Source of the DNA: an uncultured bacterium
GTDB lineage: Bacteria; Omnitrophota; Omnitrophia; Omnitrophales; Aquincolibacteriaceae
Assembly (NCBI GenBank): GCA_964606385.1
Contig: CAZSFZ010000012.1
Coordinates: 1 to 63,030, forward strand
Direction of reading: 5' to 3'
DNA length: 63,030 nucleotides
Shown here one piece after another: positions 1 to 63,030 of the stretch (within the stretch, counting starts at the first letter, position 1; every line of letters begins with the position of its first letter). The position numbers and the translations under genes were made by a program. A model generated the notes under the pieces. That model did no database searches, was not told the origin of the DNA, and saw only the letters and a list, made by a program, of their open reading frames with translations.

Positions 1-3000
1 TCGCCTTCGCAGTGATATCCGCTGTCGTGGTGCCTTGCTGCGAGATCGTGTAATTCCCAAGGTCGGCGCCACCCAGCACATTCGTCAAAATCACCGTCTT
101 GCCATTGGCAGCATTCTTATCACTGAACAATCCGCTTGAGGAAACCGTCAGATCATCTCCGGCAACTTTGCCTGCAAATGTCGCCACCGCGGTTGAAATG
201 GCCACATCTCTCGTGGAATCGTAAACCTTATCCGAAGCCGTGATCCCGGAGAGAGTGATCGGTTTTGCGGTGATGTTCGCGCTCGCTACCGCACTCGTGG
301 AAGCAAGCGAGTAATTGGCGGCATCCGTTCCGCTGATCGAAAGACCGCTGACACTCACGACTTTCCCTGCACCTACATTCTTGTCGGCAAACGCCGCTGC
401 CGTATAAGCATCCGTCAGCACATCCCCCGCAACACGGTTATCGGAAAGAATAACACTGCCAGCCGTGGTCCCGTCATAGGTCTTGTTCACACCCGCCGCC
501 GTAACCGTCAGAGTCCTGGGAGTGATCGTGAGGTCTCCCGCTACGAACGTGATGTCATAACCCTGCTGGGTGGAATAAAGCCCGCCGGGCGTGAGACCTC
601 CGATATAAGTGCCGACATTCTTGCTGGGGCTGGTGAAGCTTACCGTGCCCAAAAGCTCCGAAGAAGGAGTCGCCGAATACGTCACCCCGTTCCCCTGAAC
701 AGTCGTAGAACCGTTATAAGTATTCGTGGCCGAATTCGCCGTCACCGTCAATGGTGTCAGGAAGGTTTTTAAAAGAGGGGCTGTGTATCCTTCATAGATC
801 TTCCAGGTGCTTGTGAGATCCCAGCCGGAGAACGTGGAGGATTGCTTCATCTCGGCATCCGTCACAAGAATCCCGAATCCGTTATTGTGAGCTGCATCCG
901 TAAAGTATGAGCCTGTGATGCTTGCATCTCCGGCCCCTACCAATCCACCAGCTCCAGTACCGCCAACGAGAACAACACTTCCCGTCGCATAGGAATTAAT
1001 GACGAGACCTGGACCGCTTTGTTGCCAGACTGCCCCGATAAGACCTCCGACATGAGATTCGCCCGTTGCATTCCCCGTAGCATACGAAGATTGAACTGTG
1101 CCGTCGCTTCTTCCGACCAAACCTCCGATTCCATCGCGTCCGATCACGTTAGCGCTACTGCCTGATCTTTCAATGGTCCCCACGCCCGCCCCTACGAGTC
1201 CTCCCACATGACCCGATGCACTCTCAACCGCTCCGCTAGAAAAAACATTCGAAATGCTCCCCATGTTATGACCAACGAGCGCCCCAACATTGTACTCGGA
1301 ACCAGTCACAGAAACTTCACTCAGAACAACATTTCTAATATCACCGCCCGAGGAGACCCTTGCAAAGAGCCCAAGATCGCCTTCATTCCTATCAATCGAG
1401 AGATGATCGATGGAGAAAAATGCCCCATCAAAAGAACCATCAAATTCACCATACACATCCCCCACGGGATCAAACCCTGCTCCGGCGTTCCAGTTGGCGG
1501 TATCCGAGGCATCGATGTCATTCCCGAGGGTATAGGAAGCATCAAGATCGAGTGCCATCATCTGAAGTTGAGTGACATTGGTGATGGTATCGGTCCACTC
1601 CATCTGCAGATGCGGCAGCCCCGCCATGATCCAGACGCCATTATGTCCGGCGCTCACTCCGTCCGCATCAAAATCCCAGCCTGAAAATGTCGCCTGCTGC
1701 ATCATCTCGGCTGTGGTCTTTGGCGTTCCGCGACCGTCATTGTTACTCATGCCCGAGGTCTCGGAATCGTAGTAAGAGTTCGATACGGAACCGGCGCCAT
1801 ATGGGTTGTTCATAAGCCCGCTGAAACCGCCGACATTGCCTCCGGTCGCCGTCACATGCCCGGTGGAATAGCTATGAGACGCCGAACTGCCGCCCGCCAG
1901 CATACCCGCAAAACCGCCCACTTCGTCCGCGCCGATCACATTTCCAGTCGCATAGCTGTTGTCGACGGTAATGTGGTACCAGATATTTCCCACCAATCCG
2001 CCGACGCGGTTTCCAGTTGCCGTTACATTGCCGGTCGCATAAGAATTATAAATATGTCTGCCCCATCCATCCGAACCGCCGGCAAGACCGCCCACCTGAA
2101 ACCGTCCGCTTACAGCGTTTGTCGAATAACAATTTTCCAGATCCACGTGATAGACCCAACCGATCAGACCACCAACACTGTCCCGTCCCGAAACAGTCCC
2201 GCCCGTCGAATAGGCATTTGAGACCAGTTTGCCGTCGTAATTCGCCTGGCCAGCAAGGAATCCGACAGCATCCTGGCCGGTGATACTTCCCCCGATAAAA
2301 CCGACATTCGAGATATCTTTATCACCGTTCGTTGCACCAAAAAGCCCGACATAGTTCTCGGTGGGCCTGTTGATATAAAGATCCGAGATGGTGTGATGGT
2401 TCCCGATGAAATCACCAAAAAACATGTTTGTACCATCCCCCACCGGATCAAATCCGGCGCCGGCATTCCAATAGGCTGTTGCACTGGCATCGATGTCGTT
2501 GGCGAGTGTGTAAGATGCGGAAAGATTCAGGTTCATGTTCTGGAGTTGGAGGAGTGTCGTGATATTCTGCGACCATTCCCAATCGAGGTGAGGGTATTGA
2601 CTCCCTTCAAAAGCAACCCACCCACCATTTCCATCACCAAACGTCCATCCAGAGTAAGTAGCCTGCTGCTTCATTTGCGTAGTGGTCTGGGGGGTCCCGC
2701 GATTATCATTATCGTTTTGACCGCTTGTATTTTGATCATAAAAAGAATTGGTCACGGGTGAGCCATAACCATTTCTCCCTATCAGCCCTCCAAAGTTGCT
2801 GGTTCCTGCCACGTTCCCGGTAGAATAAGTATTTAAGATCGTCCCTCCGTTATACTCACCCACAAGCCCCCCCACCACGCTAGAACCCGTGACGTTGCCG
2901 GATGCGTAGCTATTAGCAATCGTTCCTGGGCCGGTACTCGAATGATACCCTACTAAACCGCCCACAGCTTGTGTCCCAACAACCGCTCCTGTTGCATAAG

Positions 3001-5428
3001 AATCGCTGATGCTGGCCTGGCCATTTTGACCAACTAAACCTCCAACTTTGCTGAGGCCATTGACATTTGCCGCCGCATAAGAGTTCACGAGACTTTTGCC
3101 ATTCACAGAATATGCTAAACGTCCTACTAATCCTCCTACATAATCAGTCCCACTGACAGCTCCGCTTGAATAACTATTCGAGACATTCCCATATCCATCA
3201 CCAGCTAAGGCGCCAACATATTGCGCCCCTGTCATGGATATATTTAAAAGACCGATATTGGTCAGTTGGCTTGTCGATGCTGCGGAACCAAACAATCCCA
3301 CATAATCCTCTGCGGGACGATTAATTGTTAGACCTGCAATCACATGGGCACTCCCATCAAAAGTACCCGCATACGGAAAGCCCGGGTTACCTATCGGATC
3401 AAAACCCGCGCCACTGTTCCAGATCGATGTTTCGGAGGCATCAATGTTATTGGCGAGTTTGTAGTTGTAACCGAGATTCTGGTCCATGTATTGCAAACCA
3501 CCGGGGGCATCGGACACCGAATAGATCATGTGATTACTGCCGACCGTCACATCTTTCGAAAAGGTCGTGCCGTACTCGGTCCTGATCGTGTTCACGCTGA
3601 TATCATCACTCGTAGTCCCTGTGAAAGTCGGAGTGTACGAACCCTGCCGATCAAATGTCAGGAGATTGACATTGGAAATAATTCCGACCGTAGAATTTTG
3701 GCTTGCGCGGAGCGTCAGATCATAGCCTCCCCCTGCAATGGTCGAGGTCGTGGCCATCGTGATAAGGCCGGTGCCGTTCATGTCACTATCAGCATTGAAC
3801 ACCGTATCTCCCGTAAGAGTCACCGTTACCCCGGCATTGATCACGATATTCGCGATATCGTTGATCGTTCCCGACACGTTCGTGTTCGCGGCGTAGGTGA
3901 TCGCGTCATCCAGGTTGTCATGAAAAGACTGGCCGACGTGATATTCTCCCCCGATATTGAAGGCCGCGGCCCGCTCCCGCAGATACGCCGCCGTGAGATT
4001 GCCCATCGTTTCAATGTTGCCGGCAACATCCATTTCAATACTGCCGTCGGTGGCATCCATCGTCCCCTCATTCACAAACGATCCAACCGATCCGACCTCC
4101 GGGGTCGGATTGGGTCGATTGCTTCCCACGCTCACCTCGATCTTTCCATGGATGGCTTCGAGCAGCATCTTGTTGTAAGCCGTCTGGTCGGCCGTTAGCT
4201 GGACCGCCCCATGGTCAGCTTTCATCACGCCTTCGTTCGTGATAACGCCCTGCGTAGCCACGACTTTGACCAGCCCCTCATCGGCCTGAAGAGTTGCCTT
4301 ATTGGTCACATCCTTAGCCGCCGTGATCTCGACCTTGCCTTTGTTAGCTTCCACCGTCCCGGCATTAACGATCGATCCACGGCCCACGCCCTCCGGTCCA
4401 CGCAACTCTTCCCCTCCCGTGGCCCGTGGCCCATGGCCCGCGGCACTAATCTTCACCGTACCCCCCGACGCTTTAATGATCGCTTCATTATAGATATCAT
4501 CCAGCGATTGAAGTTCGATTACGCCGTTATCCGCCATGACAGCGCTGACGGCATTCCCGTGCTTCTCAAGGCTTATAGCCTTCTCAAAGAGCCCGTCCAT
4601 GGCTTGGGCATTGAGGATAACTTTGCCGCCGTCCGCCGAGATCGACCCTGAGTTCTTGATCTGGTCCTTGAGACCCATCGTGTTCGCCGTCGCTTCATCG
4701 ACCCCAATACTCACCATGCCGTCAGGCGAGATACCGACCGTCACCGTGTTGCCCGCGGCGAGGGCCACGGTGCCCATCGGAACTTCGATCGTTCCTGAGT
4801 TTTCAATGGCATTAGCAATAAGGGCCACGAGGTCCGCGTTGTTCCCCACGATCTTGCCGTCGTTCGTGAGGAATCCGCCTTCTCCCGAGAAGGCATACTG
4901 CCGTGCGAAAAAGTCCGTTGCGTTCAGGTTGAGAGGAATGGTGGAAGCAAGGAGTGAGGCATTGTTCAGGTTGATCATGGCGCTTGAGCCGATATTAATC
5001 CCGGCGATATTCTGGAGGATAAAGGCAAGGTTTGAGAGGTTCATCGTGCCGAAAATGTTCGAGGCCTGGCCGCCGTTCACGAGAAGCGCCAAGCTCGCGT
5101 TCTGGCTGAGGCCTGAGATGTTATAAATATTATTCTGCGGCACGTTGAACTCGGGGACGTTCCACACGGGGTTCCCCGTGACGTTCCAGTTCGTGGTGTT
5201 CTCCTGCGTGTTGACTTCTACACTGCCGCCTTCCAGGTTGATCGTCTCGGCCATCACCGGACTCACGCACATCGACCACGCAAACACAAAAGCTGTAAAC
5301 GCCGCCGTCGCTTTCCGCCAACCCATCCGACCCCGGAGGTCGGATTGGGTCAACTCTGTGGCTAGGCCGGTGGCATCAGATTCACCTGGCACAGCCCTGT
5401 TCTGGGTTGTATATATTTTCTTTTTCAT
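1..5428 (-). CDS. Large filamentous-haemagglutinin/TpsA-like exoprotein (secretion domain, three GLUG-type passenger modules, MBG/YDG-type repeats); 3' end runs off the window
   Basis: Absent from ORF track (no stop in window). ATG 5428 after GGAGG; translated by hand in one frame to base 2. Signal-like ATAAFTAFVFAWSMCVSPVMA, TPS-like IENSGTI..GTVALAAG, three modules starting Y.LANDIDAS.T..WN.GAGFDP.G with many VGGLVG/SYATG motifs, then NKTYDGTT / KVYDST / DKNVGAGK repeats. Confidence 0.9.
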   Translation of the reverse strand, partial: MKKKIYTTQNRAVPGESDATGLATELTQSDLRGRMGWRKATAAFTAFVFAWSMCVSPVMAETINLEGGSVEVNTQENTTNWNVTGNPVWNVPEFNVPQNNIYNISGLSQNASLALLVNGGQASNIFGTMNLSNLAFILQNIAGINIGSSAMINLNNASLLASTIPLNLNATDFFARQYAFSGEGGFLTNDGKIVGNNADLVALIANAIENSGTIEVPMGTVALAAGNTVTVGISPDGMVSIGVDEATANTMGLKDQIKNSGSISADGGKVILNAQAMDGLFEKAISLEKHGNAVSAVMADNGVIELQSLDDIYNEAIIKASGGTVKISAAGHGPRATGGEELRGPEGVGRGSIVNAGTVEANKGKVEITAAKDVTNKATLQADEGLVKVVATQGVITNEGVMKADHGAVQLTADQTAYNKMLLEAIHGKIEVSVGSNRPNPTPEVGSVGSFVNEGTMDATDGSIEMDVAGNIETMGNLTAAYLRERAAAFNIGGEYHVGQSFHDNLDDAITYAANTNVSGTINDIANIVINAGVTVTLTGDTVFNADSDMNGTGLITMATTSTIAGGGYDLTLRASQNSTVGIISNVNLLTFDRQGSYTPTFTGTTSDDISVNTIRTEYGTTFSKDVTVGSNHMIYSVSDAPGGLQYMDQNLGYNYKLANNIDASETSIWNSGAGFDPIGNPGFPYAGTFDGSAHVIAGLTINRPAEDYVGLFGSAASTSQLTNIGLLNISMTGAQYVGALAGDGYGNVSNSYSSGAVSGTDYVGGLVGRLAYSVNGKSLVNSYAAANVNGLSKVGGLVGQNGQASISDSYATGAVVGTQAVGGLVGYHSSTGPGTIANSYASGNVTGSSVVGGLVGEYNGGTILNTYSTGNVAGTSNFGGLIGRNGYGSPVTNSFYDQNTSGQNDNDNRGTPQTTTQMKQQATYSGWTFGDGNGGWVAFEGSQYPHLDWEWSQNITTLLQLQNMNLNLSASYTLANDIDASATAYWNAGAGFDPVGDGTNMFFGDFIGNHHTISDLYINRPTENYVGLFGATNGDKDISNVGFIGGSITGQDAVGFLAGQANYDGKLVSNAYSTGGTVSGRDSVGGLIGWVYHVDLENCYSTNAVSGRFQVGGLAGGSDGWGRHIYNSYATGNVTATGNRVGGLVGNIWYHITVDNSYATGNVIGADEVGGFAGMLAGGSSASHSYSTGHVTATGGNVGGFSGLMNNPYGAGSVSNSYYDSETSGMSNNDGRGTPKTTAEMMQQATFSGWDFDADGVSAGHNGVWIMAGLPHLQMEWTDTITNVTQLQMMALDLDASYTLGNDIDASDTANWNAGAGFDPVGDVYGEFDGSFDGAFFSIDHLSIDRNEGDLGLFARVSSGGDIRNVVLSEVSVTGSEYNVGALVGHNMGSISNVFSSGAVESASGHVGGLVGAGVGTIERSGSSANVIGRDGIGGLVGRSDGTVQSSYATGNATGESHVGGLIGAVWQQSGPGLVINSYATGSVVLVGGTGAGGLVGAGDASITGSYFTDAAHNNGFGILVTDAEMKQSSTFSGWDLTSTWKIYEGYTAPLLKTFLTPLTVTANSATNTYNGSTTVQGNGVTYSATPSSELLGTVSFTSPSKNVGTYIGGLTPGGLYSTQQGYDITFVAGDLTITPRTLTVTAAGVNKTYDGTTAGSVILSDNRVAGDVLTDAYTAAAFADKNVGAGKVVSVSGLSISGTDAANYSLASTSAVASANITAKPITLSGITASDKVYDSTRDVAISTAVATFAGKVAGDDLTVSSSGLFSDKNAANGKTVILTNVLGGADLGNYTISQQGTTTADITAKA
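4083..4117. repeat. Palindromic REP-like element inside the exoprotein CDS
   Basis: CCGATCCGAC-CTCCGGG-GTCGGATTGG; core matches 5321-5350 and the elements after both groEL genes. Confidence 0.75.
5318..5353. repeat. Palindromic REP-like element inside the exoprotein N-terminal coding region
   Basis: ACCCATCCGAC-CCCGGAG-GTCGGATTGGGT. Confidence 0.75.
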
Positions 5429-5624
5429 TTTTTTGCCTCCAATAGAAGCGTATCCTTTACTAAAGGATAAGACAAGATGCAATTAATAGCATTTTTATTC
5501 TTTATTACCAATGTAATAAATTTTAGCATTTCTAGACATAAATTATAATAAAATTGACCACACAATGATCAAAAATTGAGCATATTAATAGTGTTGGTTC
5601 CAAGGTTGGCAGAGAGGTGGGGTT

Positions 5625-6203
5625 CTAGAAGATCAGATCGATCAGGAAAAGGGCGCCAAGCAGAATGCCTTTTTCGGATACATCGGCTTCGAACGGGAAC
5701 ACGATCCCGAAGTGGTCGTTACTGGTGACGCCCTGCTCCGCGATACGGACCGGGCGCCGGCTGATCTTGCCGAGAACCCGCTCGTCTTTAAGGATATGGA
5801 AAGATTCGGGATTCTCAGAAAGGCCTTTGACATCGCAAAGCTCCTCCCCGGAGCCTTCGAGAGCCTGAAAGTGCGTTTTAGAATTGCCGTGACGCTGGAT
5901 GACCCCCAAGAGTTCTTCGGAGGCGTCATAGACCTCCATCTTGCTTCCGAAGATCCCGGCATGTTTTTGGAAATAAAGGATCTGTTCGCCTTTTTTATTC
6001 AGAAGATAAAGCGTGCAGGAGGGCGCCTTGCGGAAAACACCCATGTCCGAGACCGCCCCGCCTTCCGCGACCGCGTAATAGATCTCTTCCTCCGAGATAT
6101 CCGAGAGACAGCAGACGGGCTTCAGCTTCCAATTCTCGGGAATGCTCGTGTATCTTTTCTTTTCGCGGATGATCAGCGAATCCAGAGAGCCTAACTGCTT
6201 CAT
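5625..6203 (-). CDS. LURP-one/phospholipid-scramblase-like (Tubby C-terminal-like) protein
   Basis: 192 aa; YLLNKKGEQILYFQK, MEVYDASEELLGVIQR, LGKISRR, FGIVFP...LLGALFLIDLIF pattern. Confidence 0.6.
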   Translation of the reverse strand: MKQLGSLDSLIIREKKRYTSIPENWKLKPVCCLSDISEEEIYYAVAEGGAVSDMGVFRKAPSCTLYLLNKKGEQILYFQKHAGIFGSKMEVYDASEELLGVIQRHGNSKTHFQALEGSGEELCDVKGLSENPESFHILKDERVLGKISRRPVRIAEQGVTSNDHFGIVFPFEADVSEKGILLGALFLIDLIF

Positions 6204-6304
6204 AGCCCTTCACCCCAATCGAGACAGGAAACGCCAGGCGCGTTCCCGTCTTTTGTTTTAACAATCATCGGACCTATGATGACACCCATGAGCATTCATG
6301 ACTT

Positions 6305-6395
6305 CTAATAACCAAACACCAAGGTACAAATCCCAAACAAATTCCAAAAACACAAGAACCAAACTCTTGGTTATTGTATCTTGATTTTTGGTTTT
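6305..6395. repeat. Pseudo-palindromic heptamer-repeat element
   Basis: Left arm ACCAAAC/ACCAAGG/CCCAAAC/TTCCAAA, right arm TTGGTTA/TTGTATC/TTGATTT/TTGGTTT. Confidence 0.65.
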
Positions 6396-7247
6396 TTACC
6401 GTGCCCTGAGATAACGCCGGACCAGGGCGATCAGAAAAAGAGGCGTCAGCGTGATTCCCAGGAGCGCCTCGACCGACGCCACACCCCGGATCCAACCCAA
6501 GGGCACATAGTCGCCGTACCCCATGGTCGCATAGGTCATGACACTCAGGTAGAACGATTCAAAAAGATCGGCTTTCTCAATAAGCCCTCCGGTCAGGACC
6601 AAACCGGACACATGGTAGCACAAAGCGCTCAGGATGATGACCCCGCAAGCGACCCCGAGCACGCGAAAAGGCATTTCCCCGTAGCCCCAAACCGCCCGAT
6701 CCATGGAGCCGAAAAACCAATGGATAAAGGCCGCCATCCGTTCTCTCCATGAAACCGGCTCAAGGCCGACCGCGTGCTTCGCCGGTTCTCGCTTCCGGGT
6801 AAAGGTCTTCCACAGGCGGGCCAGTCGGGCGTCCTGGGCGCGGCAGTAGCAATAAGAAAATTTCGGGAAATCCCCCTCTTTTTCGTAAAGAAGGGCGGCT
6901 TCCCTAAAAAGCGATTCGGCGTAAGCGGAATCCTTTGCCTCGACCGCCTGAAGCGCGGCCAACTCGTTGCGGGTCGCTGCATTACGAAGCGGCTGCCAGC
7001 CGGTATGGATATTCCAACAGGTCGCGGCGGAGGAAAAACAGACCGCGGCTTTGAGAGGTTCTCCCGCTTCCTGAAAAAGCCGGGCCGCCTTGTCGAAAGT
7101 CTGGAACGCCTGATCGATCTTGCCGTCGGCGCGAAGTTTGTAGGCCTCCCGTTCGGCGGCAACGGCCTGCTCGGCCTTGGGCCCGGCAGGAGGCACGTTG
7201 AAATGAGGCGTTTTGGGATCCATAGGAAGCATTCTACTCTCTTTCAA
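6396..7247 (-). CDS. 2-TM potassium-channel-domain protein with N-terminal TPR/SNAP-like helical region
   Basis: Pore helix/filter SFYLSVMTYATMGYGDYVP between two TM helices; helical repeats N-terminally. Start uncertain (7247, or a later Met). Confidence 0.8.
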   Translation of the reverse strand: MKESRMLPMDPKTPHFNVPPAGPKAEQAVAAEREAYKLRADGKIDQAFQTFDKAARLFQEAGEPLKAAVCFSSAATCWNIHTGWQPLRNAATRNELAALQAVEAKDSAYAESLFREAALLYEKEGDFPKFSYCYCRAQDARLARLWKTFTRKREPAKHAVGLEPVSWRERMAAFIHWFFGSMDRAVWGYGEMPFRVLGVACGVIILSALCYHVSGLVLTGGLIEKADLFESFYLSVMTYATMGYGDYVPLGWIRGVASVEALLGITLTPLFLIALVRRYLRAR

Positions 7248-7279
7248 ATATCACGCAACATTCACGGCTTCAAAGTTGA

Positions 7280-7400
7280 AAAACTCTAAACGCAAAACAC
7301 TAAACTCTAAATAACTCAAAACTCAAATCTAAAAAGAAAACCTCTTTAAATTTTGAATTTAGGATTTGTTTAGGATTTAGAGCTTAGGATTTCGGATTTA
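7280..7400. repeat. Pseudo-palindromic heptamer-repeat element
   Basis: AACTCTA/AACACTA/AACTCAA left; TTTAGGA/TTTAGAG/CTTAGGA/TTTCGGA right. Confidence 0.75.
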
Positions 7401-7407
7401 TGCGGGA

Positions 7408-8904
7408 CTATTGCCAACTCTCGCGGCGGGCGAGGGCTTTCTGGTAGACGTCCTCGTATTGCTTGGCGGAATCGAGCCAGGAGAAATGCTGGACCATGCC
7501 GCGCTTGCGCATGAGATCCAGGTGCTCGGGCCGGTCGTAGTAAGTGCTCACCGCCCATCCGACGGTATCGTAGATCGCCTGCGGCGTTCCGAGATCGTAA
7601 AGGAATCCGGTCCCGAAACCGGTTTTTTCTTCGTAGGGAATGATCGTGTCCTTCAGCCCTCCGGTCGCGCGGGCGATCGGAAGCGTCCCGTATTTCAGGC
7701 TGTAGATCTGGTTAAGGCCGCAAGGTTCATAGAGAGACGGCATCAGGAAAAAGTCGGCTCCCGCTTCGATGAGGTGCGCCTTTCGCTCGTTGTAGCCGAT
7801 CCAGGCGCCCACCTTACCGGGATAAAGCGCCGGAAGCCCGCCGAAAAAATCCTCCTGGGCTTTTTCCCCGCTCCCGACAATGGCGAACTGCACCGCCATA
7901 TCGCGAAGGATGCGGTGCATAACCAGCATCAATTGCTGAAAACCTTTTTGTTCGGCGAATCGCGAAACGATGCCCACGATCGGAAGGTCCCCGGCCGGAT
8001 CGAGCAGGAATTCTTTCCGGAGCGCCTGCTTGCAAACTTTTTTCCCGGACATGTCCTGAAGGGAATAATTCGCCGGAATCAGTTGGTCGGTCGCCGGGTC
8101 CCAATGGTCATAGTCCGCGCCGTTCAGGATCCCGTAAAGGTCGTCTTTGCGGCGCTGGATATAAACTGAAAGGCCGTTCGCGCCGGGTTCCCCGAGGATC
8201 TCTCTGGCGTAAGTGGGGCTCACGGTCGTAATCGCGTCGGCGTAGAAGACCGCCCCTTTCATGAAATTGATGCCGCCGAAATTTTCGAACTTGGCATCCG
8301 TGAAATTATCCCGGCCAAGTCCCAAAAAACCGTACGAGTCGGCCCGGAAGGTCCCCTGATAGGCGATATTGTGGATGGAAAAAACGCTCGCGCTATTGGC
8401 AAAAAAAGGATTCCGCTGTTCCCAGAGCTTCAGGTACGGTGCGACCAGCGCGGTCTGCCAATCATGGCAGTGAATGATATCGGGCTGGAACTTGAGGTCC
8501 TGGCAGAGCTGGATGCAGGCCCGCGAAAAAAAACCAAAACGTTCGGGATTGTCCGCGAATTCCCAATTGCCGTCGTCGTAAAGCCCGGCGCGGCCAAAAT
8601 AGCTTTCATGTTCGATAAAATAAACGGGGAAACCGTCCGACTTTCCTTCCAGGGCCTGACACCACACGACACCGTTCCCGGTGGAAACCCCCATCGGCCC
8701 CAGGATGGGCTTCAGGCCGTATTTTTCCTTGCTGATGGACCAGTACCTTGGAAGGACAAGACGCACATCGTGCCCGAGTTTCTTGAGGATCTTGGGCAAC
8801 GCGCCGCAAACGTCCCCAAGGCCGCCGGTCTTGATGAACGGCACCGCCTCGGAGGCTGCGAAAAGGATCTTGAGTTTTTTACCGTTACTTTTACTTTTTT
8901 TCAT
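7408..8904 (-). CDS. glgA: Glycogen synthase (GT5)
   Basis: SEAVPFIKTGGLGDV, HCHDWQT, IHNIAYQG, MPSLYEPCGLNQ. Confidence 0.97.
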   Translation of the reverse strand: MKKSKSNGKKLKILFAASEAVPFIKTGGLGDVCGALPKILKKLGHDVRLVLPRYWSISKEKYGLKPILGPMGVSTGNGVVWCQALEGKSDGFPVYFIEHESYFGRAGLYDDGNWEFADNPERFGFFSRACIQLCQDLKFQPDIIHCHDWQTALVAPYLKLWEQRNPFFANSASVFSIHNIAYQGTFRADSYGFLGLGRDNFTDAKFENFGGINFMKGAVFYADAITTVSPTYAREILGEPGANGLSVYIQRRKDDLYGILNGADYDHWDPATDQLIPANYSLQDMSGKKVCKQALRKEFLLDPAGDLPIVGIVSRFAEQKGFQQLMLVMHRILRDMAVQFAIVGSGEKAQEDFFGGLPALYPGKVGAWIGYNERKAHLIEAGADFFLMPSLYEPCGLNQIYSLKYGTLPIARATGGLKDTIIPYEEKTGFGTGFLYDLGTPQAIYDTVGWAVSTYYDRPEHLDLMRKRGMVQHFSWLDSAKQYEDVYQKALARRESWQ

Positions 8905-8989
8905 CCGGAATCGCCCGCATTAAAACGTTGAAGGGAGGATTATACCCAAGGAGAGAAAATAAACCACACCGAATCTGCAAGCTCGCGGA

Positions 8990-10033
8990 TCAGGCGGGCA
9001 GCGTGAAAAAGAAAGTCGAGCCCTCGCCGGGCCGCGACTCCACCCAAATACGGCCGCCGTAACGCTCGATGATCTTCTGACAGGTCGCGAGGCCAATGCC
9101 CGAGCCCGGATACTTCTGGCGGGTCGGCAATTTTTCGAACATAAGAAAAACACGATCGCGCGACTCTTCGGGGATCCCGATCCCGTTATCCCGGATCGAA
9201 AAGCGCCACTCTTTTCCCTGCCGGACAGCCGCTATGTGGATCCGTGGCCCCCGCTCGCAATACTTCATCGCGTTCCCGATCAGGTTCTGGAAAAGGAGCG
9301 CGGCCAACCCGGCATTGATCGCGATCCTAGGCAGAGGGTCCGAGGTGATCTCCGCCTTTTTCTCCACGATCCTGAAATGAAGGTCTTCAAGCACTTCCTT
9401 CACGACCTTGTCCAGATCGACCGGAACGGCCGGAATGTCCGGCTTGGAGACGGTGGAATAGTTGAGAAGCGCCTTGATGAAACCGCTCATGCGCTTGACG
9501 CCCTGGATCACATGGTCCGCGAAGCTTTTGGTCTCCTCATCCCCGGTCTTCTCGTGTTTTTCCCGGATGAGTTCCGAATATCCCAGAATGGTCGCCAAGG
9601 GGGATTGAAGATCATGCGCCGCTTTCGCGGCAAATTGTTCGAGCTCGCGGTTCGACCGGGTAAGCTCCTTGGATTTCGCTTCCAAAAGCACGGCCCCGCG
9701 GCGCACCAAATGGGTCAGCCAGAAGATCAGCATAAAAATAAACAGATGAAGGACCGTGTCCAGCAGGAATGTTCTGAGATCGTCGGTATATCCCTCATAT
9801 CTCTGGGCGCTCGTCCACAAAAGCGTGATGAAAAGGGTCATCAAAAACCCCGGACGGCTTCCCACATACCAGGTAACAAGCATGATCGAAGGAAAATAAA
9901 AAATGTCGAACGCGACCATGTTCCGCGTGGCAATGTCGAGGAAAAAGCAGAGCAGGGAAATAGACAGGACCAGGAAAGTAAAAAAAACCGGGGAGATCTT
10001 CTCACGTTCAACGGACAGGATCTTGGGCAACAT
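8990..10033 (-). CDS. Membrane sensor histidine kinase
   Basis: N-terminal TM helices, H-box AAHDLQSPL, N-box FQNLIGNAMKY, DNGIG, GSGIGL. Start placed at MLPKIL (10033). Confidence 0.9.
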   Translation of the reverse strand: MLPKILSVEREKISPVFFTFLVLSISLLCFFLDIATRNMVAFDIFYFPSIMLVTWYVGSRPGFLMTLFITLLWTSAQRYEGYTDDLRTFLLDTVLHLFIFMLIFWLTHLVRRGAVLLEAKSKELTRSNRELEQFAAKAAHDLQSPLATILGYSELIREKHEKTGDEETKSFADHVIQGVKRMSGFIKALLNYSTVSKPDIPAVPVDLDKVVKEVLEDLHFRIVEKKAEITSDPLPRIAINAGLAALLFQNLIGNAMKYCERGPRIHIAAVRQGKEWRFSIRDNGIGIPEESRDRVFLMFEKLPTRQKYPGSGIGLATCQKIIERYGGRIWVESRPGEGSTFFFTLPA

Positions 10034-10188
10034 ATAAGGAAACAGTATAGGCCCACTTCCCCGCCTGTCAACGCTTCGCCTTGAGGCGCGTGTTATAATC
10101 CGGCATGCCCAATTCTCTTTCAAAAAATTCAACGGCTCATTGGACTTGCCCCAGCAACCATTCTTTAAAAGAAAATAAATGCCGGGTC

Positions 10189-11091
10189 ATGCCTTTGATC
10201 AGCGTCATCATCCCAACTTTTAATCGAGCCCATGTATTGCCGCAGGCGATCCGCTCCGTCCTCGCACAACAAGACGTGGACTTTGAACTCATCGTCGTCG
10301 ATGATGGGTCAACAGATGATACTCGGGAAACGGTTAACGTCGAACGGCAAACGGAAAATGACACCGCATCTTCGAAAGGACGTTCCCCGTTCCCCGTTCC
10401 CCGCTATTTTCGGCAAGAAAATAGAGGCCCCTCCGCCGCGCGGAATCTCGGGATCAAAGAATCGAAGGGCGAATGGATCGCGTTCCTCGATTCCGATGAT
10501 GAATGGATACCGGGAAAACTCGCGGCCCAGCTGGAATTCTTCCGCGCGAACCCGGACTACCTCATCTGCCAGACCGAAGAGATCTGGGTGCGGAACGGCA
10601 AGCGCGTGAACCCGATGAAAAAACACAAAAAATACGGGGGCCGGATCTTTGAAAAATGCCTGCCGCTTTGCGTCGTGAGCCCTTCGGCCGTTATGATGCA
10701 CCGGAAACTTTTCGACGAGGCGGGTTTATTCGATGAAGCACTCCCGGCCTGCGAGGATTATGACCTGTGGCTCCGGATCGCTTCGCGCTATCCGATCGGC
10801 CTGATCGAAAAACCCTACATCATCAAGTATGGCGGCCACGCGGACCAGCGCTCCCGCGAATTCCCCGCCATGGACCGCTTCCGCATTCAGTCGCTTGCCA
10901 AGATCCTCTCGCAGAACATTCTGACGCCGGAACAAGCTGCCGCGGCACGAAAAACACTTGAAGAAAAAGCGAAGATCTTTATCGAGGGCGCCCTCAAGCG
11001 CGGGAAAAAGAAAGAGGCGGACGAAATCGCTTCTCTCGTGGAACGGATAACGGTGAACGGTCCCAATACCAATCAATCGAAGCATCGCTGA
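10189..11091 (+). CDS. Glycosyltransferase family 2 with short in-frame repeat-derived insertion
   Basis: ISVIIPTFNR, VVDDGSTD, IAFLDSDD, EDYDLWLR. Confidence 0.92.
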   Translation: MPLISVIIPTFNRAHVLPQAIRSVLAQQDVDFELIVVDDGSTDDTRETVNVERQTENDTASSKGRSPFPVPRYFRQENRGPSAARNLGIKESKGEWIAFLDSDDEWIPGKLAAQLEFFRANPDYLICQTEEIWVRNGKRVNPMKKHKKYGGRIFEKCLPLCVVSPSAVMMHRKLFDEAGLFDEALPACEDYDLWLRIASRYPIGLIEKPYIIKYGGHADQRSREFPAMDRFRIQSLAKILSQNILTPEQAAAARKTLEEKAKIFIEGALKRGKKKEADEIASLVERITVNGPNTNQSKHR

Positions 11092-11213
11092 GATTGGGGC
11101 CGTCCAAATTACCATTTTGGAAAACACGCTAAAATTTGGACGGAGAACGATAAAAGTTTTTACCTGCCTACCGACGGGCAGGCGTTCAACGTTCCCCGTT
11201 TCCCGTTTGCCGA
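11041..11213. repeat. GAACGG/CCGTT-type heptamer repeats overlapping the GT2 3' end and the convergent intergenic gap
   Basis: GAACGGATAACGGTGAACGG ... CGTTCAACGTTCCCCGTTTCCCGTTT. Confidence 0.55.
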
Positions 11214-11215
11214 TT

Positions 11216-12256
11216 TTAGACTTTATTGAAAATCCAACCCAGCAACACCACCTGCGGCAGACTGATCGCGAGCATCCAGAGCGCGGTCTTGGGCCCCAGG
11301 TTCTTCCACACCAGGCCGATCTCGGTCACATCCGTCACCACCCCTCCCATCAGGAATGCGAAGGCGTTCCCGAAAGCACCCGTCTCGCGATAGATCGTGA
11401 AAGCAAGCGGCGAAGTACCTTCCGAACAGACCTCAAGAACCGTCGCAAGCGCCAGTGTGACAAGAAGCCCAAGCAGGGTCGGCCCGAAATAGTGATGGAA
11501 AATATGCTGCGGGACGAATGTCGAGACGAGGCCTCCCAGCAAAATACCGATCAGGATCCAGGGCAACACCATCACGGCGAGGTCCGTCGCCCCGCCCGTG
11601 ACCCCGCGGAACGCCTTCCAGAAATTCTGGTGGGTGAATTCGTGTTCCCGAAAACGCCGGAGGATATCCCTCCAGATCGAGAACCCCTCCTCGACCTCGA
11701 CTGAGTGACGGTTCCGTTCGATCCACCCCGCCCGATCCAGATACTGCATAAGCAATCCCGTGATCAACGCGATCGCAATCGCGCCGAAAACGATCAGAAA
11801 GGCCTTCGCGCCGAAGAAGCCGAAAAGGAGGATCGTAATGGGAAGGTTGGCCCAGGGGCTCGCCAGAAGAAAACTCACGACCGCGGGGCCCGAAGCACCT
11901 TTCTTGTGGATCTCCATCGAGATCGCGAGGATCCCGTGGCAGCAGGCGCTCATCAGGAACCCAAGGCCGACGGAATAAAAGATCGTCCGTTTCTTCGGGA
12001 TCGACAGATGCTTGGAGATATACTCCCGCGGCACATAATGATCGATCAACCCCCCGATCAAGAAGCCGGCAAGCACCGGCCAAAACATCACGCGGGCGTA
12101 ATCTCCCAACGTCTGGCGGAACGCCTCCATCGCCGGAAAAACAAACGAGGCGCCGACGAGCGCGAGCGTCAGAATGGTGACGAGAAAAAGCCCGGAAACA
12201 TACCAGGTTTTTTTCTTCTCATTCTCCCCGCAGCAACGGCAACTTTCTCCGCTCAT
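11216..12256 (-). CDS. DUF318/ArsP-family predicted metal(loid) permease
   Basis: Two repeats with MSACCHGILAI and LEVCSEGTSP; FLLASPW; multi-TM. Confidence 0.85.
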   Translation of the reverse strand: MSGESCRCCGENEKKKTWYVSGLFLVTILTLALVGASFVFPAMEAFRQTLGDYARVMFWPVLAGFLIGGLIDHYVPREYISKHLSIPKKRTIFYSVGLGFLMSACCHGILAISMEIHKKGASGPAVVSFLLASPWANLPITILLFGFFGAKAFLIVFGAIAIALITGLLMQYLDRAGWIERNRHSVEVEEGFSIWRDILRRFREHEFTHQNFWKAFRGVTGGATDLAVMVLPWILIGILLGGLVSTFVPQHIFHHYFGPTLLGLLVTLALATVLEVCSEGTSPLAFTIYRETGAFGNAFAFLMGGVVTDVTEIGLVWKNLGPKTALWMLAISLPQVVLLGWIFNKV

Positions 12257-12612
12257 CAGAGCTCCGCCTGTTCCATGTCCCTTTGCATCTCCTGCGACCT
12301 TGAATCGATAGGAACCACCGTTCCGGGCTTGGCGGCTGGCACTTTCGTTCTTTCTTCCGTGTCCATTTTGGCTATGTAGCTCATCGGGTCCGCCAAAAAC
12401 GCTTTTTCACATCCGGGGCAGCAAAGGCCATAGCGTTTGCCTTCATAAACCACAAAATGTTCTCCATCGACAGGCTCGCCCATCACCGGGCATATTTTAT
12501 TGCCCACGTCCACGATCCCGATCCCGGCCTCCTCATCGGCAGCATACCCCTGCGGCAGCACCCCCGGCATCGCGAACATGGCAAGCAACATCCATACGAT
12601 CATTTTCTTCAT
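12256..12612 (-). CDS. Exported YHS-domain protein
   Basis: Signal peptide; NKICPVMGEPV...YEGKRYGLCCPGCEKAF. Confidence 0.85.
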   Translation of the reverse strand: MKKMIVWMLLAMFAMPGVLPQGYAADEEAGIGIVDVGNKICPVMGEPVDGEHFVVYEGKRYGLCCPGCEKAFLADPMSYIAKMDTEERTKVPAAKPGTVVPIDSRSQEMQRDMEQAEL

Positions 12613-12643
12613 AACACTTCCCCCTCTTGAAATTTGAAAAACA

Positions 12644-12670
12644 GCGGACGGGGGAGGCTCCCCCGCCCGC
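12644..12670 (-). terminator. Intrinsic terminator between the Cys-rich peptide gene and the YHS gene
   Basis: GC-rich hairpin GCGGGCGGGGGAG-CC-TCCCCCGTCCGC followed by a T run on the minus strand. Confidence 0.65.
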
Positions 12671-12678
12671 TCATTTAT

Positions 12679-12828
12679 TTACTTCTTTTGACACTCACAA
12701 GGCGGGTTGCACTTGCAAGGGTCACAGTTGCAGTCTTTCATAGAGCACTGCTTACCCGCAAAAGAGACGCCCGCAAAAGCTCCCGTCATTATGGCCATCG
12801 CCAGTAAGGCTGTTATAAGTTTCTTCAT
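12679..12828 (-). CDS. 49-aa secreted metallothionein-like peptide (not in ORF track)
   Basis: MKKLITALLAMAIMTGAFAGVSFA-GKQCSMKDCNCDPCKCNPPCECQKK*, with AAGGAAG upstream of the ATG; 7 Cys, three CxC. Confidence 0.8.
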   Translation of the reverse strand: MKKLITALLAMAIMTGAFAGVSFAGKQCSMKDCNCDPCKCNPPCECQKK

Positions 12829-12870
12829 GGGACTCACTTCCTTTCGTTAAAATTTAAAAAGCGCTTCGGC

Positions 12871-13296
12871 TCAAAAAGGGACTGCGGCCGGAGGCGCCCG
12901 AAAGGAAAAAGTAATATTAAGAACGTACCGTTTAAAAAATCCTGGGGAGGGTCCGAAAAGCTGTTCGTGCGAGAAAAACGGCCGGGGAACCTCCGGATAA
13001 AAACTATTTAAAAATCCCTCTTCGATCGTTACAGGCCGGGTACGGGAAGGGTTGACCGGCGAGAATTCCTTGGAAAGCACGGCCGCTTTTTCGATCCGGC
13101 ACTTTCCGCAGCATTCTTTTCGGGAAGGATCTTCGCCCTTCGCATGAGAAGCCGCGGAGTGACACCGGAGGGTTTCTGCCTGGATCGCCTTGGGAACGGA
13201 GCCGCAATCGGCGTCCACGCATTGGCAGCCCAGCGCGCCCGGAAAAGCGCTGAAAACGCACACGGCCATGAACAGCGACAACGATTTCTTCTTCAT
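12871..13296 (-). CDS. DUF2946/CruR-like Cys-containing exported protein with C-terminal RAPP motif
   Basis: Signal peptide, CQC..C, CH, CCGKC, ends FSFRAPPAAVPF. Confidence 0.7.
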   Translation of the reverse strand: MKKKSLSLFMAVCVFSAFPGALGCQCVDADCGSVPKAIQAETLRCHSAASHAKGEDPSRKECCGKCRIEKAAVLSKEFSPVNPSRTRPVTIEEGFLNSFYPEVPRPFFSHEQLFGPSPGFFKRYVLNITFSFRAPPAAVPF

Positions 13297-13571
13297 TTCC
13301 GCGTTCCTTTAAAGAGCTGGTAGATCTCGTCCAGTTTGGCCTGCTGGTCTTTTTTGGACTTCCCTTCGAAGGCATGCCGGACGCAGGCGCCCAGATGGTC
13401 CTTCAGGATCCCCGCTTCCACATTTTTCAAAGCCCCGATCACGGCTTCCGCGGCATTGAGGATATCCATGCAATAACGACCTTCCTCGATCATCCTCCGG
13501 AGGCCCCGGACCTGCCCCTCGATCCGCTTGAGCGACACCAGCTTGTCCGTTTGATCCGTCCCTTTCTTCAT
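13293..13571 (-). CDS. csoR: CsoR/RcnR-family metal-sensing repressor
   Basis: LKRIEGQVRGLRRMIEEGRYCMDIL...KDHLGACV (Cys-His-Cys ligand set). Confidence 0.92.
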   Translation of the reverse strand: MKKGTDQTDKLVSLKRIEGQVRGLRRMIEEGRYCMDILNAAEAVIGALKNVEAGILKDHLGACVRHAFEGKSKKDQQAKLDEIYQLFKGTRK

Positions 13572-13603
13572 CTCGATCCTCCCTCTTCCTGTCCCAATAG
13601 TAT

Positions 13604-13622
13604 CATACCCCTGGGGGGTATG
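13604..13622. promoter_or_regulatory. CsoR-type operator
   Basis: CATACCCC-T-GGGGGGTATG (TAC-C/G tract-GTA) about 30 bp upstream of csoR. Confidence 0.8.
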
Positions 13623-13633
13623 TCAACGCTTCG

Positions 13634-13726
13634 CCGGGGAACGGTCCTCGGCAAACGGGGAACGCGAAAGTTTTCTTCGTTGCCCGTTGCCCGTTCCCCG
13701 CGCCTTTTGAGTTCCCCTTTCCCCGG
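13634..13726. repeat. Pseudo-palindromic heptamer-repeat element
   Basis: GGGAACG/GCAAACG/GGGAACG left; CGTTGCC/CGTTGCC/CGTTCCC right. Confidence 0.7.
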
Positions 13727-13748
13727 TTTTTGAATAGAATGCCGTCTT

Positions 13749-14414
13749 ATGAATTTACTCGCTATTGAAACCTCCGGTCCCTTCTTGAGCGTCGCCATTA
13801 AAAAAAGCGGGGCCAGGCTCCGTCATGCCGCGGTCCAGGGGCACATGAAACATGCCGAGAGTCTCCTTCCCGTGATCGACCGCCTTCTCAAGAAGGAAAG
13901 GCTCAAGATCCAGGATATCGACGCCTATCTGATCAGCCGCGGACCCGGGTCCTTCACGGGGCTCCGCATCGGATTCGCGACCCTGAAAGGGTTCCTCGCC
14001 ACACGGCCCAAACCCTGCTATGGCGCTCTCTCGCTGGACGTGATCGCGGCCGGGATCAAGGCGCCCGAGCCCTCAAATCTCACGGTGTGCGTGGACGCAA
14101 GACGTGGTAAACTTTACACTCGTTCGTACCGTTATCTTAGAAAGAAGTGGGTTCCGTGCGGTCCGTGCCGGGTCGTACCGATCAGCGAAGTGGCGGCGAT
14201 CGCCAAGGGCTCATGGATCGTCGGCGATGGGCTGGCGAAGATCGGCAGCGCGGCTCCGGGATCCCAAGATCATGGGATCCCAAAAGCTTCGACTTTGATC
14301 GAGTTATTCGAGGCCAAGGACCCGATCCTGAAAGCATTAAAACGGCCGAAAGACCTTTTGCCGGTTTATTTGCGCCGTTCCGAACCGGAAGAAAAGTTGG
14401 CGGAGAGAAAATAA
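13749..14414 (+). CDS. tsaB: tRNA t6A biosynthesis protein TsaB
   Basis: LLAIETS, GPGSFTGLRIG, VDARRG, P.YLR. Confidence 0.92.
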   Translation: MNLLAIETSGPFLSVAIKKSGARLRHAAVQGHMKHAESLLPVIDRLLKKERLKIQDIDAYLISRGPGSFTGLRIGFATLKGFLATRPKPCYGALSLDVIAAGIKAPEPSNLTVCVDARRGKLYTRSYRYLRKKWVPCGPCRVVPISEVAAIAKGSWIVGDGLAKIGSAAPGSQDHGIPKASTLIELFEAKDPILKALKRPKDLLPVYLRRSEPEEKLAERK

Positions 14415-14416
14415 TT

Positions 14417-15547
14417 ATGTCCGAATTGGTTCAAGGAATCAGCCGGGCGCAGCATAGCGCGTGGATCGAACTCCGCAAAGACGCTCTTCTCAAGAACCTT
14501 CACGCGCTCCAACGGCATTCCGGGCAAACCGATGTCCTTGCCGTGATCAAAGCGAACGCCTACGGCCACGGCCTCCGGGAGATCGCAAGCGTCCTCGCGG
14601 GACATGTCACTTATTTCGGCGTCGCTACTTTGCGGGAGGCCCTGGAGCTTAAAGAGCACCACCCTCAAACTCCCGTCTTCCTTTTTGGCCATTTGTTTTC
14701 GCATGAACTTTCCGCGGCGCTCCTCGGCGGCATCACACTCAGTGTTTCCAGCCTTGAAAAGGCCCGTGAGATCTCGGAACTTTCGGAAAACCTGGGCCGG
14801 AAAACCCCCGTGCATGTCAAGATCGATACGGGCATGGGCCGCATGGGAATCCCCGCCCGGGAAGCTGCCGTTTGTATAGAGGAAATGACCCGGATGAAGG
14901 GCCTTCTTTTGGACGGCATTTACATGCATTTCCCCGCCGCGGAAAAGGATGATGCCTTCCGCGAAACACAGGTCCGGAAGTTCGGGATCCTCCTGCAGAC
15001 GCTCGAGGAAAAGAATATCGTCTTCCGCTACCGCCACGCCACGAACAGCGCGGCGACGCTCACGATGAAAGCGCCTTTTTTCAATATGATCCGCCCGGGC
15101 CTTTCACTCTACGGCATTTATCCGGACGCCGGGCTGAAAAACGCCGCCTCGCTCGCGCCGGTGCTTTCGGTCAAAAGCAGGATCGTGCTGACCAAGCGGG
15201 TTCACGCGGGAGAATCCGTCGGCTACGGCCGTGAATTTGTTGCCCAAAAGGACACCACGGTCGCCATCCTTCCTTTTGGTTACAGCCAGGGTTATCCCTA
15301 TGCCGCATGGAAAAAAGCTTCCGCGGTCTTTAAAGGCCGGCGCTATCCCCTCGCGGGCAAAGTTTCCATGGACTACATCGCGATCGACCTTGGCGACGCA
15401 ACCGCCAACGAGGGCGAGACGGTCACCTTGATCGGCGAAGATCAAAATGAGCGCGTGACGGCCGAGGACATCGCTGGATGGGCGAACACCATCCCGTATG
15501 AGATCGTGACGCGGCTGAATACCCACTTGCCGAGAATTGTTACCTAA
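14417..15547 (+). CDS. alr: Alanine racemase
   Basis: AVIKANAYGHG, VKIDTGMGRMG, RPGLSLYG, GKVSMD, TIPYEIVT. Confidence 0.96.
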   Translation: MSELVQGISRAQHSAWIELRKDALLKNLHALQRHSGQTDVLAVIKANAYGHGLREIASVLAGHVTYFGVATLREALELKEHHPQTPVFLFGHLFSHELSAALLGGITLSVSSLEKAREISELSENLGRKTPVHVKIDTGMGRMGIPAREAAVCIEEMTRMKGLLLDGIYMHFPAAEKDDAFRETQVRKFGILLQTLEEKNIVFRYRHATNSAATLTMKAPFFNMIRPGLSLYGIYPDAGLKNAASLAPVLSVKSRIVLTKRVHAGESVGYGREFVAQKDTTVAILPFGYSQGYPYAAWKKASAVFKGRRYPLAGKVSMDYIAIDLGDATANEGETVTLIGEDQNERVTAEDIAGWANTIPYEIVTRLNTHLPRIVT

Positions 15548-15675
15548 AAATTCGAAGTTCGAATTTCGAAGCACGAAACAAATTCGAATATTTCAATTAC
15601 ATAAAACAAAAGCGTTTTGGAATTTTGAATTTTAGAAATTCTAGTTTGTTTCGGATTTCGGGTTTCGGATTTGGA
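15548..15675. repeat. Pseudo-palindromic heptamer-repeat element (CGAA/TTCG type)
   Basis: TTCGAAGTTCGAATTTCGAAGCACGAAACAAAT ... TTTGTTTCGGATTTCGGGTTTCGGATTT. Confidence 0.8.
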
Positions 15676-15685
15676 GCTTTTCACC

Positions 15686-16240
15686 ATGATTCCCTTTGAA
15701 ATACGCCACATTCCGGAAGTCACCTCGACCAATACGGTCGTCCTTGAGGAAGCCGCTGAGGGCGCCGCCGAAGGCTTGGTCCTTTTGACCGATCATCAGA
15801 CGGGCGGACGCGGAAAACCCGGCAATATCTGGGTCTCGCCCCCCGGCAAGAACCTGCTCTTTTCAGTGCTCCTCAGGCCCGCCCTACGGCCGGACCAGAT
15901 CCCGCTCCTGACCCAGATCGCCTGCAGGGCGGTAGCCAAAGTCCTTGGGGAACGCTATGATATTGCCACCCGGTTCAAACGGCCCAATGATGTGATGCTG
16001 GGGCCCAAGAAGATCTGCGGGACGCTTGTCGAAGCGATCTCGACAGCCTCCAGGGTCGAGGCCGCCGTGATCGGCATAGGTTTGAACGTGAATACAGAGC
16101 CTGCGGAGCTCCCTGAGGTGGGTATTTCCATGAAAATGTTCACCGGAAAGGCCTATGACCTCCGTGAAATCCTCGAATATGTCCTGGAAGAGCTAAGTGC
16201 CCGTATCACAGAGCTTTACGACACAGGAACTTTAAAGTAA
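15686..16240 (+). CDS. birA: Biotin-[acetyl-CoA-carboxylase] ligase, no HTH domain
   Basis: STN, QTGGRGK, FKRPNDV, KICGTL, IGIGLNVN. Confidence 0.9.
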   Translation: MIPFEIRHIPEVTSTNTVVLEEAAEGAAEGLVLLTDHQTGGRGKPGNIWVSPPGKNLLFSVLLRPALRPDQIPLLTQIACRAVAKVLGERYDIATRFKRPNDVMLGPKKICGTLVEAISTASRVEAAVIGIGLNVNTEPAELPEVGISMKMFTGKAYDLREILEYVLEELSARITELYDTGTLK

Positions 16241-16352
16241 TATTATCATTACCCATTTTTTATCAGTTTAATAGCATAAAGTGGGATAAAAATCATTATT
16301 TTTGCCATATTTTAGTTCATTATCCCAAATATGAATATAAGGTCATTTAAGC

Positions 16353-17111
16353 ATGATTAAGAGGATTTTAGCTGTCGATATTGGTAATACAGCGGCCACA
16401 GTAGGCTTCTATGAGGCAGGACGCCTATTGGACTTTTGCTCACTCTATTACAATGATATCCCAAAATATGTTAAAAAATTGATTGCTGGTGGGAAGAAAG
16501 GACGAATCGATATCATTATAAGCTCCGTAATCCCTAAAACGACTGATTTTTTGAAGTGTAAATTACAAAACAATAATGGGTTAAAAATATGGGGCGTAGG
16601 GGGTAACATGCCTCTTAAAATACGCCATAAATATAGCAATTACAAAGGCTTAGGCATTGACCGGAAGGTCAATATTTATGGAGCAACCCGCATGTACCGC
16701 CTCCCGCTGCTCGTCATCGACTATGGAACGGCTATTACTTTTGACTATATCGATTCCAAGGGCGTCTTCCAAGGGGGAATGATCATCCCTGGTCCGGAAA
16801 CCGCCTATAGAGCGCTTGGTGAGCGGGCGGCCCTCCTTCCCAAGGGCCTGGGGCTCCCCAGAAAGGCGAAATCCTTCCTCGGACGGAGCGCCCGGGCGTG
16901 CATGGAATCGGGCATTCTCGAGGGGTACGGGGCCATGACGGATGGGCTCATCCAGCGGTTCCGGGCGCGCTACGGAAAGAAACTCCGCGTCCTCGCCACG
17001 GGGGGCTACGCCGGGGTCATCCTCCCCTACACCAAGCTAATTGATACCGTAGATCCCAAGCACTCCATTAAGTCCTTGCTGGCTCTTTGGCGCGAGCAGG
17101 CGCCCCGCTGA
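16353..17111 (+). CDS. coaX: Type III pantothenate kinase
   Basis: LAVDIGNT, SSVIP, LGIDR, VIDYGTAITFD, GGMIIPG, ATGG. Confidence 0.93.
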   Translation: MIKRILAVDIGNTAATVGFYEAGRLLDFCSLYYNDIPKYVKKLIAGGKKGRIDIIISSVIPKTTDFLKCKLQNNNGLKIWGVGGNMPLKIRHKYSNYKGLGIDRKVNIYGATRMYRLPLLVIDYGTAITFDYIDSKGVFQGGMIIPGPETAYRALGERAALLPKGLGLPRKAKSFLGRSARACMESGILEGYGAMTDGLIQRFRARYGKKLRVLATGGYAGVILPYTKLIDTVDPKHSIKSLLALWREQAPR

Positions 17112-17149
17112 TCTTCCACCCTGGTCTGGAAGCCTCTCAAAAAATTTCC

Positions 17150-17177
17150 TTGATTTTCCGCGGCTGCTGAATACAAT
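17150..17177 (+). promoter_or_regulatory. Sigma70-type promoter of the groE operon
   Basis: TTGATT-16 nt-TACAAT immediately upstream of the CIRCE. Confidence 0.65.
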
Positions 17178-17186
17178 ATCGCCTCG

Positions 17187-17213
17187 CTAGCACTCGAAAG
17201 TTTTGAGTGCCAG
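17187..17213 (+). promoter_or_regulatory. CIRCE element (HrcA operator)
   Basis: CTAGCACTC-N9-GAGTGCCAG versus consensus TTAGCACTC-N9-GAGTGCTAA. Confidence 0.88.
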
Positions 17214-17319
17214 ACCTTCGAAGTAACCCGAATTATCAATCAAAAGGTCATTTCAAGCGGTGTCCGCCTCCGGATCCCTGAAGGGTCCCGGAAGAGGTTA
17301 TTCGCTCCGCGCGAGATGA

Positions 17320-19014
<1,695 letters not shown>

Positions 19015-19024
19015 TCAACCGGAA

Positions 19025-19059
19025 TCAACCCCGGAGGTTGAAAACAACCTCCGGGGTTG
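19025..19059. repeat. Inverted pair of REP-like palindromes
   Basis: TCAACCCCGGAGGTTGA then CAACCTCCGGGGTTG. Confidence 0.8.
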
Positions 19060-19103
19060 GCTCGGGAAATCATGAAAATATAACTTAAAAAGGAGACATC
19101 AAC

Positions 19104-19397
19104 ATGAAAGTCAGACCGTTAGCAGACAGAGTGCTCGTGGAAGTGCTGGAAGCGGAAGCGAAGACCAAGGGCGGCATCATCCTCCCGGACACCGCGAAAG
19201 AAGAAAAGACCGAAGGTAAGGTCGTCGCGGTCGGCGCCGGCAAAATGCTCGAATCCGGCAAGGTCCAGGCGATCGAAGTGAAGAAGGGCGACCGTGTGCT
19301 CTTCGGTAAATATTCCGGCGATGACCTCGTGATCGACGGCGTCAAGCACAAGATCGTCAAAGAGAGCGAAATCCTGGCGGTGTACGAAGAGAAATAA
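19104..19397 (+). CDS. groS: Co-chaperonin GroES
   Basis: PLADRVLV, GGIILPDTAKE, KKGDRVLFGKYSG. Confidence 0.98.
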   Translation: MKVRPLADRVLVEVLEAEAKTKGGIILPDTAKEEKTEGKVVAVGAGKMLESGKVQAIEVKKGDRVLFGKYSGDDLVIDGVKHKIVKESEILAVYEEK

Positions 19398-19495
19398 AAC
19401 CCGAAATCCGAATATCGAAACTCGAAACAGTTTTTAAAATTCGAATTTAATAATTTCGGATTTGTTTCGGATTTCGAATTTCGTGCTTCGGATTT
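19398..19495. repeat. Pseudo-palindromic heptamer-repeat element (CGAA/TTCG type)
   Basis: CCCGAAATCCGAATATCGAAACTCGAAAC ... TTTGTTTCGGATTTCGAATTTCGTGCTTCGGATTT. Confidence 0.8.
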
Positions 19496-19516
19496 TAAAG
19501 ATAAAGGAGTTCTAAA

Positions 19517-21145
<1,629 letters not shown>

Positions 21146-21153
21146 AAAGCTGC

Positions 21154-21194
21154 TCAACCTCCGGGGTTGCGTGATTTCCAACCCCGGAGGTTGA
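21154..21194. repeat. Inverted pair of REP-like palindromes
   Basis: TCAACCTCCGGGGTTG ... CAACCCCGGAGGTTGA. Confidence 0.8.
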
Positions 21195-21204
21195 AACGGT
21201 TAAC

Positions 21205-21243
21205 AAAAAAAGCCGGCCTCCCGCAAGGGAAGCCGGCTTTTTA
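21205..21243. terminator. Bidirectional intrinsic terminator
   Basis: AAAAAAAGCCGGC-CTCCCGCAAGGGAA-GCCGGCTTTTT between convergent genes. Confidence 0.85.
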
Positions 21244-21262
21244 GTTTTGTTTTATAAAAGGA

Positions 21263-24200
21263 TCAGGGCTTCCGTTCTTTTTGTTTCTGGAGGGCCTGGC
21301 CAAGCTGCTCGGGAGTGACGACTTTTTCTTCCACCAGGATCTCGCCGATCTTCTGCTTTCGCTTCTGGCTTTTAGGCAATACGAAATAAAAATTCGAGCC
21401 CTGACCCAGCTTGCTTTCAACCCCCATCCGGCCCCCGTGCGCTTCCACAATGCTTTTGCAGATCACAAGCCCGAGCCCGGTCCCTTTTTCCTCGGTTTGG
21501 GCCTTCTTGCCGAACTGCATGAATTTATTAAAAAGCTTGAGAAGGTTCTCATCCGAGATCCCGGTCCCCGTGTCCTTGACCGCGCAACAAACCTCATCGC
21601 CCAGGTCCTTGATCTCGGCCGTGATGCTTCCTTTTTCCGTGAATTTCAGGGCGTTACTCAGGAGATTCGTCATCACCTGGGTGATCTTGTCGTAATCCGC
21701 CATGATCTCGATCTTGGGGGCGGCGAATTGCTTCACGATCGCAATGCCTTTTTTGTGAGCGCGGAGGCCGATCCCCTCGCAGGACTGGCTGACCAAAGAG
21801 CACAGGTCGATCTTTTCAAGATTCAAGACCAGCTTTCCCGACTCGATCTTCGCGAGATCCAGGAGGTCATTCGTGATACCGACCAACTGCGCGGAGGTCT
21901 GGTGCATCATTTTCAGATAATTTTTTTGCTCGTCGCTGATCGGGCCCGCCAGGCCGTCCAGGACCAGCATGGCGGCCTCCCGGACCACCATGAGAGGATT
22001 CCGGAGCTCGTGCGCCACGATCGAAACGAAATCATTTTTAAGCTGATCCAGCCGGGCCAGCTCTACGTTCTTCTTCTCCATTTCCTGGTAAAGGGCCTTG
22101 ATGCCGTCGTTCGCCTTCTGCAGCCCCCAGGCTTGCAGTTCCATTTCGTCAGCCTGCTGCTTCAGAACAAGCTCCGCGCGCTTACGCGCGTCAATATCCT
22201 GGAACGTCCCTTCCAGCTTGATGATCTTGCCATCTTCATGAACGGCCTTTCCAAAAGCCCGCACCCAAATCGGCTTCCGGGTCTTGGCGGGGATCAACTG
22301 CAGCTCGAGGTCAAAAGGCTCTCCTGTCTTGGCCGCTTTTTCGACCGCGGCGCGAACGATCGTCTGCGATTCTGGCGCATAATAATTAATTGCCTGGTCC
22401 AGGCCTTGGACATCTCCCACCTCGATCTCGTGGATCCGGTATGTCTCATCGGTCCAGGAAACTTTTTGGGTCATAAGGTCAAGCTCCCAACCTCCTACTT
22501 TCGCCATCCGCCCTGTATTTTCGAGAAATTCTTTGTTTCTCCGAAGCTCCAGAGAATTGATTTCAAGATCGTTCTTGGCCCGGCTCAATTCCTTCGCGTA
22601 TTGCTCCAGCCTTTGGTTCGCCTCGGTTAGGTCTTCCAGAAGATTCATGGTCGCCAACTGCTGGTCCCGAAGTTCTTTGGCCGCCTTGTTCCGATCCGTG
22701 ACATCCTGAACGATCGAGTGCAAGAGCGATCGCTCTTTGTACCGGATGAGGCTTGCCGACACGATCACATCGCGGACCGAACCGTCGGCGATCCGGTGCT
22801 GAAACGAGAATTCGCGGCCGTTTTCAATTGAAACGGACATCATGGCTTCCCGGATCTTGGGCTCGGAAAGGGTATTGATCTTTGAGATATTCATACCGAC
22901 CAGTTTTTCCCGGGGATAACCGTAAAACCGGCAGGCCGCCTTATTCGCGTCGATAATATTCGCGTTCTCGGGATCCAGCATAAACATGACCGCCGAATTT
23001 TCGGAGAACTGCCGCCGGTAAGATTCCGCGCCCTGTTCGACCGCCTGAAAAGCCTTTTCCAGCTGCGTTTCGGCAGAGGCGACTACCGACCAGAGAAGGA
23101 CCAGCACACTGCCAAGGAGCGTCGCGAACAAAAGAAGATTGAACCAGAGATTTCCCTCGTCCACGGAATAATCCGAGGTTTTATCATTCAATACGACCAG
23201 GCGGGCCACGTCCTGCCCCCGGATGTCAAAAAGCGGGACAACGCCGCAAACCATGTTGCGCCCCCCCTGCTTGACATTAAAGGAGCTCCCCCGCGCGGAA
23301 ACGATATGCCGGCCCAACTGCTGCACCAGTCCTTGAGAGAGGCTCCTGACCGATCCCTGAACCAATACAAAGTCCGGATAGTCCTCCCATTCGCCTGAAA
23401 ATCCGAAGGCCCTTTTCCCGGCTTCGAATTTCTCCCGGGTGGTATATTGCTTCAGAAGCAACAGCAAAGTGTCCATGCCCCAATCACGTCCTATTTGGCC
23501 GGAGAATTTGAGGCTTTCAATACCCAGCTCCATATAACCGAGCAGAGCCCCCTGGACCCTCACCGGACGGACATAACGGAACGTTAACGCGCCCAAGGGC
23601 CCCAGTTCCATCCCCCCGACATCTTCACCGGATTGCTCCGCCATCAGCAGGGTCGCGCGATCGATCGTGTCGCCGCGATAATCCGGCTGGTGGGCCCGGA
23701 GGAGGCAGGTCTTGTCGGGTTCGATGAAATAAAAATGGCTGACGCCATACTCGTGCTTCATCCGATCAAAAAGCGGCTGCGCCAACCGCTCCAGGGCTTC
23801 GGCATCCTTGGCCTGCCAAGCCCTCATGAGCGCCGCGTCATCCTGGAGGCGATCGGCCTGTGCTTCCAGGATCTTGGATTGATAGGCCAGGGTATCGTTC
23901 CATTTGTAATTGATCTGCTGGATGAGCGACTGCATGTGCTTCTCGGAATTTTCCCTGAATTCGCGATATTCGTAGACCCCGTAGAGCAACCCCCCGCCGA
24001 CCACCGCGAGGATCACCGGGGTAATGATCCAGCCCTTGAGATTGATCGAACTTGCCAAGTGCTTGTTCCGCCACCGGATCAGGAGTGAACTAAGCAGAAC
24101 GAAAAGCGCCAGGGCAAAAACCTGGAGAAAAGGTTTCCGCCGCGCTTCGTCCAACCGAGTCTCCCAGTCGCTGGCCAAAATATCCACTCCGAGGACCATC

Positions 24201-24736
24201 ATGACCTGATCGCTCAACGGGTCGATGATAGGGACTAGCGCGGAAACGAACTTGCCATACTCGTCCTCAAGAGGCCCGACCGTCATCGGCCGCTTATCGG
24301 AAAACACCTTGAAATCGAACGCGGAGGGCCGCTCGTATTCCGTGCCCGGCGGGCTGGCCATGGGATCCTGGCGCGAATAATTTTCAGGGCCAAAAAAGAT
24401 CTTCCCCCCACGGAGTGCCATGGTGTAAATGCCCCGCTGCGGAAATTTATTACCCGCGGTCACAAATTGCTGGCAAAGGGCCCGGTAGACGGGATTATCT
24501 TCGTCAGAGGCGGTGAAAGTGAGTTTTTCGGCCAAATGCGGGCTGACATCGGCCGATAACTCCACGGCATCCCGTAGAAGTTTCTGGCGCATGACCGCGT
24601 TCAAACGCCCGGCCTCGAGCTCTCCGCTTTTCCATCCCCAATAAAGCAGAAGGACCAAGACTGTCATGAACACGGCGAGCCCGAAAAGCTGGATCAGCAC
24701 ATCCCGGCGGCGGCTCGAAAAAACGGGGGCTTTCAC
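21263..24736 (-). CDS. Multi-sensor histidine kinase (two extracytoplasmic Cache-like regions, two PAS, HisKA, HATPase, C-terminal MshEN-like motif)
   Basis: AHELRNPL, NLLSNALKFT, DTGTG, GTGLGL; PAS IIDANKAACRFYGY and VGGWELDL; tail KIGEILVEEKVVTPEQLGQALQKQ. Confidence 0.92.
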   Translation of the reverse strand: MKAPVFSSRRRDVLIQLFGLAVFMTVLVLLLYWGWKSGELEAGRLNAVMRQKLLRDAVELSADVSPHLAEKLTFTASDEDNPVYRALCQQFVTAGNKFPQRGIYTMALRGGKIFFGPENYSRQDPMASPPGTEYERPSAFDFKVFSDKRPMTVGPLEDEYGKFVSALVPIIDPLSDQVMMVLGVDILASDWETRLDEARRKPFLQVFALALFVLLSSLLIRWRNKHLASSINLKGWIITPVILAVVGGGLLYGVYEYREFRENSEKHMQSLIQQINYKWNDTLAYQSKILEAQADRLQDDAALMRAWQAKDAEALERLAQPLFDRMKHEYGVSHFYFIEPDKTCLLRAHQPDYRGDTIDRATLLMAEQSGEDVGGMELGPLGALTFRYVRPVRVQGALLGYMELGIESLKFSGQIGRDWGMDTLLLLLKQYTTREKFEAGKRAFGFSGEWEDYPDFVLVQGSVRSLSQGLVQQLGRHIVSARGSSFNVKQGGRNMVCGVVPLFDIRGQDVARLVVLNDKTSDYSVDEGNLWFNLLLFATLLGSVLVLLWSVVASAETQLEKAFQAVEQGAESYRRQFSENSAVMFMLDPENANIIDANKAACRFYGYPREKLVGMNISKINTLSEPKIREAMMSVSIENGREFSFQHRIADGSVRDVIVSASLIRYKERSLLHSIVQDVTDRNKAAKELRDQQLATMNLLEDLTEANQRLEQYAKELSRAKNDLEINSLELRRNKEFLENTGRMAKVGGWELDLMTQKVSWTDETYRIHEIEVGDVQGLDQAINYYAPESQTIVRAAVEKAAKTGEPFDLELQLIPAKTRKPIWVRAFGKAVHEDGKIIKLEGTFQDIDARKRAELVLKQQADEMELQAWGLQKANDGIKALYQEMEKKNVELARLDQLKNDFVSIVAHELRNPLMVVREAAMLVLDGLAGPISDEQKNYLKMMHQTSAQLVGITNDLLDLAKIESGKLVLNLEKIDLCSLVSQSCEGIGLRAHKKGIAIVKQFAAPKIEIMADYDKITQVMTNLLSNALKFTEKGSITAEIKDLGDEVCCAVKDTGTGISDENLLKLFNKFMQFGKKAQTEEKGTGLGLVICKSIVEAHGGRMGVESKLGQGSNFYFVLPKSQKRKQKIGEILVEEKVVTPEQLGQALQKQKERKP

Positions 24737-26208
24737 GCGGAACTCCCTTTCTCCCTTTCGAGCAACATAATCTTCTCTTTCAGTTCGATCATCTTAAGTT
24801 CCCGGTCCACAGCGATCTTGTTAAAGCTTTCCAGTTCTTTGATCTTGGCTTTCAGTTCTTCCTTGATCCGGTTTTCCTGAGTAATATCCCGTACCGTGGC
24901 CAGCAGGATCATTTCCCGGCCCGACCCGATCCGGGTCAGAAGCACTGACGCCGGAAATTCTTCGCCGCTCACCCTGCGGTGGGTCCAATTAAAAAAACAA
25001 AAACCTTCACGCGCCGCCAGGTCGATCATGGCTTTGGCTTTTTCATCCGAAGCCCGCCCGTCGGGCTGCTTTACCGGAGACAGGTCCCAGGGACCCAGCG
25101 CTGTGAACTCTTTTTCGCTTTTGGTCCCGAACATTTCGATCGTCGCGAGATTCCCCGAGGTGAACTTCCATGAAGGCGGAGCAAGCAGCATGATCGCATC
25201 GCGCGAGTGTTCGAAAAGACCCCGATATTTTGCTTCATTTTTCCGGATAAGCTCCTGGTCTCTAAGGCTCCAATAGCCCCACAGCGTCGTCATCAGGAGA
25301 ACGATGAACATAAGGGCAATGACGCTCCAGCCCAGAATATAAAAATAATAAACGCTGGAAAGGGGGGCCAAAAGCATGATGGACCACCCCATGAAATTGA
25401 GCTGTTTCCGGAAACACAGCAAGGTTTCCCCGCGGAACGTAACAATGTCTCCATTCTGAAGCTCCCTTGGAAAAACCGGTTCAAAGGAGATATCCCCAAA
25501 TTGCCGGCTCTCGCGGATCGAGCGCGCACGTTCCGGAGAAACGGGCCATAAAACCCTCAGCGCCAGGTCTTTGGCCCCAGACACAAAGATAATGCCGTCG
25601 GGGCTGACGAGAAATGCGTAGGGATAATGGATAAGGATATTCCTCGCTGAATCGATGTTTTTTTTCAGCGCCACGACGCCCACAACCTCTTGCCGTTCAT
25701 TCCGGACGGGGTGAGCCGCGTAAAAACCTCTTTCCTTGCTGGTGATCCCTGTCGCCATGTAGAAGGAAGGATGGCCTTTCAACGCCTCCTGAAAATAGGG
25801 GCGGAACGAATAATTCTCGCCCATAAAACTGTCCGGCGCGCCACGGTTCGAAGAAGCGATCACAACCCCGTCCCGGTTCAACAGATAAGCCACAGAAAAT
25901 CCGAAGCTTGAACCATAACGGTCCAGCACCTGATGAGCTCGGTCCAGATGGATCCCGTTGGGGTCGAGACATAACGGAAGGATCCAGGGAGAACCCGCCA
26001 TGGCTTTCGCGGTGGCGTTCGCGGCATGCATTTCATTCTCCACGCCGGAGATCATGGACTTGACGCTGACCTCGCCTTGATCGCGAAGATATTTCATACC
26101 GATCTGTTTTAAATGATCCGAAAAATAGAAGCCGGCCACGACCAAGGTAATGAGGATCAGGGAAGGAACAACAAAAAAAGTTTTTCGGGAACCGGCGATC
26201 GGGAGCAT
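24733..26208 (-). CDS. dCache + PAS membrane sensor with coiled-coil tail and no transmitter domain
   Basis: GENYSFRPYFQEAL (dCache), YRGLFEHSRDAI (PAS), ends DRELKMIELKEKI. Confidence 0.8.
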   Translation of the reverse strand: MLPIAGSRKTFFVVPSLILITLVVAGFYFSDHLKQIGMKYLRDQGEVSVKSMISGVENEMHAANATAKAMAGSPWILPLCLDPNGIHLDRAHQVLDRYGSSFGFSVAYLLNRDGVVIASSNRGAPDSFMGENYSFRPYFQEALKGHPSFYMATGITSKERGFYAAHPVRNERQEVVGVVALKKNIDSARNILIHYPYAFLVSPDGIIFVSGAKDLALRVLWPVSPERARSIRESRQFGDISFEPVFPRELQNGDIVTFRGETLLCFRKQLNFMGWSIMLLAPLSSVYYFYILGWSVIALMFIVLLMTTLWGYWSLRDQELIRKNEAKYRGLFEHSRDAIMLLAPPSWKFTSGNLATIEMFGTKSEKEFTALGPWDLSPVKQPDGRASDEKAKAMIDLAAREGFCFFNWTHRRVSGEEFPASVLLTRIGSGREMILLATVRDITQENRIKEELKAKIKELESFNKIAVDRELKMIELKEKIMLLEREKGSSA

Positions 26209-26224
26209 GATCAGATCCGCCCTT

Positions 26225-26593
26225 TCATTTTTCCAGCATCTTGCGCACGGCCTGGGTCAGCACGGCCATATCCGCGGTCTTCACGACAAAATCATCCGCC
26301 CCCATCCGGCGGGCCTGGATCGGATCGATCGCGTCGAGTTTTCCGGTCATGACGATCACGGGCGGCGGATCCGGTTGGGTCATTTCCTTGACCTTGGCGC
26401 ACACCTCAAAACCCGAGACCTTGGGCATCACGACATCGGTCATGACAAGGTCCGGACGGTCTTGCCGGAGGGCTTCCACAAGCTCATCGAATTCGGAGAA
26501 CGCCGAAACCTGATGCCCTTCTATGCGAAGGACTTCGGTGATCATTCGGAGGGCCAACGGATCGTCATCGATCACATAGATCTTCTGATTCAT
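26225..26593 (-). CDS. Single-domain response regulator
   Basis: YVIDDD, PDLVMTDVVMP, FVVKT. Confidence 0.93.
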   Translation of the reverse strand: MNQKIYVIDDDPLALRMITEVLRIEGHQVSAFSEFDELVEALRQDRPDLVMTDVVMPKVSGFEVCAKVKEMTQPDPPPVIVMTGKLDAIDPIQARRMGADDFVVKTADMAVLTQAVRKMLEK

Positions 26594-26611
26594 GAAAAAA
26601 CACCCCTTTTT

Positions 26612-26980
26612 TTATGAAAGGATCTTGCGGACCGATTCGACGAGTACGGCCATATCCGAGGTTTTGACCACAAAATCATCGGCCCCCATTTTACGGGCCA
26701 GGATCGGGTCCACGGCGTCGAGTTTCCCTGTCATCACGATGACCCGCGGCGGATTGGGCTGGAACATCTCTTTGATCCTGCGGCAGGCTTCGAACCCCGT
26801 GACATCGGGCATCACCACATCGATCAACACAAGATCAGGGACCGTTTTCCGGGCTTTTTTAAGCGCGTCTTCAAAATTAAGGGACGCCACCGCCGCATGA
26901 CCGGCTTCCTCAAGAGCGGACACGATCATTTTCTGGGCTAAAGGGTCATCATCGATCACAAGAATGTTCTTCATGGTCAT
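26612..26980 (-). CDS. Single-domain response regulator (tandem paralogue of the previous gene)
   Basis: LVIDDD, PDLVLIDVVMP; shares VIVMTGKLDA.DP..AR.MGADDFVVKT.DMAVL. Confidence 0.93.
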   Translation of the reverse strand: MTMKNILVIDDDPLAQKMIVSALEEAGHAAVASLNFEDALKKARKTVPDLVLIDVVMPDVTGFEACRRIKEMFQPNPPRVIVMTGKLDAVDPILARKMGADDFVVKTSDMAVLVESVRKILS

Positions 26981-27156
26981 GCTCCTTGTTTTTATGCAGG
27001 GGCAAGCGTCTTTTTTCCACGGACAAGAACTGGCCTTTCGTGAAAAGCCATCCGCCAGGATCTCCTCTAGTATCGTCTTTTTTGTTCCGCTTTTGAACCG
27101 AATTTTCCGTCCCCGAAAAGCTTCAATTCCGCTCCGGCTTGGCCGTTAATCCATTC

Positions 27157-27807
27157 ATGGAATCCAAAACAAACCTTTCCGGCCCTCCGACCCGGACCTC
27201 CGGTTACTCAGAGGAGCTCTTAAAAAGCCAGGAAACCTGGTGGCGGCGCTTTTTCAACGTCCAGGCTCCCTACCGGTGGAACCTCCGGCGGCTCGGCCTC
27301 GGGTTCACGCTGGATATCGGCTGCGGCCTGGGCAGGCACTTGCTCCATTTACAGGGAAACGGAGTGGGCGTGGACCACAACAGGACCTCGATCGAGTACG
27401 CTCGGTCCCAGGGACTCGTGGTTTTTACCCCGGAAGAATTCCAGCGGTCCGGATTTTTCAAGCCGCAGCGTTTCGATTCATTGCTCTTATCCCATGTCGC
27501 CGAACACATGACCCAGGAAGAAGTCCTTGCGCTTTTACGCCTCTACACGCCTCTCCTGAGAACGGGAGGAAAGCTCGTGATGATCACGCCTCAGGAGGCC
27601 GGCTTCAGGAAAGACAGTACCCACCGGGAATTCATGGACTTTGGAAAGCTCCGGGAGATCGCGAAGGAGTTGGGCCTTACGCCCCTCAAAGAATACTCAT
27701 TCCCCTTCCCGCACTGCCTGGGACGGTTTTTTTACTTCAATGAGTTTATATCGGTAAGCGTGAAAGGCGGGGCGACGGAAAGACCGGCGATCAGCGGATC
27801 TTTCTGA
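27157..27807 (+). CDS. Class I SAM-dependent methyltransferase
   Basis: LDIGCGLG, GVDHN, LLSHVAEH. Confidence 0.85.
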   Translation: MESKTNLSGPPTRTSGYSEELLKSQETWWRRFFNVQAPYRWNLRRLGLGFTLDIGCGLGRHLLHLQGNGVGVDHNRTSIEYARSQGLVVFTPEEFQRSGFFKPQRFDSLLLSHVAEHMTQEEVLALLRLYTPLLRTGGKLVMITPQEAGFRKDSTHREFMDFGKLREIAKELGLTPLKEYSFPFPHCLGRFFYFNEFISVSVKGGATERPAISGSF

Positions 27808-29041
27808 AGGCGGACGCGATATAGCCGCGGGCGCGGCCTCCCCGTCCGAAGCGGCGGCCCCCGAACGAAGCGACCTTGACGGGTTTGTGTTCAATGAGGC
27901 TCTCGAGAGGCATCTCCGGATGTTCCGAGATCGGAAGCGCCATCCGCATAAGCTTTTCGATGTTCTTTACTTCTTTCCCCTGATCGGGCATCGCGAATGA
28001 GATTGCGTGTCCCTTGTCGCCGATACGACCGGTGCGGCCGATCCGGTGGATATAATTCTCGGACTCGTCCGGAAGATCGTAATTCACCACAAGCTCGATC
28101 CCTTTGACGTCGATCCCCCGCGCGGCGATATCGGTCGCGACCAGGATCCGGTAACGGCCGGACTTGAACCCGTCGAGCGCTTCGCGCCTTTGCGCCAGGG
28201 ACCGGTCCGCGTGGATCTCCGCGACCTTGTGGCCCATCTCCCGGATCGCGCGCGTGATCTTGTAAGCGCCGATCTTGGTCCGCGAAAAAATAAGCACGGT
28301 CCCGTGGTACTGCGTAAGGATCTTTTTGAGAAGGTCCCTCTTGGCTTCCTTTTTAACGACAAAAACTTCCTGGGTGATCTTCTCCGCCACCGTCCCGGAC
28401 TTCGCGATCTCGACATGCGTGGGAAGTTTCATGTGTTGTGAAGCGATCCGCATGATCTGGTCCGGCATCGTCGCCGAGAAAAGCATGGTCTGGCGGTCTT
28501 TCGGGATCTCCCGGAGGATTCGGTGGATCTGGGGCGCGAAACCCATATCAAGCATCCGGTCCGCCTCATCCAGCACAAGAATGCTGATGTCCTTCATATA
28601 AATGTGCCTTTGTTCCATATGATCGATCAACCGTCCCGGGGTCGCGATCACGATCCGCGGGTGCTGGCGAATCTCCTGGATCTGCGTGTTCATCGAGGCC
28701 CCGCCGATCAGAACGGCGTACTTGGTATGCGGAGCGATCTTATGAAGGGACTGGTGGACCTGATAAGCCAGTTCGCGCGTCGGGACCAGGATCAGCCCGC
28801 GTCCTTTGGACTGGTTCAGCCGCTGGAGCATCGGGATGCCGAAAGCCATGGTCTTTCCCGTGCCCGTCTGGGCGATCCCGATCACGTCCTGCCCCTCGAT
28901 CGCCAGCGGAATGGCTTTCTGCTGGATCGGGGTCGGGGTATGGAACTTGAGCTTGGTCAGGGTCTCGAGAATTTGCGGAGCGATCCCTAAACCGTAAAAG
29001 CTGGGAGCCGCAGGCGGTTCAACCGCCGGATGTGTGTGCAT
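27791..29041 (-). CDS. DEAD-box RNA helicase (RhlE-like)
   Basis: Q motif PTPIQ, AQTGTGKT, PTRELA, DEAD, SAT, HRIGRTGR. Confidence 0.96.
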   Translation of the reverse strand: MHTHPAVEPPAAPSFYGLGIAPQILETLTKLKFHTPTPIQQKAIPLAIEGQDVIGIAQTGTGKTMAFGIPMLQRLNQSKGRGLILVPTRELAYQVHQSLHKIAPHTKYAVLIGGASMNTQIQEIRQHPRIVIATPGRLIDHMEQRHIYMKDISILVLDEADRMLDMGFAPQIHRILREIPKDRQTMLFSATMPDQIMRIASQHMKLPTHVEIAKSGTVAEKITQEVFVVKKEAKRDLLKKILTQYHGTVLIFSRTKIGAYKITRAIREMGHKVAEIHADRSLAQRREALDGFKSGRYRILVATDIAARGIDVKGIELVVNYDLPDESENYIHRIGRTGRIGDKGHAISFAMPDQGKEVKNIEKLMRMALPISEHPEMPLESLIEHKPVKVASFGGRRFGRGGRARGYIASAFRKIR

Positions 29042-29087
29042 GGGAGCAGTATATTCGGAATCCGCCGAAAACTCGAGGATTAATTGA

Positions 29088-29166
29088 CTAGTACCGTGTC
29101 AATTTTGAAATTAAGGGTACACGGTACAGTACTGTGAACCATAAGTTTAAAACTGACACAGTGCTA
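29088..29166. repeat. Imperfect palindromic GTAC/CAC-GTG repeat element
   Basis: CTAGTACCGTGTCA ... GGTACACGGTACAGTACTGTG ... TGACACAGTGCTAG. Confidence 0.5.
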
Positions 29167-29898
29167 GGAGGCCCCGGAGCCGGAACCGCGCGAATGAACC
29201 ACCATCCCATCGATCACGGACACGGGACAAAAGTAACGGCAAAAAAATTTCGGGATCAGGAAGGATACGGCCAGCAAAAGGGCCGCAACCGCGACCGTCA
29301 CCCCCATCCAGGCATAACGCCCGGTCTCGAACCATCGCACCCACGAAACATCGAAGAGGGTCAAAAGGTACAGGCCCGTCACAAGGAACAACACGAGATA
29401 AGCAAAAAATCCGGTCCACGCGGGAAGCTTGAAACGCTTCGGCGAAAGCCGGTCCTGGCATTCCTGAAAGGTCCCGAACGGGCAAAGTGTGGTGCACCAG
29501 TATTTGGAGAAAAGGTTCATCAAAAGGAATGCCGGGAACGCGACCCCCCGGAGGATCCCCCACGGGCACGGGCTGGGACACGCGCGGCAAAACACATACG
29601 GGACTTTGAAATAGCAGCGGAACACGGGCAAAAGCACGACCGGGAGGAACAGGATCCCGTAGATCCATTGGAGCCAGCGCCTTGGCGGGAATTTGACCGT
29701 GATCCGTTTGAGGATGCCGCACAAAAGCGCCAGGATCAAAAGCACCGTAAGCGATTTCAGAAAGAGGGGCTCCCAAAAAAAGGCCAGAAAAGGCCGGGCC
29801 CCGTCAAAATAAGCCGCGGTAAAAACCAAAACCCCCACGGCGGTCAAAATCCAGAAAAGCGCCACCGCCTTTGTCCTGCTTTGGGAAATGTCTTTCAT
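29164..29898 (-). CDS. Membrane 4Fe-4S binding protein (NapH/YccM-like)
   Basis: CRACPSPCPWG, WCTTLCPFG, FCRYFCP within TM helices. Confidence 0.8.
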   Translation of the reverse strand: MKDISQSRTKAVALFWILTAVGVLVFTAAYFDGARPFLAFFWEPLFLKSLTVLLILALLCGILKRITVKFPPRRWLQWIYGILFLPVVLLPVFRCYFKVPYVFCRACPSPCPWGILRGVAFPAFLLMNLFSKYWCTTLCPFGTFQECQDRLSPKRFKLPAWTGFFAYLVLFLVTGLYLLTLFDVSWVRWFETGRYAWMGVTVAVAALLLAVSFLIPKFFCRYFCPVSVIDGMVVHSRGSGSGAS

Positions 29899-29992
29899 CG
29901 GAATCTCCCTGCCGGAGAGTTTAAAATTCTATTTGTTCTTATTATTCCGGATGCTAGAAAAAATCCGTCTACTTTTCTGGTCAAAAGATCTT

Positions 29993-31213
29993 TTAACCCA
30001 GGATCCCTGTCCGGCAGACTTCGGCGAACTGCTTCGCGCTTTCACGGACCGTCCGCTTCTGCGTCCCGTAATCGACCTCGATCAGGCCGAACCGCGGGCC
30101 GAATCCTTTATCCCATTCAAAGTTGTCGAGAAGGGACCAGTAAAGGTATCCCGTCACGGGGACTCCTGCCTGCAGGGCCGCGTGGACACTTTCAAGATGC
30201 CCTTGGATGAAGGCCCATCTCTCTTCATCATGGGAAGTGCAGATGCCGTTCTCCGTGATCATGACGGGAAGTTGGTATTTTTTGAGCCCCAGCAAAAGAT
30301 CCCGCAAACCTTCCGGATAAATATCCCATCCGAGAGAATTTTTCTTAAGCGGGTGATCGTCATGCTGGCAAACATCCGTCAGAAAACTGCGCCATCCCCA
30401 ACCCCTGGCCTCGACCCGCTGGCGCGAATAGTAATTCAGCCCGATAAAATCCAGTGCCTTGTGCCGGATGAATTTTTCGATCAATTCCAGATTGAACAGT
30501 TTATGCCGTAAAGAAGCCGCCCATTGGTTTCTGATCCCGGGCCCGCAGGGAACAAAGGCCTGCATGTGCTGGGAAATACTGACGGAGGGTTTGGGAAGCT
30601 CGAGCTCCTTGTAAAGCCGGTGGATCATGCGGTAGACCTGGATATGCGCCTCGGAAAGATGGTCTTTGACCCGGATCCCTTTCCAGAAGGACCGTTCCTG
30701 CGGCGGCCACACGCCCAGCATGTAGGCGTGGGAAAAATAAATGGTCGGTTCGTTGATCGTGATCCAGAACCGCACATGCGGGGCCAGCGCGCGGACCACG
30801 CGCCCCGCGAACCTCGAAAAATAACCGATCGACCTTTTGTCCGTCCATCCGCCGAGATCCGCGAGCCAGACAGGATTGGTGAAATGATGCAGCGTGACGA
30901 CAGGCTCGATCCCGCGGGTCCTCAGAGCACGCATCACCTCCGCGTAATGCCGCAAAGCGGCTTCGGAGAATTTCCCTTCTTCGGGTTCGACACGGCTCCA
31001 TTCAATAGAAATGCGGTGGGCGTTATGATGAAGTCCTTTGGCGAGTTCAAAATCCAGTTCGTAAAGTTCGTAATGGCGGCAGGCCTCGCCGGAATGCTCT
31101 TTGCCGGCCGACTTTTCCCACCGCCACCAGTCCGCGCGGTCGTTACCGCCCTCGACCTGATACGCCGCCGTGGCCGCGCCCCATAAAAAATCCTTCGGAA
31201 ACTGGATCACCAT
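29993..31213 (-). CDS. Glycoside hydrolase family 1 (beta-glucosidase-like)
   Basis: FLWGAATAAYQVEG, TINEP, ITENG, SLLDNFEW. Confidence 0.95.
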   Translation of the reverse strand: MVIQFPKDFLWGAATAAYQVEGGNDRADWWRWEKSAGKEHSGEACRHYELYELDFELAKGLHHNAHRISIEWSRVEPEEGKFSEAALRHYAEVMRALRTRGIEPVVTLHHFTNPVWLADLGGWTDKRSIGYFSRFAGRVVRALAPHVRFWITINEPTIYFSHAYMLGVWPPQERSFWKGIRVKDHLSEAHIQVYRMIHRLYKELELPKPSVSISQHMQAFVPCGPGIRNQWAASLRHKLFNLELIEKFIRHKALDFIGLNYYSRQRVEARGWGWRSFLTDVCQHDDHPLKKNSLGWDIYPEGLRDLLLGLKKYQLPVMITENGICTSHDEERWAFIQGHLESVHAALQAGVPVTGYLYWSLLDNFEWDKGFGPRFGLIEVDYGTQKRTVRESAKQFAEVCRTGILG

Positions 31214-31242
31214 ACCGGAATTGTACACCACAGTGTAACTTT

Positions 31243-31315
31243 AGCCTATAGACCATAGCGTATGGCTGATAGCTTTAGGCTAGAGGCTATGAGCTAGGGG
31301 CTCTAAGCTATTGGG
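31243..31315. repeat. Heptamer-repeat element (CTAT/ATAG type)
   Basis: GCCTATAGACCATAG ... GGCTAGAGGCTATGAGCTAGGGGCTCTAAGCTAT. Confidence 0.65.
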
Positions 31316-31345
31316 TTTCTGAGCCGGCAAGCCGATAAAAAAGGT

Positions 31346-32632
31346 ATGCACTCCCTGGTCCGTCAGATCAAAAAAACCTACAAGATGGCCCGCCCTCACG
31401 AGCGGAAGACCGTGCTCAAGAATTTCGCCTCGCTCTCCGTGCTGCAAGCCATCACTTATCTTTTGCCGGTCCTGATCCTGCCCTACCTTTTCCGGGTGCT
31501 CGGCCCCGAAAAATTCGGCCTGATCGCCTTCGCGCAGGCCTTTGTCCAGTATTTCATGATCCTGACCGACTATGGGTTCAGTATCTCTGCCACCAAAGAG
31601 ATCTCGCTTTGCCAGCATGACCGCGCGGAGATCAGCAAGGTCTTTTCTTCCGTCATGACCGTCAAACTCGGCCTGGCGTTCTTAAGCCTCGCTATCCTGG
31701 GCAGCGCCGTCTATTTTATCCCCAAGTTCCAAAGCGACTGGCTGGTCTACGTGCTAAGTTTCGGCATGGTGCTCGGGAACACCCTTTTTCCGATCTGGTT
31801 CTTCCAGGGCACTGAAAAAATGAAGTATATCGCCGACCTCAATATCGCCGGCGGGGTCCTGACGGTCCTCTTGATCCTTTTTTCGGTCCACGGACCCGGC
31901 GACTATCTCATGGTGCCGCTGATCGTTTCCTGCGTGAGCCTCATCACCGGTCTTTTGGGCCAGTATATCGCCTTTAAACACCTCGGGGTCTCATTCCGGT
32001 TCCCGGGATACACAAGCCTCCGAAGGCAAGTGTCCGCCGGGTGGGATATCTTCGTTTCAGGTGTCGCCATCAATGCTTACACGACCACTCGCATTTTCGC
32101 CGTCGGCCTTCTCACCAACAACGCGATCACGGGGTTCTATTCCATCGCCGAAAAACTCGCGGGCCTTTGCCAGACCTTCCCCCTCGCGTCTTTTTCCCAG
32201 GCCCTTTTCCCGAGGCTCAGCAAAATCTATCACAAGAACAAGACCCGGGCCTACGAATTCATGCAGCGCATTCAGCTCATCACGATCAATATCTCGCTCA
32301 TTCTCCTGCCGCTGATCTTTGTGTTCGCCCGGCCGATCATGAAGATCATCCTGGGAGGGAACTATCCGGAAGCGGTGCTTTCCTTCCGGCTTTTGCTCGT
32401 GTCGGTGCTGCTTATCAGCTCTAACGCCTTCCGCATCCAGTTCCTGCTGGTCTGCGGTAAAATGTCTCTCTATGCCAGGATCCATGTGGTCATGGCCATG
32501 ATCGGACTGCCGATCATCTTTCTTTTGATCGATGCTTTTTCCTATGTGGGGGCGGCGATTGCGACCATCATGATCGAGGCGGGGATCCTTGTTGTGACGT
32601 ACGTGATCGTCCGGCGGCTGAAACTTTCCTGA
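31346..32632 (+). CDS. Wzx-type polysaccharide flippase
   Basis: PYLFRVLGPEKFG, TDYGF, WFFQG, GFYSIAEKL. Confidence 0.88.
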   Translation: MHSLVRQIKKTYKMARPHERKTVLKNFASLSVLQAITYLLPVLILPYLFRVLGPEKFGLIAFAQAFVQYFMILTDYGFSISATKEISLCQHDRAEISKVFSSVMTVKLGLAFLSLAILGSAVYFIPKFQSDWLVYVLSFGMVLGNTLFPIWFFQGTEKMKYIADLNIAGGVLTVLLILFSVHGPGDYLMVPLIVSCVSLITGLLGQYIAFKHLGVSFRFPGYTSLRRQVSAGWDIFVSGVAINAYTTTRIFAVGLLTNNAITGFYSIAEKLAGLCQTFPLASFSQALFPRLSKIYHKNKTRAYEFMQRIQLITINISLILLPLIFVFARPIMKIILGGNYPEAVLSFRLLLVSVLLISSNAFRIQFLLVCGKMSLYARIHVVMAMIGLPIIFLLIDAFSYVGAAIATIMIEAGILVVTYVIVRRLKLS

Positions 32633-32646
32633 AACGTCCGGGAGGA

Positions 32647-35034
32647 TCAGGCCTTGCCTTGGGAGCCGCCATTCCCCTCGGAGAATTCATCGAGAACGGG
32701 CAGGATCAGAAGATAGCAAAGCGCGGCGAGATAAAAGTTCATCGAGATGCCCGCGTAGATCGAAACAAAAACCGCGAGCGCGGAGCAGAGCACCCCGAAG
32801 ATCCCGTTCAGGGCCCAGTACCAGGGCATTTCCTTCTCCGACGCGAGCCGCGCGAACTTCATCCCGGTCGGGAAGAAGAACCCGAGCAGAATCCCCATCG
32901 GGAAAAGAATGAGAATGGACGCTGCGATCTTCACGAGCATGCTGGAGGCCTGCATCGCGTAAAGGATATGCACCGATAGCACGCGGGTCCCCAAAACCAG
33001 CAGAACGGCCGCCGCGGGATAAACATATTTCCAGGGAGAGACCGTAAGCGGCAGTTTTTCACTTAAAAAACTGCCGCAGCCCGTGCTCGCGATGATCGTA
33101 AAAAGCAGGATCCCGAGCGCGTAAGTGGGATGCCCGAGAAAAACGGAGAGATGCTGCACCAGGCCGATCTCGATGAACATGAACCCGGCCCCGATCAGAC
33201 TGAAATACAAGGCCCCGGCCCAGGAGATCTTTTTGAGCGGCGTTTCCCTGGAGCGGAGGAGCGGTACCGCGATCGTCAAAAGGCACAGGACCGCGAGCGC
33301 GAGGATCAGCTGGATCAGCGTGGAGGTCGCCACCAGGTTCCCCTGCCCGACCCCCGGATTCATGACGGGAAAAAAGATGGAATTTAGGCGGAGCATGTTG
33401 AAAAAGTAAGGACGGTTGTCCGTCGACGGGGAAACGTCGTAAGGCGTATTCACGGCGATCTCGTGAAGTTCTTTTTCGCTTTTGACCGAAAGGATCGCGC
33501 GCAAAACCGGGTCCTCGGGAGCCATCCCCGGAAGGATCAGGATCTGGTATTTCAAGGTTTCCGCGATACCGGCCAGCCGCCCGACATCCTCCCGGCTGAA
33601 AGGCTCCCTGGACATCAGGAGCACGGAAACGTTCTTGCAGGAGACAAGCGCGATATGGTTCCGGAAGTCCTTGATACCGGACCGCAGAAGCGCGGCCACG
33701 GAGACGCTCACCACGCGCCCGGTCTCGATATTCAGGGTCGGGTTATAGAACCGCGCGACACTAAAAATACCGTTCGGCGTCAACCGGTTAAGAAAGATCT
33801 GCCAGGCCTCCGCGGTGTAGAGGGAATTCTCGGAAAGCGTGAACGCCCCCGCTCCCGTCGCGGCCCAGGTGTCGATCAGGGACATTTGAATGAATGAAAA
33901 TTTCTCCGGCGTCCGCGACAGGTAGCTCCGGGCCTCATCCGTCACGAGCCGTACCCGCGGATCCTCGGCAAGGCCCGTCACCCCGCGCATGTCTTTTTTG
34001 AGAAGATCGATAAACACGGGGTTCACGTCAACGCCGATCACATCGTCTTTGCCGAAAAGCAGGGCGCTCTGCACGTCGCGGCCGCCGCCGATCCCGATGA
34101 TCAGGGCATTCCCCTTCGGCCTCAGAAAATAACCGACGTTCGTCACGTCAAATCCGAGGTGCTCGACATCCTTTTCCCCGCGTTTTTGGAGCATCGTCGT
34201 GCCCGCCAGACCGTCGATATGCATCTGGTACTGGAACACCTTGGGGTCGGGCCCCGTCGGGCTTTCGGCCCAGAAATGCGCGGCCCGTTCACTCCCCTTT
34301 TCCACTACCACGCGCGAAAAGGAATTCCATTTTTCAAAAATAAAATCGGAGGGGTTCTCTTTTTTCCCTTTCACATATTCCGGCCGGAGGCTCCAAAGCG
34401 CTCCGGTCAAAAGAAGCGCCAAGACGCACAGAACCATAAATTTCTTGTTGCGCCCGTGTTTGGACCCCTGAGCGAACAACAAAGCGCAAGGGATCCCGAA
34501 AAGACCCGCCACGAGCATCAGCTGAGGCCCGCTCAAGAATTCCAGCGCCGCTAGGATGAACAAGCATCCGATCGAAGCGCCAATCAGGTCCGCGGCATAC
34601 AAACGGTTGATCGAAAGAGGCGCTTTGGTCAGGACCGCGCTGATCGCGATACCTGAGAAATAGAACGGCAGGGCGCAGATGAAGGTCACGAGAAGGACTT
34701 TCAGGATCCCCGGAGAAAAAATACTGACCTCCACCGGTAATTCAATCCTGCAAAGGACAAAAAGGGAGAGCGGAACCGAGAGCGCGTAAAAAAGGCACGC
34801 CCCTTTACAGCTTGAAAGCCACCTCTCCGGGGTAAAGCGGGCGGACTTCAGGTAGACCGTCACCGCGCCGGCCGTCATGCCGAGCATGGCGCTTGAGATC
34901 GCGAAAAAGGCGAGATGGTACCAGGTGCAAACGCTCAGGACGCGCGTCAGCGTGATCTCCAGCACGAGCGTGCTGAAGGCGATCAAAAAGAGCGCGCCGT
35001 AGATCGATCTGGATCCTTTAGCGGAAGAGTTCAT
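32647..35034 (-). CDS. Polytopic membrane protein with central spermidine-synthase-like SAM-binding domain
   Basis: LIIGIGGGRD, GVDVNP, DEARSYL, SLIDTWAATGAGA flanked by TM blocks. Confidence 0.75.
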   Translation of the reverse strand: MNSSAKGSRSIYGALFLIAFSTLVLEITLTRVLSVCTWYHLAFFAISSAMLGMTAGAVTVYLKSARFTPERWLSSCKGACLFYALSVPLSLFVLCRIELPVEVSIFSPGILKVLLVTFICALPFYFSGIAISAVLTKAPLSINRLYAADLIGASIGCLFILAALEFLSGPQLMLVAGLFGIPCALLFAQGSKHGRNKKFMVLCVLALLLTGALWSLRPEYVKGKKENPSDFIFEKWNSFSRVVVEKGSERAAHFWAESPTGPDPKVFQYQMHIDGLAGTTMLQKRGEKDVEHLGFDVTNVGYFLRPKGNALIIGIGGGRDVQSALLFGKDDVIGVDVNPVFIDLLKKDMRGVTGLAEDPRVRLVTDEARSYLSRTPEKFSFIQMSLIDTWAATGAGAFTLSENSLYTAEAWQIFLNRLTPNGIFSVARFYNPTLNIETGRVVSVSVAALLRSGIKDFRNHIALVSCKNVSVLLMSREPFSREDVGRLAGIAETLKYQILILPGMAPEDPVLRAILSVKSEKELHEIAVNTPYDVSPSTDNRPYFFNMLRLNSIFFPVMNPGVGQGNLVATSTLIQLILALAVLCLLTIAVPLLRSRETPLKKISWAGALYFSLIGAGFMFIEIGLVQHLSVFLGHPTYALGILLFTIIASTGCGSFLSEKLPLTVSPWKYVYPAAAVLLVLGTRVLSVHILYAMQASSMLVKIAASILILFPMGILLGFFFPTGMKFARLASEKEMPWYWALNGIFGVLCSALAVFVSIYAGISMNFYLAALCYLLILPVLDEFSEGNGGSQGKA

Positions 35035-35111
35035 CAGGGCTCCGAACGGGTCACTTTGATTTGAGACGCGGCATTATATCAAATGCGGCCCGGATGTATC
35101 GAAATTAGTGA

Positions 35112-35149
35112 CAAAAAAGGCCCCGGACTCACCACCCGGGGCCTTTTGT
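35112..35149 (-). terminator. Intrinsic terminator after hsp20
   Basis: AAAAAAGGCCCCGG-loop-CCGGGGCCTTTT. Confidence 0.8.
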
Positions 35150-35164
35150 GATTCAAGATCGCCG

Positions 35165-35848
35165 TTACTGGATCGGAACTTTCTGCTCCTGCTTCTCGCC
35201 GCCGATCTTGGGCAAGGTGATGGTCAGAACACCGTCCTTGTACTCGGCGGTGATCTTGGACTCCTCGACCGGCCCCGGCAGGCTCAGGCTGCGGGCAAAG
35301 GAACCGTAACTCCGTTCCTGCGCGTAATAACCGCTCTGGGGGTTCTGGGTCTCGTTCGTGACCTCGCGAACGCCTTCGATCGTCAGGACATTGTCCCGCA
35401 CCGTCAGATCGATCTTGTCCTTTTCCAGCCCGGGGAGATCACTCCGGACGATGTAGGCATTCGGAGTTTCCTCAAGGTCCACGGCGGGCGTGAAATCAAA
35501 TCCCGCGCCGCGGGGCATGTTCTGGAAAAGCGGCGACCCGAACGTAAAGGCATGCTGCATTAAACCGTTCATGCGCTGGGCCATGTTCTCGAACGCTTCC
35601 CAAGGGTCCTGGCTCATAACCCCGGGCGGCAAAGCGCCGGGCATCCGGGCAGCTGCCGGATGTGGCCGGGGACGCATAGCGGGAGGTATGGGTTCCTGCT
35701 GGACCGCGACCGCCTGCTGTTTTTTCTCAAGCACGGCCTGACGCTGCCCTTGGCGAAACAGCACAACGGACTGGACCAACACCACCAGCACCAGCAAGGC
35801 GATAGCCACGGAAGAGGCTTGTATCTTTTTCGAAGATGACTCGCTCAT
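35165..35848 (-). CDS. Hsp20 small heat-shock protein with N-terminal membrane/signal segment
   Basis: PAVDLEET, DLPGLEK, ERSYGSFARSLSLP, YKDGVLTITLPK; hydrophobic VAIALLVLVVLVQSVVLF. Confidence 0.9.
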   Translation of the reverse strand: MSESSSKKIQASSVAIALLVLVVLVQSVVLFRQGQRQAVLEKKQQAVAVQQEPIPPAMRPRPHPAAARMPGALPPGVMSQDPWEAFENMAQRMNGLMQHAFTFGSPLFQNMPRGAGFDFTPAVDLEETPNAYIVRSDLPGLEKDKIDLTVRDNVLTIEGVREVTNETQNPQSGYYAQERSYGSFARSLSLPGPVEESKITAEYKDGVLTITLPKIGGEKQEQKVPIQ

Positions 35849-35891
35849 AACAGCCCTCCTTTTTTGTTGAACCGAGGGATGGATTCTACCA

Positions 35892-35923
35892 CAAAAAGAC
35901 CCGGCTTTTGACGGCCGGGTCTT
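35892..35923 (-). terminator. Intrinsic terminator between the hsp20 genes
   Basis: AAGACCCGGC-loop-GCCGGGTCTT with T run on the minus strand. Confidence 0.7.
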
Positions 35924-35932
35924 GAAAGGCGT

Positions 35933-36388
35933 TTACTTCACATCGACCTTGATCTGTTTCGGTTTGGCCTTCTCGGATTTCGGAAGCGTTAGTTCCAGAA
36001 CACCGTCCTTGTAGCCGGCCGCGACCTTGTCCGAATCCACCTCGACCGGTAATTCCACTGAGCGCTGGAAGCTGCCGTAGCGGCGTTCGGAATAGAAATA
36101 GCCTTTTCCTTTTTTGCTCTCTTCTTCCTTGCGCTCTCCCTTGATCGTCAGGACATTCCCCGTCACCGAGATATCCAGGTCCTTGCGTTCCATCCCCGGA
36201 ACATCCAGATGCACCAGGAACTGATTTTCATCCTCTTTGACCTCGAGACTCGGGAGATATTCTCCGAACGTACTGCCGGAGCCCCGACGCAGGGACGAGG
36301 AGAACAGGCGGTTCATATCGTCCTGAAGGTCCGTCACGAAATCCAAGGGATCGATCCATCGGTTCGTTTGTTTCATAAGTGGGTTCAT
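35933..36388 (-). CDS. Hsp20 small heat-shock protein
   Basis: LDVPGMERKD, ERRYGSFQRSVELP, YKDGVLELTLPK. Confidence 0.95.
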   Translation of the reverse strand: MNPLMKQTNRWIDPLDFVTDLQDDMNRLFSSSLRRGSGSTFGEYLPSLEVKEDENQFLVHLDVPGMERKDLDISVTGNVLTIKGERKEEESKKGKGYFYSERRYGSFQRSVELPVEVDSDKVAAGYKDGVLELTLPKSEKAKPKQIKVDVK

Positions 36389-36445
36389 GTCAGGTCCTCC
36401 TTTTTATGAGGTTGTTGCTCTTTGTTATTCCCCACCTATGATCTT

Positions 36446-36460
36446 TCAATTTTCATGCCA
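36446..36460 (-). promoter_or_regulatory. Possible sigma54 (-24/-12) promoter for hsp20
   Basis: TGGCATGAAAATTGA versus TGGCAC-N5-TTGC; possible activator site TGCGCCAT..AAAATGACACA at about 36523-36546. Confidence 0.45.
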
Positions 36461-36640
36461 AAGCAGCCAAAACACAAACCTTTGCAAATAAATGAGTTGC
36501 GTCATTAATATTTTTTATGAATTGCGCCATGTAAAAAAATGACACAAATTTTTTGGGAAAAAATTTCACATTAAGCCAAGATCTTACGGAGGATCCTAGA
36601 GAAGGGTGCTTTCAAACACGCGGGGAAGCCGCGTCAACTA

Positions 36641-37042
36641 TCATTTGGAAGGAATGTATTTTTCGAGGATGGCGCCGATCGCCTCCGAGGTCGCCGGCTT
36701 CGTAAGGTATTCATCCGCGCCAAGCTGCTTACAGAAAAGATCGTTCAGGTCCGGATAACCCGTGATGATCACCACTTTTTCTTTTTTGTGGTGGTCCTTG
36801 ATATAGCGGAGGATCTCGATCCCCGTCGGCCCCGGCATGCTCATATCCAAAAAAACGATGTCGTAATCCCGGTTTTTGATTTTCCCAAGCGCCTCCTCCC
36901 CATCCCAGGCATTTTCGAGGATCAAATGTTTTGTTTTCATAAAAGGTTTCAGGGCCCGCTGAAAAAGCTCCGCATCGGCCGCTGAATCCTCCGCGATCAA
37001 AATATGGATGGGAGTAGTCATAGGATCCCTTTCTTCAGACAA
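36641..37042 (-). CDS. Single-domain response regulator
   Basis: ILIAEDS, VFLDMSMP, YLTKP. Confidence 0.9.
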   Translation of the reverse strand: MSEERDPMTTPIHILIAEDSAADAELFQRALKPFMKTKHLILENAWDGEEALGKIKNRDYDIVFLDMSMPGPTGIEILRYIKDHHKKEKVVIITGYPDLNDLFCKQLGADEYLTKPATSEAIGAILEKYIPSK

Positions 37043-37487
37043 CGGGTGTTTTGTTGATCACAAGCCAGTACAGGCCAAGCTCTGATACTGTATCGATGAA
37101 TTTGGAAAAATCAATCGGCTTCACGATATAACTGTTCGCCCCGAGATGATAACTTGCCGCCATGTCTTTTTCTTCCTGGGAGGCCGTCATGATCACGACG
37201 GGAATAACCTTTGTTTCTTCGTTCGATTTGATCTGCTTCAAGACCTCTTTCCCGTCCACGCGCGGCAATTTCAGGTCGAGCAGGATGAGCTTGGGCGGGG
37301 CTTTGATGTCCCGGTCCGAATAAGCCCCCCGGCAAAAGATGAAATCCAGGGCCTGGACCCCATCCGTGACCACATGGACTTTGTTGGCGAGGTTCTTTTT
37401 TTTGAACGCCCGGAGCGTCAGCTCCACGTCATGGGGATTATCCTCGACCAAAAGGATCTCGACCGGTTCATCGTGATGGTTCTTCAT
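37035..37487 (-). CDS. Response regulator (Rcp1-like)
   Basis: ILLVEDNPHD, ILLDLKLP, ANSYIVKP. Confidence 0.93.
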   Translation of the reverse strand: MKNHHDEPVEILLVEDNPHDVELTLRAFKKKNLANKVHVVTDGVQALDFIFCRGAYSDRDIKAPPKLILLDLKLPRVDGKEVLKQIKSNEETKVIPVVIMTASQEEKDMAASYHLGANSYIVKPIDFSKFIDTVSELGLYWLVINKTPVV

Positions 37488-37489
37488 TT

Positions 37490-39892
37490 TTATTCTCCTT
37501 GAGGGAATGCGACATAAAAGCTCGCCCCTTCATTGATCTTCCCTTCAGCCCAAACGCGACCCCCGTGGCGCTCCACCGCGCTGCGAACGATCGCAAGGCC
37601 TATTCCGGTACCCGCGAATTCATTTTGGGGGTGAAGCCGCTGAAAAATCCCGAACAGTTTGTTCGCGTACTGCATGTCAAATCCCGCGCCGTTATCCTTG
37701 ACGTAATAAACGCGCTCACGGCCTTCCTGGTAGCCTCCGATCTCGATCAAGGCTTTCTCTCGAGAAGCCGTGAATTTCATCGCATTGACGATCAGGTTTG
37801 TAAATATCTGTCTTACAAGCGTCGGGTCAGCCCGCACCGGCAAAAGAGGTTTGACGGACACTTCCATGGCCCGTTCCCGGAATGATCCTTCTTTGAGTTC
37901 GCGGGAGAGGGACTGCACAAGCGCTCCCGTGTCGATCTCGACCACCTCCATCTCCTTCCGTCCCAAGTGGCATAATTTGAGAAGGTCCTCAATGAGCTGC
38001 CCCATCTTCGCGGTGTTCTCATGAATAACCCCGATCACCCTCTTGCCGTTCTCATCCAGCTTTGGACCATAGTCTTCCATAAGAATATTCGCGAAACCCG
38101 TCATCGCCCGAAGCGGCGCTTTCAGGTCATGTGAAACCGAATAACTGAAAGCGTCCAGTTCCTTGACCGCCGCGGAAAGTTCCGCGGTGCGCTGCCTGAC
38201 CCGTTCTTCCAGCTCCTGGTTCATTTTACGGAGTATTTCCGCCGTTCGTTCCCGTTCTTTGACGCGTTGGGATTGATACAAAAAAGAAAGCAGCCCCGCC
38301 ACCGCCATGACCAGCACAAAAGCGACCGTAAAGATCACAAGCGCCCGGCTGCGGACTTCGTCGAGGACTTCGCCGGCATCGATCTTGGTCACCAGGTGCC
38401 AGGCCGTCCCGGGCACAGGGCGAAGGTCGGACAAGACTTCCACGCCGCGGTAATCTTTACCGAAGAAAAAACCCGTCCTTCCCAGAACCGCCTGGGCCGC
38501 GGGAAGCGTGGTCTGAGTCAGCGGAAAACGCAGGAAAAGCGCCGTTTTTTTATGATGGCGCAATTCATTTAAAAAAAGGACTTCATCCCTTTCCCGCCGC
38601 ACCAGGAGTGTTTCGGCCGTGTGACTGAGAACCGGCCATTCCTCAATCATCGGGAAAAGAAACTCTTCGCCGGAGGTGGAAAAGATCGCGACGGCAAGCG
38701 CGCTGCCGTTGACATCCAGGATAGGACCCGCGACATCCAGATGGATCTGACCTCCCGGCGTTTGATTTAGTTCTCCTAAAACCGGCCCGGCACTTTTCCA
38801 AGCAGTTTCTTCCACGGCCCGGCATTGGGGGGCTACCTCGATCCCCTCGGGAGAAGACAAAAGAACGCGGTCCCCCGGCCCGACCAAAAAAGCCTGAAAG
38901 TAAAAGCCGATATCCGTTTCGAGAGCTAATCGTTCCTGCAGGGAGTAGCGGGCTTCCCTATCTCCGGGATCGCGCAGCCAACGCTCCAGCAGGTTACGGA
39001 CCAACGGCGATCTTGTGAACCGTTCAGCATCGCCCACGCGTTCCTTGCGCCACCGAAGGATGTGCTCGACCTTCAATTTCCCGATCGCGGCCAATTCATC
39101 AGAGGTCTCTTTTTCGATGCGAAGCGCTTCCGTCCGGTAATACATAAATCCGAACAGGATGATCACAGCGGTCACGGCGCAGAACGCCAGAAGCCACCAC
39201 CGTCTTTGGAGACGCGCCTGCTTTCCTGCCGCAGCGTCGGAAGAGTCCGCGTCTTTTCCGAGATGCTCCTGCAACAGCACCGCAAGGCTCATGAGGAAAA
39301 ACAGAATGCCGGTCCAGAGAGCCATCGGAATGATCAAGTGCCGCGGGAAAATAGGCTTTTCTAAAAGATAGGAAAAAATCACGGCCACGCTGATCCATGC
39401 GATCAGCGCAACCGTCCCGGAAACCACGGAATGCGCGCCTCTCCAGGGCAGCCTGCGGATCAAGAACGAGCATCCGAAAAGAAAGAATACAAACCCTGTG
39501 AGCGGTGACATCTGTCCGACCGGGGCCCCTCCAAGGACCGCCGTGGTCCCGGCGAGCCATTCCTCCGCCGGAGAAGACCATCCCCAGAAGGGCCTCAACA
39601 AAGCGAACAACCCTGTCACGGTCGCCAGCCACGAAACAACCGGCATAAAACGGTTTTGAATGACGTTACCGGGATAGAGCAATTCCAGGAGAAAAGCACC
39701 GTTCAGGAAAAATAACAAAAGCGCGGTCGCGGGAGCGATCGGCACGGCCTGGGTCCCGAGGGACATCCATTCCCACCGGCCGGCAAGCCAGCCCAAAAGC
39801 GCCAAAAAGGACATCACGACGGAAAAGGAGGCGAGAATGATCACGGATCTCAAAGCGCGCTGCGTCCCGGATCCTTCCGCTTTTGAATGCAT
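37490..39892 (-). CDS. Membrane sensor histidine kinase (multi-TM N-terminus, Cache-like domain)
   Basis: SVSHDLKAPL, NLIVNAMKFT, DNGAGFD, GTGIGL. Confidence 0.92.
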   Translation of the reverse strand: MHSKAEGSGTQRALRSVIILASFSVVMSFLALLGWLAGRWEWMSLGTQAVPIAPATALLLFFLNGAFLLELLYPGNVIQNRFMPVVSWLATVTGLFALLRPFWGWSSPAEEWLAGTTAVLGGAPVGQMSPLTGFVFFLFGCSFLIRRLPWRGAHSVVSGTVALIAWISVAVIFSYLLEKPIFPRHLIIPMALWTGILFFLMSLAVLLQEHLGKDADSSDAAAGKQARLQRRWWLLAFCAVTAVIILFGFMYYRTEALRIEKETSDELAAIGKLKVEHILRWRKERVGDAERFTRSPLVRNLLERWLRDPGDREARYSLQERLALETDIGFYFQAFLVGPGDRVLLSSPEGIEVAPQCRAVEETAWKSAGPVLGELNQTPGGQIHLDVAGPILDVNGSALAVAIFSTSGEEFLFPMIEEWPVLSHTAETLLVRRERDEVLFLNELRHHKKTALFLRFPLTQTTLPAAQAVLGRTGFFFGKDYRGVEVLSDLRPVPGTAWHLVTKIDAGEVLDEVRSRALVIFTVAFVLVMAVAGLLSFLYQSQRVKERERTAEILRKMNQELEERVRQRTAELSAAVKELDAFSYSVSHDLKAPLRAMTGFANILMEDYGPKLDENGKRVIGVIHENTAKMGQLIEDLLKLCHLGRKEMEVVEIDTGALVQSLSRELKEGSFRERAMEVSVKPLLPVRADPTLVRQIFTNLIVNAMKFTASREKALIEIGGYQEGRERVYYVKDNGAGFDMQYANKLFGIFQRLHPQNEFAGTGIGLAIVRSAVERHGGRVWAEGKINEGASFYVAFPQGE

Positions 39893-39989
39893 GCCCTGTC
39901 CCTTCTCGTCCGCTGGAAATATTTGCGAGCCTCTATTCTAACCCCTCAGGCTTGCGGTGGTAATAAAATTTATAAGGACATGCGTACCG

Positions 39990-40616
39990 CTAACTCCCGG
40001 AAGAGTCCATCCGGATCACGGCATGAGAAGTCCGGACCACGCTCTCTTTTCCGTCCGGCATGACCACCGAAAGGGAGATCTGAGCGTCTCCCGAGACCCA
40101 TCCGTGCTGGTCCACCCGGACCTCCACCGCGTCCTCAGGGATCACGGTTTTTTGCCCCGGCCGCAGCAGCACAAAGTTCTGGGAACCGCTCGGGCTCATA
40201 ATATTGAGCGACAGGGCGACATTGCTCCGGTTATCCGCGTAACCGGTGGCGTGCTTGACCCTTGGCTTCCCTGTTTTAGCGGCGGGTTGGGTCTGCACAG
40301 GCTGCTGGAAGGTGTAACGGCCTCCGGGTGTGCTGATATAGCCGGTCTTGCCGTCGTTTTCGATGATCTTGATGCGGACCGGCGTCGAGCGGTTGTCCGG
40401 AATATGTTCGATCCAGGCGGGATCATTTTTGACCGACCAGGTTTGTCCGGGCTGAAGGGTGCTTCCGCCCGAGATGCCCTGCACCGAACGGGCGCTTATT
40501 TTGACGGCGGTGCTGCCTTCATTGGAAACATTTGCGGCAAAAAGAGCGGCCGGCAAAAGAACCCACGCAAAAATTGCCCCGGTGAACGTTTTTTGGGATT
40601 TTTTATTTTTTAACAT
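39990..40616 (-). CDS. Exported hypothetical protein, two beta-rich repeats
   Basis: Signal-like FTGAIFAWVLLPAALFA; repeated LQPGQT / LRPGQK motif. Confidence 0.6.
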   Translation of the reverse strand: MLKNKKSQKTFTGAIFAWVLLPAALFAANVSNEGSTAVKISARSVQGISGGSTLQPGQTWSVKNDPAWIEHIPDNRSTPVRIKIIENDGKTGYISTPGGRYTFQQPVQTQPAAKTGKPRVKHATGYADNRSNVALSLNIMSPSGSQNFVLLRPGQKTVIPEDAVEVRVDQHGWVSGDAQISLSVVMPDGKESVVRTSHAVIRMDSSGS

Positions 40617-41547
40617 AAGGACATTTCTCCGGTAAAGGTTTGAAGGCGCATTGTTCATCGCACGGAATGATCCGGACCGTCGCTTCGCACCCATGGATAC
40701 TCTCCCGGAGATCTTTTTCGATCTCACAGGAGATCCGGTGCGCCTCGGGAAAAGGCATCTGACGCGGCAGGACCACGTCGCATTCCACGAATTTTTTGAG
40801 ACCCGAACTCCGGCTGCGGATCCCCCGGAACTCGCAGCAATGCGGCATGTATTTTCCAAGCTGTTTCATGACCTCCAGCTTGCTCCCTTCTTCCAGGGAG
40901 GCGTCCAGAAGCTTTAAAAAAGCATGACGCGCCATGTGAAAGGATGGCACCGTGATCCACGCGCTGACGATGATCGTCGCGACAGGGTCCAGATAAATGG
41001 TCCAGGGGTGTAACGGCGTGGGCGCCAGAAGGATCACGAGCAGAAAGGAAGCCGCGATCGTCATGGAGATAAAACCTTCCAGCTTGTAGTGGATCCCCTC
41101 GGCGCGGACCGCCGGCGAATGACACGCGGCCGCCAGGGAAAGGATCCACGCGGACCCGATAAAATTGACCGTCACGCTGAAAAGACTGAACCCGAACCCC
41201 AGCCACGGCATTTCGATGCCGGAGGGATAGCAAAGATCGATCACGGCCAGGACCGACATCACGAGCGCGATCCCGATCAATACGATCCCCTCAATGGCCT
41301 CGCAAATGTGTTCTATCTTTCCATACCCGTAATTATGGATAAGATCCGCCGGGCGGTTCGAGACCTTCACGGCGTGGTACAGGATCACGGACACGATCAA
41401 TCCGGCCACGGTGATCCCGAGATCGGCCACGATGGCGAGCGAATGGACCAGGAACGCCGCGGTCAGCTTCATGACAAAAAGAAGCATGTTGCCGCCCAAA
41501 CTGATCTTGGCGGCCTTCAGCATGGCTCCCTGCATCGGATTCGTCAT
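40603..41547 (-). CDS. Cation diffusion facilitator (CDF) family transporter
   Basis: HNYGYGKIE, YLDPVA, LLDASL, FPEAHRISCEIE; start placed at MTNPMQ. Confidence 0.85.
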   Translation of the reverse strand: MTNPMQGAMLKAAKISLGGNMLLFVMKLTAAFLVHSLAIVADLGITVAGLIVSVILYHAVKVSNRPADLIHNYGYGKIEHICEAIEGIVLIGIALVMSVLAVIDLCYPSGIEMPWLGFGFSLFSVTVNFIGSAWILSLAAACHSPAVRAEGIHYKLEGFISMTIAASFLLVILLAPTPLHPWTIYLDPVATIIVSAWITVPSFHMARHAFLKLLDASLEEGSKLEVMKQLGKYMPHCCEFRGIRSRSSGLKKFVECDVVLPRQMPFPEAHRISCEIEKDLRESIHGCEATVRIIPCDEQCAFKPLPEKCPYVKK

Positions 41548-41578
41548 GTCCGGTCGACCCCGCTTTCTAAAAGATCCC

Positions 41579-43087
41579 TTATCCCTGCTTGGTCCTGTGA
41601 TCTGAAAGTTTTTTGTCTTCCACGGCGTTAAAAATAGTTTTGAGGCTTCCAAGATCCTTTTTGCTGACAAGCGCCAGCACCACATCCCCTTCTTCGAGAA
41701 CGGTATTCCCCTTCGCGACGATGAATTTATCATCGCGTCCGACGAGCACCGCCAGGCTTTCCTGCGGAAAATTCAGGTCGTAAAGTTTTTTTCCCGCGGC
41801 TTTACCTCCATAAGGGACCAGGAACTCCACAAGGTCGGCGTCAACGCCCTCGTGCTGCTCGAATTCGAGCGGGTAACGCGTCCGGCGCTGGAGCGGCGCG
41901 TGCACCCGGAGCCATTTCGAAATGACCGGAATGCTCGTCCCCTGGATCAGCACCGAAACAAGCACGACAAAGAACACGACATCAAAGATCAGTTCGGAAT
42001 TCGAGACCTTCGCGAGAAGCGGGAACGTGGCGAGCACGATCGGTGCCGCGCCGCGCAGGCCGACCCAGGAGATCATCAGTTTTTCCCGCAACCGGTCGAA
42101 CGGGAGACACAGGAAAACAGCCACGGGGCGCGCCACAAAAAAAAGAACCAGGGCCGTCGCGAGGCCGCCCCCCGCGATCGGAATAAGCTGCGACGGAAAC
42201 ACCAGGAGTCCCAGCGTAACGAACATCGCGATCTGCATCAACCAGGCCAATCCGGCGTGAAAACGGACCAAGCTCCTCTTATAGAAGAAATCCTTCCGCG
42301 ACAGCAGAAGGCCGGTCACATAAACCGCCAGGAATCCGTTGCCCCCGGTCACTTCCGCCGCGCCATAGGCCAGGAGCGCGATGGAAAAGGTCAGCGCCGC
42401 GTACAGCCCCTCATATTCGAGACGGAGGCGGTTAATGATCCGGAGGAAAATTTCTGAAACCAGCCATCCGACAACGAAGCCGAGCGCCATCTGCTTGAAG
42501 AACATCCCGATCAGGGCGTACCAGGGCATGGTGGCATGCTGGATCAGCTGGATCATGCCGAGCGTAAGAAAGACGGCCATGGGGTCGTTACTTCCGGACT
42601 CCAACTCAAGAAGCGGACGAAGCTGGCCCTTCAGGCTGATATTCTTGGACCGAAGGATGGAAAAAACCGCGGCCGCGTCCGTGGAAGAAATGATCGCTCC
42701 AAGCAGCAGGCCTTCCTTAATATGGATCTTGAAGATCCACGAGGCAAAAACACCGACCACGCCGGCGGTGATCAGCACGCCCAACGTGGAAAGCGTGATC
42801 CCTTTGATAAAAACGCGTTTCGCCTCTCGGAAATCGGTTTCAAGGCCTCCGGAAAAAAGAATGAAGGAAAGCGCGATCACCCCGATGGTTTTGGCGAGAG
42901 CCGCGTTATTGAAGGCGATACGGCCGATCCCTTCGGAGCCGGCCAACATCCCGATGCCGACAAAAAGAACAAGTGAAGGGATACTGAATCGGTCGGAAAG
43001 CTTGCTCGAGAGGACCCCGAGGAAAAGAAGGAGCGCCGCCGCCAAAAGGACCTGCTCAGTCGTAATGGACCATGTGACGTCAAACAT
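41579..43087 (-). CDS. cvrA: K+/H+ antiporter (CvrA/NhaP2-type CPA1) with TrkA-C domain
   Basis: SSTDAAAVFSIL, LELESGSNDP, SWVGLRGA. Confidence 0.9.
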   Translation of the reverse strand: MFDVTWSITTEQVLLAAALLLFLGVLSSKLSDRFSIPSLVLFVGIGMLAGSEGIGRIAFNNAALAKTIGVIALSFILFSGGLETDFREAKRVFIKGITLSTLGVLITAGVVGVFASWIFKIHIKEGLLLGAIISSTDAAAVFSILRSKNISLKGQLRPLLELESGSNDPMAVFLTLGMIQLIQHATMPWYALIGMFFKQMALGFVVGWLVSEIFLRIINRLRLEYEGLYAALTFSIALLAYGAAEVTGGNGFLAVYVTGLLLSRKDFFYKRSLVRFHAGLAWLMQIAMFVTLGLLVFPSQLIPIAGGGLATALVLFFVARPVAVFLCLPFDRLREKLMISWVGLRGAAPIVLATFPLLAKVSNSELIFDVVFFVVLVSVLIQGTSIPVISKWLRVHAPLQRRTRYPLEFEQHEGVDADLVEFLVPYGGKAAGKKLYDLNFPQESLAVLVGRDDKFIVAKGNTVLEEGDVVLALVSKKDLGSLKTIFNAVEDKKLSDHRTKQG

Positions 43088-43136
43088 ATTTTATTTTGAG
43101 CCTTTTCGAAATAACGACATCAGCATATTCCAGTGC

Positions 43137-45842
43137 TTATTTCCGGTTGGAAGCCTTCCGTCCGAACCGTATGTATTTTTCGATCCCCACCACAGCCGAG
43201 ATCAAAAGACAAACGCCCAGGATCTCCTCCCATTCGATCAGCTGCATGGGAGCGCTGTGGAACATAAGGTTCATGAATGGGGCAAAAACGAACAAGCTCT
43301 GGCTCGCGATCATCAGAGAACAGCCGACCCAGATCCAGGGATTTGAAAAAAGACCGATCGCGAACGCCGACCGCGTGAGCGAACGGCAATTGAACAGATA
43401 GAAAAGCTCACCCATGATGAGCATCGTGGTCGCGACAGTCCTGGCTTCCGCGAGCGAAGCGCCGTGCGCGAGAGCGTACTTGAAAAGACCGAACACCCCC
43501 CCGACCAGCAATAAACTGACGTAGCAGGTCCGGATCACGACATCCCGCGTCATGATGGGCAGTTTCGGGTCCTGCGGCGGCCGGCGCATAATGTCGGGTT
43601 CTTTAGGCTCGAACGCGAGCATCATCCCAAGAAAAATGGCGGTCGTCATGTTCACCCATAGGATCTGAACGGGAAGGATCGGAAGCTCGGTCCCGAGAAA
43701 GATCGCCGCGAGGATCGCCAAGCCTTCCGCCATGTTGGTCGGAAGCGTCCAGACAATGAATTTTTTCAGGTTGTCAAACACGCAGCGGCCTTCTTCGACA
43801 GCAGCTTCAATGGACGCGAAATTATCGTCCGTCAACACCATGTCGGCCGCTTCTTTGGAAACCTCCGTCCCCGTAATTCCCATCGCGATCCCGATATTCG
43901 CCTGCTTGAGAGCCGGGGCGTCATTCACCCCGTCACCGGTCATGGCCACGATGTTCCCGAGGGATTGAAGCGCCTTGACCAGGCGCAGTTTTTGTTCAGG
44001 CGTCACCCGCGCGAACACGGAGCCATGGTCCGCCGCTCGCACAAAGGCCTCATCGCTCAAGCCTTCCAGTTGTTTCCCAGAATAGGCGTTCAATTCGGTC
44101 CTGCCGTCCTTGGCCTTATACCGGAGGCCTAGCTGTTTGGCGATCGCCGTGGCCGTCAACACGTGGTCTCCGGTGATCATTTTGACGCGCATGCCGGCCG
44201 AGTAGCAGCTCTGAACCGCCCGGATCGCTTCCTGGCGGGGAGGATCGATCATCCCCTGCAGCCCCAGAAATGTCATTGAGGTAAGGTCCGCGTGGCCGAT
44301 CGAGTCCTGGCCGGAGGTAATCTCTCTTTTCGCGAATGCGAGCACCCGAAGGCCTTTGGAAGCCATGCGCTCCGCTTGAGCGACCACCGCTTTTTTATCG
44401 GATGTCCCGGCACAGAGGTCCAAAACGCGTTCGACGGACCCTTTCATGAAGATTACGCGGGACCTTCCGTCGGGGGAATCGTGCAACGTCGCCATATACT
44501 GGTACGCCGATTCAAAGGGCAACACATCCACATGTTTCGGAAAAGACCCCATCGAGGATTCAAGCAATCCGGCTTTTCGGGCGGACACGATCAGGGACCC
44601 TTCCGTGGGATCTCCCTCAATTTCATAGCGGCCGTTCTTTTCGACCAGGCGGGAAGTATTGCAAAGCAGTCCGGCGGTAAGGCATTCTTTTAAGGCAACG
44701 GACTTAAGAGGCTCGACCGGCTTATCCCCGCCAAGAAACTCCCCTTTCGGCTGATAGCCGGATCCGGTCACCGTGTAAAGCTCTTCACCGCATAAAATTT
44801 CCTGTACGGTCATCTGATTCTCCGTCAGGGTCCCGGTCTTGTCGGAACAGATGATCATAGTGCTGCCCAGCGTCTCGACCGCCGGTAATTTCCGGATGAT
44901 CGCCCGCCGTTTGGCCATCCTCGATACCCCGATCGCGAGCGTGATCGTCACGGCCGCCGGAAGCCCTTCCGGGATCGCCCCCACGGCCAAAGCGACCGCC
45001 GCCATAAAGACTTCGACGGCGGATTGACCTCGAAATATTCCGACCAAAAAGGTCGCCGCGGCCAAGCCGAGGATCAGATAGAGAAGAAAATGGCTGAAAT
45101 GCGCGATCTTTTTCGTGAGCGGCGTGGCCAGGTCCTGGGCCGTCGAGATCAGCTCGGAGATCTTCCCGACTTCTGTCGCGTCCCCGGTAGCGACGACCAC
45201 CGCGCGGCCCTGGCCGTACGTCACAAGTCCCGAGGTGTATAGCATATTGGTCCTGTCCGCAAGCACCGTCCCCTCCGGGAGCGGATCGGCCTTTTTCTCG
45301 ACCGGCACGGATTCTCCCGTCAGCGCGGATTCATTGACCTGAAGTTCCCGGATCTTGAAAACGCGCATATCCGCGGGGACCTTGTCCCCTGAATTGATGA
45401 CGACGATGTCGCCCGGGACCAGCTCCGACGAAGGAACACTCCTTTCGGACCCGTCGCGGACCACTGTGGTTTGGGTGGTCATGGAACGCGCCAGAGCAGC
45501 AAGGGCGTTGAGCGCCTTGGATTCCTGCAGGAACCCCACGATCGCATTGACCAGGACCACACCAAAGATCACCCCGCTATCAACCCATTCCTTCAAAAGA
45601 AGGGTCACCAGCGCGGCGGCGAGAAGGATATAAAGCAGGGGCTGGTTAAATTGAAGGAGGAAGCGGAGCCACGCGGGTTTCCCTTTCCGGGGCGTCAACA
45701 CGTTGGGCCCGAAAAGCTTCTGACGCAGGGCGATCTGTTCCTGGTTCAGCCCCCGGGTGGGATCGGCCTCGACCCGCTTAAGGACCTCTTCCTGGGCGAG
45801 ACGGTGCCATGATCTTTCGGATAAAACCGCCGTTTTGTCCAT
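43137..45842 (-). CDS. P-type cation-transporting ATPase, type II (SERCA-like)
   Basis: LTGES, IPEGLP, DKTGTLT, MITGDH, TGDGVNDAPAL. Confidence 0.95.
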   Translation of the reverse strand: MDKTAVLSERSWHRLAQEEVLKRVEADPTRGLNQEQIALRQKLFGPNVLTPRKGKPAWLRFLLQFNQPLLYILLAAALVTLLLKEWVDSGVIFGVVLVNAIVGFLQESKALNALAALARSMTTQTTVVRDGSERSVPSSELVPGDIVVINSGDKVPADMRVFKIRELQVNESALTGESVPVEKKADPLPEGTVLADRTNMLYTSGLVTYGQGRAVVVATGDATEVGKISELISTAQDLATPLTKKIAHFSHFLLYLILGLAAATFLVGIFRGQSAVEVFMAAVALAVGAIPEGLPAAVTITLAIGVSRMAKRRAIIRKLPAVETLGSTMIICSDKTGTLTENQMTVQEILCGEELYTVTGSGYQPKGEFLGGDKPVEPLKSVALKECLTAGLLCNTSRLVEKNGRYEIEGDPTEGSLIVSARKAGLLESSMGSFPKHVDVLPFESAYQYMATLHDSPDGRSRVIFMKGSVERVLDLCAGTSDKKAVVAQAERMASKGLRVLAFAKREITSGQDSIGHADLTSMTFLGLQGMIDPPRQEAIRAVQSCYSAGMRVKMITGDHVLTATAIAKQLGLRYKAKDGRTELNAYSGKQLEGLSDEAFVRAADHGSVFARVTPEQKLRLVKALQSLGNIVAMTGDGVNDAPALKQANIGIAMGITGTEVSKEAADMVLTDDNFASIEAAVEEGRCVFDNLKKFIVWTLPTNMAEGLAILAAIFLGTELPILPVQILWVNMTTAIFLGMMLAFEPKEPDIMRRPPQDPKLPIMTRDVVIRTCYVSLLLVGGVFGLFKYALAHGASLAEARTVATTMLIMGELFYLFNCRSLTRSAFAIGLFSNPWIWVGCSLMIASQSLFVFAPFMNLMFHSAPMQLIEWEEILGVCLLISAVVGIEKYIRFGRKASNRK

Positions 45843-45979
45843 GGGGAACGCTCCTCCGTGAAAAATTCTCAAAATGACGCTTGCCGAGTGCTTGTTATTT
45901 TCTTCAGATGCGCAGGGGAGGTCAAGCCTAATCGGCGGGAAACGGTTCTTTCTCGTGAGGCCCGGCCAGAAGAGCTGAT

Positions 45980-46147
45980 TTAAAAATCGTGGACGACTTT
46001 GACCTTATTTCCGGTGAACTTGAGCTTGGTGCTTTCCCCGGGATCCGTGTCCGTCGCCTTGGTTTCCTGAAGCGTTGTCGTGCATCCGGCGAGAAAAAAA
46101 CATGCCGCCAATAGAACTCCGATCCACAACCTGCCGTGACGCTTCAT
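45980..46147 (-). CDS. 55-aa lipoprotein (not in ORF track)
   Basis: MKRHGRLWIGVLLAACFFLAGC-TTTLQETKATDTDPGESTKLKFTGNKVKVVHDF*; lipobox LAGC. Confidence 0.6.
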   Translation of the reverse strand: MKRHGRLWIGVLLAACFFLAGCTTTLQETKATDTDPGESTKLKFTGNKVKVVHDF

Positions 46148-46282
46148 GAAACCCCCATCAAGGTGACTGCTTCAGGAATAACGCTTACCTGTGACGCGCC
46201 GCATTCTAACCGACAAATCATCAAATCCCTCACACAAAATCGCGTCCATGGCATCAAAAGCGGTTGGCTAACAACCTGAAAC

Positions 46283-47662
46283 TCATCCGGAAATGCTTTG
46301 GGATCTTTTGGCGGAGAGGGCCACGAGGATCTCACCGACAGCGGCCGTGATCACGACCCCGACGATGACCGGCAAGGAGGACCTCATAAAATCATGGCCC
46401 GGCTGGATCAAGAGGATCAGGATGGTCCCGATTACAAAAAATTCGGCCATCACCGCCAAAAAGATCGCGAACCCGTCGGGACCCGGGATCCGGTAAGGTC
46501 TTACAACGTCTCTGTCTTTCAGCCGGAGAATGATAAAGGACGGATAGAGCAGCAGGTAGGAGGCAAGCCCGACGATCAGACAGCAGGAAAGCACATGCCA
46601 AAAAAGCTCCCCCGCGTTCCGGGCGATAAAACCGTAGAGCACGATCACGACGGTCGAAATGATCCCCGAGGAGACCGCGGCACCGACCGGCGCCATGTTT
46701 TTTTCGCCAAGCCTCCCGAGCACTCCGGGCAGCTCCCCGTTCCGGGCGGCTTCGGCGACCGTCCGGTTCTGTCCCAGGGTCCAGGCGATGATCACCGTAA
46801 AAAAGGTGATCAGAATGCTCACGCCGAAGACCAGGGTGAGGATCCTCCCGGAGCCCTGATCGCCGAATGCGACGCGGAAGACCTGGAGGATCCCGCTCGC
46901 GACATGGATCTCGCTGATCGGGACCACCGCCCAGACCGTAAAGGTCGCCATCAAATAGAGCGATGCGATCACAAAGGCGGAAAGCAGCACAACTTTCGGG
47001 ATATCGCGCACCGGATCTTTCGTTTCCCCCGCAGCCGATGATAAAAGCTCACAGCCGTCCAGATTGTAAATGATCATCGGTATAAAAATGACCGCGGCAC
47101 CCAGATGCGGCAAGATATTGGTAAACGTAATCTCGTTGGCCAGACCACCGTTCCTCAAAATGCATACGATCGCCGCGATAACCATCCCGGCAAGGACAAG
47201 GATCTTGGCGACGGAGCCCATGTTCGTGACCCATTTCGACGTTCCCAGCGAGCAGGTATTGATCCAGGCGGTGATCCAGATCATCACGATCCCGACCAGG
47301 ATCTGCTGCCAAAGGCCCATGCCGGGGAAGAACATATGTCCCAGGATCTCCGCGAACGCGATATACATCGCGGGTAGCCACAAAGGAAGGCCGATCCAAT
47401 AGCACCAGGTCGTGCGGGCCGCCCAGCGCTTTCCCATCGCCTTTTTGACCCAGACATAGATGCCACCCTGCTCGGGATAGGTCGAACCCAATTCGGCGGC
47501 GATCAGGCCGAAGGGAAGAAAATAGCCAACAATGCAGATCAGCCACCAGGAGATCGCGGAAGGCCCGATGGCAGCCGTCGTCGAGATGGCTTCGAAACTG
47601 AAGATCGCGCAAAAAGAAAAAAGGAGGAGGTCCCAGAAACCCAATACTCTTTTTCTTTCCAT
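46283..47662 (-). CDS. APC-superfamily amino-acid/polyamine permease
   Basis: AELGSTYPEQGGIYVWV, GCELLSSAAGE, RPYRIPG. Confidence 0.9.
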   Translation of the reverse strand: MERKRVLGFWDLLLFSFCAIFSFEAISTTAAIGPSAISWWLICIVGYFLPFGLIAAELGSTYPEQGGIYVWVKKAMGKRWAARTTWCYWIGLPLWLPAMYIAFAEILGHMFFPGMGLWQQILVGIVMIWITAWINTCSLGTSKWVTNMGSVAKILVLAGMVIAAIVCILRNGGLANEITFTNILPHLGAAVIFIPMIIYNLDGCELLSSAAGETKDPVRDIPKVVLLSAFVIASLYLMATFTVWAVVPISEIHVASGILQVFRVAFGDQGSGRILTLVFGVSILITFFTVIIAWTLGQNRTVAEAARNGELPGVLGRLGEKNMAPVGAAVSSGIISTVVIVLYGFIARNAGELFWHVLSCCLIVGLASYLLLYPSFIILRLKDRDVVRPYRIPGPDGFAIFLAVMAEFFVIGTILILLIQPGHDFMRSSLPVIVGVVITAAVGEILVALSAKRSQSISG

Positions 47663-47804
47663 CGCCTTCCCGCCTTTTTAAGGACAGCTTTTTATTCTGT
47701 CGAAAGTACCGTGCTAGAACTCCCCATGTGTTTCGACCTGAAACCGTCAAGCCTTGATCTAAGGGCCAGCGGCCCGTGCCCTGAAGGGCTCATGAAGGCA
47801 GGCC

Positions 47805-47847
47805 AAAAAAAAGGTGACGGCCGCCGAAGGCAGCCATCACCTTTTTG
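47805..47847 (-). terminator. Intrinsic terminator after hflC
   Basis: AAAAAAAAGGTGA-CGGCCGCCGAAGGCAGCC-ATCACCTTTTT. Confidence 0.75.
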
Positions 47848-47873
47848 AATGGATCCCTGATCGATCCGTCAGC

Positions 47874-48749
47874 TCAGTTTTTCCGGCCGTAATTTTTTTT
47901 CAGATGTTGCAGGACATCCGAATCGGGCGAAAAAAGAAGCGTGGTCTTATCCTGAAAGCTTTTTTCATAGGCCTCAAGGCTGCGAACGAAGGTGTAGAAG
48001 TCAGCGTCCTGGCCGTAGGCTTCCGCGTAGACCCGGGTCGCGACGGCATCGCCTTCCCCGCGAAGCTTCTGGCTTTCCTCATACGCCTTGGCCATGATGA
48101 TCGTGCGGTTCTTGTCTGTTTCCCCGCGGATCTTGAACGCCTCTTCCTCCCCTTCCGAGCGATAACGTTTAGCGATGCGCTGGCGTTCGGCCTTCATCCT
48201 CGCGAACACGCTCTCCTGCACTTCCTGCGGCAGGTCCGCCCGCTTGATCCTCACATCCACGAGCCCGATCCCGAACTTCTCCGCCTGCTTGCGGGCATTC
48301 CCCGCGATCGTCTCCATGATGTTCTCGCGTTCGCTCGCGATGATCTTGCTGAAATCGTGGCTGGCGAGCTCACGACGCATTTCGGAGAACACGATATCGT
48401 CGAGACGGGCCTTCGCGCCCGAAAGGTCCCGCACGGTCTTGTAGAAAAGAAGCGGGTCGACGATCTTCCATCGCGTCACATGGTCGGCAACGAGGCGTTT
48501 TTTATCGAGCGTCAGGTATTCGGCCGGAAGGGCGCCGCTCGTCAGGATCCTTTTTTCAAAAAAATGGGCCTGTTCAAAGAGCGGCAGCTTCAGCTTCAGG
48601 CCCGGTTTTTGAAGGGTCCGCTTATACTCCCCGAGGCGCGTAATGATCACCTGGTTCGTTTCGTCCACGATAAACACCGTGGAAGGAAAAAGAAAAATGA
48701 CCGTCAGGATCACGATCGGCCAGAACCTCAAAAGCGCGGCGAGACTCAT
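47874..48749 (-). CDS. hflC: FtsH modulator HflC
   Basis: LTLDKKRLVAD, DVRIKRADLP, RMKAERQRIA, DADFYTFVRSLEAY. Confidence 0.95.
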   Translation of the reverse strand: MSLAALLRFWPIVILTVIFLFPSTVFIVDETNQVIITRLGEYKRTLQKPGLKLKLPLFEQAHFFEKRILTSGALPAEYLTLDKKRLVADHVTRWKIVDPLLFYKTVRDLSGAKARLDDIVFSEMRRELASHDFSKIIASERENIMETIAGNARKQAEKFGIGLVDVRIKRADLPQEVQESVFARMKAERQRIAKRYRSEGEEEAFKIRGETDKNRTIIMAKAYEESQKLRGEGDAVATRVYAEAYGQDADFYTFVRSLEAYEKSFQDKTTLLFSPDSDVLQHLKKNYGRKN

Positions 48750-49795
48750 GACAACACCTCCTTTTTCCTGGAAAGCGACGCGGGATCGTTGCGCGTCTGG
48801 AGCGCGTCAAGCGCGACGGAATTCCCCAAAGGAAGCAAGGGGAACACATTCGTTCCCGCCTGGGGATCCACGATCACTTTGTTGGCGGCCGGATAAATTT
48901 TTTCGAGGGTCTCGATCTGTAAACGGTTCCAGGTCACTTCCTTCGCTTTCTGATATTCGCCAAGAAGCGCCTCGAAACGGACCGCGTCGCCCTGAGCCCT
49001 GAGAACGCGTTCTTCTTTGAAGGCTTCGGCACCCCGCAACATTTTCTGCGCTTCGCCGCGCGCCCTCGGGATGATGTCTTCCTGATAACCCTTGGCTTCA
49101 TTGATCAAACGCTCACGATCCTCGCGGGCCCGGACCACTTCATGAAAAGCATCTTTGACCTGTTCAGGGGGATCGACGACTTGGAGCCGAACCTCGGTGA
49201 TGATAAGGCCGGATTCATAATCGTCCATCAACCGCTGCAGAAAATCCCGTGTCTCCTCCTGGATCTTTTGGCGCCCAATGGTCAAAGCGTCGTCAATGGT
49301 GGACCTTCCGACCGCGCTGCGAAGCGCGACCTCGGTCGCGGTAAAAAGTGTTCCGTCGGGATCGTAAAGCCGGAAAAGATATTTCGTGGGATCGCTCACT
49401 TTGTATTGAACAATGATCTGGGCCTCGACCATGTTCTCATCCCCCGTAAGCATCATCGCGTCCGAACGGCCGCCCGTACGGCGGCTGAACGCCGTGTTCT
49501 CGCGGTTCTGCATGCCAAAGCCGACCTCGATCCTGCGGACCTGCTCGACATTGACGATATCGACCCTCTCGATGGGCCACGGCATCCGCCAATTAAGTCC
49601 CGCGCTCGCCGTCCGGACCTTCTCGCCGAAACGCCGTATGATCCCCTGCTCACCGGGGCTCACGATAAAAAAACCGCTCGCGAGCCATCCCCCGACGGCT
49701 AGAATCACGAAGAAAGGCAGTATGCCGGGCTTCTTCATAAAATCGGTAACCCCTTGGATAACCTGTTCATCGGGACTTAAGTTATCGGCTGACAT
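48746..49795 (-). CDS. hflK: FtsH modulator HflK
   Basis: GLNWRMPWPIE, MLTGDENMV, DPPEQVKDAF, RAQGDA. Confidence 0.95.
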   Translation of the reverse strand: MSADNLSPDEQVIQGVTDFMKKPGILPFFVILAVGGWLASGFFIVSPGEQGIIRRFGEKVRTASAGLNWRMPWPIERVDIVNVEQVRRIEVGFGMQNRENTAFSRRTGGRSDAMMLTGDENMVEAQIIVQYKVSDPTKYLFRLYDPDGTLFTATEVALRSAVGRSTIDDALTIGRQKIQEETRDFLQRLMDDYESGLIITEVRLQVVDPPEQVKDAFHEVVRAREDRERLINEAKGYQEDIIPRARGEAQKMLRGAEAFKEERVLRAQGDAVRFEALLGEYQKAKEVTWNRLQIETLEKIYPAANKVIVDPQAGTNVFPLLPLGNSVALDALQTRNDPASLSRKKEVLS

Positions 49796-49875
49796 TTTCC
49801 ACCTCCTTGATGATCGGTATTTTTTGTTTTCGGCGGTTAACGCGGATGCCGGAGCGTCGTGGCCCGTTCCATGTT

Positions 49876-50211
49876 TTATACCGGCATTTTCGCGATACAG
49901 GACTGGGCCCTGGCCGCGGCCTCCGACGGCACGGCGACCCCCACGCCTTTTAGCGGGTTCCCGTGAATATCCTTTTTCCCTTGCTCATAGAGAATGCACC
50001 GGATGCGCTCGTCTTCAAGCTGTTTTAAAACAAGACGGGCTTCGTCCATGGACGCGGTTTCATAAACTTGTTTCCAAAGCCCATCGCCTTCTTTTTGCGG
50101 ACGGGGATTTTGAGACGGAACTACCGCGCGCCCCGGGAAGAACTTCTCCCTTCTTGAGATAAAGTAAACGATGGCTATGGCGATCACCAGATAAAGCGCG
50201 AACATGGCCAT
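49876..50211 (-). CDS. Small membrane-anchored DUF2007-like protein
   Basis: N-terminal TM; VYETASMDEARLVLKQLEDERI...VAVP....A pattern. Confidence 0.6.
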   Translation of the reverse strand: MAMFALYLVIAIAIVYFISRREKFFPGRAVVPSQNPRPQKEGDGLWKQVYETASMDEARLVLKQLEDERIRCILYEQGKKDIHGNPLKGVGVAVPSEAAARAQSCIAKMPV

Positions 50212-50289
50212 AGCAAACTCCTTTTCTGGTATTTTGGGGGCTAAAATTCAAAGAAGCCGGCGGGATCGCATCCGGAGGTGCGCTAAAAC

Positions 50290-50363
50290 AAAAAACCGCC
50301 ACTGACTTTTTCGTCAGATGGCGGCCCGACCATCGCTTGCTCTCCGGAAATTTTCCCGGACCC
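50290..50363 (-). promoter_or_regulatory. Probable nhaA-I/DUF1646-like Na+/Li+ riboswitch with overlapping intrinsic terminator
   Basis: Minus strand GGGT-CCGG(hairpin)CCGG-AGA-GCAAGC-GAT-GGTCGGGCCGCC, whose CCGCC is also the 5' arm of terminator CCGCCATCTGAC-GAAAAA-GTCAGTGGCGG-TTTTTT. Confidence 0.62.
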
Positions 50364-50562
50364 GTTTCAGATTTAGAGTCGCATTTTGTCCTGTTCCCTC
50401 AAGAAGGTCAAGCGTTATCGGCAGCTTGAGTGCTCAGCTGACCTGGGGGTCAGGCTCGTCTCAATTCCCAAGATGGCTCCCCCGGATGGGCTACAGCAAA
50501 CTGATTGTAAACTCGGCCCCGCACGCAGGAAGGCATCGGTTTCATACTGATTAAGGGTAAAA

Positions 50563-50600
50563 TAAAAATGCCGAAGACCTGAAGGCCTCCGGCATTTTTT
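50563..50600. terminator. Bidirectional terminator, presumed original tRNA-Asn terminator
   Basis: AAAAATGCCG-AAGACCTGAAGGCCTC-CGGCATTTTT directly beside the left att repeat. Confidence 0.8.
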
Positions 50601-50603
50601 ATA

Positions 50604-50615
50604 AATGGCTCCCCC
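50604..50615. repeat. att core, left junction
   Basis: AATGGCTCCCCC, antisense of GGGGGAGCCA(TT). Confidence 0.88.
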
Positions 50616-50711
50616 TGTTAGACGCATTTAAGAACCCTACTCCTGACTTCAAACTGATAATAAACGCATTAGGAGAGCAGTTCAAAAACACTTTCGTCCT
50701 TGCTGCTTAGC

Positions 50712-52523
50712 CTACTTGAACTTGGAAAGTTCCGTATAAACTTCCATGAAAAGGGGCGAACCCGTAAAGGACAAAGGGGACACTGGCCCAAAAAACATAA
50801 ATGGGAATTTACCGTTACTGCTAGGATCGATAAATGATTTGTATAATTGAATCGCTGAAGGATTGTTTACGAGCTCGGAAACCTTTTTCAATTCTGACCC
50901 TGAGGTGAGCCCATACCCGAATCCGAAAATGCGCATTTGTTTCAAAATTTCATCATTCAAAGATTCCAATGTTTGCGTGATAAACATGTAACCAATGCCA
51001 TATTTCCTTGTAGTTCTTACGGAATTGATGATTTCCCTTGTAAGTTCTTTTATTCTTTCGTCGAGCGCTCCCTCAGAGATAAATTTGTGCGCTTCATCCA
51101 TAACGATCAGGCAATTAGCCCGTTCGTTCTTGGCGTATAAATCAGCGCCAACTTCCACGACCTTGCACTCGATCACTTTTATAAACAATGCCTGCACATT
51201 CTCGTTCTCAATTTCACCTGCTTTTGCGCCACTAACATCCAATACGATAAAATTTCCCTTCTCTTTGACGATTTTATGCACTAAATCGTCCACAGACAGC
51301 TTAGTTTGTCCGGAAGCCTTTGTTTTCTTGAAGAAGTCTAAAGCGGCGTTCCATTTTTTGAGAACCGATGTCTGAGTAGCTAAATTAGCTAGTACCTCTT
51401 GGCATCGTCCGAGAAGTCGGTTTCTTGTTGCAGTCGTTCCATAAATCGCTTCAACGTATACCGTGAACGTTTTTCCTTGCCTCGTTTCATCTTGGCTTAA
51501 AGTAACAAAACGAGTAAGAAGATCCCTAAGCAATGCCGTGCTATCTGTAATGCTGTTCAGATTAAAGGAAGGGTTATTGGCTCTCCCGAAGAGATAATCC
51601 ACCACGGCATCGCGCGCCGCCTCTATTTTATCTTCCGTGTACATTGGCCGAAAAGCATCTTCAATGAAGCCAAGATTGGTAAGCAACTGTCCGAGAATTT
51701 CAAATTCTTTTCCCGGTAAATAGATGTCCGAAAGGATTTCGTACTTTGCGTACTTCATTCCCGCGGCAGTAATTCGAGTTTCCAGCTTTGTACCACCCGG
51801 AAGTAATTCTTGGTCGGAATAAAACTGCCTCTGGGGATCAAGAACAAGAATGCTCATGCTTTTCTTGTTTTTTGCGTAGCCCAAAAGAGTATAAGCAGCT
51901 GTTACGGTTTTGCCTGAACCGGTTTTACCAAAAATTCCTATATGATAAGCATCGCCAGCCCCCGCTTCCCGTATTGCTGGATCAGTTTTCCCAAAATGCT
52001 TGAACCAAAACGGTAAATCCACATCGGTGCCATAAACCTTCCCCATATAGGTAATCTCAGTTTCATGGGGCTTCATTAATGAAGTCATTACTTCATTAGT
52101 CATCTTACCAACTTTTTCTCCCGTAGAGGGGGAGGTTCCAAGGATGTATCCGATGGGCGCCGCATCATTCAGAGCATAACAGGCTTGGACACTGATGGTA
52201 GCAACACGGTTATCTGCCGTTCCGCTCAGATGCGGAAGTTTTCCATGCCGCTTAATTACGCCCTTAAAAGACGGATCTTCATGCCAACGGTTCTGTGTCT
52301 CAATTGAGATAATTTGCCCGATAACAAGAATGGGCCAGCCGTCTTCTTCTACAATGACATGAACCATTTGCCCCAATGCTCTTTGAGCCTTACTCTTTTC
52401 AGAAATATCTATCGTAATGTCAAGAGTAGTACTGGGCGAACCCGTGATTCCTAGGGTTGCGGTGCCCTCTTTCTTGATAATGTCGAGAAGCTCTTGGGAA
52501 ACAGTTTTCCGGGATTGTTCCAT
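50712..52523 (-). CDS. herA: HerA-family ATPase/helicase (HAS barrel + DUF87-type core)
   Basis: HIGIFGKTGSGKT, LIVMDEAHKF, RKYGIGYMFITQ; N-terminal GQMVHV..ILVIGQI. Confidence 0.88.
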   Translation of the reverse strand: MEQSRKTVSQELLDIIKKEGTATLGITGSPSTTLDITIDISEKSKAQRALGQMVHVIVEEDGWPILVIGQIISIETQNRWHEDPSFKGVIKRHGKLPHLSGTADNRVATISVQACYALNDAAPIGYILGTSPSTGEKVGKMTNEVMTSLMKPHETEITYMGKVYGTDVDLPFWFKHFGKTDPAIREAGAGDAYHIGIFGKTGSGKTVTAAYTLLGYAKNKKSMSILVLDPQRQFYSDQELLPGGTKLETRITAAGMKYAKYEILSDIYLPGKEFEILGQLLTNLGFIEDAFRPMYTEDKIEAARDAVVDYLFGRANNPSFNLNSITDSTALLRDLLTRFVTLSQDETRQGKTFTVYVEAIYGTTATRNRLLGRCQEVLANLATQTSVLKKWNAALDFFKKTKASGQTKLSVDDLVHKIVKEKGNFIVLDVSGAKAGEIENENVQALFIKVIECKVVEVGADLYAKNERANCLIVMDEAHKFISEGALDERIKELTREIINSVRTTRKYGIGYMFITQTLESLNDEILKQMRIFGFGYGLTSGSELKKVSELVNNPSAIQLYKSFIDPSSNGKFPFMFFGPVSPLSFTGSPLFMEVYTELSKFK

Positions 52524-52528
52524 GTGCC

Positions 52529-53737
52529 TTAAGTCCTATAGTTAAACAACAAGTTGAATTTACCCTTATCGATTTTTAAATCTTCTGAGAGCTTAATGGC
52601 TTCTTGAATAGCGAACATACCACCAGAGATACTTTTCGCCATGAGGTCTACTAAAAATTGAGGATAGGGTTCTCGGATTTCCGGGAAAACAATCTGCTTT
52701 TTAAGACTAAGCAAGCATGTCTCAAGCCTTTTTTGATCCAATGCGAGAGCTTTTTTCATTTCGATACGATAGGCTGGGCCATCTTGGTAAGGTTTAAAAT
52801 AAGTAAAATAAATCTCGGATTCTTTTTTCTTCAACGTAAAAACATCCTTTGTCCTTAGCGGATTAATTGCTTTCTTTAAAGCTTCATTAAGATCGTTCTT
52901 TTCTGGAATATTAAGATTGCAACGAATATGAAGATCGTCCCAAATTCGCTCTCTTTCATCCTGACTTTGACCCACTGGCAAAGGCTTTAGGTATTCATCT
53001 TCCGCCAAAGAAAGTGAAAAAAAAGTTCTATCATCCACCTTCACAGCGTGCTGAGCCAAGAAAGCATCCAAGACATCTCGTGAAGAGCTGTATTTGGCCA
53101 AAGCAATGATCTTTTCGTCATTAAAGGCCGCCTTGATAATTTCCGGTATATCGGGAATGATTTTCTCATAAGTTTCTTTTAAAAACTCACGGAGCGCATT
53201 CGCGTATTCCTGCGCAGAAGTGTTCTCATCTTCATTAGCGGATAGCATGCTGTTAATTTTTAAAAGTGGCGTAAAATGCGTTCCATCCATAATCCTAATT
53301 TCATGGCTTGCTCCAGCAAGAACGCTTAACTCCATCAGAAACATGATGCCTTGGCCCAAGCGAGCATTCGCTTCGTTGTGCGAAAGTGCCGTTTGCCACT
53401 GGTAATACTGATTTTTACCTTCTTCCCAACCCTTGTCTGTGTCCTCAGTTAAACCTTCCACCCCAACAGCAACGGCAAGTAAAAGATCGCTTCCTGTCAT
53501 TTTTTCAATAATTATACTTCCGTCAACAGCAACCAAAGAGTTAGAGAAAATATCGGTTTTTAGAATAGCGATTTTCCCAGTGTCCCGCAGTTCTCTAATT
53601 GCAGCCTGAATGGGTTCATCTTGGATATCAAACATTTTGTTCATTTTCTCAACTGTAACTGGAACATTATCCAAGATCTTGGCTAATAACTCGTCCGGAA
53701 GATATGCGTAGTTCCGTTGTTTTACCTCTTCGCTCAT
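52529..53737 (-). CDS. nurA: NurA-family nuclease
   Basis: LVAVDGS, IRIMDGT, ALAKYS, YPQFLVDLMAKS; ATG 53737 overlaps the upstream TGA. Confidence 0.82.
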   Translation of the reverse strand: MSEEVKQRNYAYLPDELLAKILDNVPVTVEKMNKMFDIQDEPIQAAIRELRDTGKIAILKTDIFSNSLVAVDGSIIIEKMTGSDLLLAVAVGVEGLTEDTDKGWEEGKNQYYQWQTALSHNEANARLGQGIMFLMELSVLAGASHEIRIMDGTHFTPLLKINSMLSANEDENTSAQEYANALREFLKETYEKIIPDIPEIIKAAFNDEKIIALAKYSSSRDVLDAFLAQHAVKVDDRTFFSLSLAEDEYLKPLPVGQSQDERERIWDDLHIRCNLNIPEKNDLNEALKKAINPLRTKDVFTLKKKESEIYFTYFKPYQDGPAYRIEMKKALALDQKRLETCLLSLKKQIVFPEIREPYPQFLVDLMAKSISGGMFAIQEAIKLSEDLKIDKGKFNLLFNYRT

Positions 53738-54891
53738 AAAGTTTCCTGAATTATATTTTTGCACTTACGAAGGTTGTAAAAGATTTGCCGTTTAAAAGAT
53801 TCCGCGTTAAAACGTTGGAAGTTTTCATTTTTTTGTATGCGTGGTAAAGCCCACCGGTTTTTCCAAAAGTCTGATAGCTCTTCAATGGTGCGATGGTGCC
53901 ACAAGGGCCTCACGTCATTTTGAATTACGTTCTTCAAATTTTTAGCGAAAGGGAAAATATAAAGGGCGCGTTTAACTCCGTGATCAACTCCGTTTGTAAT
54001 TCCTAATTTTTCTAATGCTTTGTCAATTAATCGCATTTTGCGAGAAGGCCCATTCCCAAAGCCCCGGTCTAGCTGACCATCTTCTTGTTCTAAAAAGGAA
54101 ACCATTTGCTCATAGAGCGTATTGGGAATGTGAAAGGAACCGCTGCCGTTTGTATAGCCAATAAATTCTGCGATTGGAAACCCCGCATATTTTAATCGAT
54201 TGTAAACACTGCTTTTGCCATAAGCCCCAGTAGTTGTTATAAACAGAAGCCGGGAAGGTAGGTTTCTTTCTTTGATAATAGTTTTTTGGTTCTTATATTT
54301 TTTTTCAAATGTTTCTCTTACGATCTCTGCTGTCATCAAGGAAGCAACAAGTTTTCCCCCGAGGATTGAATTATATGGAGGCAGTGCGCCTAAACGCTGA
54401 GCGCTCAAGGATTGATTTACCCAATAATCTCTTTCCTTATGCGTAATGCCTAAATGTTGATCCCGAACGCTCCAGCTTAAAATCGGGCTTTGAAGACCAA
54501 TTAAACCTATGGGCGCATTGTGGTAATCATCCCAAACAATGAATCGCATTTGGCGGCCGTAGGCCGGATCATAAGGCAAACTCCACCAGACTAAATTCCA
54601 CCAACGAAATAGATCTGCAGTACCTGTTTTTGAGTCTACTAATATTAGCCGGGGTTTTATATTTGCTACATTCAAATCACGGCCATTGAGAATTAGATTC
54701 TTATTTTTTTTTAGATATTCGCGGATAAATTCTTCATGAGAGACTATACGTTCTGCCTTGGCGAGGGAATGAACTGCTCTTCTTGATTGGCGGGTATCTT
54801 TTTTTAAAGTAAATCCGTTTTTCGCAAGCGAATAGCCTTGCTTTTCAACGAGAAAGCGTAATTTCTTTTTTAGACTTGCAGCAGCTATCAT
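53734..54891 (-). CDS. DUF4338 / Druantia DruA-like protein
   Basis: WSLPYDPAYGRQMRFIVWD, IGLIGLQSP, RD..LG, RLGALPPYNSILGGKLVA, LFITTTGAYGKSSVYNRL, GYTNGSGSFH. Confidence 0.8.
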   Translation of the reverse strand: MIAAASLKKKLRFLVEKQGYSLAKNGFTLKKDTRQSRRAVHSLAKAERIVSHEEFIREYLKKNKNLILNGRDLNVANIKPRLILVDSKTGTADLFRWWNLVWWSLPYDPAYGRQMRFIVWDDYHNAPIGLIGLQSPILSWSVRDQHLGITHKERDYWVNQSLSAQRLGALPPYNSILGGKLVASLMTAEIVRETFEKKYKNQKTIIKERNLPSRLLFITTTGAYGKSSVYNRLKYAGFPIAEFIGYTNGSGSFHIPNTLYEQMVSFLEQEDGQLDRGFGNGPSRKMRLIDKALEKLGITNGVDHGVKRALYIFPFAKNLKNVIQNDVRPLWHHRTIEELSDFWKNRWALPRIQKNENFQRFNAESFKRQIFYNLRKCKNIIQETL

Positions 54892-55006
54892 TTATTACCT
54901 AACATTTGAATCTGTAATTAGATAGCGAATTATACTACTATTATTGGTGCAGACCCATGATTTTCCAATCCATGGGTTCTTTTTCAAAGAGGAAAATATC
55001 AATAGA

Positions 55007-55978
55007 TCAACCCTTGTGCGGAACCGCTTTTTGAAACAAAATTCGGTTGTTCCGGGTTGCCCAAAAGGCTTGCTGACGCTGACCATCGGTAAAGCAAGCG
55101 TAGTGCTCAGGCGAAGATAAAACTACCGAATAGGCGCTCCGAGTTAACTGTTCCGCCTGCAGGACGATCCACCAATAGGACTTCCAGATCGTATCCCCAT
55201 CCCCCAAATCCTTCAGATGGTCCAAGCGAGACTTGAGAAAGAAAATATTGTTAATGATCGCAGCCGCCTTACTCGGCGACAAGAGCTTGGGCTGGTCCTG
55301 AGGCCAGAAACACTTGATCCGGGATAGAAAATATTCTTTCTGCCGCCCTTCCGGTGAGCAGATAAGCGCCTCCAGTGCCAGAATGAAGCAAGTCAACCGG
55401 TGCCGAATGTCGTATTCTTGCAACCCACGACAAAAAAGATCCACCCCTTCCATGAAACGCTTGCTTCGATCACAAGCCTCCTTACCGCAATGCAATGGGA
55501 TCAGCTTAGCTGCGAAATCGGTCCACCGGTAAAAGATCTCTCGGGTCAAAGGACGATCATTCTTGCCGGAGCCTTCTGTGTCGAACCAGCCAGACTCTTT
55601 AAAAGACTCACTAAGCTGCCAAATCCCGCTCTCAAGGCGGCTATACAAGAAATAAGCCTCTAGGTGACACCCAAAAGAAAAGGCGATCTTAAGGGCCTGC
55701 CAGTAGTCAGAAGGCCAAGAAAGCGCCTTTCCATCATCAGGGATATCCTTTTCAACCGTTACGACCCATTGGCGCGTATGGCAAAAAGAATCAACATGCT
55801 GCTCCCATCCCCGTGTTCCCAGCCGGGCCTTCCACTCTTCGCGCGCGAAGGGCGCCATGAAAGCATCTATGTCTTTAACAAAATCGATCGACACACCCGG
55901 GGCAACGTCAAAATGGTCTGCTCCGGTCTCGTTTGGCGCGTCAGTCTGTATAATTAAAAGTCCGATCGCTTTATTCAT
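55007..55978 (-). CDS. HEPN (ApeA/Apea-like C-terminal) domain protein
   Basis: RLTCFILALEALI ... IFFLKSRLDH; the HEPN Rx4H position reads KSRLDH. Confidence 0.5.
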   Translation of the reverse strand: MNKAIGLLIIQTDAPNETGADHFDVAPGVSIDFVKDIDAFMAPFAREEWKARLGTRGWEQHVDSFCHTRQWVVTVEKDIPDDGKALSWPSDYWQALKIAFSFGCHLEAYFLYSRLESGIWQLSESFKESGWFDTEGSGKNDRPLTREIFYRWTDFAAKLIPLHCGKEACDRSKRFMEGVDLFCRGLQEYDIRHRLTCFILALEALICSPEGRQKEYFLSRIKCFWPQDQPKLLSPSKAAAIINNIFFLKSRLDHLKDLGDGDTIWKSYWWIVLQAEQLTRSAYSVVLSSPEHYACFTDGQRQQAFWATRNNRILFQKAVPHKG

Positions 55979-56008
55979 GCGGGCGCTCTCGAATTAACTG
56001 GGGGAGGA

Positions 56009-56587
56009 TTATATAATTTTCAGCTTACTAAGTATCAACAAAAGAAGATAGATGCTGCCAAGAATAAGGGCGATTTTAATAAGGGCGTCCTTTGAAGACG
56101 CAACATCCTTGATGAATTTGAGCAGCTTCAGGGTCGTAGGCTTGAGTGATTCGTCGATCGCAGAGCTGAGCGATTTCAGTATCACTGGCCGTTCACCGAG
56201 ATAACGAATAAAAATAAATAGCGCAACAAGAATAAATACTGCTAAAACCATTCGAGGAGAAATCTCCAAAACTTCAAATATTTTGCGAGCTTTTTCCCTT
56301 CTGCCTCGGTAGGCTTCCAAAGACATATTATTGCGTTTAGCGTTCAGAGAATCCTTGGCTATGTCTTCTTTGGCGAAAACGTCATATATGTTTTCGTTTT
56401 GTCGAATCGCAGGCGGGGTTACCGCTGCCTCAGACCCTTCAATCGCGGGTTGAAGACCAAAGAAATGTTTAGCAATGCGTTCTTCCCCAAAGCTGGAGGA
56501 AATAATTAGCAGGCAAAAAAAGACAGCCCCGAGCGTCCATAAAACGTAAAAGAATTTTTTGTGCTTGGTTAGGAAGGGATCGGTCAT
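56009..56587 (-). CDS. Hypothetical membrane protein
   Basis: Three hydrophobic segments; start placed at MTDPFL, overlapping the upstream stop. Confidence 0.55.
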   Translation of the reverse strand: MTDPFLTKHKKFFYVLWTLGAVFFCLLIISSSFGEERIAKHFFGLQPAIEGSEAAVTPPAIRQNENIYDVFAKEDIAKDSLNAKRNNMSLEAYRGRREKARKIFEVLEISPRMVLAVFILVALFIFIRYLGERPVILKSLSSAIDESLKPTTLKLLKFIKDVASSKDALIKIALILGSIYLLLLILSKLKII

Positions 56588-57057
56588 ACGCCCCTTGTCA
56601 AAATCGCCTGCTCTCCAAAAGTCTGTTTTACCCTTTTGGAGAATTTGAAATACAAAAACCAAACAGAGGCTGTAAACACGGTCATAATCCTGCCGATAAT
56701 GAAATTGCTTAATGCACCATTTGAGGGGATAGTCTTAGTAAATACTAAAAAGAAACAAGCTGTCAGGGAAAGCGTGCAAGCAATCACGCCGAAAAGGAGT
56801 ACCCGCTTCGCTTGGCACGCCGCAGTGGGTTTAAGTTTGAACAATCGATAGGCAACTATGAGCTGGAAAGCGCCATACCCCATAATCGCTACCGCATCTA
56901 GCATGAGATAGGTCATCATGACTGACCATGATTTTGAAAGCACCAAATCGTTGAGCAAAGATCCGCTGCGAAAAAAATTCAATATCCCGCCTAAACCACA
57001 TACAAAGACAAAAAAAGCAAGCCATCCACCAATATGCGTATAACGTACTTCGTTCAT
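56584..57057 (-). CDS. DUF2569-like membrane protein
   Basis: IGGWL at N-terminus; W..YF..SKRVK.TF at C-terminus. Confidence 0.75.
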   Translation of the reverse strand: MNEVRYTHIGGWLAFFVFVCGLGGILNFFRSGSLLNDLVLSKSWSVMMTYLMLDAVAIMGYGAFQLIVAYRLFKLKPTAACQAKRVLLFGVIACTLSLTACFFLVFTKTIPSNGALSNFIIGRIMTVFTASVWFLYFKFSKRVKQTFGEQAILTRGV

Positions 57058-57089
57058 GACGTCCTCCTTCGCCTCGGATGCGTATGGCG

Positions 57090-57569
57090 CTACTGAAATA
57101 TCTTTTTATTTGGATCTTGGATATTTGATTCGGTGTAGATGTAATTGCGCATAGACTTGAAAATCTCTTGCGGCCAGCTCTTCTCGGTCATATCGCCCCA
57201 GAAACCAAGATCTTTTGACCCTTGAACAAGGATCTTTACGGAGCTGCCATCCGGCTCCTCTTTGATGTAAACGCCTGCGACAATGTTCCAATCGTATTTC
57301 GTCATTCCGTGTTCCCCGATCGCAACGGCTTCATCGTAGTTGGCTCTCTTGATTGTAAAACCGGCATCGGAAAGCCCAGATTTGGCAGCAAGGTAGGCGG
57401 TGCGCTTATCGACACCCTTCAGAAAAAAAACTTCTTCATACTTCGACCAACCGGTTCGGCCCTCATTGGCCGGATTAAAATTGACGTTTCGCGCAGATTG
57501 GGGCATGGAATTGATTGAGGTACAGCCGGTGAGCAAAATAAGCGAAAGTAAAAAAAGCGTGCTTTTCAT
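57090..57569 (-). CDS. Lipoprotein of unknown function
   Basis: Lipobox LLTGC. Confidence 0.75.
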   Translation of the reverse strand: MKSTLFLLSLILLTGCTSINSMPQSARNVNFNPANEGRTGWSKYEEVFFLKGVDKRTAYLAAKSGLSDAGFTIKRANYDEAVAIGEHGMTKYDWNIVAGVYIKEEPDGSSVKILVQGSKDLGFWGDMTEKSWPQEIFKSMRNYIYTESNIQDPNKKIFQ

Positions 57570-57580
57570 GTAGGAATTTT

Positions 57581-57640
57581 ACCATCTATGGATGGTTTTT
57601 GGAAGAGCTGCAAGATCCCATAATACCATCCATGGATGGG
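57581..57640. promoter_or_regulatory. Paired palindromic operators in the lipoprotein/XRE divergent promoter
   Basis: ACCATC-TATG-GATGGT (57581-57596) and ACCATC-CATG-GATGGG (57625-57640; covers the XRE ATG). Confidence 0.65.
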
Positions 57641-57853
57641 TACATTTGTCGCAAGCTGGGAAAGCGGATAAGAGAACTAAGGGATAAGCATGACCTTACT
57701 CAAGAAGAGCTGGCTGCACGTGCAGATATTAGCTTGAAGTACCTTCAAAATCTTGAAGGGAAAAATCCAAAGAAAGCCACCGTCGTTACTTTAAGCAAGC
57801 TTGGAAAAGGTTTCGGTCTTCCTCTTTGGAAGTTTCTAAAATTCCCTCAGTAA
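57632..57853 (+). CDS. XRE-family HTH regulator (C-protein-like)
   Basis: LGKRIRELR..HDLTQEELAARADISLKYLQNLE. Confidence 0.9.
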   Translation: MDGYICRKLGKRIRELRDKHDLTQEELAARADISLKYLQNLEGKNPKKATVVTLSKLGKGFGLPLWKFLKFPQ

Positions 57854-58160
57854 GCAGGTTAATTCTTTCCTCAAGATCCATTGGGCTAACCGTAGGTTCC
57901 GAATTTGCTAGAGATCCCATCCTTATTTCACTCTCGTTGTACTGAGGCGGTTTCCCCCAACCCCGATCCAGCAATGCGAGAGATGCCTGAATACGTGCCG
58001 CTTTAGTCGATTTCGGATCGTTCATGATCTCGACCAACGTGTTGATAGCCGCTTCTGTGTGCTCCCTCGCCTTATCCCTGATCGTTATGGCTACCTTAGG
58101 ACGTCCATTCGGATTACCCGATTGTCCCGGTTTAAACATTCCTGCGTGTCTATTCTCCAT
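57786..58160 (-). CDS. DUF5681-domain protein (terminase small-subunit-like N-terminus)
   Basis: FKPGQSGNPNGRPK; LLDRGWGKP; GGAGG RBS before ATG 58160. Confidence 0.75.
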   Translation of the reverse strand: MENRHAGMFKPGQSGNPNGRPKVAITIRDKAREHTEAAINTLVEIMNDPKSTKAARIQASLALLDRGWGKPPQYNESEIRMGSLANSEPTVSPMDLEERINLLTEGILETSKEEDRNLFQACLK

Positions 58161-58228
58161 TGTCCCCACCTCCATGGATATTCTATACTAGTACATTAAA
58201 TTCTTGGATAAGAAAGATGTGGTGATTA

Positions 58229-58864
58229 GTGGAAAAAGGCAATGAGAGATTCGACAGAGAACAGGCTGAGAGAAAACAGGCTTGGGACATACTCCAAAAC
58301 ATCCCTGAATTTATAGCAGACCGTAAAAAAGCCAGTGAATTTAATAAAATCAAAGACCAAAACAAAATCAAACAACTGAAAAAGAAATGGGGCTTTTATC
58401 CTCTAGAAGATATTTTAGAATTCACTGACGCCTTTTCAAAATACTCGGTCATAGCGAATCGGTGGGGAAAAGCAGTCGATTTCCATGGCGTAGATATGTT
58501 TTCATTAAACGCTTCTGAGCAATTGGTTGCCCCCGAAGGAAGTCCATGCAAGGGCAAATCCCTCCTTCATAAAATCGATGTCACCATCGATATAACAAGA
58601 TCGGACAGCGCTATTTTGGATGAATTAAGAACAGGAATTGATAGCATACGACGCATTTTTAAAACAAAAATAACGCCAAACAAAAAGCATGACCATTTGG
58701 AATTCTTGATAGGTTTATTGATCGGCATCGGTCTAACAGACGCTGAAATACACGAGCGGCTCACGCCACGCAAGCTATTAAAGCTTGCCTATGATCATGG
58801 GCAGCGAAAATCCCACCGAGAAAAAATTCAAGAACGGTTGAAAACTAGGCGGAAAAAAGTTTAA
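58229..58864 (+). CDS. Hypothetical protein
   Basis: 211-aa open frame; no recognised motif. Confidence 0.5.
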   Translation: MEKGNERFDREQAERKQAWDILQNIPEFIADRKKASEFNKIKDQNKIKQLKKKWGFYPLEDILEFTDAFSKYSVIANRWGKAVDFHGVDMFSLNASEQLVAPEGSPCKGKSLLHKIDVTIDITRSDSAILDELRTGIDSIRRIFKTKITPNKKHDHLEFLIGLLIGIGLTDAEIHERLTPRKLLKLAYDHGQRKSHREKIQERLKTRRKKV

Positions 58865-58914
58865 TTTCTTTCCGCTCCACAGCAGCATTCCTTGCCATTT
58901 AAGATTGTCGCATT

Positions 58915-59244
58915 ATGGAAAACGCGGCAATCAACTTATCAGATATTCAGATCATTCCAATCAAGCCTCGCGATGGCCTTTTGGCCTTCGTATCTTTCCT
59001 ACTTAATAGCCAGTTTTTCTGCGGGAATATAGCTATTCACTCCCGCCCTGATGGCAATCTCAGACTTGTTTATCCGCAAAAACTTCTTCCGAATGGAAAA
59101 ACCATTAACTGTTTTCATCCCGTGGATCAGCAGGTAGCAAATACAGTTTTAGAACAGGTTTCAGATGCTTATCTGCACCTTATTTCAAAATGTGGCCAAA
59201 ATGCGACTATTTGTGAGGATCGAGATGAGACCCTTCGAAAATAA
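58915..59244 (+). CDS. SpoVG-like nucleic-acid-binding protein
   Basis: IQIIPI..GLLAFVSF.L...F....IAI....DG.L.LVYP......FHPV pattern. Confidence 0.7.
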   Translation: MENAAINLSDIQIIPIKPRDGLLAFVSFLLNSQFFCGNIAIHSRPDGNLRLVYPQKLLPNGKTINCFHPVDQQVANTVLEQVSDAYLHLISKCGQNATICEDRDETLRK

Positions 59245-61195
59245 TCCCCCATTGAAACCGCAGCACACCACGAACAGCGCAAATATTCCTGAGGAATTGA
59301 AAAAGCTCTCTCAATGGGTCGGCTTCAATTTTGAGTGGGATGCAAAAAGAAAGAAGTGGAAAAAAGTTCCATATCAAACCAATGGAAGACGGGCCAGCAC
59401 AACAAATCCGACGCATTGGAGTTCCTACAAAGAAATTGAATTTTACGCATGCTCTCTTGAAGCTGCCGATGGAATCGGTTTTGTATTTACATCAAAAGAT
59501 CCTTATTGCGGGATTGATTTAGACCATTGCGTTGATCCTACAACTAAAGAAATTTCATCATGGGCACTTAAATGGATCGAGCTATTTTCATTTTCAGGCG
59601 CTTACATGGAATATTCGCCATCTGGCACGGGGATCAAAATTTTCACAAAAGCAAAACTTCCATTCCATGGCCGAAAAAACGGCGACATAGAAATATACGA
59701 TCAGGCGCGCTATTTCACGGTTACTGGGAACGTATACGGATTATGTCAAAAAGAAATCCCAAACCAGCAAGCTGCTGTGGACCAACTCCTCGATGAGGTT
59801 TTCAGTAACCAGCCTAAAACAACCACTAATAAAATCGCGCCACTGAGCGGCAATGAATTAACGAGCGAAGAACTCAACTTGCTCATCCAAAAAGCTAAAA
59901 AAGCAGAAAATGGTGAAAAATTTTTAAAACTTTTTAACGGTGATTATGAGGATTATCACAAATCACAATCGGAGGCTGATGCCTCACTGTGTACCATGTT
60001 CGCCTTTTACACGGACTGCAATGAAATGGCGATTGATCAGTTGTTTCGAGAATCACATTTATACCGTGAAAAATGGGAGCGACCTGATTATCGGACCGGG
60101 ACAATCAGAAATGCTATCGATTTCTACAAAAAATCAAGAAACAAGCTGTTCGCTGACAGCATTGTTTCGCCAGACAAATCCCACCTCGAAAATGTTGAGC
60201 CTTTACCTCTTATCCACATAGTAGATGTAGAAGAAAAGGACTTAGAATTTCTAGTCGAAGGTTTGTGGGTTCTTGACAGTGTTGGCTTTATTTCTGCTCA
60301 GCCCAAATCTGGAAAAACATGGCTTTCGTTGGAAATTGGGATTAGCGTTGCTTCAGGCACAAACGCCTTCGGCCATTTTCCATCCAAGCGAGGAAAGGTT
60401 ATCGCGTTTAACGCGGAAGATGATCCCGCACGAGGTACGCGCCAACGCATAGCCGGTCTTTGCGCATCCAAAAAGCTGGCTCTCAAAGACATCGATTTTC
60501 ATCTTATCAATGTTCCTTCACTACTAATCGACGATACGGAGACACAAAAGCGGATTGAAAAAACTGTTAGTGATCAAAAACCCGCCCTTATCATTCTCGA
60601 TCCTCTCTTTAACTTGCATTCCAAGGATGAAGACAAATCCAAAGAATTATCAGAAATATTACATTTCTTACGTCTACTAAATCGCACTTACAAGTGTTCG
60701 ATTCTGCTTGTTTGCCATGATAAAAAACCATCTGGCAACAAGAATCAATCTACGCGACGAGAATCTCAAACGCGAGGATCAAATTCTTTGGAAGGTTGGG
60801 CCGACAATCTTATTTTTGTTGATGATGAAGACAAAACTAACGCGATTTCAAGAGTATACATACGCCACCGAAACGCACCGCTGACAGAGCCTTTTTACTT
60901 CCAGCTCCTTACGGAAACCCAAGATAAGAAAATTAAAGTAGCCGCTCTCCATAAAATGGATTCACAAGGTCTATTGTTTCAAAAAGATCTTAAGCTCCAA
61001 CAAATTATTACAACTGCTATGAGCGGAAAAGGCGCCATGCGAAGAGATGACCTCCGCAGCCAATTAAAGATTAGAAAAAACGATTTCGATGTAGCTTTTA
61101 ACGCAATGATTTGCTCCGGAGAAATCATTGAACTTGTTGATGAAAAAGATAAAAGAAAAAAGCGGTATCAATACCGGAGTTCAACGGGAACTTGA
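59225..61195 (+). CDS. Primase-polymerase / RepA-type (AAA_25) helicase fusion
   Basis: KKVPY, GIGFVF, GIDLDHC, EYSPSGTGI, EIYD..RYFTVTG; SQSEAD..L, LYREKW; AQPKSGKT, IILDPL, RGSNSL. Confidence 0.88.
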   Translation: MRPFENNPPLKPQHTTNSANIPEELKKLSQWVGFNFEWDAKRKKWKKVPYQTNGRRASTTNPTHWSSYKEIEFYACSLEAADGIGFVFTSKDPYCGIDLDHCVDPTTKEISSWALKWIELFSFSGAYMEYSPSGTGIKIFTKAKLPFHGRKNGDIEIYDQARYFTVTGNVYGLCQKEIPNQQAAVDQLLDEVFSNQPKTTTNKIAPLSGNELTSEELNLLIQKAKKAENGEKFLKLFNGDYEDYHKSQSEADASLCTMFAFYTDCNEMAIDQLFRESHLYREKWERPDYRTGTIRNAIDFYKKSRNKLFADSIVSPDKSHLENVEPLPLIHIVDVEEKDLEFLVEGLWVLDSVGFISAQPKSGKTWLSLEIGISVASGTNAFGHFPSKRGKVIAFNAEDDPARGTRQRIAGLCASKKLALKDIDFHLINVPSLLIDDTETQKRIEKTVSDQKPALIILDPLFNLHSKDEDKSKELSEILHFLRLLNRTYKCSILLVCHDKKPSGNKNQSTRRESQTRGSNSLEGWADNLIFVDDEDKTNAISRVYIRHRNAPLTEPFYFQLLTETQDKKIKVAALHKMDSQGLLFQKDLKLQQIITTAMSGKGAMRRDDLRSQLKIRKNDFDVAFNAMICSGEIIELVDEKDKRKKRYQYRSSTGT

Positions 61196-61212
61196 TACCG
61201 GAAGTGCATTAT

Positions 61213-61245
61213 TTCCAGTACCCTCCCTTATAAAGGGTACTGGAA
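61213..61245. repeat. Perfect 12-bp inverted repeat downstream of the primase-helicase
   Basis: TTCCAGTACCCT-9 nt-AGGGTACTGGAA. Confidence 0.7.
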
Positions 61246-61322
61246 TACTATATAGAGGTAATCTCTTGAGAGAGGCTCTTAAAAAGCAATTGGGCTTTTG
61301 TTACGAGGAATGGGGCGCCTCT

Positions 61323-61454
61323 GTGAATTCGCAGGAATTAGACACCTCAGCCAATTCCTTATTGTCCTTTGTGTCCCTCCTCATGGAAACTGATCAAAAG
61401 AACGGATTCCAAGTCCTAAAATCATCCTTTAATCCTAAAGATCATAATGAATGA
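61323..61454 (+). CDS. Small hypothetical protein upstream of the recombinase
   Basis: GTG start; MNSQELDTSANSLLSFVSLLMETDQKNG..., the 3' part of ORF-track 61128..61454. Confidence 0.35.
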   Translation: MNSQELDTSANSLLSFVSLLMETDQKNGFQVLKSSFNPKDHNE

Positions 61455-61523
61455 CGAGCACCACTTATTTGCATAAAATAGATACTGCTAACAGAGTGAT
61501 AACAGTAAAGAAGCGGAGAAAAT

Positions 61524-63030
61524 GTGAAGGCTATCATCCTTGCCAGAGTTTCCACAGAAGAGCAAATGGTGGAAGGGCAATCCATCCCTGCCCAATTAGC
61601 CAAAGCCCGCCAATACGCTTCGCGCAAAAAACTTGATGTTAAAAGTGAGTACCAGTTTGATGAATCTTCCTTAAAAGATAAGCGCACGAAGTTCGAGCAA
61701 GTCACCGAGGAAATCCAGAAGGCTGCTGAGCCCATAGCGCTTATTGTGGAAACTATAGATCGACTGCAACGGAGCTTTAAAGAATCTGTCTCATTGGATA
61801 ATTTTCGAAAAGAAGGTCGCTTAGAAATTCATTTTATTCGCGAAAATCTTGTTATCCATAAAAGCTCCAATAGTTCCGAACTGACCCGATGGGATATCGG
61901 CGTTCTCTTTGCGCGAAATTTCGTCCTTCAAATCAGTGATAATGTTAAAAGAACCATTGAGCATAAGCTTAAGAATGGCGAGTATCCTTCGCGCGCACCT
62001 TATGGCTATTTAAACATCACCAATGAAGATGGCAAGAAATGGATAGCGCCTGATCCTTTAGCCTCCAAGATGGTAGCCAAAATTTATGAATGGTATGGCT
62101 GCGAATCATTTTCGATGGAAGATATCCGCGCGAAGTTAAAAAACGAATTTGGTCTTACTTTTAGCAAGGGTAAAATAGATTTTATTCTGAAAACGCCATT
62201 CTACTATGGTGAAATGCTCTTTGATGGGAAGTTGTATCCGCACAAGTACCAATCTATTATTTCCCGCCAAATGTGGGATAACGTGCAAAGCGTTAAGGCC
62301 GGCTTCCATAAGAAGCCATGCAAATTTGGTGGATTGCCTTATTTATACCGTGGCCTCTTAAGATGCAGCCATGATGGTCATTCTTTTACCCCGGAAAAGA
62401 AACGCAAGAAGAACGGGCGCGAATACATTTATTACCATTGCACCCAATATAGCGGGAACCACAATACGGCTTGGATCCGAGAAGAGGACATTACGCGGCA
62501 ACTTCAAGAGGTCATTTCGAATATTTCGATACCTGACGCCATTGCTGCCGAAATAAGCACTGCCTTGAAAGAATCGCATGAAGGCAAGAAAGAGTATTAC
62601 AACGAGGTTTATGAGGGCCTGCAGGCCGAATATAAGCGTTATGAGATGCGCTTAGAGAAGATATATGAGCATTTCTTGGATAACCAGATTTCGGAAGCAG
62701 AATACGCAAAGTACAGGAAACAGTACCGTACAAAGCAGGAAGATATACAGAGCAAACTAAACAATCTTCAACGCGCTGATGACAATTACTACGTTACAGC
62801 TACTTATGTTTTGAAGCTTGTCCAAAAAGCAGCTGATCTCTTTGAAAGTTCTGAACCTATTGTAAAACGGCAAATTGTGAAACTGTTACTTCAGAACTGT
62901 GAAGTAAAAGATGCAACTCTAGTCCCCACAATAAGAAGCCCCTTCCACATGTTCGTGAAAGGGGCTTCTCGTCTAGAATGGCTCCCCCGCCTGGGATCGA
63001 ACCAGGGACACTGCGGTTACGGTCTGACTT
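61524..63030 (+). CDS. Large serine recombinase (resolvase + recombinase + Zn ribbon + coiled coil); reads through att into antisense tRNA, no stop in window
   Basis: Absent from ORF track. GTG 61524 after GGAG; AIILARVSTEEQ, SIPAQ, DRLQR, APYGY, LLRCSHDG...YYHC; in frame with EWLPRLGSNQG at 62976 onward. Confidence 0.93.
   Translation, partial: MKAIILARVSTEEQMVEGQSIPAQLAKARQYASRKKLDVKSEYQFDESSLKDKRTKFEQVTEEIQKAAEPIALIVETIDRLQRSFKESVSLDNFRKEGRLEIHFIRENLVIHKSSNSSELTRWDIGVLFARNFVLQISDNVKRTIEHKLKNGEYPSRAPYGYLNITNEDGKKWIAPDPLASKMVAKIYEWYGCESFSMEDIRAKLKNEFGLTFSKGKIDFILKTPFYYGEMLFDGKLYPHKYQSIISRQMWDNVQSVKAGFHKKPCKFGGLPYLYRGLLRCSHDGHSFTPEKKRKKNGREYIYYHCTQYSGNHNTAWIREEDITRQLQEVISNISIPDAIAAEISTALKESHEGKKEYYNEVYEGLQAEYKRYEMRLEKIYEHFLDNQISEAEYAKYRKQYRTKQEDIQSKLNNLQRADDNYYVTATYVLKLVQKAADLFESSEPIVKRQIVKLLLQNCEVKDATLVPTIRSPFHMFVKGASRLEWLPRLGSNQGHCGYGLT
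62977..62988. repeat. att core, right junction
   Basis: AATGGCTCCCCC. Confidence 0.88.
62979..63019 (-). tRNA. trnN: 3' part (positions 36-76) of tRNA-Asn(GUU), interrupted at 35/36
   Basis: TAA-CCGCA-GTGTC-CCTGG-TTCGATC-CCAGG-CGGGGGA-G-CCA, exactly 41 nt; T arm perfect; G73 and acceptor end are Asn-like. The anticodon's first two bases are not visible, so identity is inferred. Confidence 0.75.

Follow-up and report, generated by a model that had tools for sequence, protein, structure and literature searches.

A candidate exported, metallothionein-like peptide encoded in a CsoR-headed unit of an Omnitrophota bacterium

In the window (the whole 63,030-nucleotide stretch of Omnitrophota DNA analysed here), the third gene of a unit headed by a canonical CsoR box encodes a small cysteine-rich precursor that is under strong purifying selection. 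This gene probably specifies a small exported, metallothionein-like peptide of a CsoR-controlled copper-stress response. Comparative genomics points to a Sec-exported Cu(I)-thiolate buffer or chaperone as the best reading of its role, and the peptide is a strong candidate for a bacterial metallothionein that is exported in nature. The literature that we searched described no such protein, although examples may exist elsewhere. The features of the locus, in order along the minus strand, are the following.

13597..13626, minus strand: sigma-70-type promoter, TTGACA, 18 nt, extended -10 TG-TACTAT (10/12 matches, with the TG extension)
13606..13620, no strand assigned: CsoR operator between -35 and -10, the pseudopalindrome TACCCCCCAGGGGTA (TAC-X9-GTA; pattern match)
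13293..13571, minus strand: csoR, 92-aa copper-sensing repressor (Pfam PF02583, E = 6e-24)
12871..13296, minus strand: 141-aa Cys-rich protein with a signal peptide and a lipobox-like ..GALG/C (slash, cut); its start overlaps the csoR stop
12834..12844, minus strand: Shine-Dalgarno region AAAGGAAGTGA of the peptide gene (read from the sequence)
12679..12828, minus strand: peptide gene, 49 codons plus stop (orthologues, pN/pS)
12757..12828, minus strand: predicted Sec signal peptide, residues 1-24, cut after SFA (heuristic only)
12682..12756, minus strand: predicted mature peptide GKQCSMKDCNCDPCKCNPPCECQKK, 25 aa with 7 Cys
12691..12732, minus strand: family core C-x-C-x-P-C-x-C-x-x-P-C-x-C (invariant columns in alignments A5 and A3)
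12633..12671, minus strand: GC-rich hairpin plus T-run, intrinsic-terminator-like, between the peptide and YHS genes (folding)
12256..12612, minus strand: 118-aa predicted exported protein with a probable YHS/TRASH domain (Pfam YHS, PF04945, E = 5e-7)
11216..12256, minus strand: 346-aa ArsP_1-type permease, N-terminus MSGESCRCCGE (Pfam PF03773, E = 4e-36)

A short gene under purifying selection

The open reading frame runs on the minus strand from an ATG at 12828 to a stop codon at 12681-12679. Its 49-aa product consists of MKKLITALLAMAIMTGAFAGVSFA (signal part) followed by GKQCSMKDCNCDPCKCNPPCECQKK (mature part). Starting at GTG 12837, also in frame, would make the product 52 aa long; we prefer the ATG, which is the start position common to all orthologues, whereas the GTG shares bases with the Shine-Dalgarno site. 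On the 5' side of the gene, GAAAGGAAGTGA is kept in 5/6 orthologues examined, and L139 has GGAAGGAGAG there.

The reading frame, the start and a Shine-Dalgarno site are kept in 9 distinct Omnitrophota-type orthologues. Across the six orthologues analysed for substitutions, the mature part has a pN/pS of 0.09 at a pS of 0.65, with free exchange of TGC and TGT, compared with a pN/pS of 0.34 in the signal part. Within the window the hexa-Cys DNA pattern has a single occurrence, and 100 shuffles gave none. It could still be argued that the ORF is spurious, or part of a non-coding element whose sole functional feature is the terminator hairpin: it falls below the usual gene-calling cut-offs, and several annotations miss it or swap it for antisense ORFs. 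The substitution pattern, in which synonymous change is near saturation, effectively refutes this argument, and further evidence against it comes from the conserved Shine-Dalgarno site and start, a 5-codon in-frame indel conserved in a subclade, protein-level homologues in other phyla and a search of the region against Rfam that gave no match. The ORF is a genuine gene under strong purifying selection.

The exact peptide is missing from a collection of 15 billion proteins in which neighbour proteins of the same 63,030-bp contig are present, and the gene is called in only one of three identical contigs. Its homologues are annotated as hypothetical proteins or lie where no gene was called. Most of the sampled assemblies miss the gene or have an antisense ORF in its place, so small effectors that bind metal and lie beside metal sensors are likely under-counted. 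A preliminary description of the locus had called the ORF at 12679-12828 unannotated, and these results are consistent with that; the ORF itself was recovered exactly as noted, on the minus strand. That description had also proposed a 24-aa signal peptide, 7 Cys in the following 25 residues, a terminator belonging to the gene and a place in a CsoR-operator-led cluster; the signal peptide agrees with the prediction given below, and the other three are borne out by the features described there. Homologues with conserved Cys spacing, one of the checks that it had named, were found.

A HMMER search of 1.84 billion representative proteins returned two true homologues, which share the Cys spacing of the peptide. 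Searched against Pfam (E <= 0.1 or 1), the peptide matched no family and no metallothionein model; searched against NCBIfam it matched no family either, the matches obtained (ExtJ and others) spanning the signal peptide alone. A phmmer search of the PDB gave no significant match; the sole match was the metallothionein SmtA (1JJD, E = 9.3), in which KCACEPCLCN aligns with DCNCDPCKCN. A word-indexed protein search with the peptide found nothing, and this index seems blind to proteins so short (P0001 is in the collection); with a fusion protein of the kind described below as the query, it found three relatives only. At the DNA level, low-complexity CPC/CCC/CRC frames from GC-rich genomes overwhelmed a first pattern search of the genome collection. 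What we report from the genome-collection scan is drawn from among the matches listed and gives no measure of how prevalent the family is; metagenomes were scanned with a tighter DNA pattern. Two sets of matches were set aside. DUF1326 proteins of Ktedonobacteria have the same N-terminal Cys spacing, and they belong to another family, have no signal peptide and lie in another context. The HMMER scan also gave P0003, a repetitive, Arg-rich protein of 266 aa, which we discarded since its similarity is compositional.

A predicted Sec signal and an invariant hexa-cysteine core

The N-terminus begins with MKK, continues with a 12-residue hydrophobic core (mean Kyte-Doolittle value 2.35) and ends in an A-x-A type site, SFA/GKQ, where the slash marks the predicted cut after residue 24. 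By a rule-based check, it has the n/h/c layout of a Sec signal, with small residues at -3 and -1. The predicted cleavage site, A[FL]A/[GE]KQ, is conserved in 9/9 Omnitrophota-type sequences.

The putative mature 25-mer contains 7 Cys (28%) and three C-x-C pairs, and has no Phe, Tyr, Trp or His. It thereby combines the features used as operational criteria for a metallothionein, namely low mass, high Cys content, C-x-C / C-x-x-C motifs and few or no aromatic residues. The predicted mature length is 25 residues in the window peptide and 20 in most relatives; GKQCSMKDCNCDPCKCNPPCECQKK (window) and GKQCQCKPCKCNPPCECAKK are two of the predicted mature peptides. The core C-x-C-x-P-C-x-C-x-x-P-C-x-C is invariant both in the peptide family (A5) and in a Planctomycetota fusion family (A3). 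Six Cys are invariant in the family; a subclade with seven comprises the window peptide, L177 and L179.

A CsoR unit with a copper-type repressor

Promoter and operator are laid out as TTGACA-TACCCCCCAGGGGTA-TGATACTAT at 13626-13597, with the box inside the promoter, and the same promoter architecture is kept in L139, L143 and L173. The operator pattern has no other match in the window and none in 100 shuffles, and orthologous CsoR boxes are present in L139, L143, L173, L177, L179 and L181. The published CsoR operator is TAC-X9-GTA / ATATACCCCTNAGGGGTATAT, a G-tract pseudopalindrome, and the window box fits this consensus (PMC3902906). In the repressor, C34/H58/C62 aligns to the Cys/His/Cys of its best PDB matches, Cu-CsoR 4M1P and 4ADZ, and the repressor has no N-terminal His of the kind found in InrS or RcnR. 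Its best NCBIfam score is to the RicR model, below that model's cut-off. The peptide gene sits in a CsoR-led unit whose repressor, as judged from this alignment, carries the Cu(I) ligand set C-H-C.

The 141-aa protein encoded between csoR and the peptide gene has no Pfam or NCBIfam match, and its orthologues retain CQCVDADCG...CH...ECCGKC. On the 3' side of the peptide stop codon, a hairpin with a 13-bp stem (12671-12643, 10 G-C pairs) is followed by GTTTTTC; it folds at -29.8 kcal/mol (z = -3.5). Two co-directional genes, YHS and ArsP, lie beyond it. Hairpins of differing sequence occupy the same place in L064, L143, L149 and L173; L139 has no hairpin, and no gene follows there. The 118-aa protein, a probable member of the YHS family (PF04945, pattern CP..G ... 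CC.GC), scores 30.0 bits, just under the Pfam gathering cut-off of 30.3. Like most of its 80 homologues, which are mostly from Omnitrophota, it has PF04945 as its precomputed Pfam assignment. YHS/TRASH domains are proposed transition-metal (copper) binding modules that occur in Cu-ATPases and in an adenylyl cyclase (PMC4626032). The start of the ArsP_1-type permease overlaps the YHS stop; its NCBIfam match, NF033936 at 111 bits, lies below that model's cut-off, and it is nearest to the SO_0444 Cu/Zn efflux and SaoE families (for background, see bioRxiv 10.1101/2022.07.06.499078 and PMC10092412).

Relatives beside metal sensors and within YHS fusions

The peptide is present in 8/8 distinct sampled loci with csoR and in 0/4 sampled loci that have YHS-ArsP but no csoR, a comparison that is descriptive and yields no independent statistic, as the sampled loci are related to one another. 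One locus, L139, consists of csoR and the peptide alone, and the L179 operon also includes an HMA-domain gene. Two distant family members each lie directly behind a MerR-type metal sensor. In L165 the gene for a MerR/CueR/ZntR-class regulator overlaps the start of the peptide homologue, and at the P0002 locus the order is merR, peptide, CzcB-like adaptor and RND pump. These MerR-type regulators score equally for MerR, CueR and ZntR.

Eleven lipoproteins of Planctomycetota/Phycisphaerae contain a lipobox, then the peptide core, then a YHS/TRASH-like domain. The fusion family aligns with the peptide family (hhalign, 98.1%, E = 9e-14), and the C-terminal half of the fusions aligns with the Omnitrophota YHS family (hhalign, 94.9%, E = 5e-8). 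The motif is the N-terminal module of the Planctomycetota fusions, and the counterpart of their YHS/TRASH part is the gene 3' of the peptide in the window. Neighbours of the fusion genes show no consistent metal theme. The partner gene and the fused domain probably both represent YHS/TRASH modules; the peptide itself is not a YHS/TRASH domain, and appears as an extra Cys module that stands before YHS/TRASH in Planctomycetota or is coded beside a YHS/TRASH gene in Omnitrophota.

Comparison with characterised metal-binding proteins

The bacterial metallothioneins SmtA/BmtA (MT family 14; PDB 1JJD; Pfam Metallothio_Pro) resemble the peptide in being small and Cys-rich and in having no aromatic core. 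The N-terminal block of SmtA, C-A-C-E-P-C-L-C-N, and the peptide's C-N-C-D-P-C-K-C-N share the pattern C-x-C-x-P-C-x-C-N. Each of the two genes is under a metal-sensing repressor, which for SmtA is SmtB, of the ArsR family. SmtA is a cytosolic protein of about 55 aa with a zinc-finger-like fold round Zn4Cys9His2, including His ligands (PMC7558416), whereas the peptide has a signal sequence, a mature form of 20-25 aa and no His. Given the signal peptide and the lack of both a Pfam match and His ligands, we do not place it in the SmtA/BmtA family.

MymT of Mycobacterium tuberculosis is controlled by RicR, a CsoR paralogue. It is a 4.9-kDa protein from an originally non-annotated ORF, is up-regulated by copper and has a predicted capacity of up to six Cu(I) (PMC7558416). 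The likeness to the peptide is that of a small Cys-rich product whose ORF was left out of annotation. Unlike the peptide, MymT is cytosolic, has no signal peptide and has another Cys pattern, and homology between the two was neither detected nor is claimed here.

CusF, the chaperone of CusCFBA, is a small exported component coded within metal-efflux operons, as the peptide is (its export being predicted), and the P0002 homologue, directly before CzcB/CusB-like and RND genes, is CusF-like in position only. CusF folds as a five-stranded beta-barrel whose site is made of His, two Met and a cation-pi contact from Trp (PMC7558416), whereas the peptide, much smaller and with Cys only, is no homologue of it; with no Pfam match and no Met/His/Trp site, it falls outside that family.

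Precedents for thiolate-bound multinuclear copper outside the cytosol are provided by CopG and Csp1. CopG, with a thioredoxin-fold domain, holds a tetranuclear Cu cluster through CxCC and aids anaerobic copper resistance, and Csp1 is a Tat-exported four-helix-bundle tetramer that stores 13 Cu(I) on Cys (PMC7558416). The peptide differs from both: it is a chain of 20-25 residues, probably folded by metal, and has the features of a Sec-type signal.

Proposed function

In the model that we favour, excess cytosolic Cu(I) would free CsoR from TACCCCCCAGGGGTA, and csoR, the 141-aa gene and the peptide gene would then be transcribed. Transcription would mostly stop at the hairpin 3' of the peptide gene, with some read-through into YHS-ArsP. 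The 49-aa precursor, too short for co-translational targeting, would be exported by Sec post-translationally and cut after Ala24. The mature peptide (25 residues; 20 in most relatives) would use its six or seven thiolates to bind periplasmic Cu(I) as a multinuclear thiolate cluster, and the six invariant Cys would suit a Cu4S6 core. It might buffer copper pumped from the cytosol, hand copper to the YHS protein, the Cys-rich lipoprotein or an efflux pump, or do both; such a hand-over would resemble that of CusF, which uses Met/His ligands. Copper as the metal is suggested by the regulator only. Thiol-rich peptides oxidise in an oxidising periplasm, so the model requires a reducing or anoxic envelope.

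The preliminary description had proposed a periplasmic or extracellular sink for Cu(I) or heavy metals, with a disulfide-rich or RiPP-like peptide as alternatives. The exported, metallothionein-like part of that proposal gains from the Cys spacing, the linkage to CsoR and MerR-type regulators and the YHS/TRASH fusion; the RiPP-like alternative finds no support, as discussed below. Its remark that characterised bacterial metallothioneins are cytoplasmic agrees with a review of copper handling, in which metallothioneins are cytosolic and the copper proteins of the envelope rely mostly on Met/His, with Csp1 and CopG as Cys-based exceptions (PMC7558416).

A more ambitious reading, which we advance tentatively and with rather more reserve than the first, is that these peptides may constitute the first natural family of Sec-exported metallothioneins. 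They would form a periplasmic Cu(I) thiolate buffer or relay of the PVC group, free in Omnitrophota with CsoR as constant partner, lipid-anchored and fused to YHS in Planctomycetota, built on a Cu4S6-type cluster and acting as the anoxic-envelope counterpart of the oxic Met/His proteins CusF, CopC and PcoE. If true, this would add a new, very small (20-25-residue, hexa-cysteine) component of envelope metal homeostasis under CsoR or MerR-type control, reveal how anaerobic, uncultivated PVC bacteria handle Cu(I), and offer a minimal, easily synthesised scaffold for the study and use of Cu(I)-thiolate clusters. The free-versus-fused relation to YHS would also provide the exported YHS/TRASH proteins, which are poorly understood, with a partner that can be tested.

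Alternative explanations

The main rival, mechanistically the closest and absent from the preliminary description, is a CutF-like cis-acting sensor. Here the product would be an unstable nascent exported chain, and its Cu-dependent export or translation would tune YHS-ArsP expression with the help of the PP motif at the C-terminal end and the stem-loop that follows. The precedent is CutF of Rhodobacter capsulatus, which does this for cutO and works in cis, while it is exported co-translationally, on the gene 3' of it. The filters used to collect CutF-like proteins are a length below 150 aa, a signal peptide, PP in the last 15 residues and a same-strand gene within 1 kb (PMC9973294). The window peptide formally passes them: it is short enough, has an N-terminal signal peptide and a Cys motif, carries PP within its last 15 residues (NPPCEC) and is followed 66 nt downstream by a same-strand gene, with a strong stem-loop in between. 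Like CutF, CopL and CruR, it combines a signal peptide, a Cys motif and PP near the C-terminus in a product that often escapes annotation, and its stem-loop likewise precedes a same-strand metal-homeostasis gene; CutF-like genes are also often found 5' of CusB/CzcB/ACR_tran genes (PMC9973294), as P0002 is. The hairpin, moreover, is found only where YHS follows, L139 having none.

We nevertheless regard this explanation as disfavoured and unlikely. Family members occur where there is nothing downstream to regulate (L139 and L165 have no same-strand gene), and YHS-ArsP occurs without the peptide in four loci. PP is missing from the distant members L165 and P0002 and from the fusion proteins, where only x-P-C-x-C is kept, and in the fusions the motif forms the N-terminal part of a mature lipoprotein. 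The hairpin does not take in the YHS Shine-Dalgarno site, since 12643-12671 ends 14 nt before it. The chain is also too short for such a mechanism. Only 17-22 residues separate its first Cys from the C-terminus, the motif spans residues 3-22 from that end, and the ribosome exit tunnel holds about 30-40 residues; by this geometry, the motif of a chain still on the ribosome lies inside the tunnel and cannot sense periplasmic copper. The lack of a Pfam match to any family also counts against it.

Somewhat less probable still is a disulfide-rich secreted peptide (a signal, a toxin or a structural knot) for which the neighbouring metal regulators would be a coincidence or a sign of redox stress, an alternative that the preliminary description had raised and that has no positive support here. 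The peptide is small, is predicted to be exported and contains rigidifying prolines, its six invariant Cys are even in number, and the periplasm is oxidising in many bacteria. Such a peptide fits poorly with the range of contexts (CsoR, a MerR-type regulator alone, a MerR-type regulator with RND genes) and with the YHS/TRASH fusion, and no immunity, receptor or export genes lie nearby. The subclade of the window peptide, L177 and L179 has an odd seven Cys, and C-x-C repeats, which suit adjacent disulfides poorly, are what metal-thiolate clusters typically show.

We give low credence to a periplasmic thiol redox agent, which would store no metal and would serve either to convert Cu(II) to Cu(I) or as a carrier of sulfane sulfur or persulfide. 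The high thiol density would suit such a role, and the CsoR family includes persulfide sensors, CstR. The ArsP_1/SaoE-type permeases are likewise tied to thiophilic chemistry (bioRxiv 10.1101/2022.07.06.499078). Against this stand a regulator with a Cu-type C-H-C set and a canonical Cu-CsoR operator, MerR-type and RND contexts that indicate metal cations, and a locus that encodes no reductase or recycling partner.

A RiPP precursor, in which the N-terminus would be a leader recognised by a modifying enzyme, is highly improbable: the peptide is small and Cys-rich with a hydrophobic N-terminal region, but neither the window operon nor about 12 related loci contain a gene for a radical-SAM enzyme, YcaO, lanthionine synthetase, a peptidase or an ABC exporter, the minimal locus is csoR plus peptide, and the supposed leader is built like a Sec signal, with its n/h/c layout and an A-x-A site, in a region that bears a lipobox in Planctomycetota.

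A gene for a small, predicted exported peptide in a csoR-led unit

The preliminary description had reported a 49-aa ORF with a 24-residue signal and seven Cys in the remaining 25 residues, carrying its own terminator and lying in a cluster led by a CsoR operator. The ORF reading and residue counts bear this out, as do a 13-bp GC-rich stem with a T-run 3′ of the stop and an operator between the −35 and −10 hexamers upstream of csoR. The peptide gene is the third in a co-directional row, with the following features.

13626–13597, − strand: promoter, TTGACA-18-TG-TACTAT
13606–13620: pseudopalindrome TACCCCCCAGGGGTA, between the two promoter hexamers
13293–13571: csoR (Pfam PF02583, E = 6e-24)
12871–13296, − strand: P141, the gene for a 141-aa Cys-rich protein with a signal and lipobox-like sequence; its start overlaps the csoR stop
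10 bases upstream of the peptide ATG: Shine-Dalgarno sequence AAAGGAAGTGA, graded good
12828 (ATG) to 12681–12679 (TAA), − strand: peptide ORF, 49 codons, product MKKLITALLAMAIMTGAFAGVSFAGKQCSMKDCNCDPCKCNPPCECQKK
From 8 bases past the peptide stop: hairpin with a 13-bp stem (10 G-C pairs) and 3-nt loop, then GTTTTTC
12256–12612: gene for a 118-aa YHS-domain protein (Pfam PF04945, E = 5e-7, 30.0 bits against a gathering cut-off of 30.3), predicted to be exported, 3′ of the peptide gene and hairpin
11216–12256, − strand: gene for a 346-aa ArsP_1-type permease

By a rule-based check, residues 1–24 of the peptide are arranged like a Sec signal (MKK, hydrophobic core, SFA↓GKQ). The 25 C-terminal residues include seven Cys, five Lys and three Pro, and neither His nor aromatic residues. 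A DNA pattern for the core C-x-C-x-P-C-x-C-x-x-P-C-x-C matched once in the window and never in 100 shuffles. An alternative in-frame GTG at 12837 overlaps the Shine-Dalgarno sequence, and relatives do not start there. The hairpin folds with an energy of −29.8 kcal/mol (z = −3.5 against shuffles). The GC content of the region equals that of its flanks, and an Rfam search of it gave no match. Within the signal-peptide codons lies a promoter-like ATAACA-17-CATAAT (12788–12816, − strand, 9/12 matches), which might drive the YHS and permease genes without CsoR or be a chance match.

The pseudopalindrome matches the experimentally defined CsoR operator (TAC-X9-GTA, consensus ATATACCCCTNAGGGGTATAT; PMC3902906) and is the only such site in 63 kb. 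The window CsoR aligns best with two Cu(I) sensors, from Geobacillus (4M1P) and from Streptomyces lividans (4ADZ), and its C34, H58 and C62 fall on their ligand positions. P141 matched no family in Pfam or NCBIfam; it has a conserved pattern, CQCVDADCG...CH...ECCGKC, a conserved C-terminal tail, ..NTTFSFRAPP, and a lipobox-like signal reading ..GALG↓C in the window and ..VLS↓C or ..ILN↓C in relatives. YHS/TRASH domains have been proposed to bind copper (PMC4626032). The closest curated families to the permease, both scoring below cut-off, are SO_0444 Cu/Zn efflux and SaoE; SO_0444-type permeases have been described as exporters of thiophilic metals, and in Nitratiruptor both Cu and Cd induce them (bioRxiv 10.1101/2022.07.06.499078; PMC10092412). 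The N-terminal cytosolic tail of the permease (MSGESCRCCGE) and its membrane motifs SACCHG and VCSEG hint that thiolates relay a soft metal through it.

The peptide gene is conserved and under selection

Homologues with conserved Cys spacing were looked for and found, including beside csoR. A full HMMER scan, covering 1.84 billion representative proteins, returned two true homologues, P0001, from a Candidatus Omnitrophota MAG, and the more distant P0002. Further members came from back-translated pattern scans of genome and metagenome collections and from contigs reached via homologues of the YHS neighbour. The stand-alone family thus aligned (A5) comprises at least nine distinct Omnitrophota-type sequences and at least two distant ones. 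Three contigs from other samples are identical to the window's and therefore uninformative on selection. The ATG and the Cys core are kept in all relatives, and the Shine-Dalgarno sequence GAAAGGAAGTGA in five of the six orthologues examined, the exception being locus L139. An in-frame five-codon extension, KQC-x4-C, common to the window, L177 and L179, supplies the seventh Cys.

Across six orthologues (Nei-Gojobori), pS was ~0.65 in both the mature and signal halves, and pN/pS came to 0.09 for the mature residues and 0.34 for those of the signal. This pattern indicates a translated gene whose functional part is the exported part; on these sequence comparisons the gene is almost certainly real, and the chance that it is a spurious ORF, excluded by the substitution pattern, is negligible.

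The gene is mostly overlooked by gene callers. None was called at its position in L001 and L179, and the antisense ORFs called exactly over it in L177 (2728–2898, 56 aa) and L181 (2793–3002, 69 aa) are small-gene mis-annotations. Annotated homologues are named "hypothetical protein", and the exact peptide is absent from a 15-billion-protein collection that holds the products of both neighbouring genes on that 63,030-bp contig.

The peptide tracks the copper sensor

Housekeeping genes flank the Omnitrophota-type loci: tsaB at one end, and genes for a GT2 glycosyltransferase and a histidine kinase at the other. The peptide is present in all eight distinct sampled loci with csoR and its box (the window, L064/L152, L139, L143, L173, L177, L179 and L181), and in none of the four (L178, L180, L182, L184) that have the YHS and ArsP permease genes at the same site but lack csoR and the box. 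By hand count, such a split would arise by chance once in 495 (1/C(12,4)), a descriptive figure, the loci being interrelated. It ties the peptide to the copper sensor rather than to the permease. The incomplete contig L149 has the same gene order as the csoR-peptide loci, and the L179 operon additionally holds an HMA-domain gene. In L178 and L182 the YHS and permease genes directly follow a 1107-aa RND pump, csoR not being in that place.

P141 accompanies csoR in every sampled locus except L139, where csoR and the peptide gene are all that lies between tsaB and GT2. A GC-rich hairpin, differing in sequence among loci, follows the peptide stop in all five loci where YHS comes next; L139, where 25 nt separate the end of the locus from the convergent GT2 gene, has no strong post-stop hairpin (6164–6192). 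This distribution fits a terminator or attenuator closing the csoR-P141-peptide unit.

The Cys module recurs in other metal-related contexts

The two distant stand-alone members, in which CTCNPCTCEAPCPC or CNCNPCKCGTPCPC comes after the signal peptide, each lie directly behind, and overlap, a gene for a MerR-family regulator of the heavy-metal class. The regulator at one of these loci, L165, scores ~110 bits against each of the MerR, CueR and ZntR models and carries a CPGEIGTNEHCP loop at its C-terminus; the P0002 contig reads merR, peptide, CzcB/CusB-like adaptor, RND pump.

In Planctomycetota/Phycisphaerae, at least 11 distinct proteins of 103–108 aa fuse the Cys core to a YHS/TRASH-like domain. 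A lipoprotein signal (..G↓C) and ~8 residues precede C-x-C-x-P-C-T-C-x-x-P-C-P-C, and a short linker leads to the domain (MND.CP.SG ... GFCC.GCK..F). In profile-profile comparison, the first 44 columns match the peptide family (98.1%, E = 9e-14) and columns 52–107 the Omnitrophota YHS proteins (94.9%, E = 5e-8); both scores are helped by Cys-rich composition, yet the register is exact. Omnitrophota and Planctomycetota are both PVC phyla, which makes this a fusion/fission pair inside one superphylum and connects the peptide in function with the YHS protein whose gene lies beside its own in the window.

The same spacing was seen elsewhere. Small, signal-less, very Cys-rich ORFs (for example MSATTATCENPKCTCSPCTCTLPCTCGQGAGCTNPDCSCTSCTCGPDCSCGK) at L136, L138, L145 and L176, from hypersaline metagenomes, and at L147, L166, L154 and L158 are possibly cytosolic metallothioneins, perhaps of eukaryotic origin. 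At L167, from a termite-gut metagenome (Ga0123353), the motif CTCKPCNCEPPCTC is the N-terminus of a 182-codon frame whose continuation (..NYKKRERGSFE..) looked GrpE-like by eye. Ktedonobacteria DUF1326 proteins (L022, L038, L131, L134), with CxCDPCxCxxPCxC near the N-terminus, were set aside as an unrelated family; their spacing may be a convergent metal-site design.

A putative exported copper-binding peptide

The peptide quite likely has some metal-related role, and is probably an exported metallothionein-like Cu(I) buffer or relay under CsoR. The computed support is that the gene is translated and selected and has Sec-type signal features, that its unit is led by a CsoR box and has a Cu-type sensor, and that the Cys module turns up next to further metal sensors and a metal pump and is elsewhere fused to a metal-binding domain. 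Excess Cu(I) would free CsoR from its operator. The precursor, too short for co-translational targeting, would on our proposal be exported post-translationally, with cleavage following Ala24. The 20–25-mer, rich in Lys, could then hold Cu(I) on its six invariant thiolates as a small multinuclear cluster, Cu4S6 being the obvious candidate, and either buffer periplasmic Cu(I) or hand it to the YHS protein, the Cys-rich lipoprotein or an efflux system. Many Omnitrophota originate in anoxic habitats, where we propose that the thiols would stay reduced. Precedents for exported thiolate-copper proteins are Csp1 and CopG, the latter important under anaerobic conditions (PMC7558416).

The most serious rival, if an unlikely one, is a CutF-like sensor acting in cis on the next gene. 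In that paradigm the neighbouring gene is controlled by a small exported protein that carries a Cys motif and, at its C-terminus, a proline-rich stalling motif, and whose gene is followed by a stem-loop (PMC9973294). The window peptide satisfies every rule-based filter of that study. However, L139 and L165 have no downstream gene, the YHS and permease genes exist without the peptide, PP is unconserved beyond the Omnitrophota clade, and the hairpin leaves the next Shine-Dalgarno site uncovered. In the mature lipoproteins the Cys motif is N-terminal, and in the peptide it lies just 3–22 residues from the C-terminus, so that it would still be within the ribosomal exit tunnel at termination. Peptide translation could conceivably play a minor role in hairpin read-through. 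That the peptide is a metal-free disulfide knot is quite improbable, as this leaves both the three metal-regulatory contexts and the 7-Cys subclade unexplained; a thiol redox or persulfide agent, at odds with the Cu-type sensor, is very doubtful. The exported metal-binding reading of the preliminary description gained comparative evidence from the sensor contexts and the fusion, while its RiPP option fell to a highly improbable one, no modifying enzyme being encoded in any locus.

Judged by its sequence, the peptide would work like a metallothionein, agreeing with the operational definition, in which the metal cluster is a predicted feature. Membership of the SmtA/BmtA family was rejected (no HMM match, no His, a signal for export); SmtA was the sole PDB match, at a non-significant E = 9.3, its ligand block KCACEPCLCN aligning with DCNCDPCKCN of the peptide. 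MymT, controlled by the CsoR paralogue RicR, is likewise a small, overlooked, Cys-rich product, with the copper induction that we predict for the peptide, but is cytosolic and unrelated in sequence. The likeness to CusF is one of operon position alone. The peptide is covered by no curated family of Pfam (2025), NCBIfam (2026), Rfam or the PDB, and a literature search found no naturally exported bacterial metallothionein; we therefore rate these peptides a putative new, exported family of metallothionein-like peptides. The finding, from sequence analysis of uncultivated bacteria, is specific, cheap to test and moderately surprising.

Elsewhere in the window, a low-GC stretch (50000–62000; 41–45% against ~55%) resembles a mobile or defence island, with genes for a HerA-like ATPase, NurA, a Druantia-type protein (DruA) and a primase-helicase (NrS-1 HBD + AAA_25).

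Follow-up and report, generated by a model that had tools for sequence, protein, structure and literature searches.

The window, a 63,030-nucleotide stretch of DNA from an uncultured bacterium, ends inside a tRNA-Asn-type gene, at whose extreme 3' end an island of 12,373 bp (50611-62983) is integrated. The island is delimited by two copies of a 12-bp direct repeat, AATGGCTCCCCC, and by a drop in GC content from ~0.56 to ~0.42 near ~50500 in the profile along the window. By count alone the repeat is not significant (4 matches to the 11-mer core with one mismatch tolerated, vs. 1.6 expected), and the att site was therefore validated via context and comparison: a tRNA-Asn-type 3' exon makes up the right flank, and ~55 related loci carry a homologous in-frame tail at attL. 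A third copy of the core at 50473 has no match in Rfam. The features of the locus are collected in Table 1.

Table 1. Features of the island and its flanks, in window coordinates.
Feature	Position	Strand	Basis and remarks
Hairpin with T/A runs, putative native bidirectional terminator	50568-50603	.	Read from sequence: GCCGAAGACCTGAAGGCCTCCGGC between A and T runs
attL core, 12-bp direct repeat AATGGCTCCCCC	50604-50615	+	Repeat search; predicted crossover dinucleotide T50610/C50611
Orphan LSR 3' end: W-L-P, 31-codon tail LLDAFKNPTPDFKLIINALGEQFKNTFVLAA, TAG	50606-50710	+	Translation; homologous tails
Predicted P' half-site of attP, over tail codons 1-8	50611-50635	+	GAC at +15 and GAAC at +26 from the T of the Trp codon
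Cargo operon HerA/NurA/DruA	50712-54891	-	Pfam and PADLOC; convergent with the tail ORF
HerA	50712-52523	-	Pfam, PADLOC
NurA	52529-53764	-	Pfam, PADLOC
DruA	53734-54891	-	PADLOC, 2.9e-94
Primase/helicase-type replication gene	59165-61195	+	Pfam NrS-1 pol HBD, AAA_25, DnaB_C
Large serine recombinase (LSR), residues 1-488 up to W-L-P	61524-62987	+	Pfam Resolvase, Recombinase, Zn_ribbon_recom
Strong hairpin in LSR codons RSPF...KGAS, then UUAUU	62935-62969	-	Folding vs. shuffles
Predicted P half-site of attP, in the last LSR codons	62959-62983	+	GTC at -8 to -6 mirrors GAC at +15 to +17
attR core, 12-bp direct repeat	62977-62988	+	Predicted crossover dinucleotide T62983/C62984, within the Leu codon
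3' exon of target tRNA, Asn(GUU)-type	62979-63019	-	Read from sequence; relatives' tRNA calls
Last 11 nt (...AAGUCAGACCG) of putative group I intron, tRNA anticodon loop	63020-63030	-	Analogy

The recombinase gene begins at a GTG 8 nt downstream of a GGAG. Its product has a resolvase-type catalytic domain (PF00239, residues 3-153, E = 2e-14), with a nucleophilic Ser10 that is invariant in LSR alignments of 40 and 41 sequences, followed by a recombinase domain and a zinc ribbon (PF07508 and PF13408). In the AF2 model, two long helices (338-385 and 391-442) lie between the zinc-ribbon strands as an inserted coiled coil, and Foldseek matches the model to SPbeta-type, Bxb1, A118, and phiC31 integrases with E-values of 1e-17 to 1e-10; domain order and fold are common to the window LSR and the A118/LI, phiC31, Bxb1, and SPbeta integrases. 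The sequence ahead of residue 488 already contains the catalytic, recombinase, zinc-ribbon, and coiled-coil parts in full. No gene of the element was recognised as a recombination directionality factor. A phage origin was considered and rejected on an IMG/VR scan, which returned only relatives at 28% identity or less.

Past its last domain, the LSR frame runs through the att core as TGG-CTC-CCC (62979-62987) and, in the integrated state, continues as RLGSNQGHCGYGLT to the end of the window. At the opposite end of the island, the core opens into a 31-codon tail that only excision would connect to the LSR gene; on the circle, the same frame runs across the core and the predicted protein measures 488 + 31 = 519 aa. 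The tail stop codon (50708-50710) lies 1 nt from the end of the minus-strand herA ORF, and crossover at any of the 12 identical bases yields the same product in the same frame. The initial annotation had placed the core within the LSR frame (W-L-P), had read the integrated protein antisense into the tRNA, and had predicted a circularised protein of 519 aa whose stop abuts that of the convergent herA; on re-reading, all three were confirmed in frame and coordinates.

The 3' exon comprises UAA, the 3' strand of the anticodon stem, the T-arm, the acceptor strand CGGGGGA, G73, and CCA, and the LSR Trp codon TGG is the antisense of this CCA. As the window breaks off within this gene, ARAGORN reports no complete tRNA there. 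A tmRNA or tRNA-Sec target, considered in view of the ARAGORN blank, was dropped in favour of an intron-split tRNA-Asn on the strength of the exon sequence and the relatives, among which tRNA-Asn(GTT) is the most frequent target; two loci (L035 and L055) are called as Asn(gtt) with an intron, and a third (L003) shares the window's 3' exon and has no ARAGORN call. At the equivalent place in L002, L033, L035, and L055, Rfam RF00028 matches at 56-69 bits, and by analogy the last nucleotides of the window are probably the end of a group I intron. Some 10-15 nt past the CCA on the tRNA strand, the hairpin inside the LSR codons folds with a dG of -33.6 kcal/mol (z = -4.75; none of 200 shuffles reaches this stability), and both complementary arms are also present in L003 and L106; it was not called by a consensus terminator scan, and we regard it as a candidate substitute for the displaced terminator of the tRNA. 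We infer that the second hairpin, directly left of the attL core, is the terminator that followed the tRNA before insertion and now sits at the island's far end.

The same layout recurs across the LSR family, which ranges over candidate phyla radiation (CPR) bacteria, Omnitrophota, Chlamydiota, and Proteobacteria. At ~50 of 80 genome loci, the tRNA CCA end lies under the invariant Trp codon, with the 3' ends of tRNA and LSR gene overlapping; the tails of the ~55 attL sites, located via direct repeats and a tail HMM, stay open for 25-45 codons in AT-rich DNA. Word-indexed searches with tail profiles gave few matches, and an exhaustive HMM search proved the productive one. A metagenome scan for close relatives added a sample of 7 loci only. 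The tails form three large classes, each conserved over ~25 residues and under purifying selection, with or without a terminal LAA. Given the frame, the borders, and this family-wide layout, we have high confidence in an architecture in which attP lies inside the LSR gene and the tail is swapped upon integration. The exchange of the recombinase's own C-terminus, as first proposed for this element, thus holds as a layout conserved and selected across the family.

The att site has a fine structure of its own. In 40 rebuilt attP sites, dyad symmetry peaks uniquely at +4.5 from the Trp codon, which is the Leu codon. Many attL sites lack TGG at the Trp position, with identity starting from GCTCC, and the crossover is thereby placed rightward of TGG. 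A GAY occurs at +15 in P' arms and tRNA-side arms alike, and a GAAC is found at +20 in 31/40 tRNA arms and at +25/+26 in 22/40 P' arms. The P' half-site thus appears to mimic the tRNA T-arm with the outer motif shifted 5-6 bp outward, as would be expected for LSR attP vs. attB half-sites; for phiC31 attB, an identical 5-bp register shift of the zinc-ribbon domain has been described. Judged by comparison, the short att sites, the central crossover dinucleotide, the imperfect dyad, and the register shift of the outer motif all correspond to canonical serine integrases. In those enzymes, attP is normally described as external to the int gene, and most of the targets are genes for proteins.

The GAC and GAAC motifs fall on the conserved D-x-F-[RK]-[NT] codons of the tail, and part of the tail's conservation, as read from the alignments, is a constraint on attP as DNA. 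The substitution pattern nonetheless shows the tail to be a selected protein segment, conserved across the LSR family: pN/pS is 0.35-0.41 between the window tail and that of L106 and 0.12-0.54 among tails of the family (pS 0.36-0.94 vs. pN 0.04-0.38), indicating purifying selection, and from codon 8 to the end, outside the ~25-bp half-site, it is 0.16-0.54 with synonymous sites near saturation. In the AF2 model, the tail forms two helices (487-494 and 498-518) at moderate confidence (pLDDT 55-76, with ~9 tail-bearing sequences behind this part of the model), and the last three residues have pLDDT < 50.

The window tail ends in FVLAA. Within its class, LAA closes 8 of 22 tails and [LMI][AVI]A closes 12 of 22, counts that are not independent since the tails are homologous; the variants LVA, MVA, IVA, and LIA occur once each, and the remaining 10 tails lack an end of this type. 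These four variants resemble engineered ssrA variants. Over the last 20 positions, conservation is highest at -1 and -3 (column entropy 1.19 and 1.31 bits), positions -4 to -9 vary freely (2.35-3.25 bits), and the codon for the terminal Leu is CTT in the window tail and TTG in that of L107. An end of the form [LMIV][AVI]A is absent from all 36 integrated-form proteins. Alignment of the tails accordingly shows the terminal tripeptide to be conserved within the window's tail class. A degron of LAA type for the whole family is ruled out, as the two other large tail classes end differently; the expectation of the initial annotation that a small-apolar end would be conserved in related elements was thus borne out within the window's class. 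The classes without LAA are equally conserved, and the tail must have a function beyond carrying a tag, which could itself be an add-on or structural. The window's -LAA shares with the ssrA tag its C-terminal L-A-A, free carboxylate, and variable preceding residues, and differs in being part of the gene instead of a tmRNA addition, with recognition by ClpX putative. A state-dependent degron is well supported by these comparisons, and we consider it close to an even proposition.

We lean toward a reading of the whole in which attP lies inside the LSR gene and the tail swap and -LAA end together mark the integration state. The last LSR codons form the predicted P arm, the predicted crossover falls at T|C of the Leu codon after the invariant Trp, and the P' arm occupies the first ~8 codons of the 31-codon tail. 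Integration detaches the tail and fuses the LSR to antisense-tRNA codons, and excision would rebuild the 519-aa protein, whose -LAA-type tripeptide, in the window's class, is probably exposed. Most likely, ClpX(P) would recognise this episomal isoform, rendering it short-lived or actively removing it from DNA, and the chromosomal isoform would be without the tag, such that the properties of the LSR would record the integration state; the sequence of events would be a burst of integrase, integration, and clearance. The fuller version, in which the episomal form is integration-competent and ClpXP-labile and the chromosomal form is stable with another directionality or inert, is considerably more doubtful.

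Three other accounts of the tail were weighed. The strongest, which we regard as possible but not the likelier explanation, takes the tail as a helical activity or directionality module that is needed for, or restrains, attP x attB recombination, with -LAA as a structural cap or secondary feature; its loss on integration would alter the capabilities of the enzyme, as for Mx8 IntP versus IntX. It accommodates the conservation and selection of all three classes regardless of LAA and the position of the tail after the last zinc-ribbon strands, and it finds parallels in the phiC31 extreme C-terminus, found at the surface contacted by the directionality factor, in the altered Mx8 integrase, which is still active with changed specificity, and in the proposal of McMurdie et al. 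that dsiB is fully functional on the circular element only. However, it explains neither why -1 and -3 are conserved so far above -4 to -9 nor why the last three residues are unstructured in the model, and all recognised domains are complete without the tail. A second account, which we judge improbable, has -LAA recruit ClpX as an unfoldase that dismantles the very stable integrase-DNA complex left by recombination on attL/attR over the tRNA gene, rather than determining bulk half-life. ClpX acts on the C-terminus of MuA, a parallel for such a role. By the att geometry, the integrating subunits would be the tagged isoform, left bound over the tRNA 3' end, and stable autoinhibited LSR-attL complexes exist (9rah), although sequence alone cannot separate this account from plain degradation. 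That the overlap is a by-product of compaction, with the first tail codons kept as P' DNA and the rest, LAA included, functionless, would fit the coincidence of the GAC/GAAC motifs with conserved codons and the heterogeneous C-terminal ends across the family, but is already disfavoured and very improbable given the selection on codons beyond the half-site, the ~55 tails held open in AT-rich DNA, and a terminal tripeptide kept despite variable neighbours and differing Leu codons.

Several known systems share parts of this arrangement. In BPs and mycobacteriophages of clusters G, I, N, and P, attP lies within a coding sequence; integration in BPs removes ~33 C-terminal residues with an ssrA-like tag, the isoforms differ in stability, and the integrase likewise has a C-terminal proteolysis signal (Broussard et al. 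2013, as summarised in PMC4557955). The window element has in common with BPs an attP inside an ORF and a removed 3' segment with an ssrA-like end; the BPs split gene is the immunity repressor, active and stable in its short form, and the integrase is of the tyrosine type, whereas here the LSR itself is split, in a small non-phage island. The replaced part in phage Mx8 is reportedly much larger, at ~112 residues. Its attP lies within the integrase gene, and the prophage form IntX has a new C-terminus and altered properties, as does the integrated LSR in its new C-terminus; the Mx8 enzyme (Tojo 1996; Magrini 1999; reviewed in PMC6070905) is a tyrosine integrase and no degradation tag is known to be involved, whereas the window protein has serine recombinase domains only.

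Another counterpart is found in the ssrA-specific islands of Dehalococcoides, in which the gene for DsiB, a CcrB-like large serine recombinase, invariably extends with its 3' end over the att repeat and has its stop codon beyond the island; tandem arrays of these islands occur, and dsiB was speculated to be complete on the circle only (McMurdie et al. 2011, PMC3146451). The window LSR gene likewise overlaps att at its 3' end and has its stop outside the island. DsiB differs in targeting the tmRNA T-loop rather than the acceptor/CCA end of a tRNA-Asn-type gene and in having a small second recombinase, DsiA, alongside, the likeness noted here being one of gene layout; no conserved tail, selection, half-site mimicry, or terminal tag is described for it (PMC3146451). 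Apart from dsiB, our literature search turned up no attP inside a serine integrase gene. The idea put forward in the initial annotation was less unprecedented than implied, with Mx8 IntP/IntX and Dehalococcoides dsiB as partial forerunners.

Directionality and timing are central open problems for serine integrases, in biology and in genome engineering alike. This LSR family offers a natural case of a reaction that alters its own enzyme, with two defined isoforms whose stability and activity can be compared directly. If the fuller version of the reading above is true, the family would have, built in at the protein level, a memory of its integration state, which could partly replace a separate regulator or directionality factor. 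The conserved terminal LAA provides a simple, testable handle on state-dependent proteolysis, in a system far below phage size. As of a 2014 statement, serine recombinases were not known to target tRNA genes; in this family they do so widely, and a route is suggested whereby the element's site mimics the conserved T-arm and the CCA end is overlain by the codon of the invariant Trp.

The attP circle junction (23 nt), proposed earlier as a check, was found neither in viral contigs nor in Logan contigs from SRR15237810 and SRR15237811, and no attP or empty attB junction was present in the contigs and reads searched. The 519-aa protein was absent from a search of 5.8 billion proteins, in which the best match was 84% identical. 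Two Logan contigs from these samples continue unbranched past attL into the host sequence. Another Logan contig stops at 62987, 1 nt short of the core end; an attR/attP branch point was considered as the cause, but as the attL side has no branch, the stop is left without a reading. Among the nine other island ORFs scanned with Pfam, a subset of the total, there is no second resolvase domain. In the relative L106, a primase/helicase module equivalent to that of the window adjoins the LSR.

The window is a complete contig of 63,030 bp, and a search of its sequence finds the 12-mer AATGGCTCCCCC as a direct repeat at both ends of the element (see the table); in a composition scan, G+C drops from ~0.56 to ~0.42 at ~50500 and stays low up to the window end. 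An ORF with a GTG start and GGAG upstream encodes Resolvase, Recombinase, and Zn_ribbon_recom domains and is a large serine recombinase (LSR), whose predicted fold resembles the SPbeta-type, Bxb1, A118, and phiC31 integrases in a structure model comparison. The LSR frame crosses TGG-CTC-CCC in the right repeat and continues through RLGSNQGHCGYGLT as far as the window end, with the stop codon of this integrated isoform past the contig end. In the left repeat, the identical three codons are followed by LLDAFKNPTPDFKLIINALGEQFKNTFVLAA and a stop, and the two parts joined encode 519 amino acids. Our re-reading of the window confirmed every coordinate of the initial annotation, namely the repeat, the frame, the tail, the 519-aa product, and the end of the convergent herA ORF. 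The cargo pairs a Druantia DruA with HerA/NurA and may form an atypically composed defence module, and the host genes of the window (GroEL, GlgA, Alr, HflK) are unremarkable.

Features of the element, its flanks, and related loci (window coordinates unless a locus, L-number, is named)
Feature	Position	Strand	Remark
nhaA-I RNA (Na+ riboswitch candidate)	50316-50363	-	Rfam 37.8 bits vs gathering score 37
Third exact ATGGCTCCCCC copy	50473-50483		132 bp left of attL
Putative native tRNA terminator hairpin	50568-50603		
Repeat, left copy (attL core)	50604-50615		
Shared codons and tail, with stop	50606-50710		
HerA-NurA-DruA cargo operon	50712-54891	-	herA ORF end 50712; DruA = DUF4338, PADLOC DruA 2.9e-94
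LSR ORF	start 61524		
Hairpin	62935-62969	-	16-bp stem, dG -33.6 kcal/mol, z = -4.75, then UUAUU
Repeat, right copy (attR core)	62977-62988		
TGG-CTC-CCC codons	62979-62987		
Target tRNA, Asn(GUU)-type, cut by the window end	62979-63030	-	
Predicted crossover dinucleotide TC	62983-62984		
Logan contig L115 (SRR15237811_1690)	55553-62987		independent assembly
Group I intron	L002 9671-9935		
Group I intron	L033 1701-1911		
Group I intron	L035 19914-20105		
Group I intron	L055 11495-11697		
Tandem elements	L106 1-721 + 617-11459		also L040, L067
W-L-P-E-[AST]-Y peptide	L107 9580-9618		

This arrangement recurs across a wide family. A protein search returned 1321 homologues of the rebuilt 519-aa protein, most of them 484-500 aa long and ending in ...W-L-P plus an antisense-tRNA peptide (e.g., R-x-D-S-N). 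In ~50 of 80 genome loci (40-65% identity), the LSR 3' end contains the 3' end of a minus-strand tRNA; the loci span Patescibacteria (CPR), Omnitrophota, Chlamydiota, Babeliales, Gammaproteobacteria, Dehalococcoidia, and others; Asn is the commonest target tRNA, and Gln, His, Arg, Tyr, Pro, Glu, and Trp also occur. No close relatives were found in viral contigs. Tandem arrays of related elements are common, and at their junctions the LSR of one element is in frame with the tail of the next, yielding hybrid, attP-like full-length chromosomal genes.

A direct-repeat search upstream of each LSR recovered attL sites with an in-frame continuation resembling the window tail, and a tail HMM identified ~55 tail segments, all on the LSR strand. 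They form three classes: class 1, that of the window (A-F-[RK]-N-P-T-x-x-F...), class 2 (F-R-T-[LFIV]-[DN]-W..I-K-x-E-L), and class 3 (L-F-[IC]-N-[RQK]-x-[IL]-E-F). In six groups of related tails, pS was near saturation (0.36-0.94), pN was 0.04-0.38, and pN/pS was 0.12-0.54, with codons 1-7 and codons 8-end alike. That an orphan segment stays open and conserved in amino acids argues that the joined gene would be expressed and of consequence. In the AlphaFold2 model, the window tail forms two helices (487-494 and 498-518) at moderate confidence (pLDDT 55-76), and pLDDT is below 50 for its final three residues.

The initial annotation had read an ssrA-like -LAA tag at the end of the tail. Such an end is conserved in the window class and not in the family as a whole: endings were heterogeneous among all 66 tails first gathered, with terminal Ala enriched (16/66, vs 6% in a crude background). 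We assembled 22 window-class tails from the contigs of two close relatives, L106 and L107, from word-indexed searches (which contributed the homologues P0121, P0126, and P0127), and from an exhaustive profile search against 1.84 billion representative sequences. Eight end in LAA, four in LVA, MVA, IVA, or LIA, and ten otherwise, counts that are not phylogenetically independent. The L106 tail, behind an LSR 74% identical to that of the window, ends in ...TLAMVA, and the L107 tail (LSR 68% identity) in ...GIPLAA. When 16 tails of 34-35 residues were right-aligned, position -1 was Ala in 12 (1.19 bits entropy) and position -3 Leu in 12 (1.31 bits), with 2.35-3.25 bits at positions -4 to -9. The residues before LAA vary (FV, IS, IP, SD, SE, FA, WG, LP), the Leu codon is CTT in the window vs TTG in L107, and of 36 integrated-form proteins, not one has an [LMIV][AVI]A ending. 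In these alignments, conservation forms an island at the extreme C-terminus that matches the tripeptide recognised by ClpX, as would be expected of a genetically encoded degron.

The site of exchange can be predicted from 45 attP sites, rebuilt locus by locus by joining the left side of attR to the right side of attL. A dozen attL sites (L006, L010, L011, L028, L031, L040, L052, L067, L072, L076, L107, L110) carry AAA, TTG, CGG, GGG, or another triplet instead of TGG at the Trp/CCA position, and identity starts at GCTCC, which places the crossover right of TGG; their hosts probably had tRNA genes without an encoded CCA, which the element supplies upon integration. A scan of 40 attP sites gave a single dyad-symmetry peak (0.39 vs ~0.25 elsewhere), at +4.5 counted from the TGG T. 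In the window this peak falls between T62983/C62984 and between T50610/C50611, within the Leu codon; TC is thus the predicted crossover dinucleotide. An inner GAY motif lies at +15 in both kinds of arm, P' and tRNA, while an outer GAAC motif, equivalent to the T-loop, lies at +20 in 31/40 tRNA arms and at +25/+26 in 22/40 P' arms. This displacement matches the zinc-ribbon-domain register shift between attB and attP half-sites known for LSRs (bioRxiv 10.1101/2025.05.02.651858; see also PMC3783163). Given the GAC...GAAC motifs, the D-x-F-[RK]-[NT] with which conserved tails start doubles as a DNA mimic of the T-arm, and such mimicry by attP would allow one LSR family to use many different tRNAs. 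The predicted attP junction is ...CGTCTAGAATGGCTCCCCCTGTTAGACGC... and the predicted empty attB is ...TTTTTTATAAATGGCTCCCCCGCCTGGGATCG...; the circle junction was found neither among viral contigs nor among the Logan contigs of SRR15237810/SRR15237811, and the empty site was not found among the latter. L115 ends 1 nt short of the att core end, unlike same-sample contigs at attL, which run through unbroken.

The right flank reads UAACCGCAGUGUCCCUGGUUCGAUCCCAGGCGGGGGAGCCA on the minus strand, comprising the anticodon-loop end, the T-arm, the acceptor strand (A72, G73), and a CCA encoded in the gene, so the LSR Trp codon is the antisense of the tRNA CCA. ARAGORN calls no tRNA within the window because the gene is severed by the window end and, most likely, by a group I intron; in default mode it misses the target tRNA-Asn(GUU) genes of several elements, which have an intron in the anticodon loop. 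Four relatives carry an Rfam group I intron (56-69 bits) at precisely the corresponding position, in two of which ARAGORN calls tRNA-Asn(GTT) when introns are allowed, and the 3' exon of L003 is identical to that of the window. By analogy, the target tRNA of the window is probably also interrupted in the anticodon loop. In these genes, the intron apparently sits between U35 and U36. The minus-strand hairpin directly past the tRNA CCA, within LSR codons RSPF...KGAS and present also in L003 and L106, may be an element-supplied tRNA terminator replacing the displaced native one. A non-tRNA peptide, W-L-P-E-[AST]-Y-[SP]-x-T-T-[VL]-F, follows two different LSR types (L107; P0122, P0123), which suggests that within one host lineage both types share a target flank that is not a tRNA or has decayed.

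On excision, 62983 would be joined to 50611, producing a circle of 12,373 bp in which the 519-aa gene is intact and putting the tRNA back beside its own putative terminator. The enzyme made from the circle would end in the helical tail with its tag, and the chromosomal enzyme has antisense-tRNA residues in place of both. For the window class, the best reading of the sequences is that the enzyme's stability switches with its integration state or that ClpX takes it off DNA. The other tail classes lack LAA and are just as conserved, so the tail must also have a tag-independent role, which could lie in activity or directionality; bioRxiv 10.1101/2025.05.02.651858 places the phiC31 integrase C-terminus at the directionality-factor-binding surface. 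The linker description in the methods of that preprint implies that phiC31 integrase itself ends in -VAA, which is ssrA-like.

Integration that alters the element's own proteins or removes a tag has precedents. In mycobacteriophage BPs, integration strips an ssrA-like tag off the repressor, and the BPs tyrosine integrase is tagged too (PMC4557955); in Mx8, it alters the phage's own tyrosine integrase (PMC6070905). In Dehalococcoides ssrA islands, the serine recombinase gene dsiB always spans att, and its authors guessed that it is possibly complete on the circle only (McMurdie et al., PMC3146451). A 2014 database paper stated that no serine recombinase was known to have a tRNA gene as its target. 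Neither BPs, Mx8, nor the dsiB islands combine a serine recombinase, a tRNA acceptor-end target, a selected tail, half-site mimicry, and a conserved terminal tag, and it is this combination that is new relative to the three.

Left of the element, the nhaA-I RNA candidate sits upstream of a small host gene on the minus strand that adjoins the insertion site. The third ATGGCTCCCCC copy is followed by GGATGGGCTACAGC, which resembles a decayed tRNA 3' end; the copy may be left over from an earlier insertion or match by chance. L106 has a comparable degenerate fragment, TGGCTCCCCGGATTGGTCTAGAAC, after its LSR.

Follow-up and report, generated by a model that had tools for sequence, protein, structure and literature searches.

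A conserved DruA-NurA-HerA gene triad of uncultured bacteria as a candidate mobile defence cassette

The window, i.e., the whole 63,030-nucleotide stretch of DNA analyzed here, carries on its minus strand, at positions 50712-54891, three intact and translationally coupled genes: a druA-like gene of the DUF4338 family (53734-54891; 385 aa, ATG start), a nurA-like nuclease gene (52529-53737; 402 aa counted from the ATG), and a herA-like gene for an ATPase of the FtsK/HerA superfamily (50712-52523; 603 aa, ATG at 52523). The TGA stop codon of druA (53736-53734) overlaps the nurA ATG (53737-53735) in the sequence ...tttATGAgcg..., and the nurA TAA, which ends at 52529, is followed after a 5-bp gap (52524-52528) by the herA ATG. 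The nurA start used here is the ATG at 53737; the ORF lister instead opens this frame at an upstream GTG (53764). The gene coordinates, the ATGA overlap (53734-53737), and the gap given in a preliminary description of this DNA all hold on the sequence, and its view of the three genes as an operon agrees with their common orientation, their coupling, and the recurrence of the unit elsewhere. An AGGT lies 7 nt ahead of the druA ATG, and promoter-like hexamer pairs (54940..54987, minus strand) are weakly indicated within the 115 bp that precede druA: the candidates have 9 of 12 consensus matches, and the number of sites found in this region by a consensus scan is not above that in shuffled sequences. 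About 115 nt past the herA stop codon, an intrinsic-terminator-like hairpin with a U-run (50556..50598, minus strand), followed by TTTTATTTT, probably marks the operon end. RNA folding of the minus strand of 50565-50630 yields a 15-bp hairpin (total of -27.8 kcal/mol, z = -4.9 relative to shuffles), which was not picked up by a simple terminator scan.

The triad sits at one end of a low-GC element of roughly 12 kb: GC content is about 0.55-0.58 before this element and 0.39-0.47 within it, the change falling at about 50.5 kb and the lower value holding up to the end of the window. The remainder of this element (55007..63029, both strands) forms the context of the conserved module and lies outside it. 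Pfam scans recognized there an HTH_3 gene (57599-57853, plus strand), a DUF5681 gene (57786-58175, minus), a SpoVG-like gene (58915-59244, plus), and a prim-pol/AAA_25/DnaB-like helicase gene (59165-61195, plus), and found no family match for a 323-aa ORF (55007-55978, minus); membrane protein and lipoprotein ORFs are also present. Pfam scans and a six-frame read of the last part of the window identified a large serine recombinase (plus strand, from 61509 up to the window end). Since the low-GC stretch includes both this recombinase and the helicase, the triad occupies the other end of an integrated element, consistent with its earlier characterization as cargo of mobile DNA. Except for distantly related serine recombinases, the other element genes of the window have no homologues beside the triad at other loci. 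DruE of Druantia type I is a YprA-family helicase of roughly 1,850 aa. The longest ORF in the 44-63 kb region encodes a P-type cation ATPase of 911 aa, and none of the ten flanking proteins had any PADLOC match, so DruB-E are indeed missing, as had been noted.

By gene order, the triad represents a near-obligate conserved unit found in about a hundred uncultured bacteria. When one genome per species was scanned with DruA as the anchor, NurA and HerA adjoined DruA in 39 of the 40 loci with sufficient downstream sequence, including 38 with the co-directional DruA-NurA-HerA order and one (L021) with a convergent NurA-HerA pair. When metagenomes were scanned with NurA as the anchor, 60 of 61 loci had DruA upstream and 56 of 56 had HerA downstream; eight of eight further contigs also contained the triad. 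These counts place the adjacency far beyond chance and bear out the conserved synteny proposed earlier. At one locus, L120, NurA-HerA has no DruA upstream; at another, L046, the partner of DruA is a kinase/ORC-Cdc6-like ATPase, not NurA-HerA. Triad carriers comprise 46 of 185,579 species genomes, and their hosts, all uncultured, are spread over Patescibacteria, Gammaproteobacteria, Nitrospirales, Bdellovibrionales, Omnitrophota, Planctomycetota, and Eubacteriaceae. The copy in a complete genome, L051, is pseudogenised.

The family assignments made from the sequence at the outset were upheld by PF14236 for DUF4338, PF09376 for NurA, and DUF87 for HerA, together with PADLOC models. The DruA protein matches PF14236 (1.5e-65) and, over its full length, the PADLOC DruA model PDLC00002 (2.9e-94); it aligns along 94% of its length with the DruA protein from the druABCDE locus of Ralstonia pUW163a (34% identity). 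For its AF2 model (pLDDT 85), Foldseek ranks GCN5 and further GNATs first among the PDB structures (E about 0.03, probability 0.95), which weakly suggests a GNAT-like fold; the canonical Q/RxxGxG/A motif of GNATs is not evident. A GNAT/Mom-like fold had been raised for this family, and the GNAT part of that proposal agrees with all the top matches, weak as they are, whereas Mom is absent among them. The GNAT-like core (about residues 85-320) belongs to the best-conserved portions of the cassette, and the regions on its N- and C-terminal sides are variable; 81 DruA residues are invariant in 37 loci. Mean pairwise identity of DruA is 53%, which is unusually high for a specificity determinant and counts against DruA being the discriminator. 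Across the host groups listed above, DruA maintains 50-60% identity, in keeping with a mobile accessory module. Triad-type DruA forms a narrow clade: of the roughly 1,459 clusters into which the DruA family falls at 50% identity, a handful hold this type. No triad-type DruA was found in 2.9 million viral contigs, a result that gives no support to a prophage hotspot and is neutral with respect to defence. Solitary DruA homologues are present in phages (Phold preprint), including lytic ones, and adjoin terminase genes; they resemble orphan methylases in occurring alone in phages.

The NurA protein matches PF09376 at 4.7e-8 (33 bits; gathering score, 21) and has no match in sequence searches of the PDB. 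However divergent, it is confirmed by its predicted structure as having the NurA fold: the AF2 model (pLDDT 69) matches 3tai, 3taz, 3tal, and the HerA-NurA complex 9x1m (Foldseek E of 3e-8 to 7e-7, probability 1.00). The HerA protein matches the DUF87/HerA central domain (4e-9), PADLOC HerA/mad8 (about 1e-13), and PADLOC HerA models (1e-13 to 1e-5). Its nearest solved relatives are TdpA (8wet), HerA of DUF4297-HerA (8xau), HerA of Sir2-HerA (8wiv), and Sulfolobus HerA (4d2i), with weak and partial matches to the Sir2-HerA, DUF4297-HerA, and TdpA proteins; T4SS-DNA_transf, TrwB, and Zot are also matched weakly. As judged from the alignments, the catalytic motifs of both proteins are intact: the invariant acidic residues D72 (in AVDG), E136, D151 (in MDG), and D364 of NurA, and the Walker A motif G196-x-F-G-x-x-G-S-G-K205, Walker B D476-E477, and R503/R506 of HerA. 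NurA and HerA also diverge in step, their pairwise identities correlating at Spearman 0.89, versus 0.57-0.62 for DruA against either.

Of the protein families encoded next to the triad, DNA methylases recur most often. A type ISP/IIG methylase-nuclease is encoded immediately upstream in L057 and L059, the former also with Shedu SduA_C; L054 has a type III restriction-modification system and an OLD-like ATPase with a PD-(D/E)xK nuclease, L060 has PIN-MazE, and EcoRV, DpnII, and AriA/AbiL-like matches were also detected among the neighbours. Thus, the expected defence-gene neighbourhood was recovered in that the triad often adjoins restriction-modification and other defence genes. Many loci have plain housekeeping neighbours, which argues against a defence role, so the enrichment in defence islands is qualitative and carries no background comparison. 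Large serine recombinases lie beside the triad in at least nine contexts. Among about 230 neighbouring proteins, no Mre11/Rad50 (SbcCD) was linked to the triad; the single strong SMC_N match, in L033, is to a 755-aa protein that stands by itself at a distance of over 3 kb. In these neighbourhoods, homologues of the triad therefore do not sit in core repair loci with mre11/rad50, an arrangement that the preliminary description had named as evidence against its proposal.

Taken together, the triad makes up a single horizontally mobile functional cassette and is most likely a system of anti-phage/anti-plasmid defence, the defence role being suggested by guilt by association and by homology to Druantia type I DruA. 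The reading to which we incline, at a little over even chance, is a self-contained defence cassette in which NurA-HerA, as the effector, degrades DNA and its partner DruA discriminates or regulates. By analogy with the solved HerA-NurA complexes, HerA would act as a hexameric double-stranded DNA translocase feeding DNA to a NurA dimer, and the pair would digest DNA processively, starting at ends or nicks. From its homology and context, DruA may be the specificity or licensing component, a shared front end that heads Druantia type I with another motor set, DruB-E. The triad core includes neither an endonuclease for the first cut nor an obvious DNA-recognition domain, which weighs against this reading. 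If this reading is true, the triad would be an undescribed DNA-degrading defence system, new in composition though each component family is known.

How DruA might discriminate is a separate matter. Druantia type II reportedly has the methylase DruM in place of type I DruA (Doron et al., 2018). Along with the solitary phage DruA proteins and an adenine signal reported for Druantia type I, this supports the restriction-modification-like scheme that we favour, tentatively and at clearly worse than even chance, in which DruA would label resident DNA with a mark other than methylation and NurA-HerA would destroy linear DNA that enters unmarked. The adenine modification signal, at CAGCTGNC, depends on Druantia type I and was seen despite the lack of a methylase domain in any DruA-E protein; the report is a single non-peer-reviewed preprint that does not specifically implicate DruA (10.1101/2024.04.14.589459). 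The L120 locus counts against strict restriction-modification logic because such logic predicts self-toxicity of NurA-HerA alone. That NurA-HerA is apparently tolerated there fits better with a somewhat less probable alternative, in which the cassette serves defence and DruA is an acyltransferase directed at proteins or small molecules. Such a DruA could be an infection sensor that switches on NurA-HerA, or it could act in abortive infection as a second effector, with proteins of host or phage or charged tRNAs as its acetylation targets; discrimination would come solely from NurA-HerA loading on free DNA ends, as in RecBCD. The GNAT-like fold, the only moderate extent to which DruA divergence follows that of NurA and HerA, and the DUF4338 domains fused to DndF, which the Aravind group read as protein-targeting co-effectors (PMC10853773), all agree with this option. 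HerA-NurA requires DNA ends, which phage DNA, being linear on entry, would offer (PMC12977600), and the end-binding protein Gam inhibits two other HerA systems (10.1101/2024.04.14.589459). Yet phage-protein sensors are usually fast-evolving and the DruA core is highly conserved, solitary DruA in lytic phages and next to terminase fits a DNA- or virion-directed enzyme better than a host suicide effector, and the Druantia-I-dependent signal would be left unexplained.

It is improbable that the triad serves the mobile element instead of the host, through DNA processing in replication, recombination, or transfer, through addiction or stabilisation, or by excluding competitors. Triads do often reside on elements that also encode large serine recombinases, prim-pol helicases, ParB-methylases, and terminase; FtsK/HerA ATPases also pump DNA in conjugation and packaging, as the T4SS-DNA_transf, TrwB, and Zot matches recall, and HerA/FtsK neighbourhoods are of mixed mobile-element and defence character according to the Aravind group (PMC10853773). 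However, element genes vary completely from locus to locus while the triad is constant, the replication and integration genes of the window lack counterparts elsewhere bar the distant recombinases, at many loci the triad is surrounded solely by housekeeping genes and the nearest 4 kb are free of element genes, and excluding competing elements is defence in practice. Less probable still is housekeeping resection of double-strand-break ends in the style of archaea and Deinococcus, with DruA as a regulatory acetyltransferase. The NurA fold, the HerA motifs, and the NCBI family name "DNA double-strand break repair nuclease NurA" would suit such a function; the missing Mre11/Rad50 linkage, the rarity of carriers and their scatter over phyla, the low-GC island location in the window, the pseudogenised copy, and the lack of any sequence-search link to solved repair NurA or HerA proteins would not.

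The statement that no DUF4338-NurA-HerA system had been described is borne out by PADLOC-DB 2.0, none of whose models has this composition, and by a full-text literature search. The triad resembles the NurA-HerA end-resection complexes of P. furiosus (3tai), T. kodakarensis (9x1m), and D. radiodurans in its NurA fold (Foldseek E 3e-8), acidic catalytic residues, adjoining herA with Walker A/B motifs, and joint divergence, and probably shares their mechanics, in which a hexameric motor feeds a nuclease dimer (PMC12977600). The T. kodakarensis complex digests both strands starting at ends and has been proposed to have a defence role (PMC12977600). In contrast to these complexes, the triad is unlinked to Mre11/Rad50, patchy, horizontally transferred, and nearly always preceded by DruA; sequence comparison with their solved members detects marginal similarity for its HerA and none for its NurA. 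With Sir2-HerA, DUF4297-HerA (Gao "Her"/Nezha), and TdpAB, it shares the pairing of a HerA-family ATPase with an effector enzyme, the two being encoded in a short operon on mobile DNA; its effector, however, is NurA rather than Sir2, a DUF4297/Cap4-like protein, or TdpB, and it has an obligatory third gene, DruA. As in DndFGH and the "HerA/FtsK capture systems," including BRC, a HerA/FtsK translocase would grip invader DNA and pass it to a nuclease (PMC10853773; PMC12839542). GNAT and HerA co-occur in BRC systems (PMC12839542), the kinase/ORC-Cdc6-like ATPase of L046 is a component typical of such capture systems, and NurA is not mentioned in the main text of either paper. The triad differs from them in being a self-contained set of three genes without DndF/G/H, PglZ, BrxC, or TGT.

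Phage Mu Mom is a GNAT-fold DNA adenine carbamoylmethyl-transferase. Mom-style restriction-modification offers an analogy only: a GNAT-like enzyme encoded with a nuclease, orphan phage homologues, and the unexplained adenine modification reported for Druantia type I. Druantia type I reportedly consists of druABCDE (Doron et al., 2018), and the triad differs from it in having NurA nuclease and a HerA hexameric translocase instead of DruB, DruC, DruD, and DruE. Both begin with a gene for DruA/DUF4338, the two proteins being homologous along their full length, and both are accessory, carried on mobile DNA, and combine DruA with an ATP-driven DNA motor encoded behind it.

The three genes lie head to tail on the reverse strand at 50712-54891, and their coordinates and couplings in the preliminary description proved exact when compared with the ORF calls and with the sequence at the two junctions. 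The first ORF, druA (53734-54891), encodes a 385-aa protein, and its stop codon and the start codon of nurA are both contained in the tetranucleotide ATGA (53737-53734). The 402 aa of NurA (52529-53737) are counted here from an ATG with AGGAAA in front of it; the ORF listing placed the start upstream, at GTG 53764. Only 5 bp (52524-52528) separate nurA from herA (50712-52523; 603 aa), and a 15-bp hairpin with a T-run is found ~115 nt past the herA stop. Sensibly placed promoter-like sites are weak and are confined to the 115-bp spacer 5' of druA. The next ORF upstream (55007-55978, reverse strand; 323 aa), with a GC content of 0.51 that exceeds that of the rest of the low-GC island, was rejected as a member of the system: neither Pfam nor PADLOC matches it, and the other triad loci lack a homologue.

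A DruA-anchored pattern scan that took one genome for each of 185,579 species, with all ORFs of the resulting loci profiled, yielded 46 loci, all of them in metagenome-assembled genomes of uncultured organisms. The hosts include members of Patescibacteria, Gammaproteobacteria, Nitrospirales, Bdellovibrionales, Omnitrophota, and Brocadiales, as well as Phycisphaerae, Zixibacteria, Ignavibacteriales, Thermodesulfobacteriota, and Eubacteriaceae. NurA and HerA adjoin DruA in 39 of the 40 loci that have enough downstream DNA; the co-directional order DruA, NurA, HerA is found in 38 loci, and the NurA-HerA pair is convergent in L021 alone (L numbers denote other loci or contigs with homologues of the triad genes). 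A scan anchored on NurA (80 metagenome loci) placed DruA upstream in 60 of the 61 loci with room for it and HerA downstream in 56 of 56, and the triad was also present in all eight additional contigs found by exact protein. Since the two scans and the eight contigs agree, the druA-nurA-herA adjacency represents a conserved functional unit rather than a chance association, and the recurrence of the proposed three-gene system in other genomes is thereby confirmed. No gene other than these three is conserved across the loci. A small HTH_3 gene, considered as a possible fourth core gene and rejected as such, is adjacent to the triad in L001, L002/L047, L004/L012, and L045 only, and the nearest such gene in the window is 2.7 kb away.

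A few loci depart from this pattern. In L046 (10001-14915), the single DruA-anchored locus devoid of NurA-HerA, a DruA of 48% identity faces a convergent pair of genes, which encode an 852-aa protein combining an S/T-kinase with an ORC/Cdc6-like ATPase and a 401-aa protein without a family match; this arrangement suggests an alternative back-end for DruA. A second architecture that joins DruA with NurA-HerA is seen in L143 (238-4323), where a 557-aa DUF488-N3::DruA fusion (DruA 42% identical) is convergent with HerA and a partial NurA. The one NurA-anchored exception is the L120 contig (1-5440), in which the 2.6 kb upstream of NurA-HerA lack DruA and the pair lies within an AT-rich element that has an ORF for an AlpA-like excisionase. 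Finally, in the complete genome of Candidatus Zeuxoniibacter abyssi (L051, 9950-14140), druA and herA are each frameshifted into two ORFs and nurA is intact; this copy of the cassette is decaying.

In the window, the GC content falls from ~0.56 to ~0.42 at ~50.5 kb and remains low up to the window end. To the left of this break lie the host genes for a P-type ATPase, an amino-acid permease, and two SPFH proteins. Just outside the island, a match to the Na+ riboswitch nhaA-I (50316-50363, reverse strand) scores 37.8 bits against an Rfam gathering threshold of 37, with a terminator-like hairpin after it and, downstream, two SPFH/Band-7 genes and an ORF of 111 aa. The low-GC stretch also carries membrane and lipoprotein ORFs, along with DUF5681 and HTH_3 genes. 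A SpoVG-like ORF (58915-59244) overlaps the start of a forward-strand gene (59165-61195) for a 676-aa protein that combines the helical bundle domain of an NrS-1-type prim-pol with an AAA_25/DnaB-like helicase and is likely the replication protein of the element. A large serine recombinase with Resolvase, Recombinase, and Zn_ribbon_recom domains is encoded on the same strand at 61509-63029, its ORF being open at the window end. Distantly related recombinases of this type adjoin the triad in at least 8 other contexts (L002, L004, L006, L011, L015, L033, L054, and L057). The earlier description of the triad as the "cargo end" of an integrated element is thus a fair one.

The recombinase ORF overlaps an antisense tRNA-like sequence at the window end (62978-63030, forward strand), where the last 50 bases correspond, in reverse complement, to a tRNA-like 3' half with the T-arm CCTGG-TTCGATC-CCAGG and the acceptor CGGGGGA-G-CCA; ARAGORN misses this sequence because it is truncated. 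Copies of the 12-base tRNA-like 3' end, ATGGCTCCCCC[G/T], are found at 50473-50490 and 50605-50622, that is, at the GC break. These repeats are only suggestive of att repeats bounding an element of ~12.4 kb, since chance alone should produce a few such 12-mers.

The assignments of the three proteins to the DUF4338, NurA, and HerA families, originally made from the sequence alone, were all upheld by Pfam matches and, for NurA, also by the fold. NurA matches PF09376 at 33 bits, against a gathering score of 21, and has no match among the PADLOC-DB 2.0 models. Searches of the PDB with phmmer and with a 31-sequence profile revealed no sequence-level link to solved structures, so the tie to solved NurA proteins rests on fold comparison: the eight best Foldseek matches of its AlphaFold model (pLDDT only 69), which was built with database homologues, are Pyrococcus furiosus NurA (3tai) and the Thermococcus kodakarensis HerA-NurA complex (9x1m), with E values of 3e-8 to 7e-7 and a probability of 1.0. 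The acidic catalytic residues Asp72 (in AVDG), Glu136, Asp151 (in MDG), and Asp364 are invariant in 37 loci. [quoted passage not shown] Its nearest solved relatives are the defense proteins TdpA and the HerA proteins of DUF4297-HerA and Sir2-HerA, with Sulfolobus HerA next (PDB matches include 8xau at 5e-4 and 8wiv at 4e-3), and the PADLOC HerA models match it at 3.7e-13 to 4e-2, chiefly in the C-terminal half. The Walker A motif GxxGSGK205, the Walker B residues Asp476-Glu477, and Arg503/Arg506 (arginine finger) are invariant. A match of HerA to mad8 at 3e-13, together with mad2/mad3 matches of some neighboring proteins, raised the question of MADS membership, which was rejected because no coherent set of MADS genes is present.

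Across the loci, the identities of NurA and HerA co-vary tightly (Spearman coefficient of 0.89), and those of DruA with either protein do so less, at 0.57 to 0.62. In L004, for example, DruA is 57% identical to that of the window, yet NurA is only 24% and HerA 32% identical. Such divergence patterns fit a NurA-HerA complex combined with a more autonomous DruA.

DruA matches PF14236 (DruA/DUF4338) at 1.5e-65 and aligns end to end with the 407-position PADLOC model of DruA, PDLC00002, at 2.9e-94. Its enzymatic core is conserved, and both termini vary more. When its AlphaFold model (pLDDT 85) is compared with the PDB by Foldseek, GNAT acyltransferases make up nearly all of the 50 best matches, all of them weak (E values of 0.03 to 1, the best being ~0.03 at a probability of 0.95, with a TM score of ~0.5 on the target). 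An invariant Gly179-Lys180 follows the strand 161-169, and the canonical Q/RxxGxG/A motif is absent. DUF4338 has been placed in the GNAT fold by the Aravind group (PMC10853773); a GNAT fold of the predicted DruA structure is likely, albeit not established.

The database contains 1,242 relatives of this DruA at E values of ≤1e-10, of which the best 120 are all ~385 aa long, 54 to 74% identical, and come from unrelated phyla. The whole DruA family comprises ~1,459 clusters among 1.84 billion 50%-identity representatives, and the triad-type clade accounts for a handful of these. On plasmids, the best matches are annotated DruA proteins of ~34% identity over ~94% of the length. Carriage of the triad on plasmids was rejected, as all plasmid DruA proteins found are ≤36% identical and either belong to Druantia type I or are half-length archaeal and Rhodobacterales forms. 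Carriage by phages was likewise rejected: no triad-type DruA was found in the IMG/VR contigs, and the GenBank phages yielded only a distant solitary DUF4338. Solitary DruA homologues in phages or phage-like contigs include one of 46% identity directly after TerS/TerL on a phage-like contig (L142, 6350-9149) and one in the lytic T4-like Pelagibacter phage Mosig (L144, 4551-5849), where its neighbors are 2OG-oxygenase, peptide deformylase, and MazG genes. Structural homologues of DruA, with strong fold matches in BFVD, are encoded by the giant viruses Faunusvirus, Yasminevirus, and Dasosvirus, and further ones by uncultured tailed phages. DruA-like proteins in Synechococcus phages have been noted independently (Phold preprint).

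The surroundings of the triad were surveyed for ~230 proteins encoded within 4 kb in 36 loci, which gives a qualitative picture of defense-gene proximity rather than a background-corrected enrichment. The commonest Pfam families are DNA methylases, serine recombinase domains, AAA_15/AAA_21 (OLD/AbiEii-like) ATPases, and ResIII; EcoRV, DpnII, and PD-(D/E)xK nucleases are found as well, and the rest are housekeeping genes. PADLOC recognized type II and type III methyltransferases, AriA-, AbiL-, NsnB-, and SoFic-like proteins, and some proteins resembling MADS components. In L054, an element that also encodes a serine recombinase and a terminase houses the triad, which is preceded by a type III RM pair and followed by genes for an OLD-TOPRIM ATPase and a PD-(D/E)xK nuclease. 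A Shedu SduA_C gene is located near the triad in L057, and PIN-MazE is present in L060. A type ISP/IIG methylase-nuclease gene ends 27 bp (L057) or 5 bp (L059) before druA, so functional coupling with RM enzymes is a possibility in some lineages. Separately, proteins of 905 and 1,089 aa with N6_N4 DNA methylase domains are encoded on both sides of the triad in L029 (6244-8961 and 14278-17547). A defense cassette would be expected to look like this: a gene set that recurs in mobile regions, close to genes for RM, OLD-like, Shedu, TA, and recombinase proteins.

The linkage to mre11/rad50 that the preliminary description had regarded as damaging to its case was not observed: no Mre11/Rad50 pair was found in the window or among the ~230 neighbors, a negative that covers the 25 most frequent families listed per batch and that a single Metallophos neighbor could escape. 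The SMC_N neighbors were rejected as Rad50 candidates, the one in L033 being an isolated 755-aa SMC-like protein and the other matches being below threshold. Other long neighbors are MetH, 2-oxoglutarate dehydrogenase, RNR, UvrD, and methylases.

The full-text literature search found no paper that pairs NurA with Druantia or DUF4338 with NurA, and no report of phage or plasmid protection by the triad; DUF4338 itself is mentioned in only four papers of the collection searched. With NurA also missing from the PADLOC-DB 2.0 models, the apparent novelty of the combination holds. A 2011 account of defense islands by Makarova et al. is said to mention genes of the HerA/NurA type. HerA-NurA can digest both strands from DNA ends, and an antiviral contribution, including that of the nurA-csm6-herA clusters of Pyrobaculum, has been proposed without proof (PMC12977600). 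Co-occurrence of a GNAT protein with HerA has been described in the BRC systems (PMC12839542).

What the data show is a conserved, mobile cassette in which NurA and HerA retain their catalytic residues and co-vary. By analogy with the solved homologues, a HerA hexamer would translocate double-stranded DNA into a NurA dimer, and the complex would digest DNA processively from an end or a nick. From the genomic context, we infer a defense function in which the target would be foreign DNA. In the favored scheme, DruA would mark the resident DNA and NurA-HerA would spare the marked DNA, similarly to RM systems, the marking being the least certain step. It is favored because DruA has a conserved enzymatic core between more variable ends, because it combines with alternative back-ends (DruB-E, NurA-HerA, and the kinase-ORC pair), and because it is found alone in phages, like the orphan methylases. 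A further reason is that Druantia type II, described by Doron et al. in 2018, reportedly has a methylase in the place that DruA occupies in type I. The full-length DruA is also common to Druantia type I, for which DNA modification has been reported: expression of that system leads to a PacBio "m6A" signal at CAGCTGNC, none of its components has a methylase domain, and a phage anti-Druantia gene alters phage DNA modification; the same work describes a Gam protein that inhibits Sir2-HerA and DUF4297-HerA (preprint 10.1101/2024.04.14.589459).

Several points count against DNA marking, namely, the weak GNAT assignment, the putative nature of the DNA substrate, and the origin of the Druantia modification evidence in one preprint, in which DruA is not implicated; moreover, L120 appears to tolerate NurA-HerA alone, which is awkward for a strict RM model. 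In the main rival explanation, defense is retained, with DruA as a regulator or co-effector directed at proteins and with discrimination achieved by end-loading alone. Less likely are a repair function, the usual one for NurA-HerA, given that no Mre11/Rad50 pair was found among the neighbors and that the triad is not part of the core genome, and a selfish mobile-element function, for which the residence in recombinase-bearing elements might speak, given that the flanking genes differ between loci and the triad stays constant. The marking scheme can be taken further. In its boldest form, which is a speculative and rather improbable proposal, DruA would be a GNAT-fold, sequence-directed DNA acyl- or acetyltransferase that writes a non-methyl self-mark and serves as the modification component of Druantia type I; evolution would have joined this writer to at least three restriction back-ends (DruB-E, NurA-HerA, and the kinase/ORC-like ATPase), and orphan copies in phages would counterfeit the mark. 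If so, the triad would be the minimal and most tractable member of a new RM-like immunity class.

Druantia type I is a strong defense system of wide distribution, and DruA is the part of it that is least well understood. In the triad, DruA is obligatorily tied to a nuclease and a motor with mechanics known from solved structures, which argues for a portable front-end module and not for a helper specific to DruB-E. At three genes and 4.2 kb, the cassette is a compact system for dissecting the role of DruA. NurA-HerA, so far seen as a repair machine, would become a bona fide bacterial immune effector, and the lineages in which this defense candidate is concentrated are uncultured ones, notably Patescibacteria/CPR, that screens of E. 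coli and Bacillus genomes leave unsampled.

With Druantia type I, the triad shares a full-length DruA homologue, 34% identical over 94% of the length to the DruA of a druABCDE locus, which is more than a domain match; the reference comes from Ralstonia pUW163a, where its gene is the first of a canonical druA-B-C-D-E operon that includes a 1,851-aa helicase. In the triad, NurA and HerA follow DruA in place of DruB, DruC, and DruD. The signature of all Druantia types is DruE, a large helicase of the YprA family (DUF1998). As claimed at the outset, DruB-E are absent: NurA, HerA, and ten flanking proteins of the window have no PADLOC Dru match, the largest ORF between 44 and 63 kb encodes the 911-aa P-type ATPase, and no DruE is found downstream in 39 related loci, where HerA closes the module. 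Lacking the defining DruE, the triad falls outside Druantia. It resembles the NurA-HerA end-resection systems in the NurA fold, the acidic residues, and the adjoining HerA with its Walker A/B motifs and arginine finger, but differs from them in being unlinked to Mre11-Rad50, in its presence in only 46 of 185,579 species genomes, and in its location in a low-GC island in the window; as it is neither linked to Mre11/Rad50 nor part of the core genome, it also falls outside the repair-type systems. Unlike in Sir2-HerA and DUF4297-HerA, its HerA adjoins NurA, and no Sir2 or DUF4297 match was found. The triad is best described as a variant within the HerA-anchored, Druantia-related defense landscape.

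Follow-up and report, generated by a model that had tools for sequence, protein, structure and literature searches.

Features at the end of the contig

The stretch of DNA analysed here (the window) comprises 63,030 nt of an Omnitrophota genome (contig CAZSFZ010000012.1), and its right-hand end carries two overlapping genes that are transcribed toward each other. The features of this end are as follows.

61524..63030, plus strand: large serine recombinase gene with a GTG start, running off the window (Pfam Resolvase, Recombinase and Zn_ribbon_recom)
62979..63019, minus strand: 3' exon of tRNA-Asn(GUU), positions 36-76 (exact single match; identity with intact genes)
63020..63030, minus strand: probable last 11 nt of a group I intron, AAGTCAGACCG (identity with the intron 3' ends of relatives)

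Read on the minus strand, 62979..63030 consists of AAGTCAGACCG followed directly by TAACCGCAGTGTCCCTGGTTCGATCCCAGGCGGGGGAGCCA, after which comes a hairpin with a T-rich tail. The 3' exon begins with U36, A37 and A38, which are the last three bases of the anticodon loop, and continues with the 3' strand of the anticodon stem, a 5-nt variable loop, the T arm (CCTGG/TTCGATC/CCAGG), the 3' strand of the acceptor stem, the discriminator G and an encoded CCA. This 41-nt block from TAA to CCA has a single occurrence in the window, and 100 shuffles contained no instance of it. It is identical to positions 36-76 of the intact 76-nt tRNA-Asn(gtt) genes called by ARAGORN at five Omnitrophota loci (L002, L004, L008, L009, and L012), in agreement with the initial annotation, made from the window alone, which had described the tRNA as intact from position 36 to CCA.

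The same annotation had stated that the sequence upstream of position 36 cannot form the anticodon stem and that it ends in G, and this was also borne out. Read by eye, the 11 nt upstream of the 3' exon can make 2 of the 5 anticodon-stem pairs with CCGCA, and taking them as part of an anticodon arm would place a C at position 33. ARAGORN called no tRNA in the whole window, and an E-value scan of its last 181 nt (62850..63030) with Rfam returned neither a tRNA nor an intron, so the expectation that tRNA scanners would miss this gene was correct. No second copy of the tRNA half was found within the window when up to 3 mismatches were allowed. As a check for circular wrap-around, positions 1..600 of the window were searched for a 5' exon or an intron, and neither was present, unrelated coding sequence being found there instead. 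Neither the intron end nor the 3' exon had an exact match in viral contigs.

The same junction in related genomes

A scan with the 3' exon, limited to one genome per species, returned 13 loci, all from Candidatus Omnitrophota MAGs. Five of these are intact tRNA-Asn(gtt) genes, and the other eight have a conserved ...GGCAAAGAGAAAGTCCGACTCTTCAGGCAACTGAAGTCAGACCG directly before TAACC, the last 11 nt of which are the 11 nt found in the window. The downstream flanks of the eight intron-bearing loci differ from one another, indicating that a single locus has not simply been sampled repeatedly. Another 12 loci came from a metagenome scan across the junction. Altogether, AAGTCAGACCG is the intron 3' end at more than 20 loci (L001, L003, L005-L007, L010, L011, L013-L025, and L033-L035), and the omega G, which is position 63020 of the window on the minus strand, stands directly before U36 here and in all relatives.

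All 16 relatives with enough upstream sequence were found to be complete, with the identical 5' exon TCCCCTGTAGCTCAGCTGGTAGAGCATGCGGCTGT lying 218-631 nt upstream, and these 16 split genes contain 12 distinct introns of 218-631 nt. The 5' exon of the complete relatives reads TCCCCTG...GCGGCTGT. It had been predicted to start with TCCCCCG, which proved to be one base off, since all complete relatives with the window's 3' exon start with TCCCCTG and have a G.U pair at this place. When the 5' exon of the relatives was joined in silico to the 3' exon of the window, the product was an intact gene, recognised by ARAGORN as tRNA-Asn(gtt). Two further cases came from protein matches to the intron ORF described below: the Logan contigs L033-L035 carry the exons of the window with an intron of 609 nt, and in one MAG a diverged tRNA-Asn is interrupted at the same position by an intron of 585 nt. 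From the 16 of 16 complete relatives, we infer that the copy in the window would likewise have a full intron and a 5' exon.

It might be argued that the locus is a remnant, in which a 3' exon and an intron tail have lost their 5' part or been separated from it by rearrangement, or that it is a chimeric contig end; in either case it would be a pseudogene, and another tRNA-Asn would do the work. The sequence does end at this point, and assemblies also break within or beside tRNA-Asn in relatives (11 nt into the intron in L007, 19 nt in L010 and L024, and at the tRNA 3' end in L027). Moreover, in at least one MAG (CAYQTU01) an intron-bearing locus (L007) coexists with an intact one (L012), and the genome of the window might likewise have a second, intact tRNA-Asn. 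We nevertheless consider this explanation very unlikely, as no relative with enough upstream sequence is incomplete, the 52 nt at the window end have 0 mismatches and no decay, and a mixture of allele forms would itself yield contig breaks at this point. That contigs break here because of mixed populations of ORF-bearing, ORF-less and intron-less forms is speculation on our part.

Evidence for a group I intron

Exon identity, intron family, structure, covariation and the ORF described below were all read directly from relatives, the window itself holding 11 nt of the intron only. With the Rfam model Intron_gpI (RF00028), the gathering score of which is 50, L001, L003, L005, and L006 scored 51.8-63.6 bits, and L028-L030 and L033-L035 scored 68.1-87.4 bits. 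The range for the relatives sharing the exon and the intron end of the window (L001, L003, L005, L006, and L033-L035) is 51.8-68.1 bits, with matches reaching up to AAGTCAGACCG; the score of 87.4 bits belongs to a tRNA-Asn intron from Aerophobetes, which is more distant and has a different intron end. The catalytic core, i.e., P3-P9 with the guanosine site in P7, was recognised by the covariance model in the relatives. The AAG in the 11-nt tail belongs to P9, whose 3' strand ends with it; the window stops there.

Helices P1-P9 were drawn by hand from the sequences of the relatives. P1, which lies outside the window, is formed by GGCUGU/GCAGCC with U35.G at the splice site and pairs in 100% of cells, and in most copies the UAAC of the 3' exon pairs with a GUUA beside the guide sequence to give P10. 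The loop of P2 is GAAA. P3 (AGCAGG/CCUGCU), P4 (UCAGGG/UCCUGA), and P7 (GACU/AGUC) are present together with P5 and P6/P6a, and P8 has CCUAAG...UAUGG, which we take to be the 11-nt receptor motif for a GAAA tetraloop. P9 (CUUCAG/CUGAAG) is closed by a GCAA or GUAA loop and is followed by UCAGACC and the terminal G.

Across 12 distinct sequences (alignment A1, 417 columns), 94.7% of cells pair in the hand-drawn P1-P9, compared with 29-49% in controls with the partners shifted by 1-3 columns. Compensatory changes on both sides were found for 15 pairs, located in P2 (4 of its 7 pairs), P5, P6a, and P9, where one double change converts CUUCAG/CUGAAG to CUUCGG/CCGAAG; P1, P3, P4, and P7 of the core are invariant among the 12 sequences. 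The covariation score was reached by 0 of 500 shuffles. Because the 12 sequences are related and their alignment is poor inside P5 and P6a, the covariation figures back the Rfam result and do not stand alone.

The intron must end in G and the 5' splice site must be preceded by a U.G pair, which places the junctions at CUGU/...G/UAA, between positions 35 and 36. A group I 3' splice site at 35/36 is what the initial annotation had proposed, and the proposal is supported by the identical 11-nt end, the exons, the Intron_gpI matches, P1/P10 and the covariation in relatives. Its further suggestion of a non-reduced host is weaker: the host belongs to Omnitrophota, and the window carries no information on genome size. 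The check with group I models that it had suggested gave scores above gathering in relatives, where P1-P9 could be drawn. Judging from these comparisons, we have little doubt that the window ends inside a minus-strand tRNA-Asn(GUU) gene split by a self-splicing group I intron between U35 and U36.

In its intron mode (-i), ARAGORN identifies every precursor as tRNA-Thr(cgt) and begins the intron at position 34; the gene would then be a tRNA-Thr(CGU) interrupted after position 33. We find this hardly credible and reject the tRNA-Thr(cgt) placement because its intron, placed two bases earlier than 35/36, would end in C and not in G, and because the intron-less alleles with identical exons are tRNA-Asn(gtt). 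It also disregards P1 (GGCUGU/GCAGCC) with its U35.G pair. Reading CGU as an anticodon for Thr would leave the anticodon stem unpaired, put a C at position 33 and deprive the intron of its terminal G. The U1-A72 pair together with discriminator G73 fits Asn.

Proposed splicing of the pre-tRNA

The splicing steps rest on the established chemistry of group I introns. The whole tRNA-Asn gene would be transcribed as one pre-tRNA, in which the guide 5'-GUUA-GCAGCC-3' would pair with the 5' exon end GGCUGU, including the U35.G wobble, to form P1, and would also pair with the 3' exon start UAAC to form P10. A free guanosine bound in P7 would attack after U35. The terminal G (63020 in the window) would take the same P7 site, and the 5' exon would attack after this G, so that CUGU would be joined to UAA and the anticodon loop CUGUUAA restored. 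Splicing of the window's own copy is what we infer from these features of its relatives.

Comparison with known tRNA introns

According to Williams (2020; bioRxiv 10.1101/2020.01.27.920355), the four classical cases of bacterial tRNA group I introns (Leu.3Ug, Arg.5Ug, fMet.2Ug, and Ile2.5Ug, all IC3) have been expanded to 21 tRNA/site classes, among which are Asn.4Ug and Asp.4Ug, and the seed alignment includes Pam37.Asn.4Ug and Wba81.Asp.4Ug. The statement in the initial annotation that 35/36 insertions have been reported in tRNA-Asn and tRNA-Asp was thus right in substance. The relatives of the window have CUGU/intron...G/UAA, with the insertion after the fourth anticodon-loop nucleotide, a U at -1 and a terminal G, and Asn.4Ug (Pam37) agrees with them in the tRNA, the 35/36 insertion, the U at -1 and the G that closes the intron. 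The tRNA and the insertion site are therefore already known as Asn.4Ug, to which the copy in the window adds another example. The guides of Pam37.Asn.4Ug and of the Omnitrophota introns both contain UAGCAGCC. Pam37.Asn.4Ug has in addition a hairpin resembling P7.1/P7.2 between P7 and the 3' strand of P3, which is shared by the Aerophobetes intron (L028) but is lacking from the Omnitrophota introns with the 3' end of the window.

By eye and in pairwise alignment, the Omnitrophota introns sharing the 3' end of the window look like the classical IC3 introns of Azoarcus tRNA-Ile, cyanobacterial tRNA-Leu(UAA) and tRNA-fMet. Like these, they are small (the shortest here is 218 nt) and lie in the anticodon loop; they have the layout P1-P2-P3-P4-P5-P6-P7-P3'-P8-P7'-P9 without P5abc or P7.1/7.2, a GAAA loop on P2, the 11-nt receptor motif in P8, and a GNRA loop on P9, and their core strings are very similar (...CAAUCCUGAGC..., GCAGAGACU, and AAGAGAAAGUCC). 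They differ from the classical IC3 introns in the tRNA and in the position within the loop, and some Omnitrophota copies, unlike classical IC3, have extra modules in P5, P6, or P8. Pairwise global identities to the class representatives were 70-80% and did not separate the classes.

That tRNAs are difficult to detect in genomes of candidate phyla because of group I introns has been noted (PMC8172020). Our literature search found no paper linking Omnitrophota with tRNA introns, which is weak evidence of absence.

An HNH ORF and the probable mobility of the intron

The introns occur in short forms of 218-319 nt and long forms of 543-631 nt. The long forms have an ORF of 98-99 aa in the P1 loop, preceded by a Shine-Dalgarno-like AAGGGG, and the guide sequence GUUAGCAGCC contains the TAG stop codon of this ORF. 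The ORF is intact in 6 of 6 distinct long introns, and in every pair of ORFs the synonymously differing codons outnumber the non-synonymously differing ones. In these relatives, it matches Pfam HNH (PF01844) with 22.9 bits against a cut-off of 21.4, and the motif CxxC...HH...N...CxxCH is kept in all six ORFs. In most short forms the ORF region survives as a small hairpin (GAGCGU/ACGCUC) made up of its first 16 nt and its last ~20 nt, which looks like a footprint of ORF loss.

The predicted HNH endonuclease would cut the DNA of intron-less tRNA-Asn genes and in this way presumably drives homing of the intron. The presence of intron-less, ORF-less, and ORF-bearing alleles with identical exons would fit the usual homing cycle. 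A small endonuclease gene within a tRNA group I intron is also known from Synechocystis, the tRNA-fMet intron of which encodes the homing endonuclease I-Ssp6803I of the PD-(D/E)XK type. In contrast to I-Ssp6803I, the enzyme predicted here is of the HNH type (PF01844), and its ORF is placed in the P1 loop with the stop inside the guide. The coexistence of the three kinds of allele is as expected of a homing cycle.

A protein search with the ORF returned at least 955 clusters at E<=1e-5, many of them with 70-90% identity, and the named matches were mostly from Omnitrophota. An Aerophobetes MAG encodes an ORF with 77% amino-acid identity in a tRNA-Asn gene that is split at the same site and located just after 23S and 5S rRNA genes, and the ribozyme of this gene (L028) has the extra hairpin described above for Pam37.Asn.4Ug. 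One HNH family thus occupies the identical tRNA-Asn site in Omnitrophota and in Aerophobetes within two ribozymes of different structure, which suggests that the endonuclease gene may move between introns independently.

A serine-recombinase island at the 3' end of the tRNA gene

Further features of the window adjoin the tRNA gene on its 3' side and are listed here from left to right.

50473..50484, unstranded: third repeat remnant, ATGGCTCCCCCG (blastn-short)
50604..50615, unstranded: left copy of the direct repeat (blastn-short; G+C drop at the same point)
50616..62976, unstranded: 12.4 kb genomic island between the repeats (Pfam; composition)
62977..62988, unstranded: right copy of the 12-nt direct repeat AATGGCTCCCCC, proposed attachment core (blastn-short)

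The repeat AATGGCTCCCCC is the antisense of the tRNA 3' end, GGGGGAGCCA, plus TT. Its left copy, read on the strand of the tRNA, is followed by a hairpin with T runs on either side, as in a native tRNA terminator, and the G+C content falls from ~56% to ~42% at 50.6 kb. The region between the repeats encodes an HerA-like ATPase, NurA, DruA, a primase-helicase, an SpoVG-like protein, a DUF5681 protein and the serine recombinase. Judging from the direct repeats, the G+C drop and a gene content that includes the recombinase, this is a 12.4 kb island that has integrated right at the 3' terminus of the tRNA gene. When the ends of the island are joined, they give a candidate attP with the dyad CGTCTA-N16-TAGACG, which contains ...CGTCTAGAATGGCTCCCCCTGTTAGACG..., and also an alternative C-terminus of the recombinase, EWLPLLDAFKNPTPDF..., which resembles that of the homologue P0006, EWLPQLDEFRNHF....

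The recombinase gene converges on the tRNA gene and runs antisense through the whole 3' exon. By homology, its stop codon would lie 11 nt past the window, inside the intron (...GLTSVA-stop); the recombinase homologue of L006 ends in GLTSVA-stop. No full-length copy from the same strain was found in the recombinase search, in which the best match was 83% identical. Three proteins of the window had no exact match in protein look-ups, and two further look-ups led to Logan contigs of the same island. The nearest, L027, has the same recombinase gene (99.8% identity, same start) and ends at the tRNA 3' end, and L026 runs the other way; no locus of the same strain was found to bridge the junction. 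The runs SRR15237810 and SRR15237811 contain this island too, with 99.8% identity in the recombinase. Many recombinase homologues end in WLPxxxSNxG..., which is the antisense translation of the tRNA 3' end. As the recombinase is read antisense through the tRNA, its stop codon is supplied by the anticodon loop in intron-less hosts (...GHCG-stop) and by P9 of the intron in intron-bearing hosts (...GLTSVA-stop). The presence of the intron therefore alters the C-terminus of the recombinase, which could affect excision or integration.

The initial annotation had itself offered an alternative, a displaced tRNA fragment that another integration had left behind; in this reading the half tRNA might also be an attachment site, and the break at 35/36 would be the junction of the element. 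In its favour, the tRNA gene is indeed abutted by a genuine low-G+C island of 12.4 kb that encodes a large serine recombinase, short copies of the tRNA 3' end are found at the far side of the island, and serine recombinases lie downstream of tRNA-Asn at many related loci. This alternative did not hold up and is, in our view, highly improbable. The repeats span only the last 10-12 nt of the tRNA, 30 nt from the break at 35/36, and the island is on the 3' side of the gene and not on its 5' side. In the direct-repeat test nothing in the window repeated from position 36, and the only copies found were 12-nt ones of the extreme 3' end (at 50473 and 50604). Furthermore, the 11 nt past the break are identical to an intron end, with the matching 5' exon upstream in the complete loci, and the intron is also present at loci where no recombinase was detected beside the tRNA (e.g., L003, L011, and L013). 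With the repeats at the far 3' end, the island on the other side, and the intron at recombinase-less loci, the island does not explain the break at 35/36, which we continue to attribute to the group I intron. It is conceivable, though unlikely, that this one tRNA gene is a place where the intron, its HNH gene and the island of the serine recombinase influence one another.

Implications

The comparison of loci showed the tRNA-Asn group I intron to be common in Omnitrophota. Our understanding of how group I introns work is unchanged by this result, which adds to the bacterial tRNA group I introns a well-populated family with ORF-bearing, ORF-less, and intron-less forms. The intron shares a single gene with an integration hot spot of serine-recombinase islands.

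The main practical value lies in the annotation of tRNA sets in Omnitrophota genomes. Both ARAGORN with default settings and the Rfam tRNA model miss the split gene, and the intron mode of ARAGORN turns it into tRNA-Thr(CGU), so that tRNA-Asn will be reported missing from the genome of the window and from many other Omnitrophota genomes. A missed tRNA-Asn distorts both completeness checks and inferences on codon usage for these uncultivated bacteria.

The island at the tRNA-Asn 3' end

Near the contig end lies a low-G+C island (~42% G+C, vs 56% outside it), which is bounded by short repeats, with a further repeat remnant to the left of it.

Features of the window
50316..50363 (-), nhaA-I RNA match (Rfam; 37.8 bits, just above the gathering score of 37)
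50473..50484, repeat remnant outside the island
50604..50615 and 62977..62988, repeats bounding the island
50616..62976, island of 12.4 kb, integrated at the tRNA-Asn 3' end
61524..63030 (+), large serine recombinase

Besides the recombinase, the island encodes a primase-helicase (NrS-1 polymerase HBD and AAA_25/DnaB-like domains), SpoVG-like and DUF5681 proteins, and DruA, NurA, and a HerA-like ATPase (candidate defence genes). That the tRNA 3' end has left two nested remnants suggests that this site has been used repeatedly. Where the island borders the chromosome there is the nhaA-I RNA match, with a 111-aa ORF and two SPFH/Band 7 genes downstream. A c-di-AMP riboswitch was found on a related Omnitrophota contig (L005, 6653..6801, +; Rfam RF00379, 69 bits).

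Many members of the recombinase family (the window protein and P0001–P0044) end in WLP(R/G/S)xxSN(L/Q/H)G..., which is a tRNA 3' end translated antisense. Because of this identity, the crossover seems to fall within the final codons of the recombinase's own gene, whose C-terminus and stop codon seem to be provided by the host tRNA. The protein ends in ...GHCG* next to an intron-less tRNA-Asn (P0004), and in ...GHCGYGLTSVA* next to an intron-bearing one (locus L006).

tRNA-Asn introns in related loci

A conserved structured module of ~65-70 nt (...GGACA-stem-GUCAA-stem-CCGAAGC.GUCC-UUGCGCA.UGGGCGCAAGG; about columns 100-170 and 193-250 of the intron alignment A1) is located inside P5 in the introns of loci L001, L005, and L017, and inside P6 in that of L013. 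The helices that hold it are peripheral and differ between these otherwise similar introns, as if the module moves between sites. A P8 extension of ~45 nt takes its place in the L011 and L022 introns.

In the Aerophobetes MAG GCA_021163905.1, the 23S and 5S rRNA genes are followed directly by a split tRNA-Asn:

L028–L030, about 1462..2093, split tRNA-Asn

It is broken at 35/36, as in Omnitrophota. The HNH ORFs are 77% identical, but that of Aerophobetes begins 2 nt into the intron and extends into the ribozyme core. The ribozyme itself has an additional hairpin following P7. Downstream of this locus there is again a fragment of a serine recombinase.

Assembly and annotation

Independent assemblies break in or at this tRNA gene: 11 nt into the intron (L007 start, window end), 19 nt into it (L010/L024 start), or at the very 3' end of the tRNA (L027 start), which suggests strain-level variation in these samples, in intron forms or in island presence/absence. 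The intron mode of ARAGORN detects the split genes (L003, L006, L001, L005, and L013 precursors), but puts the intron directly behind position 33 and labels them as tRNA-Thr(cgt). Misannotations are likely to arise in this way.
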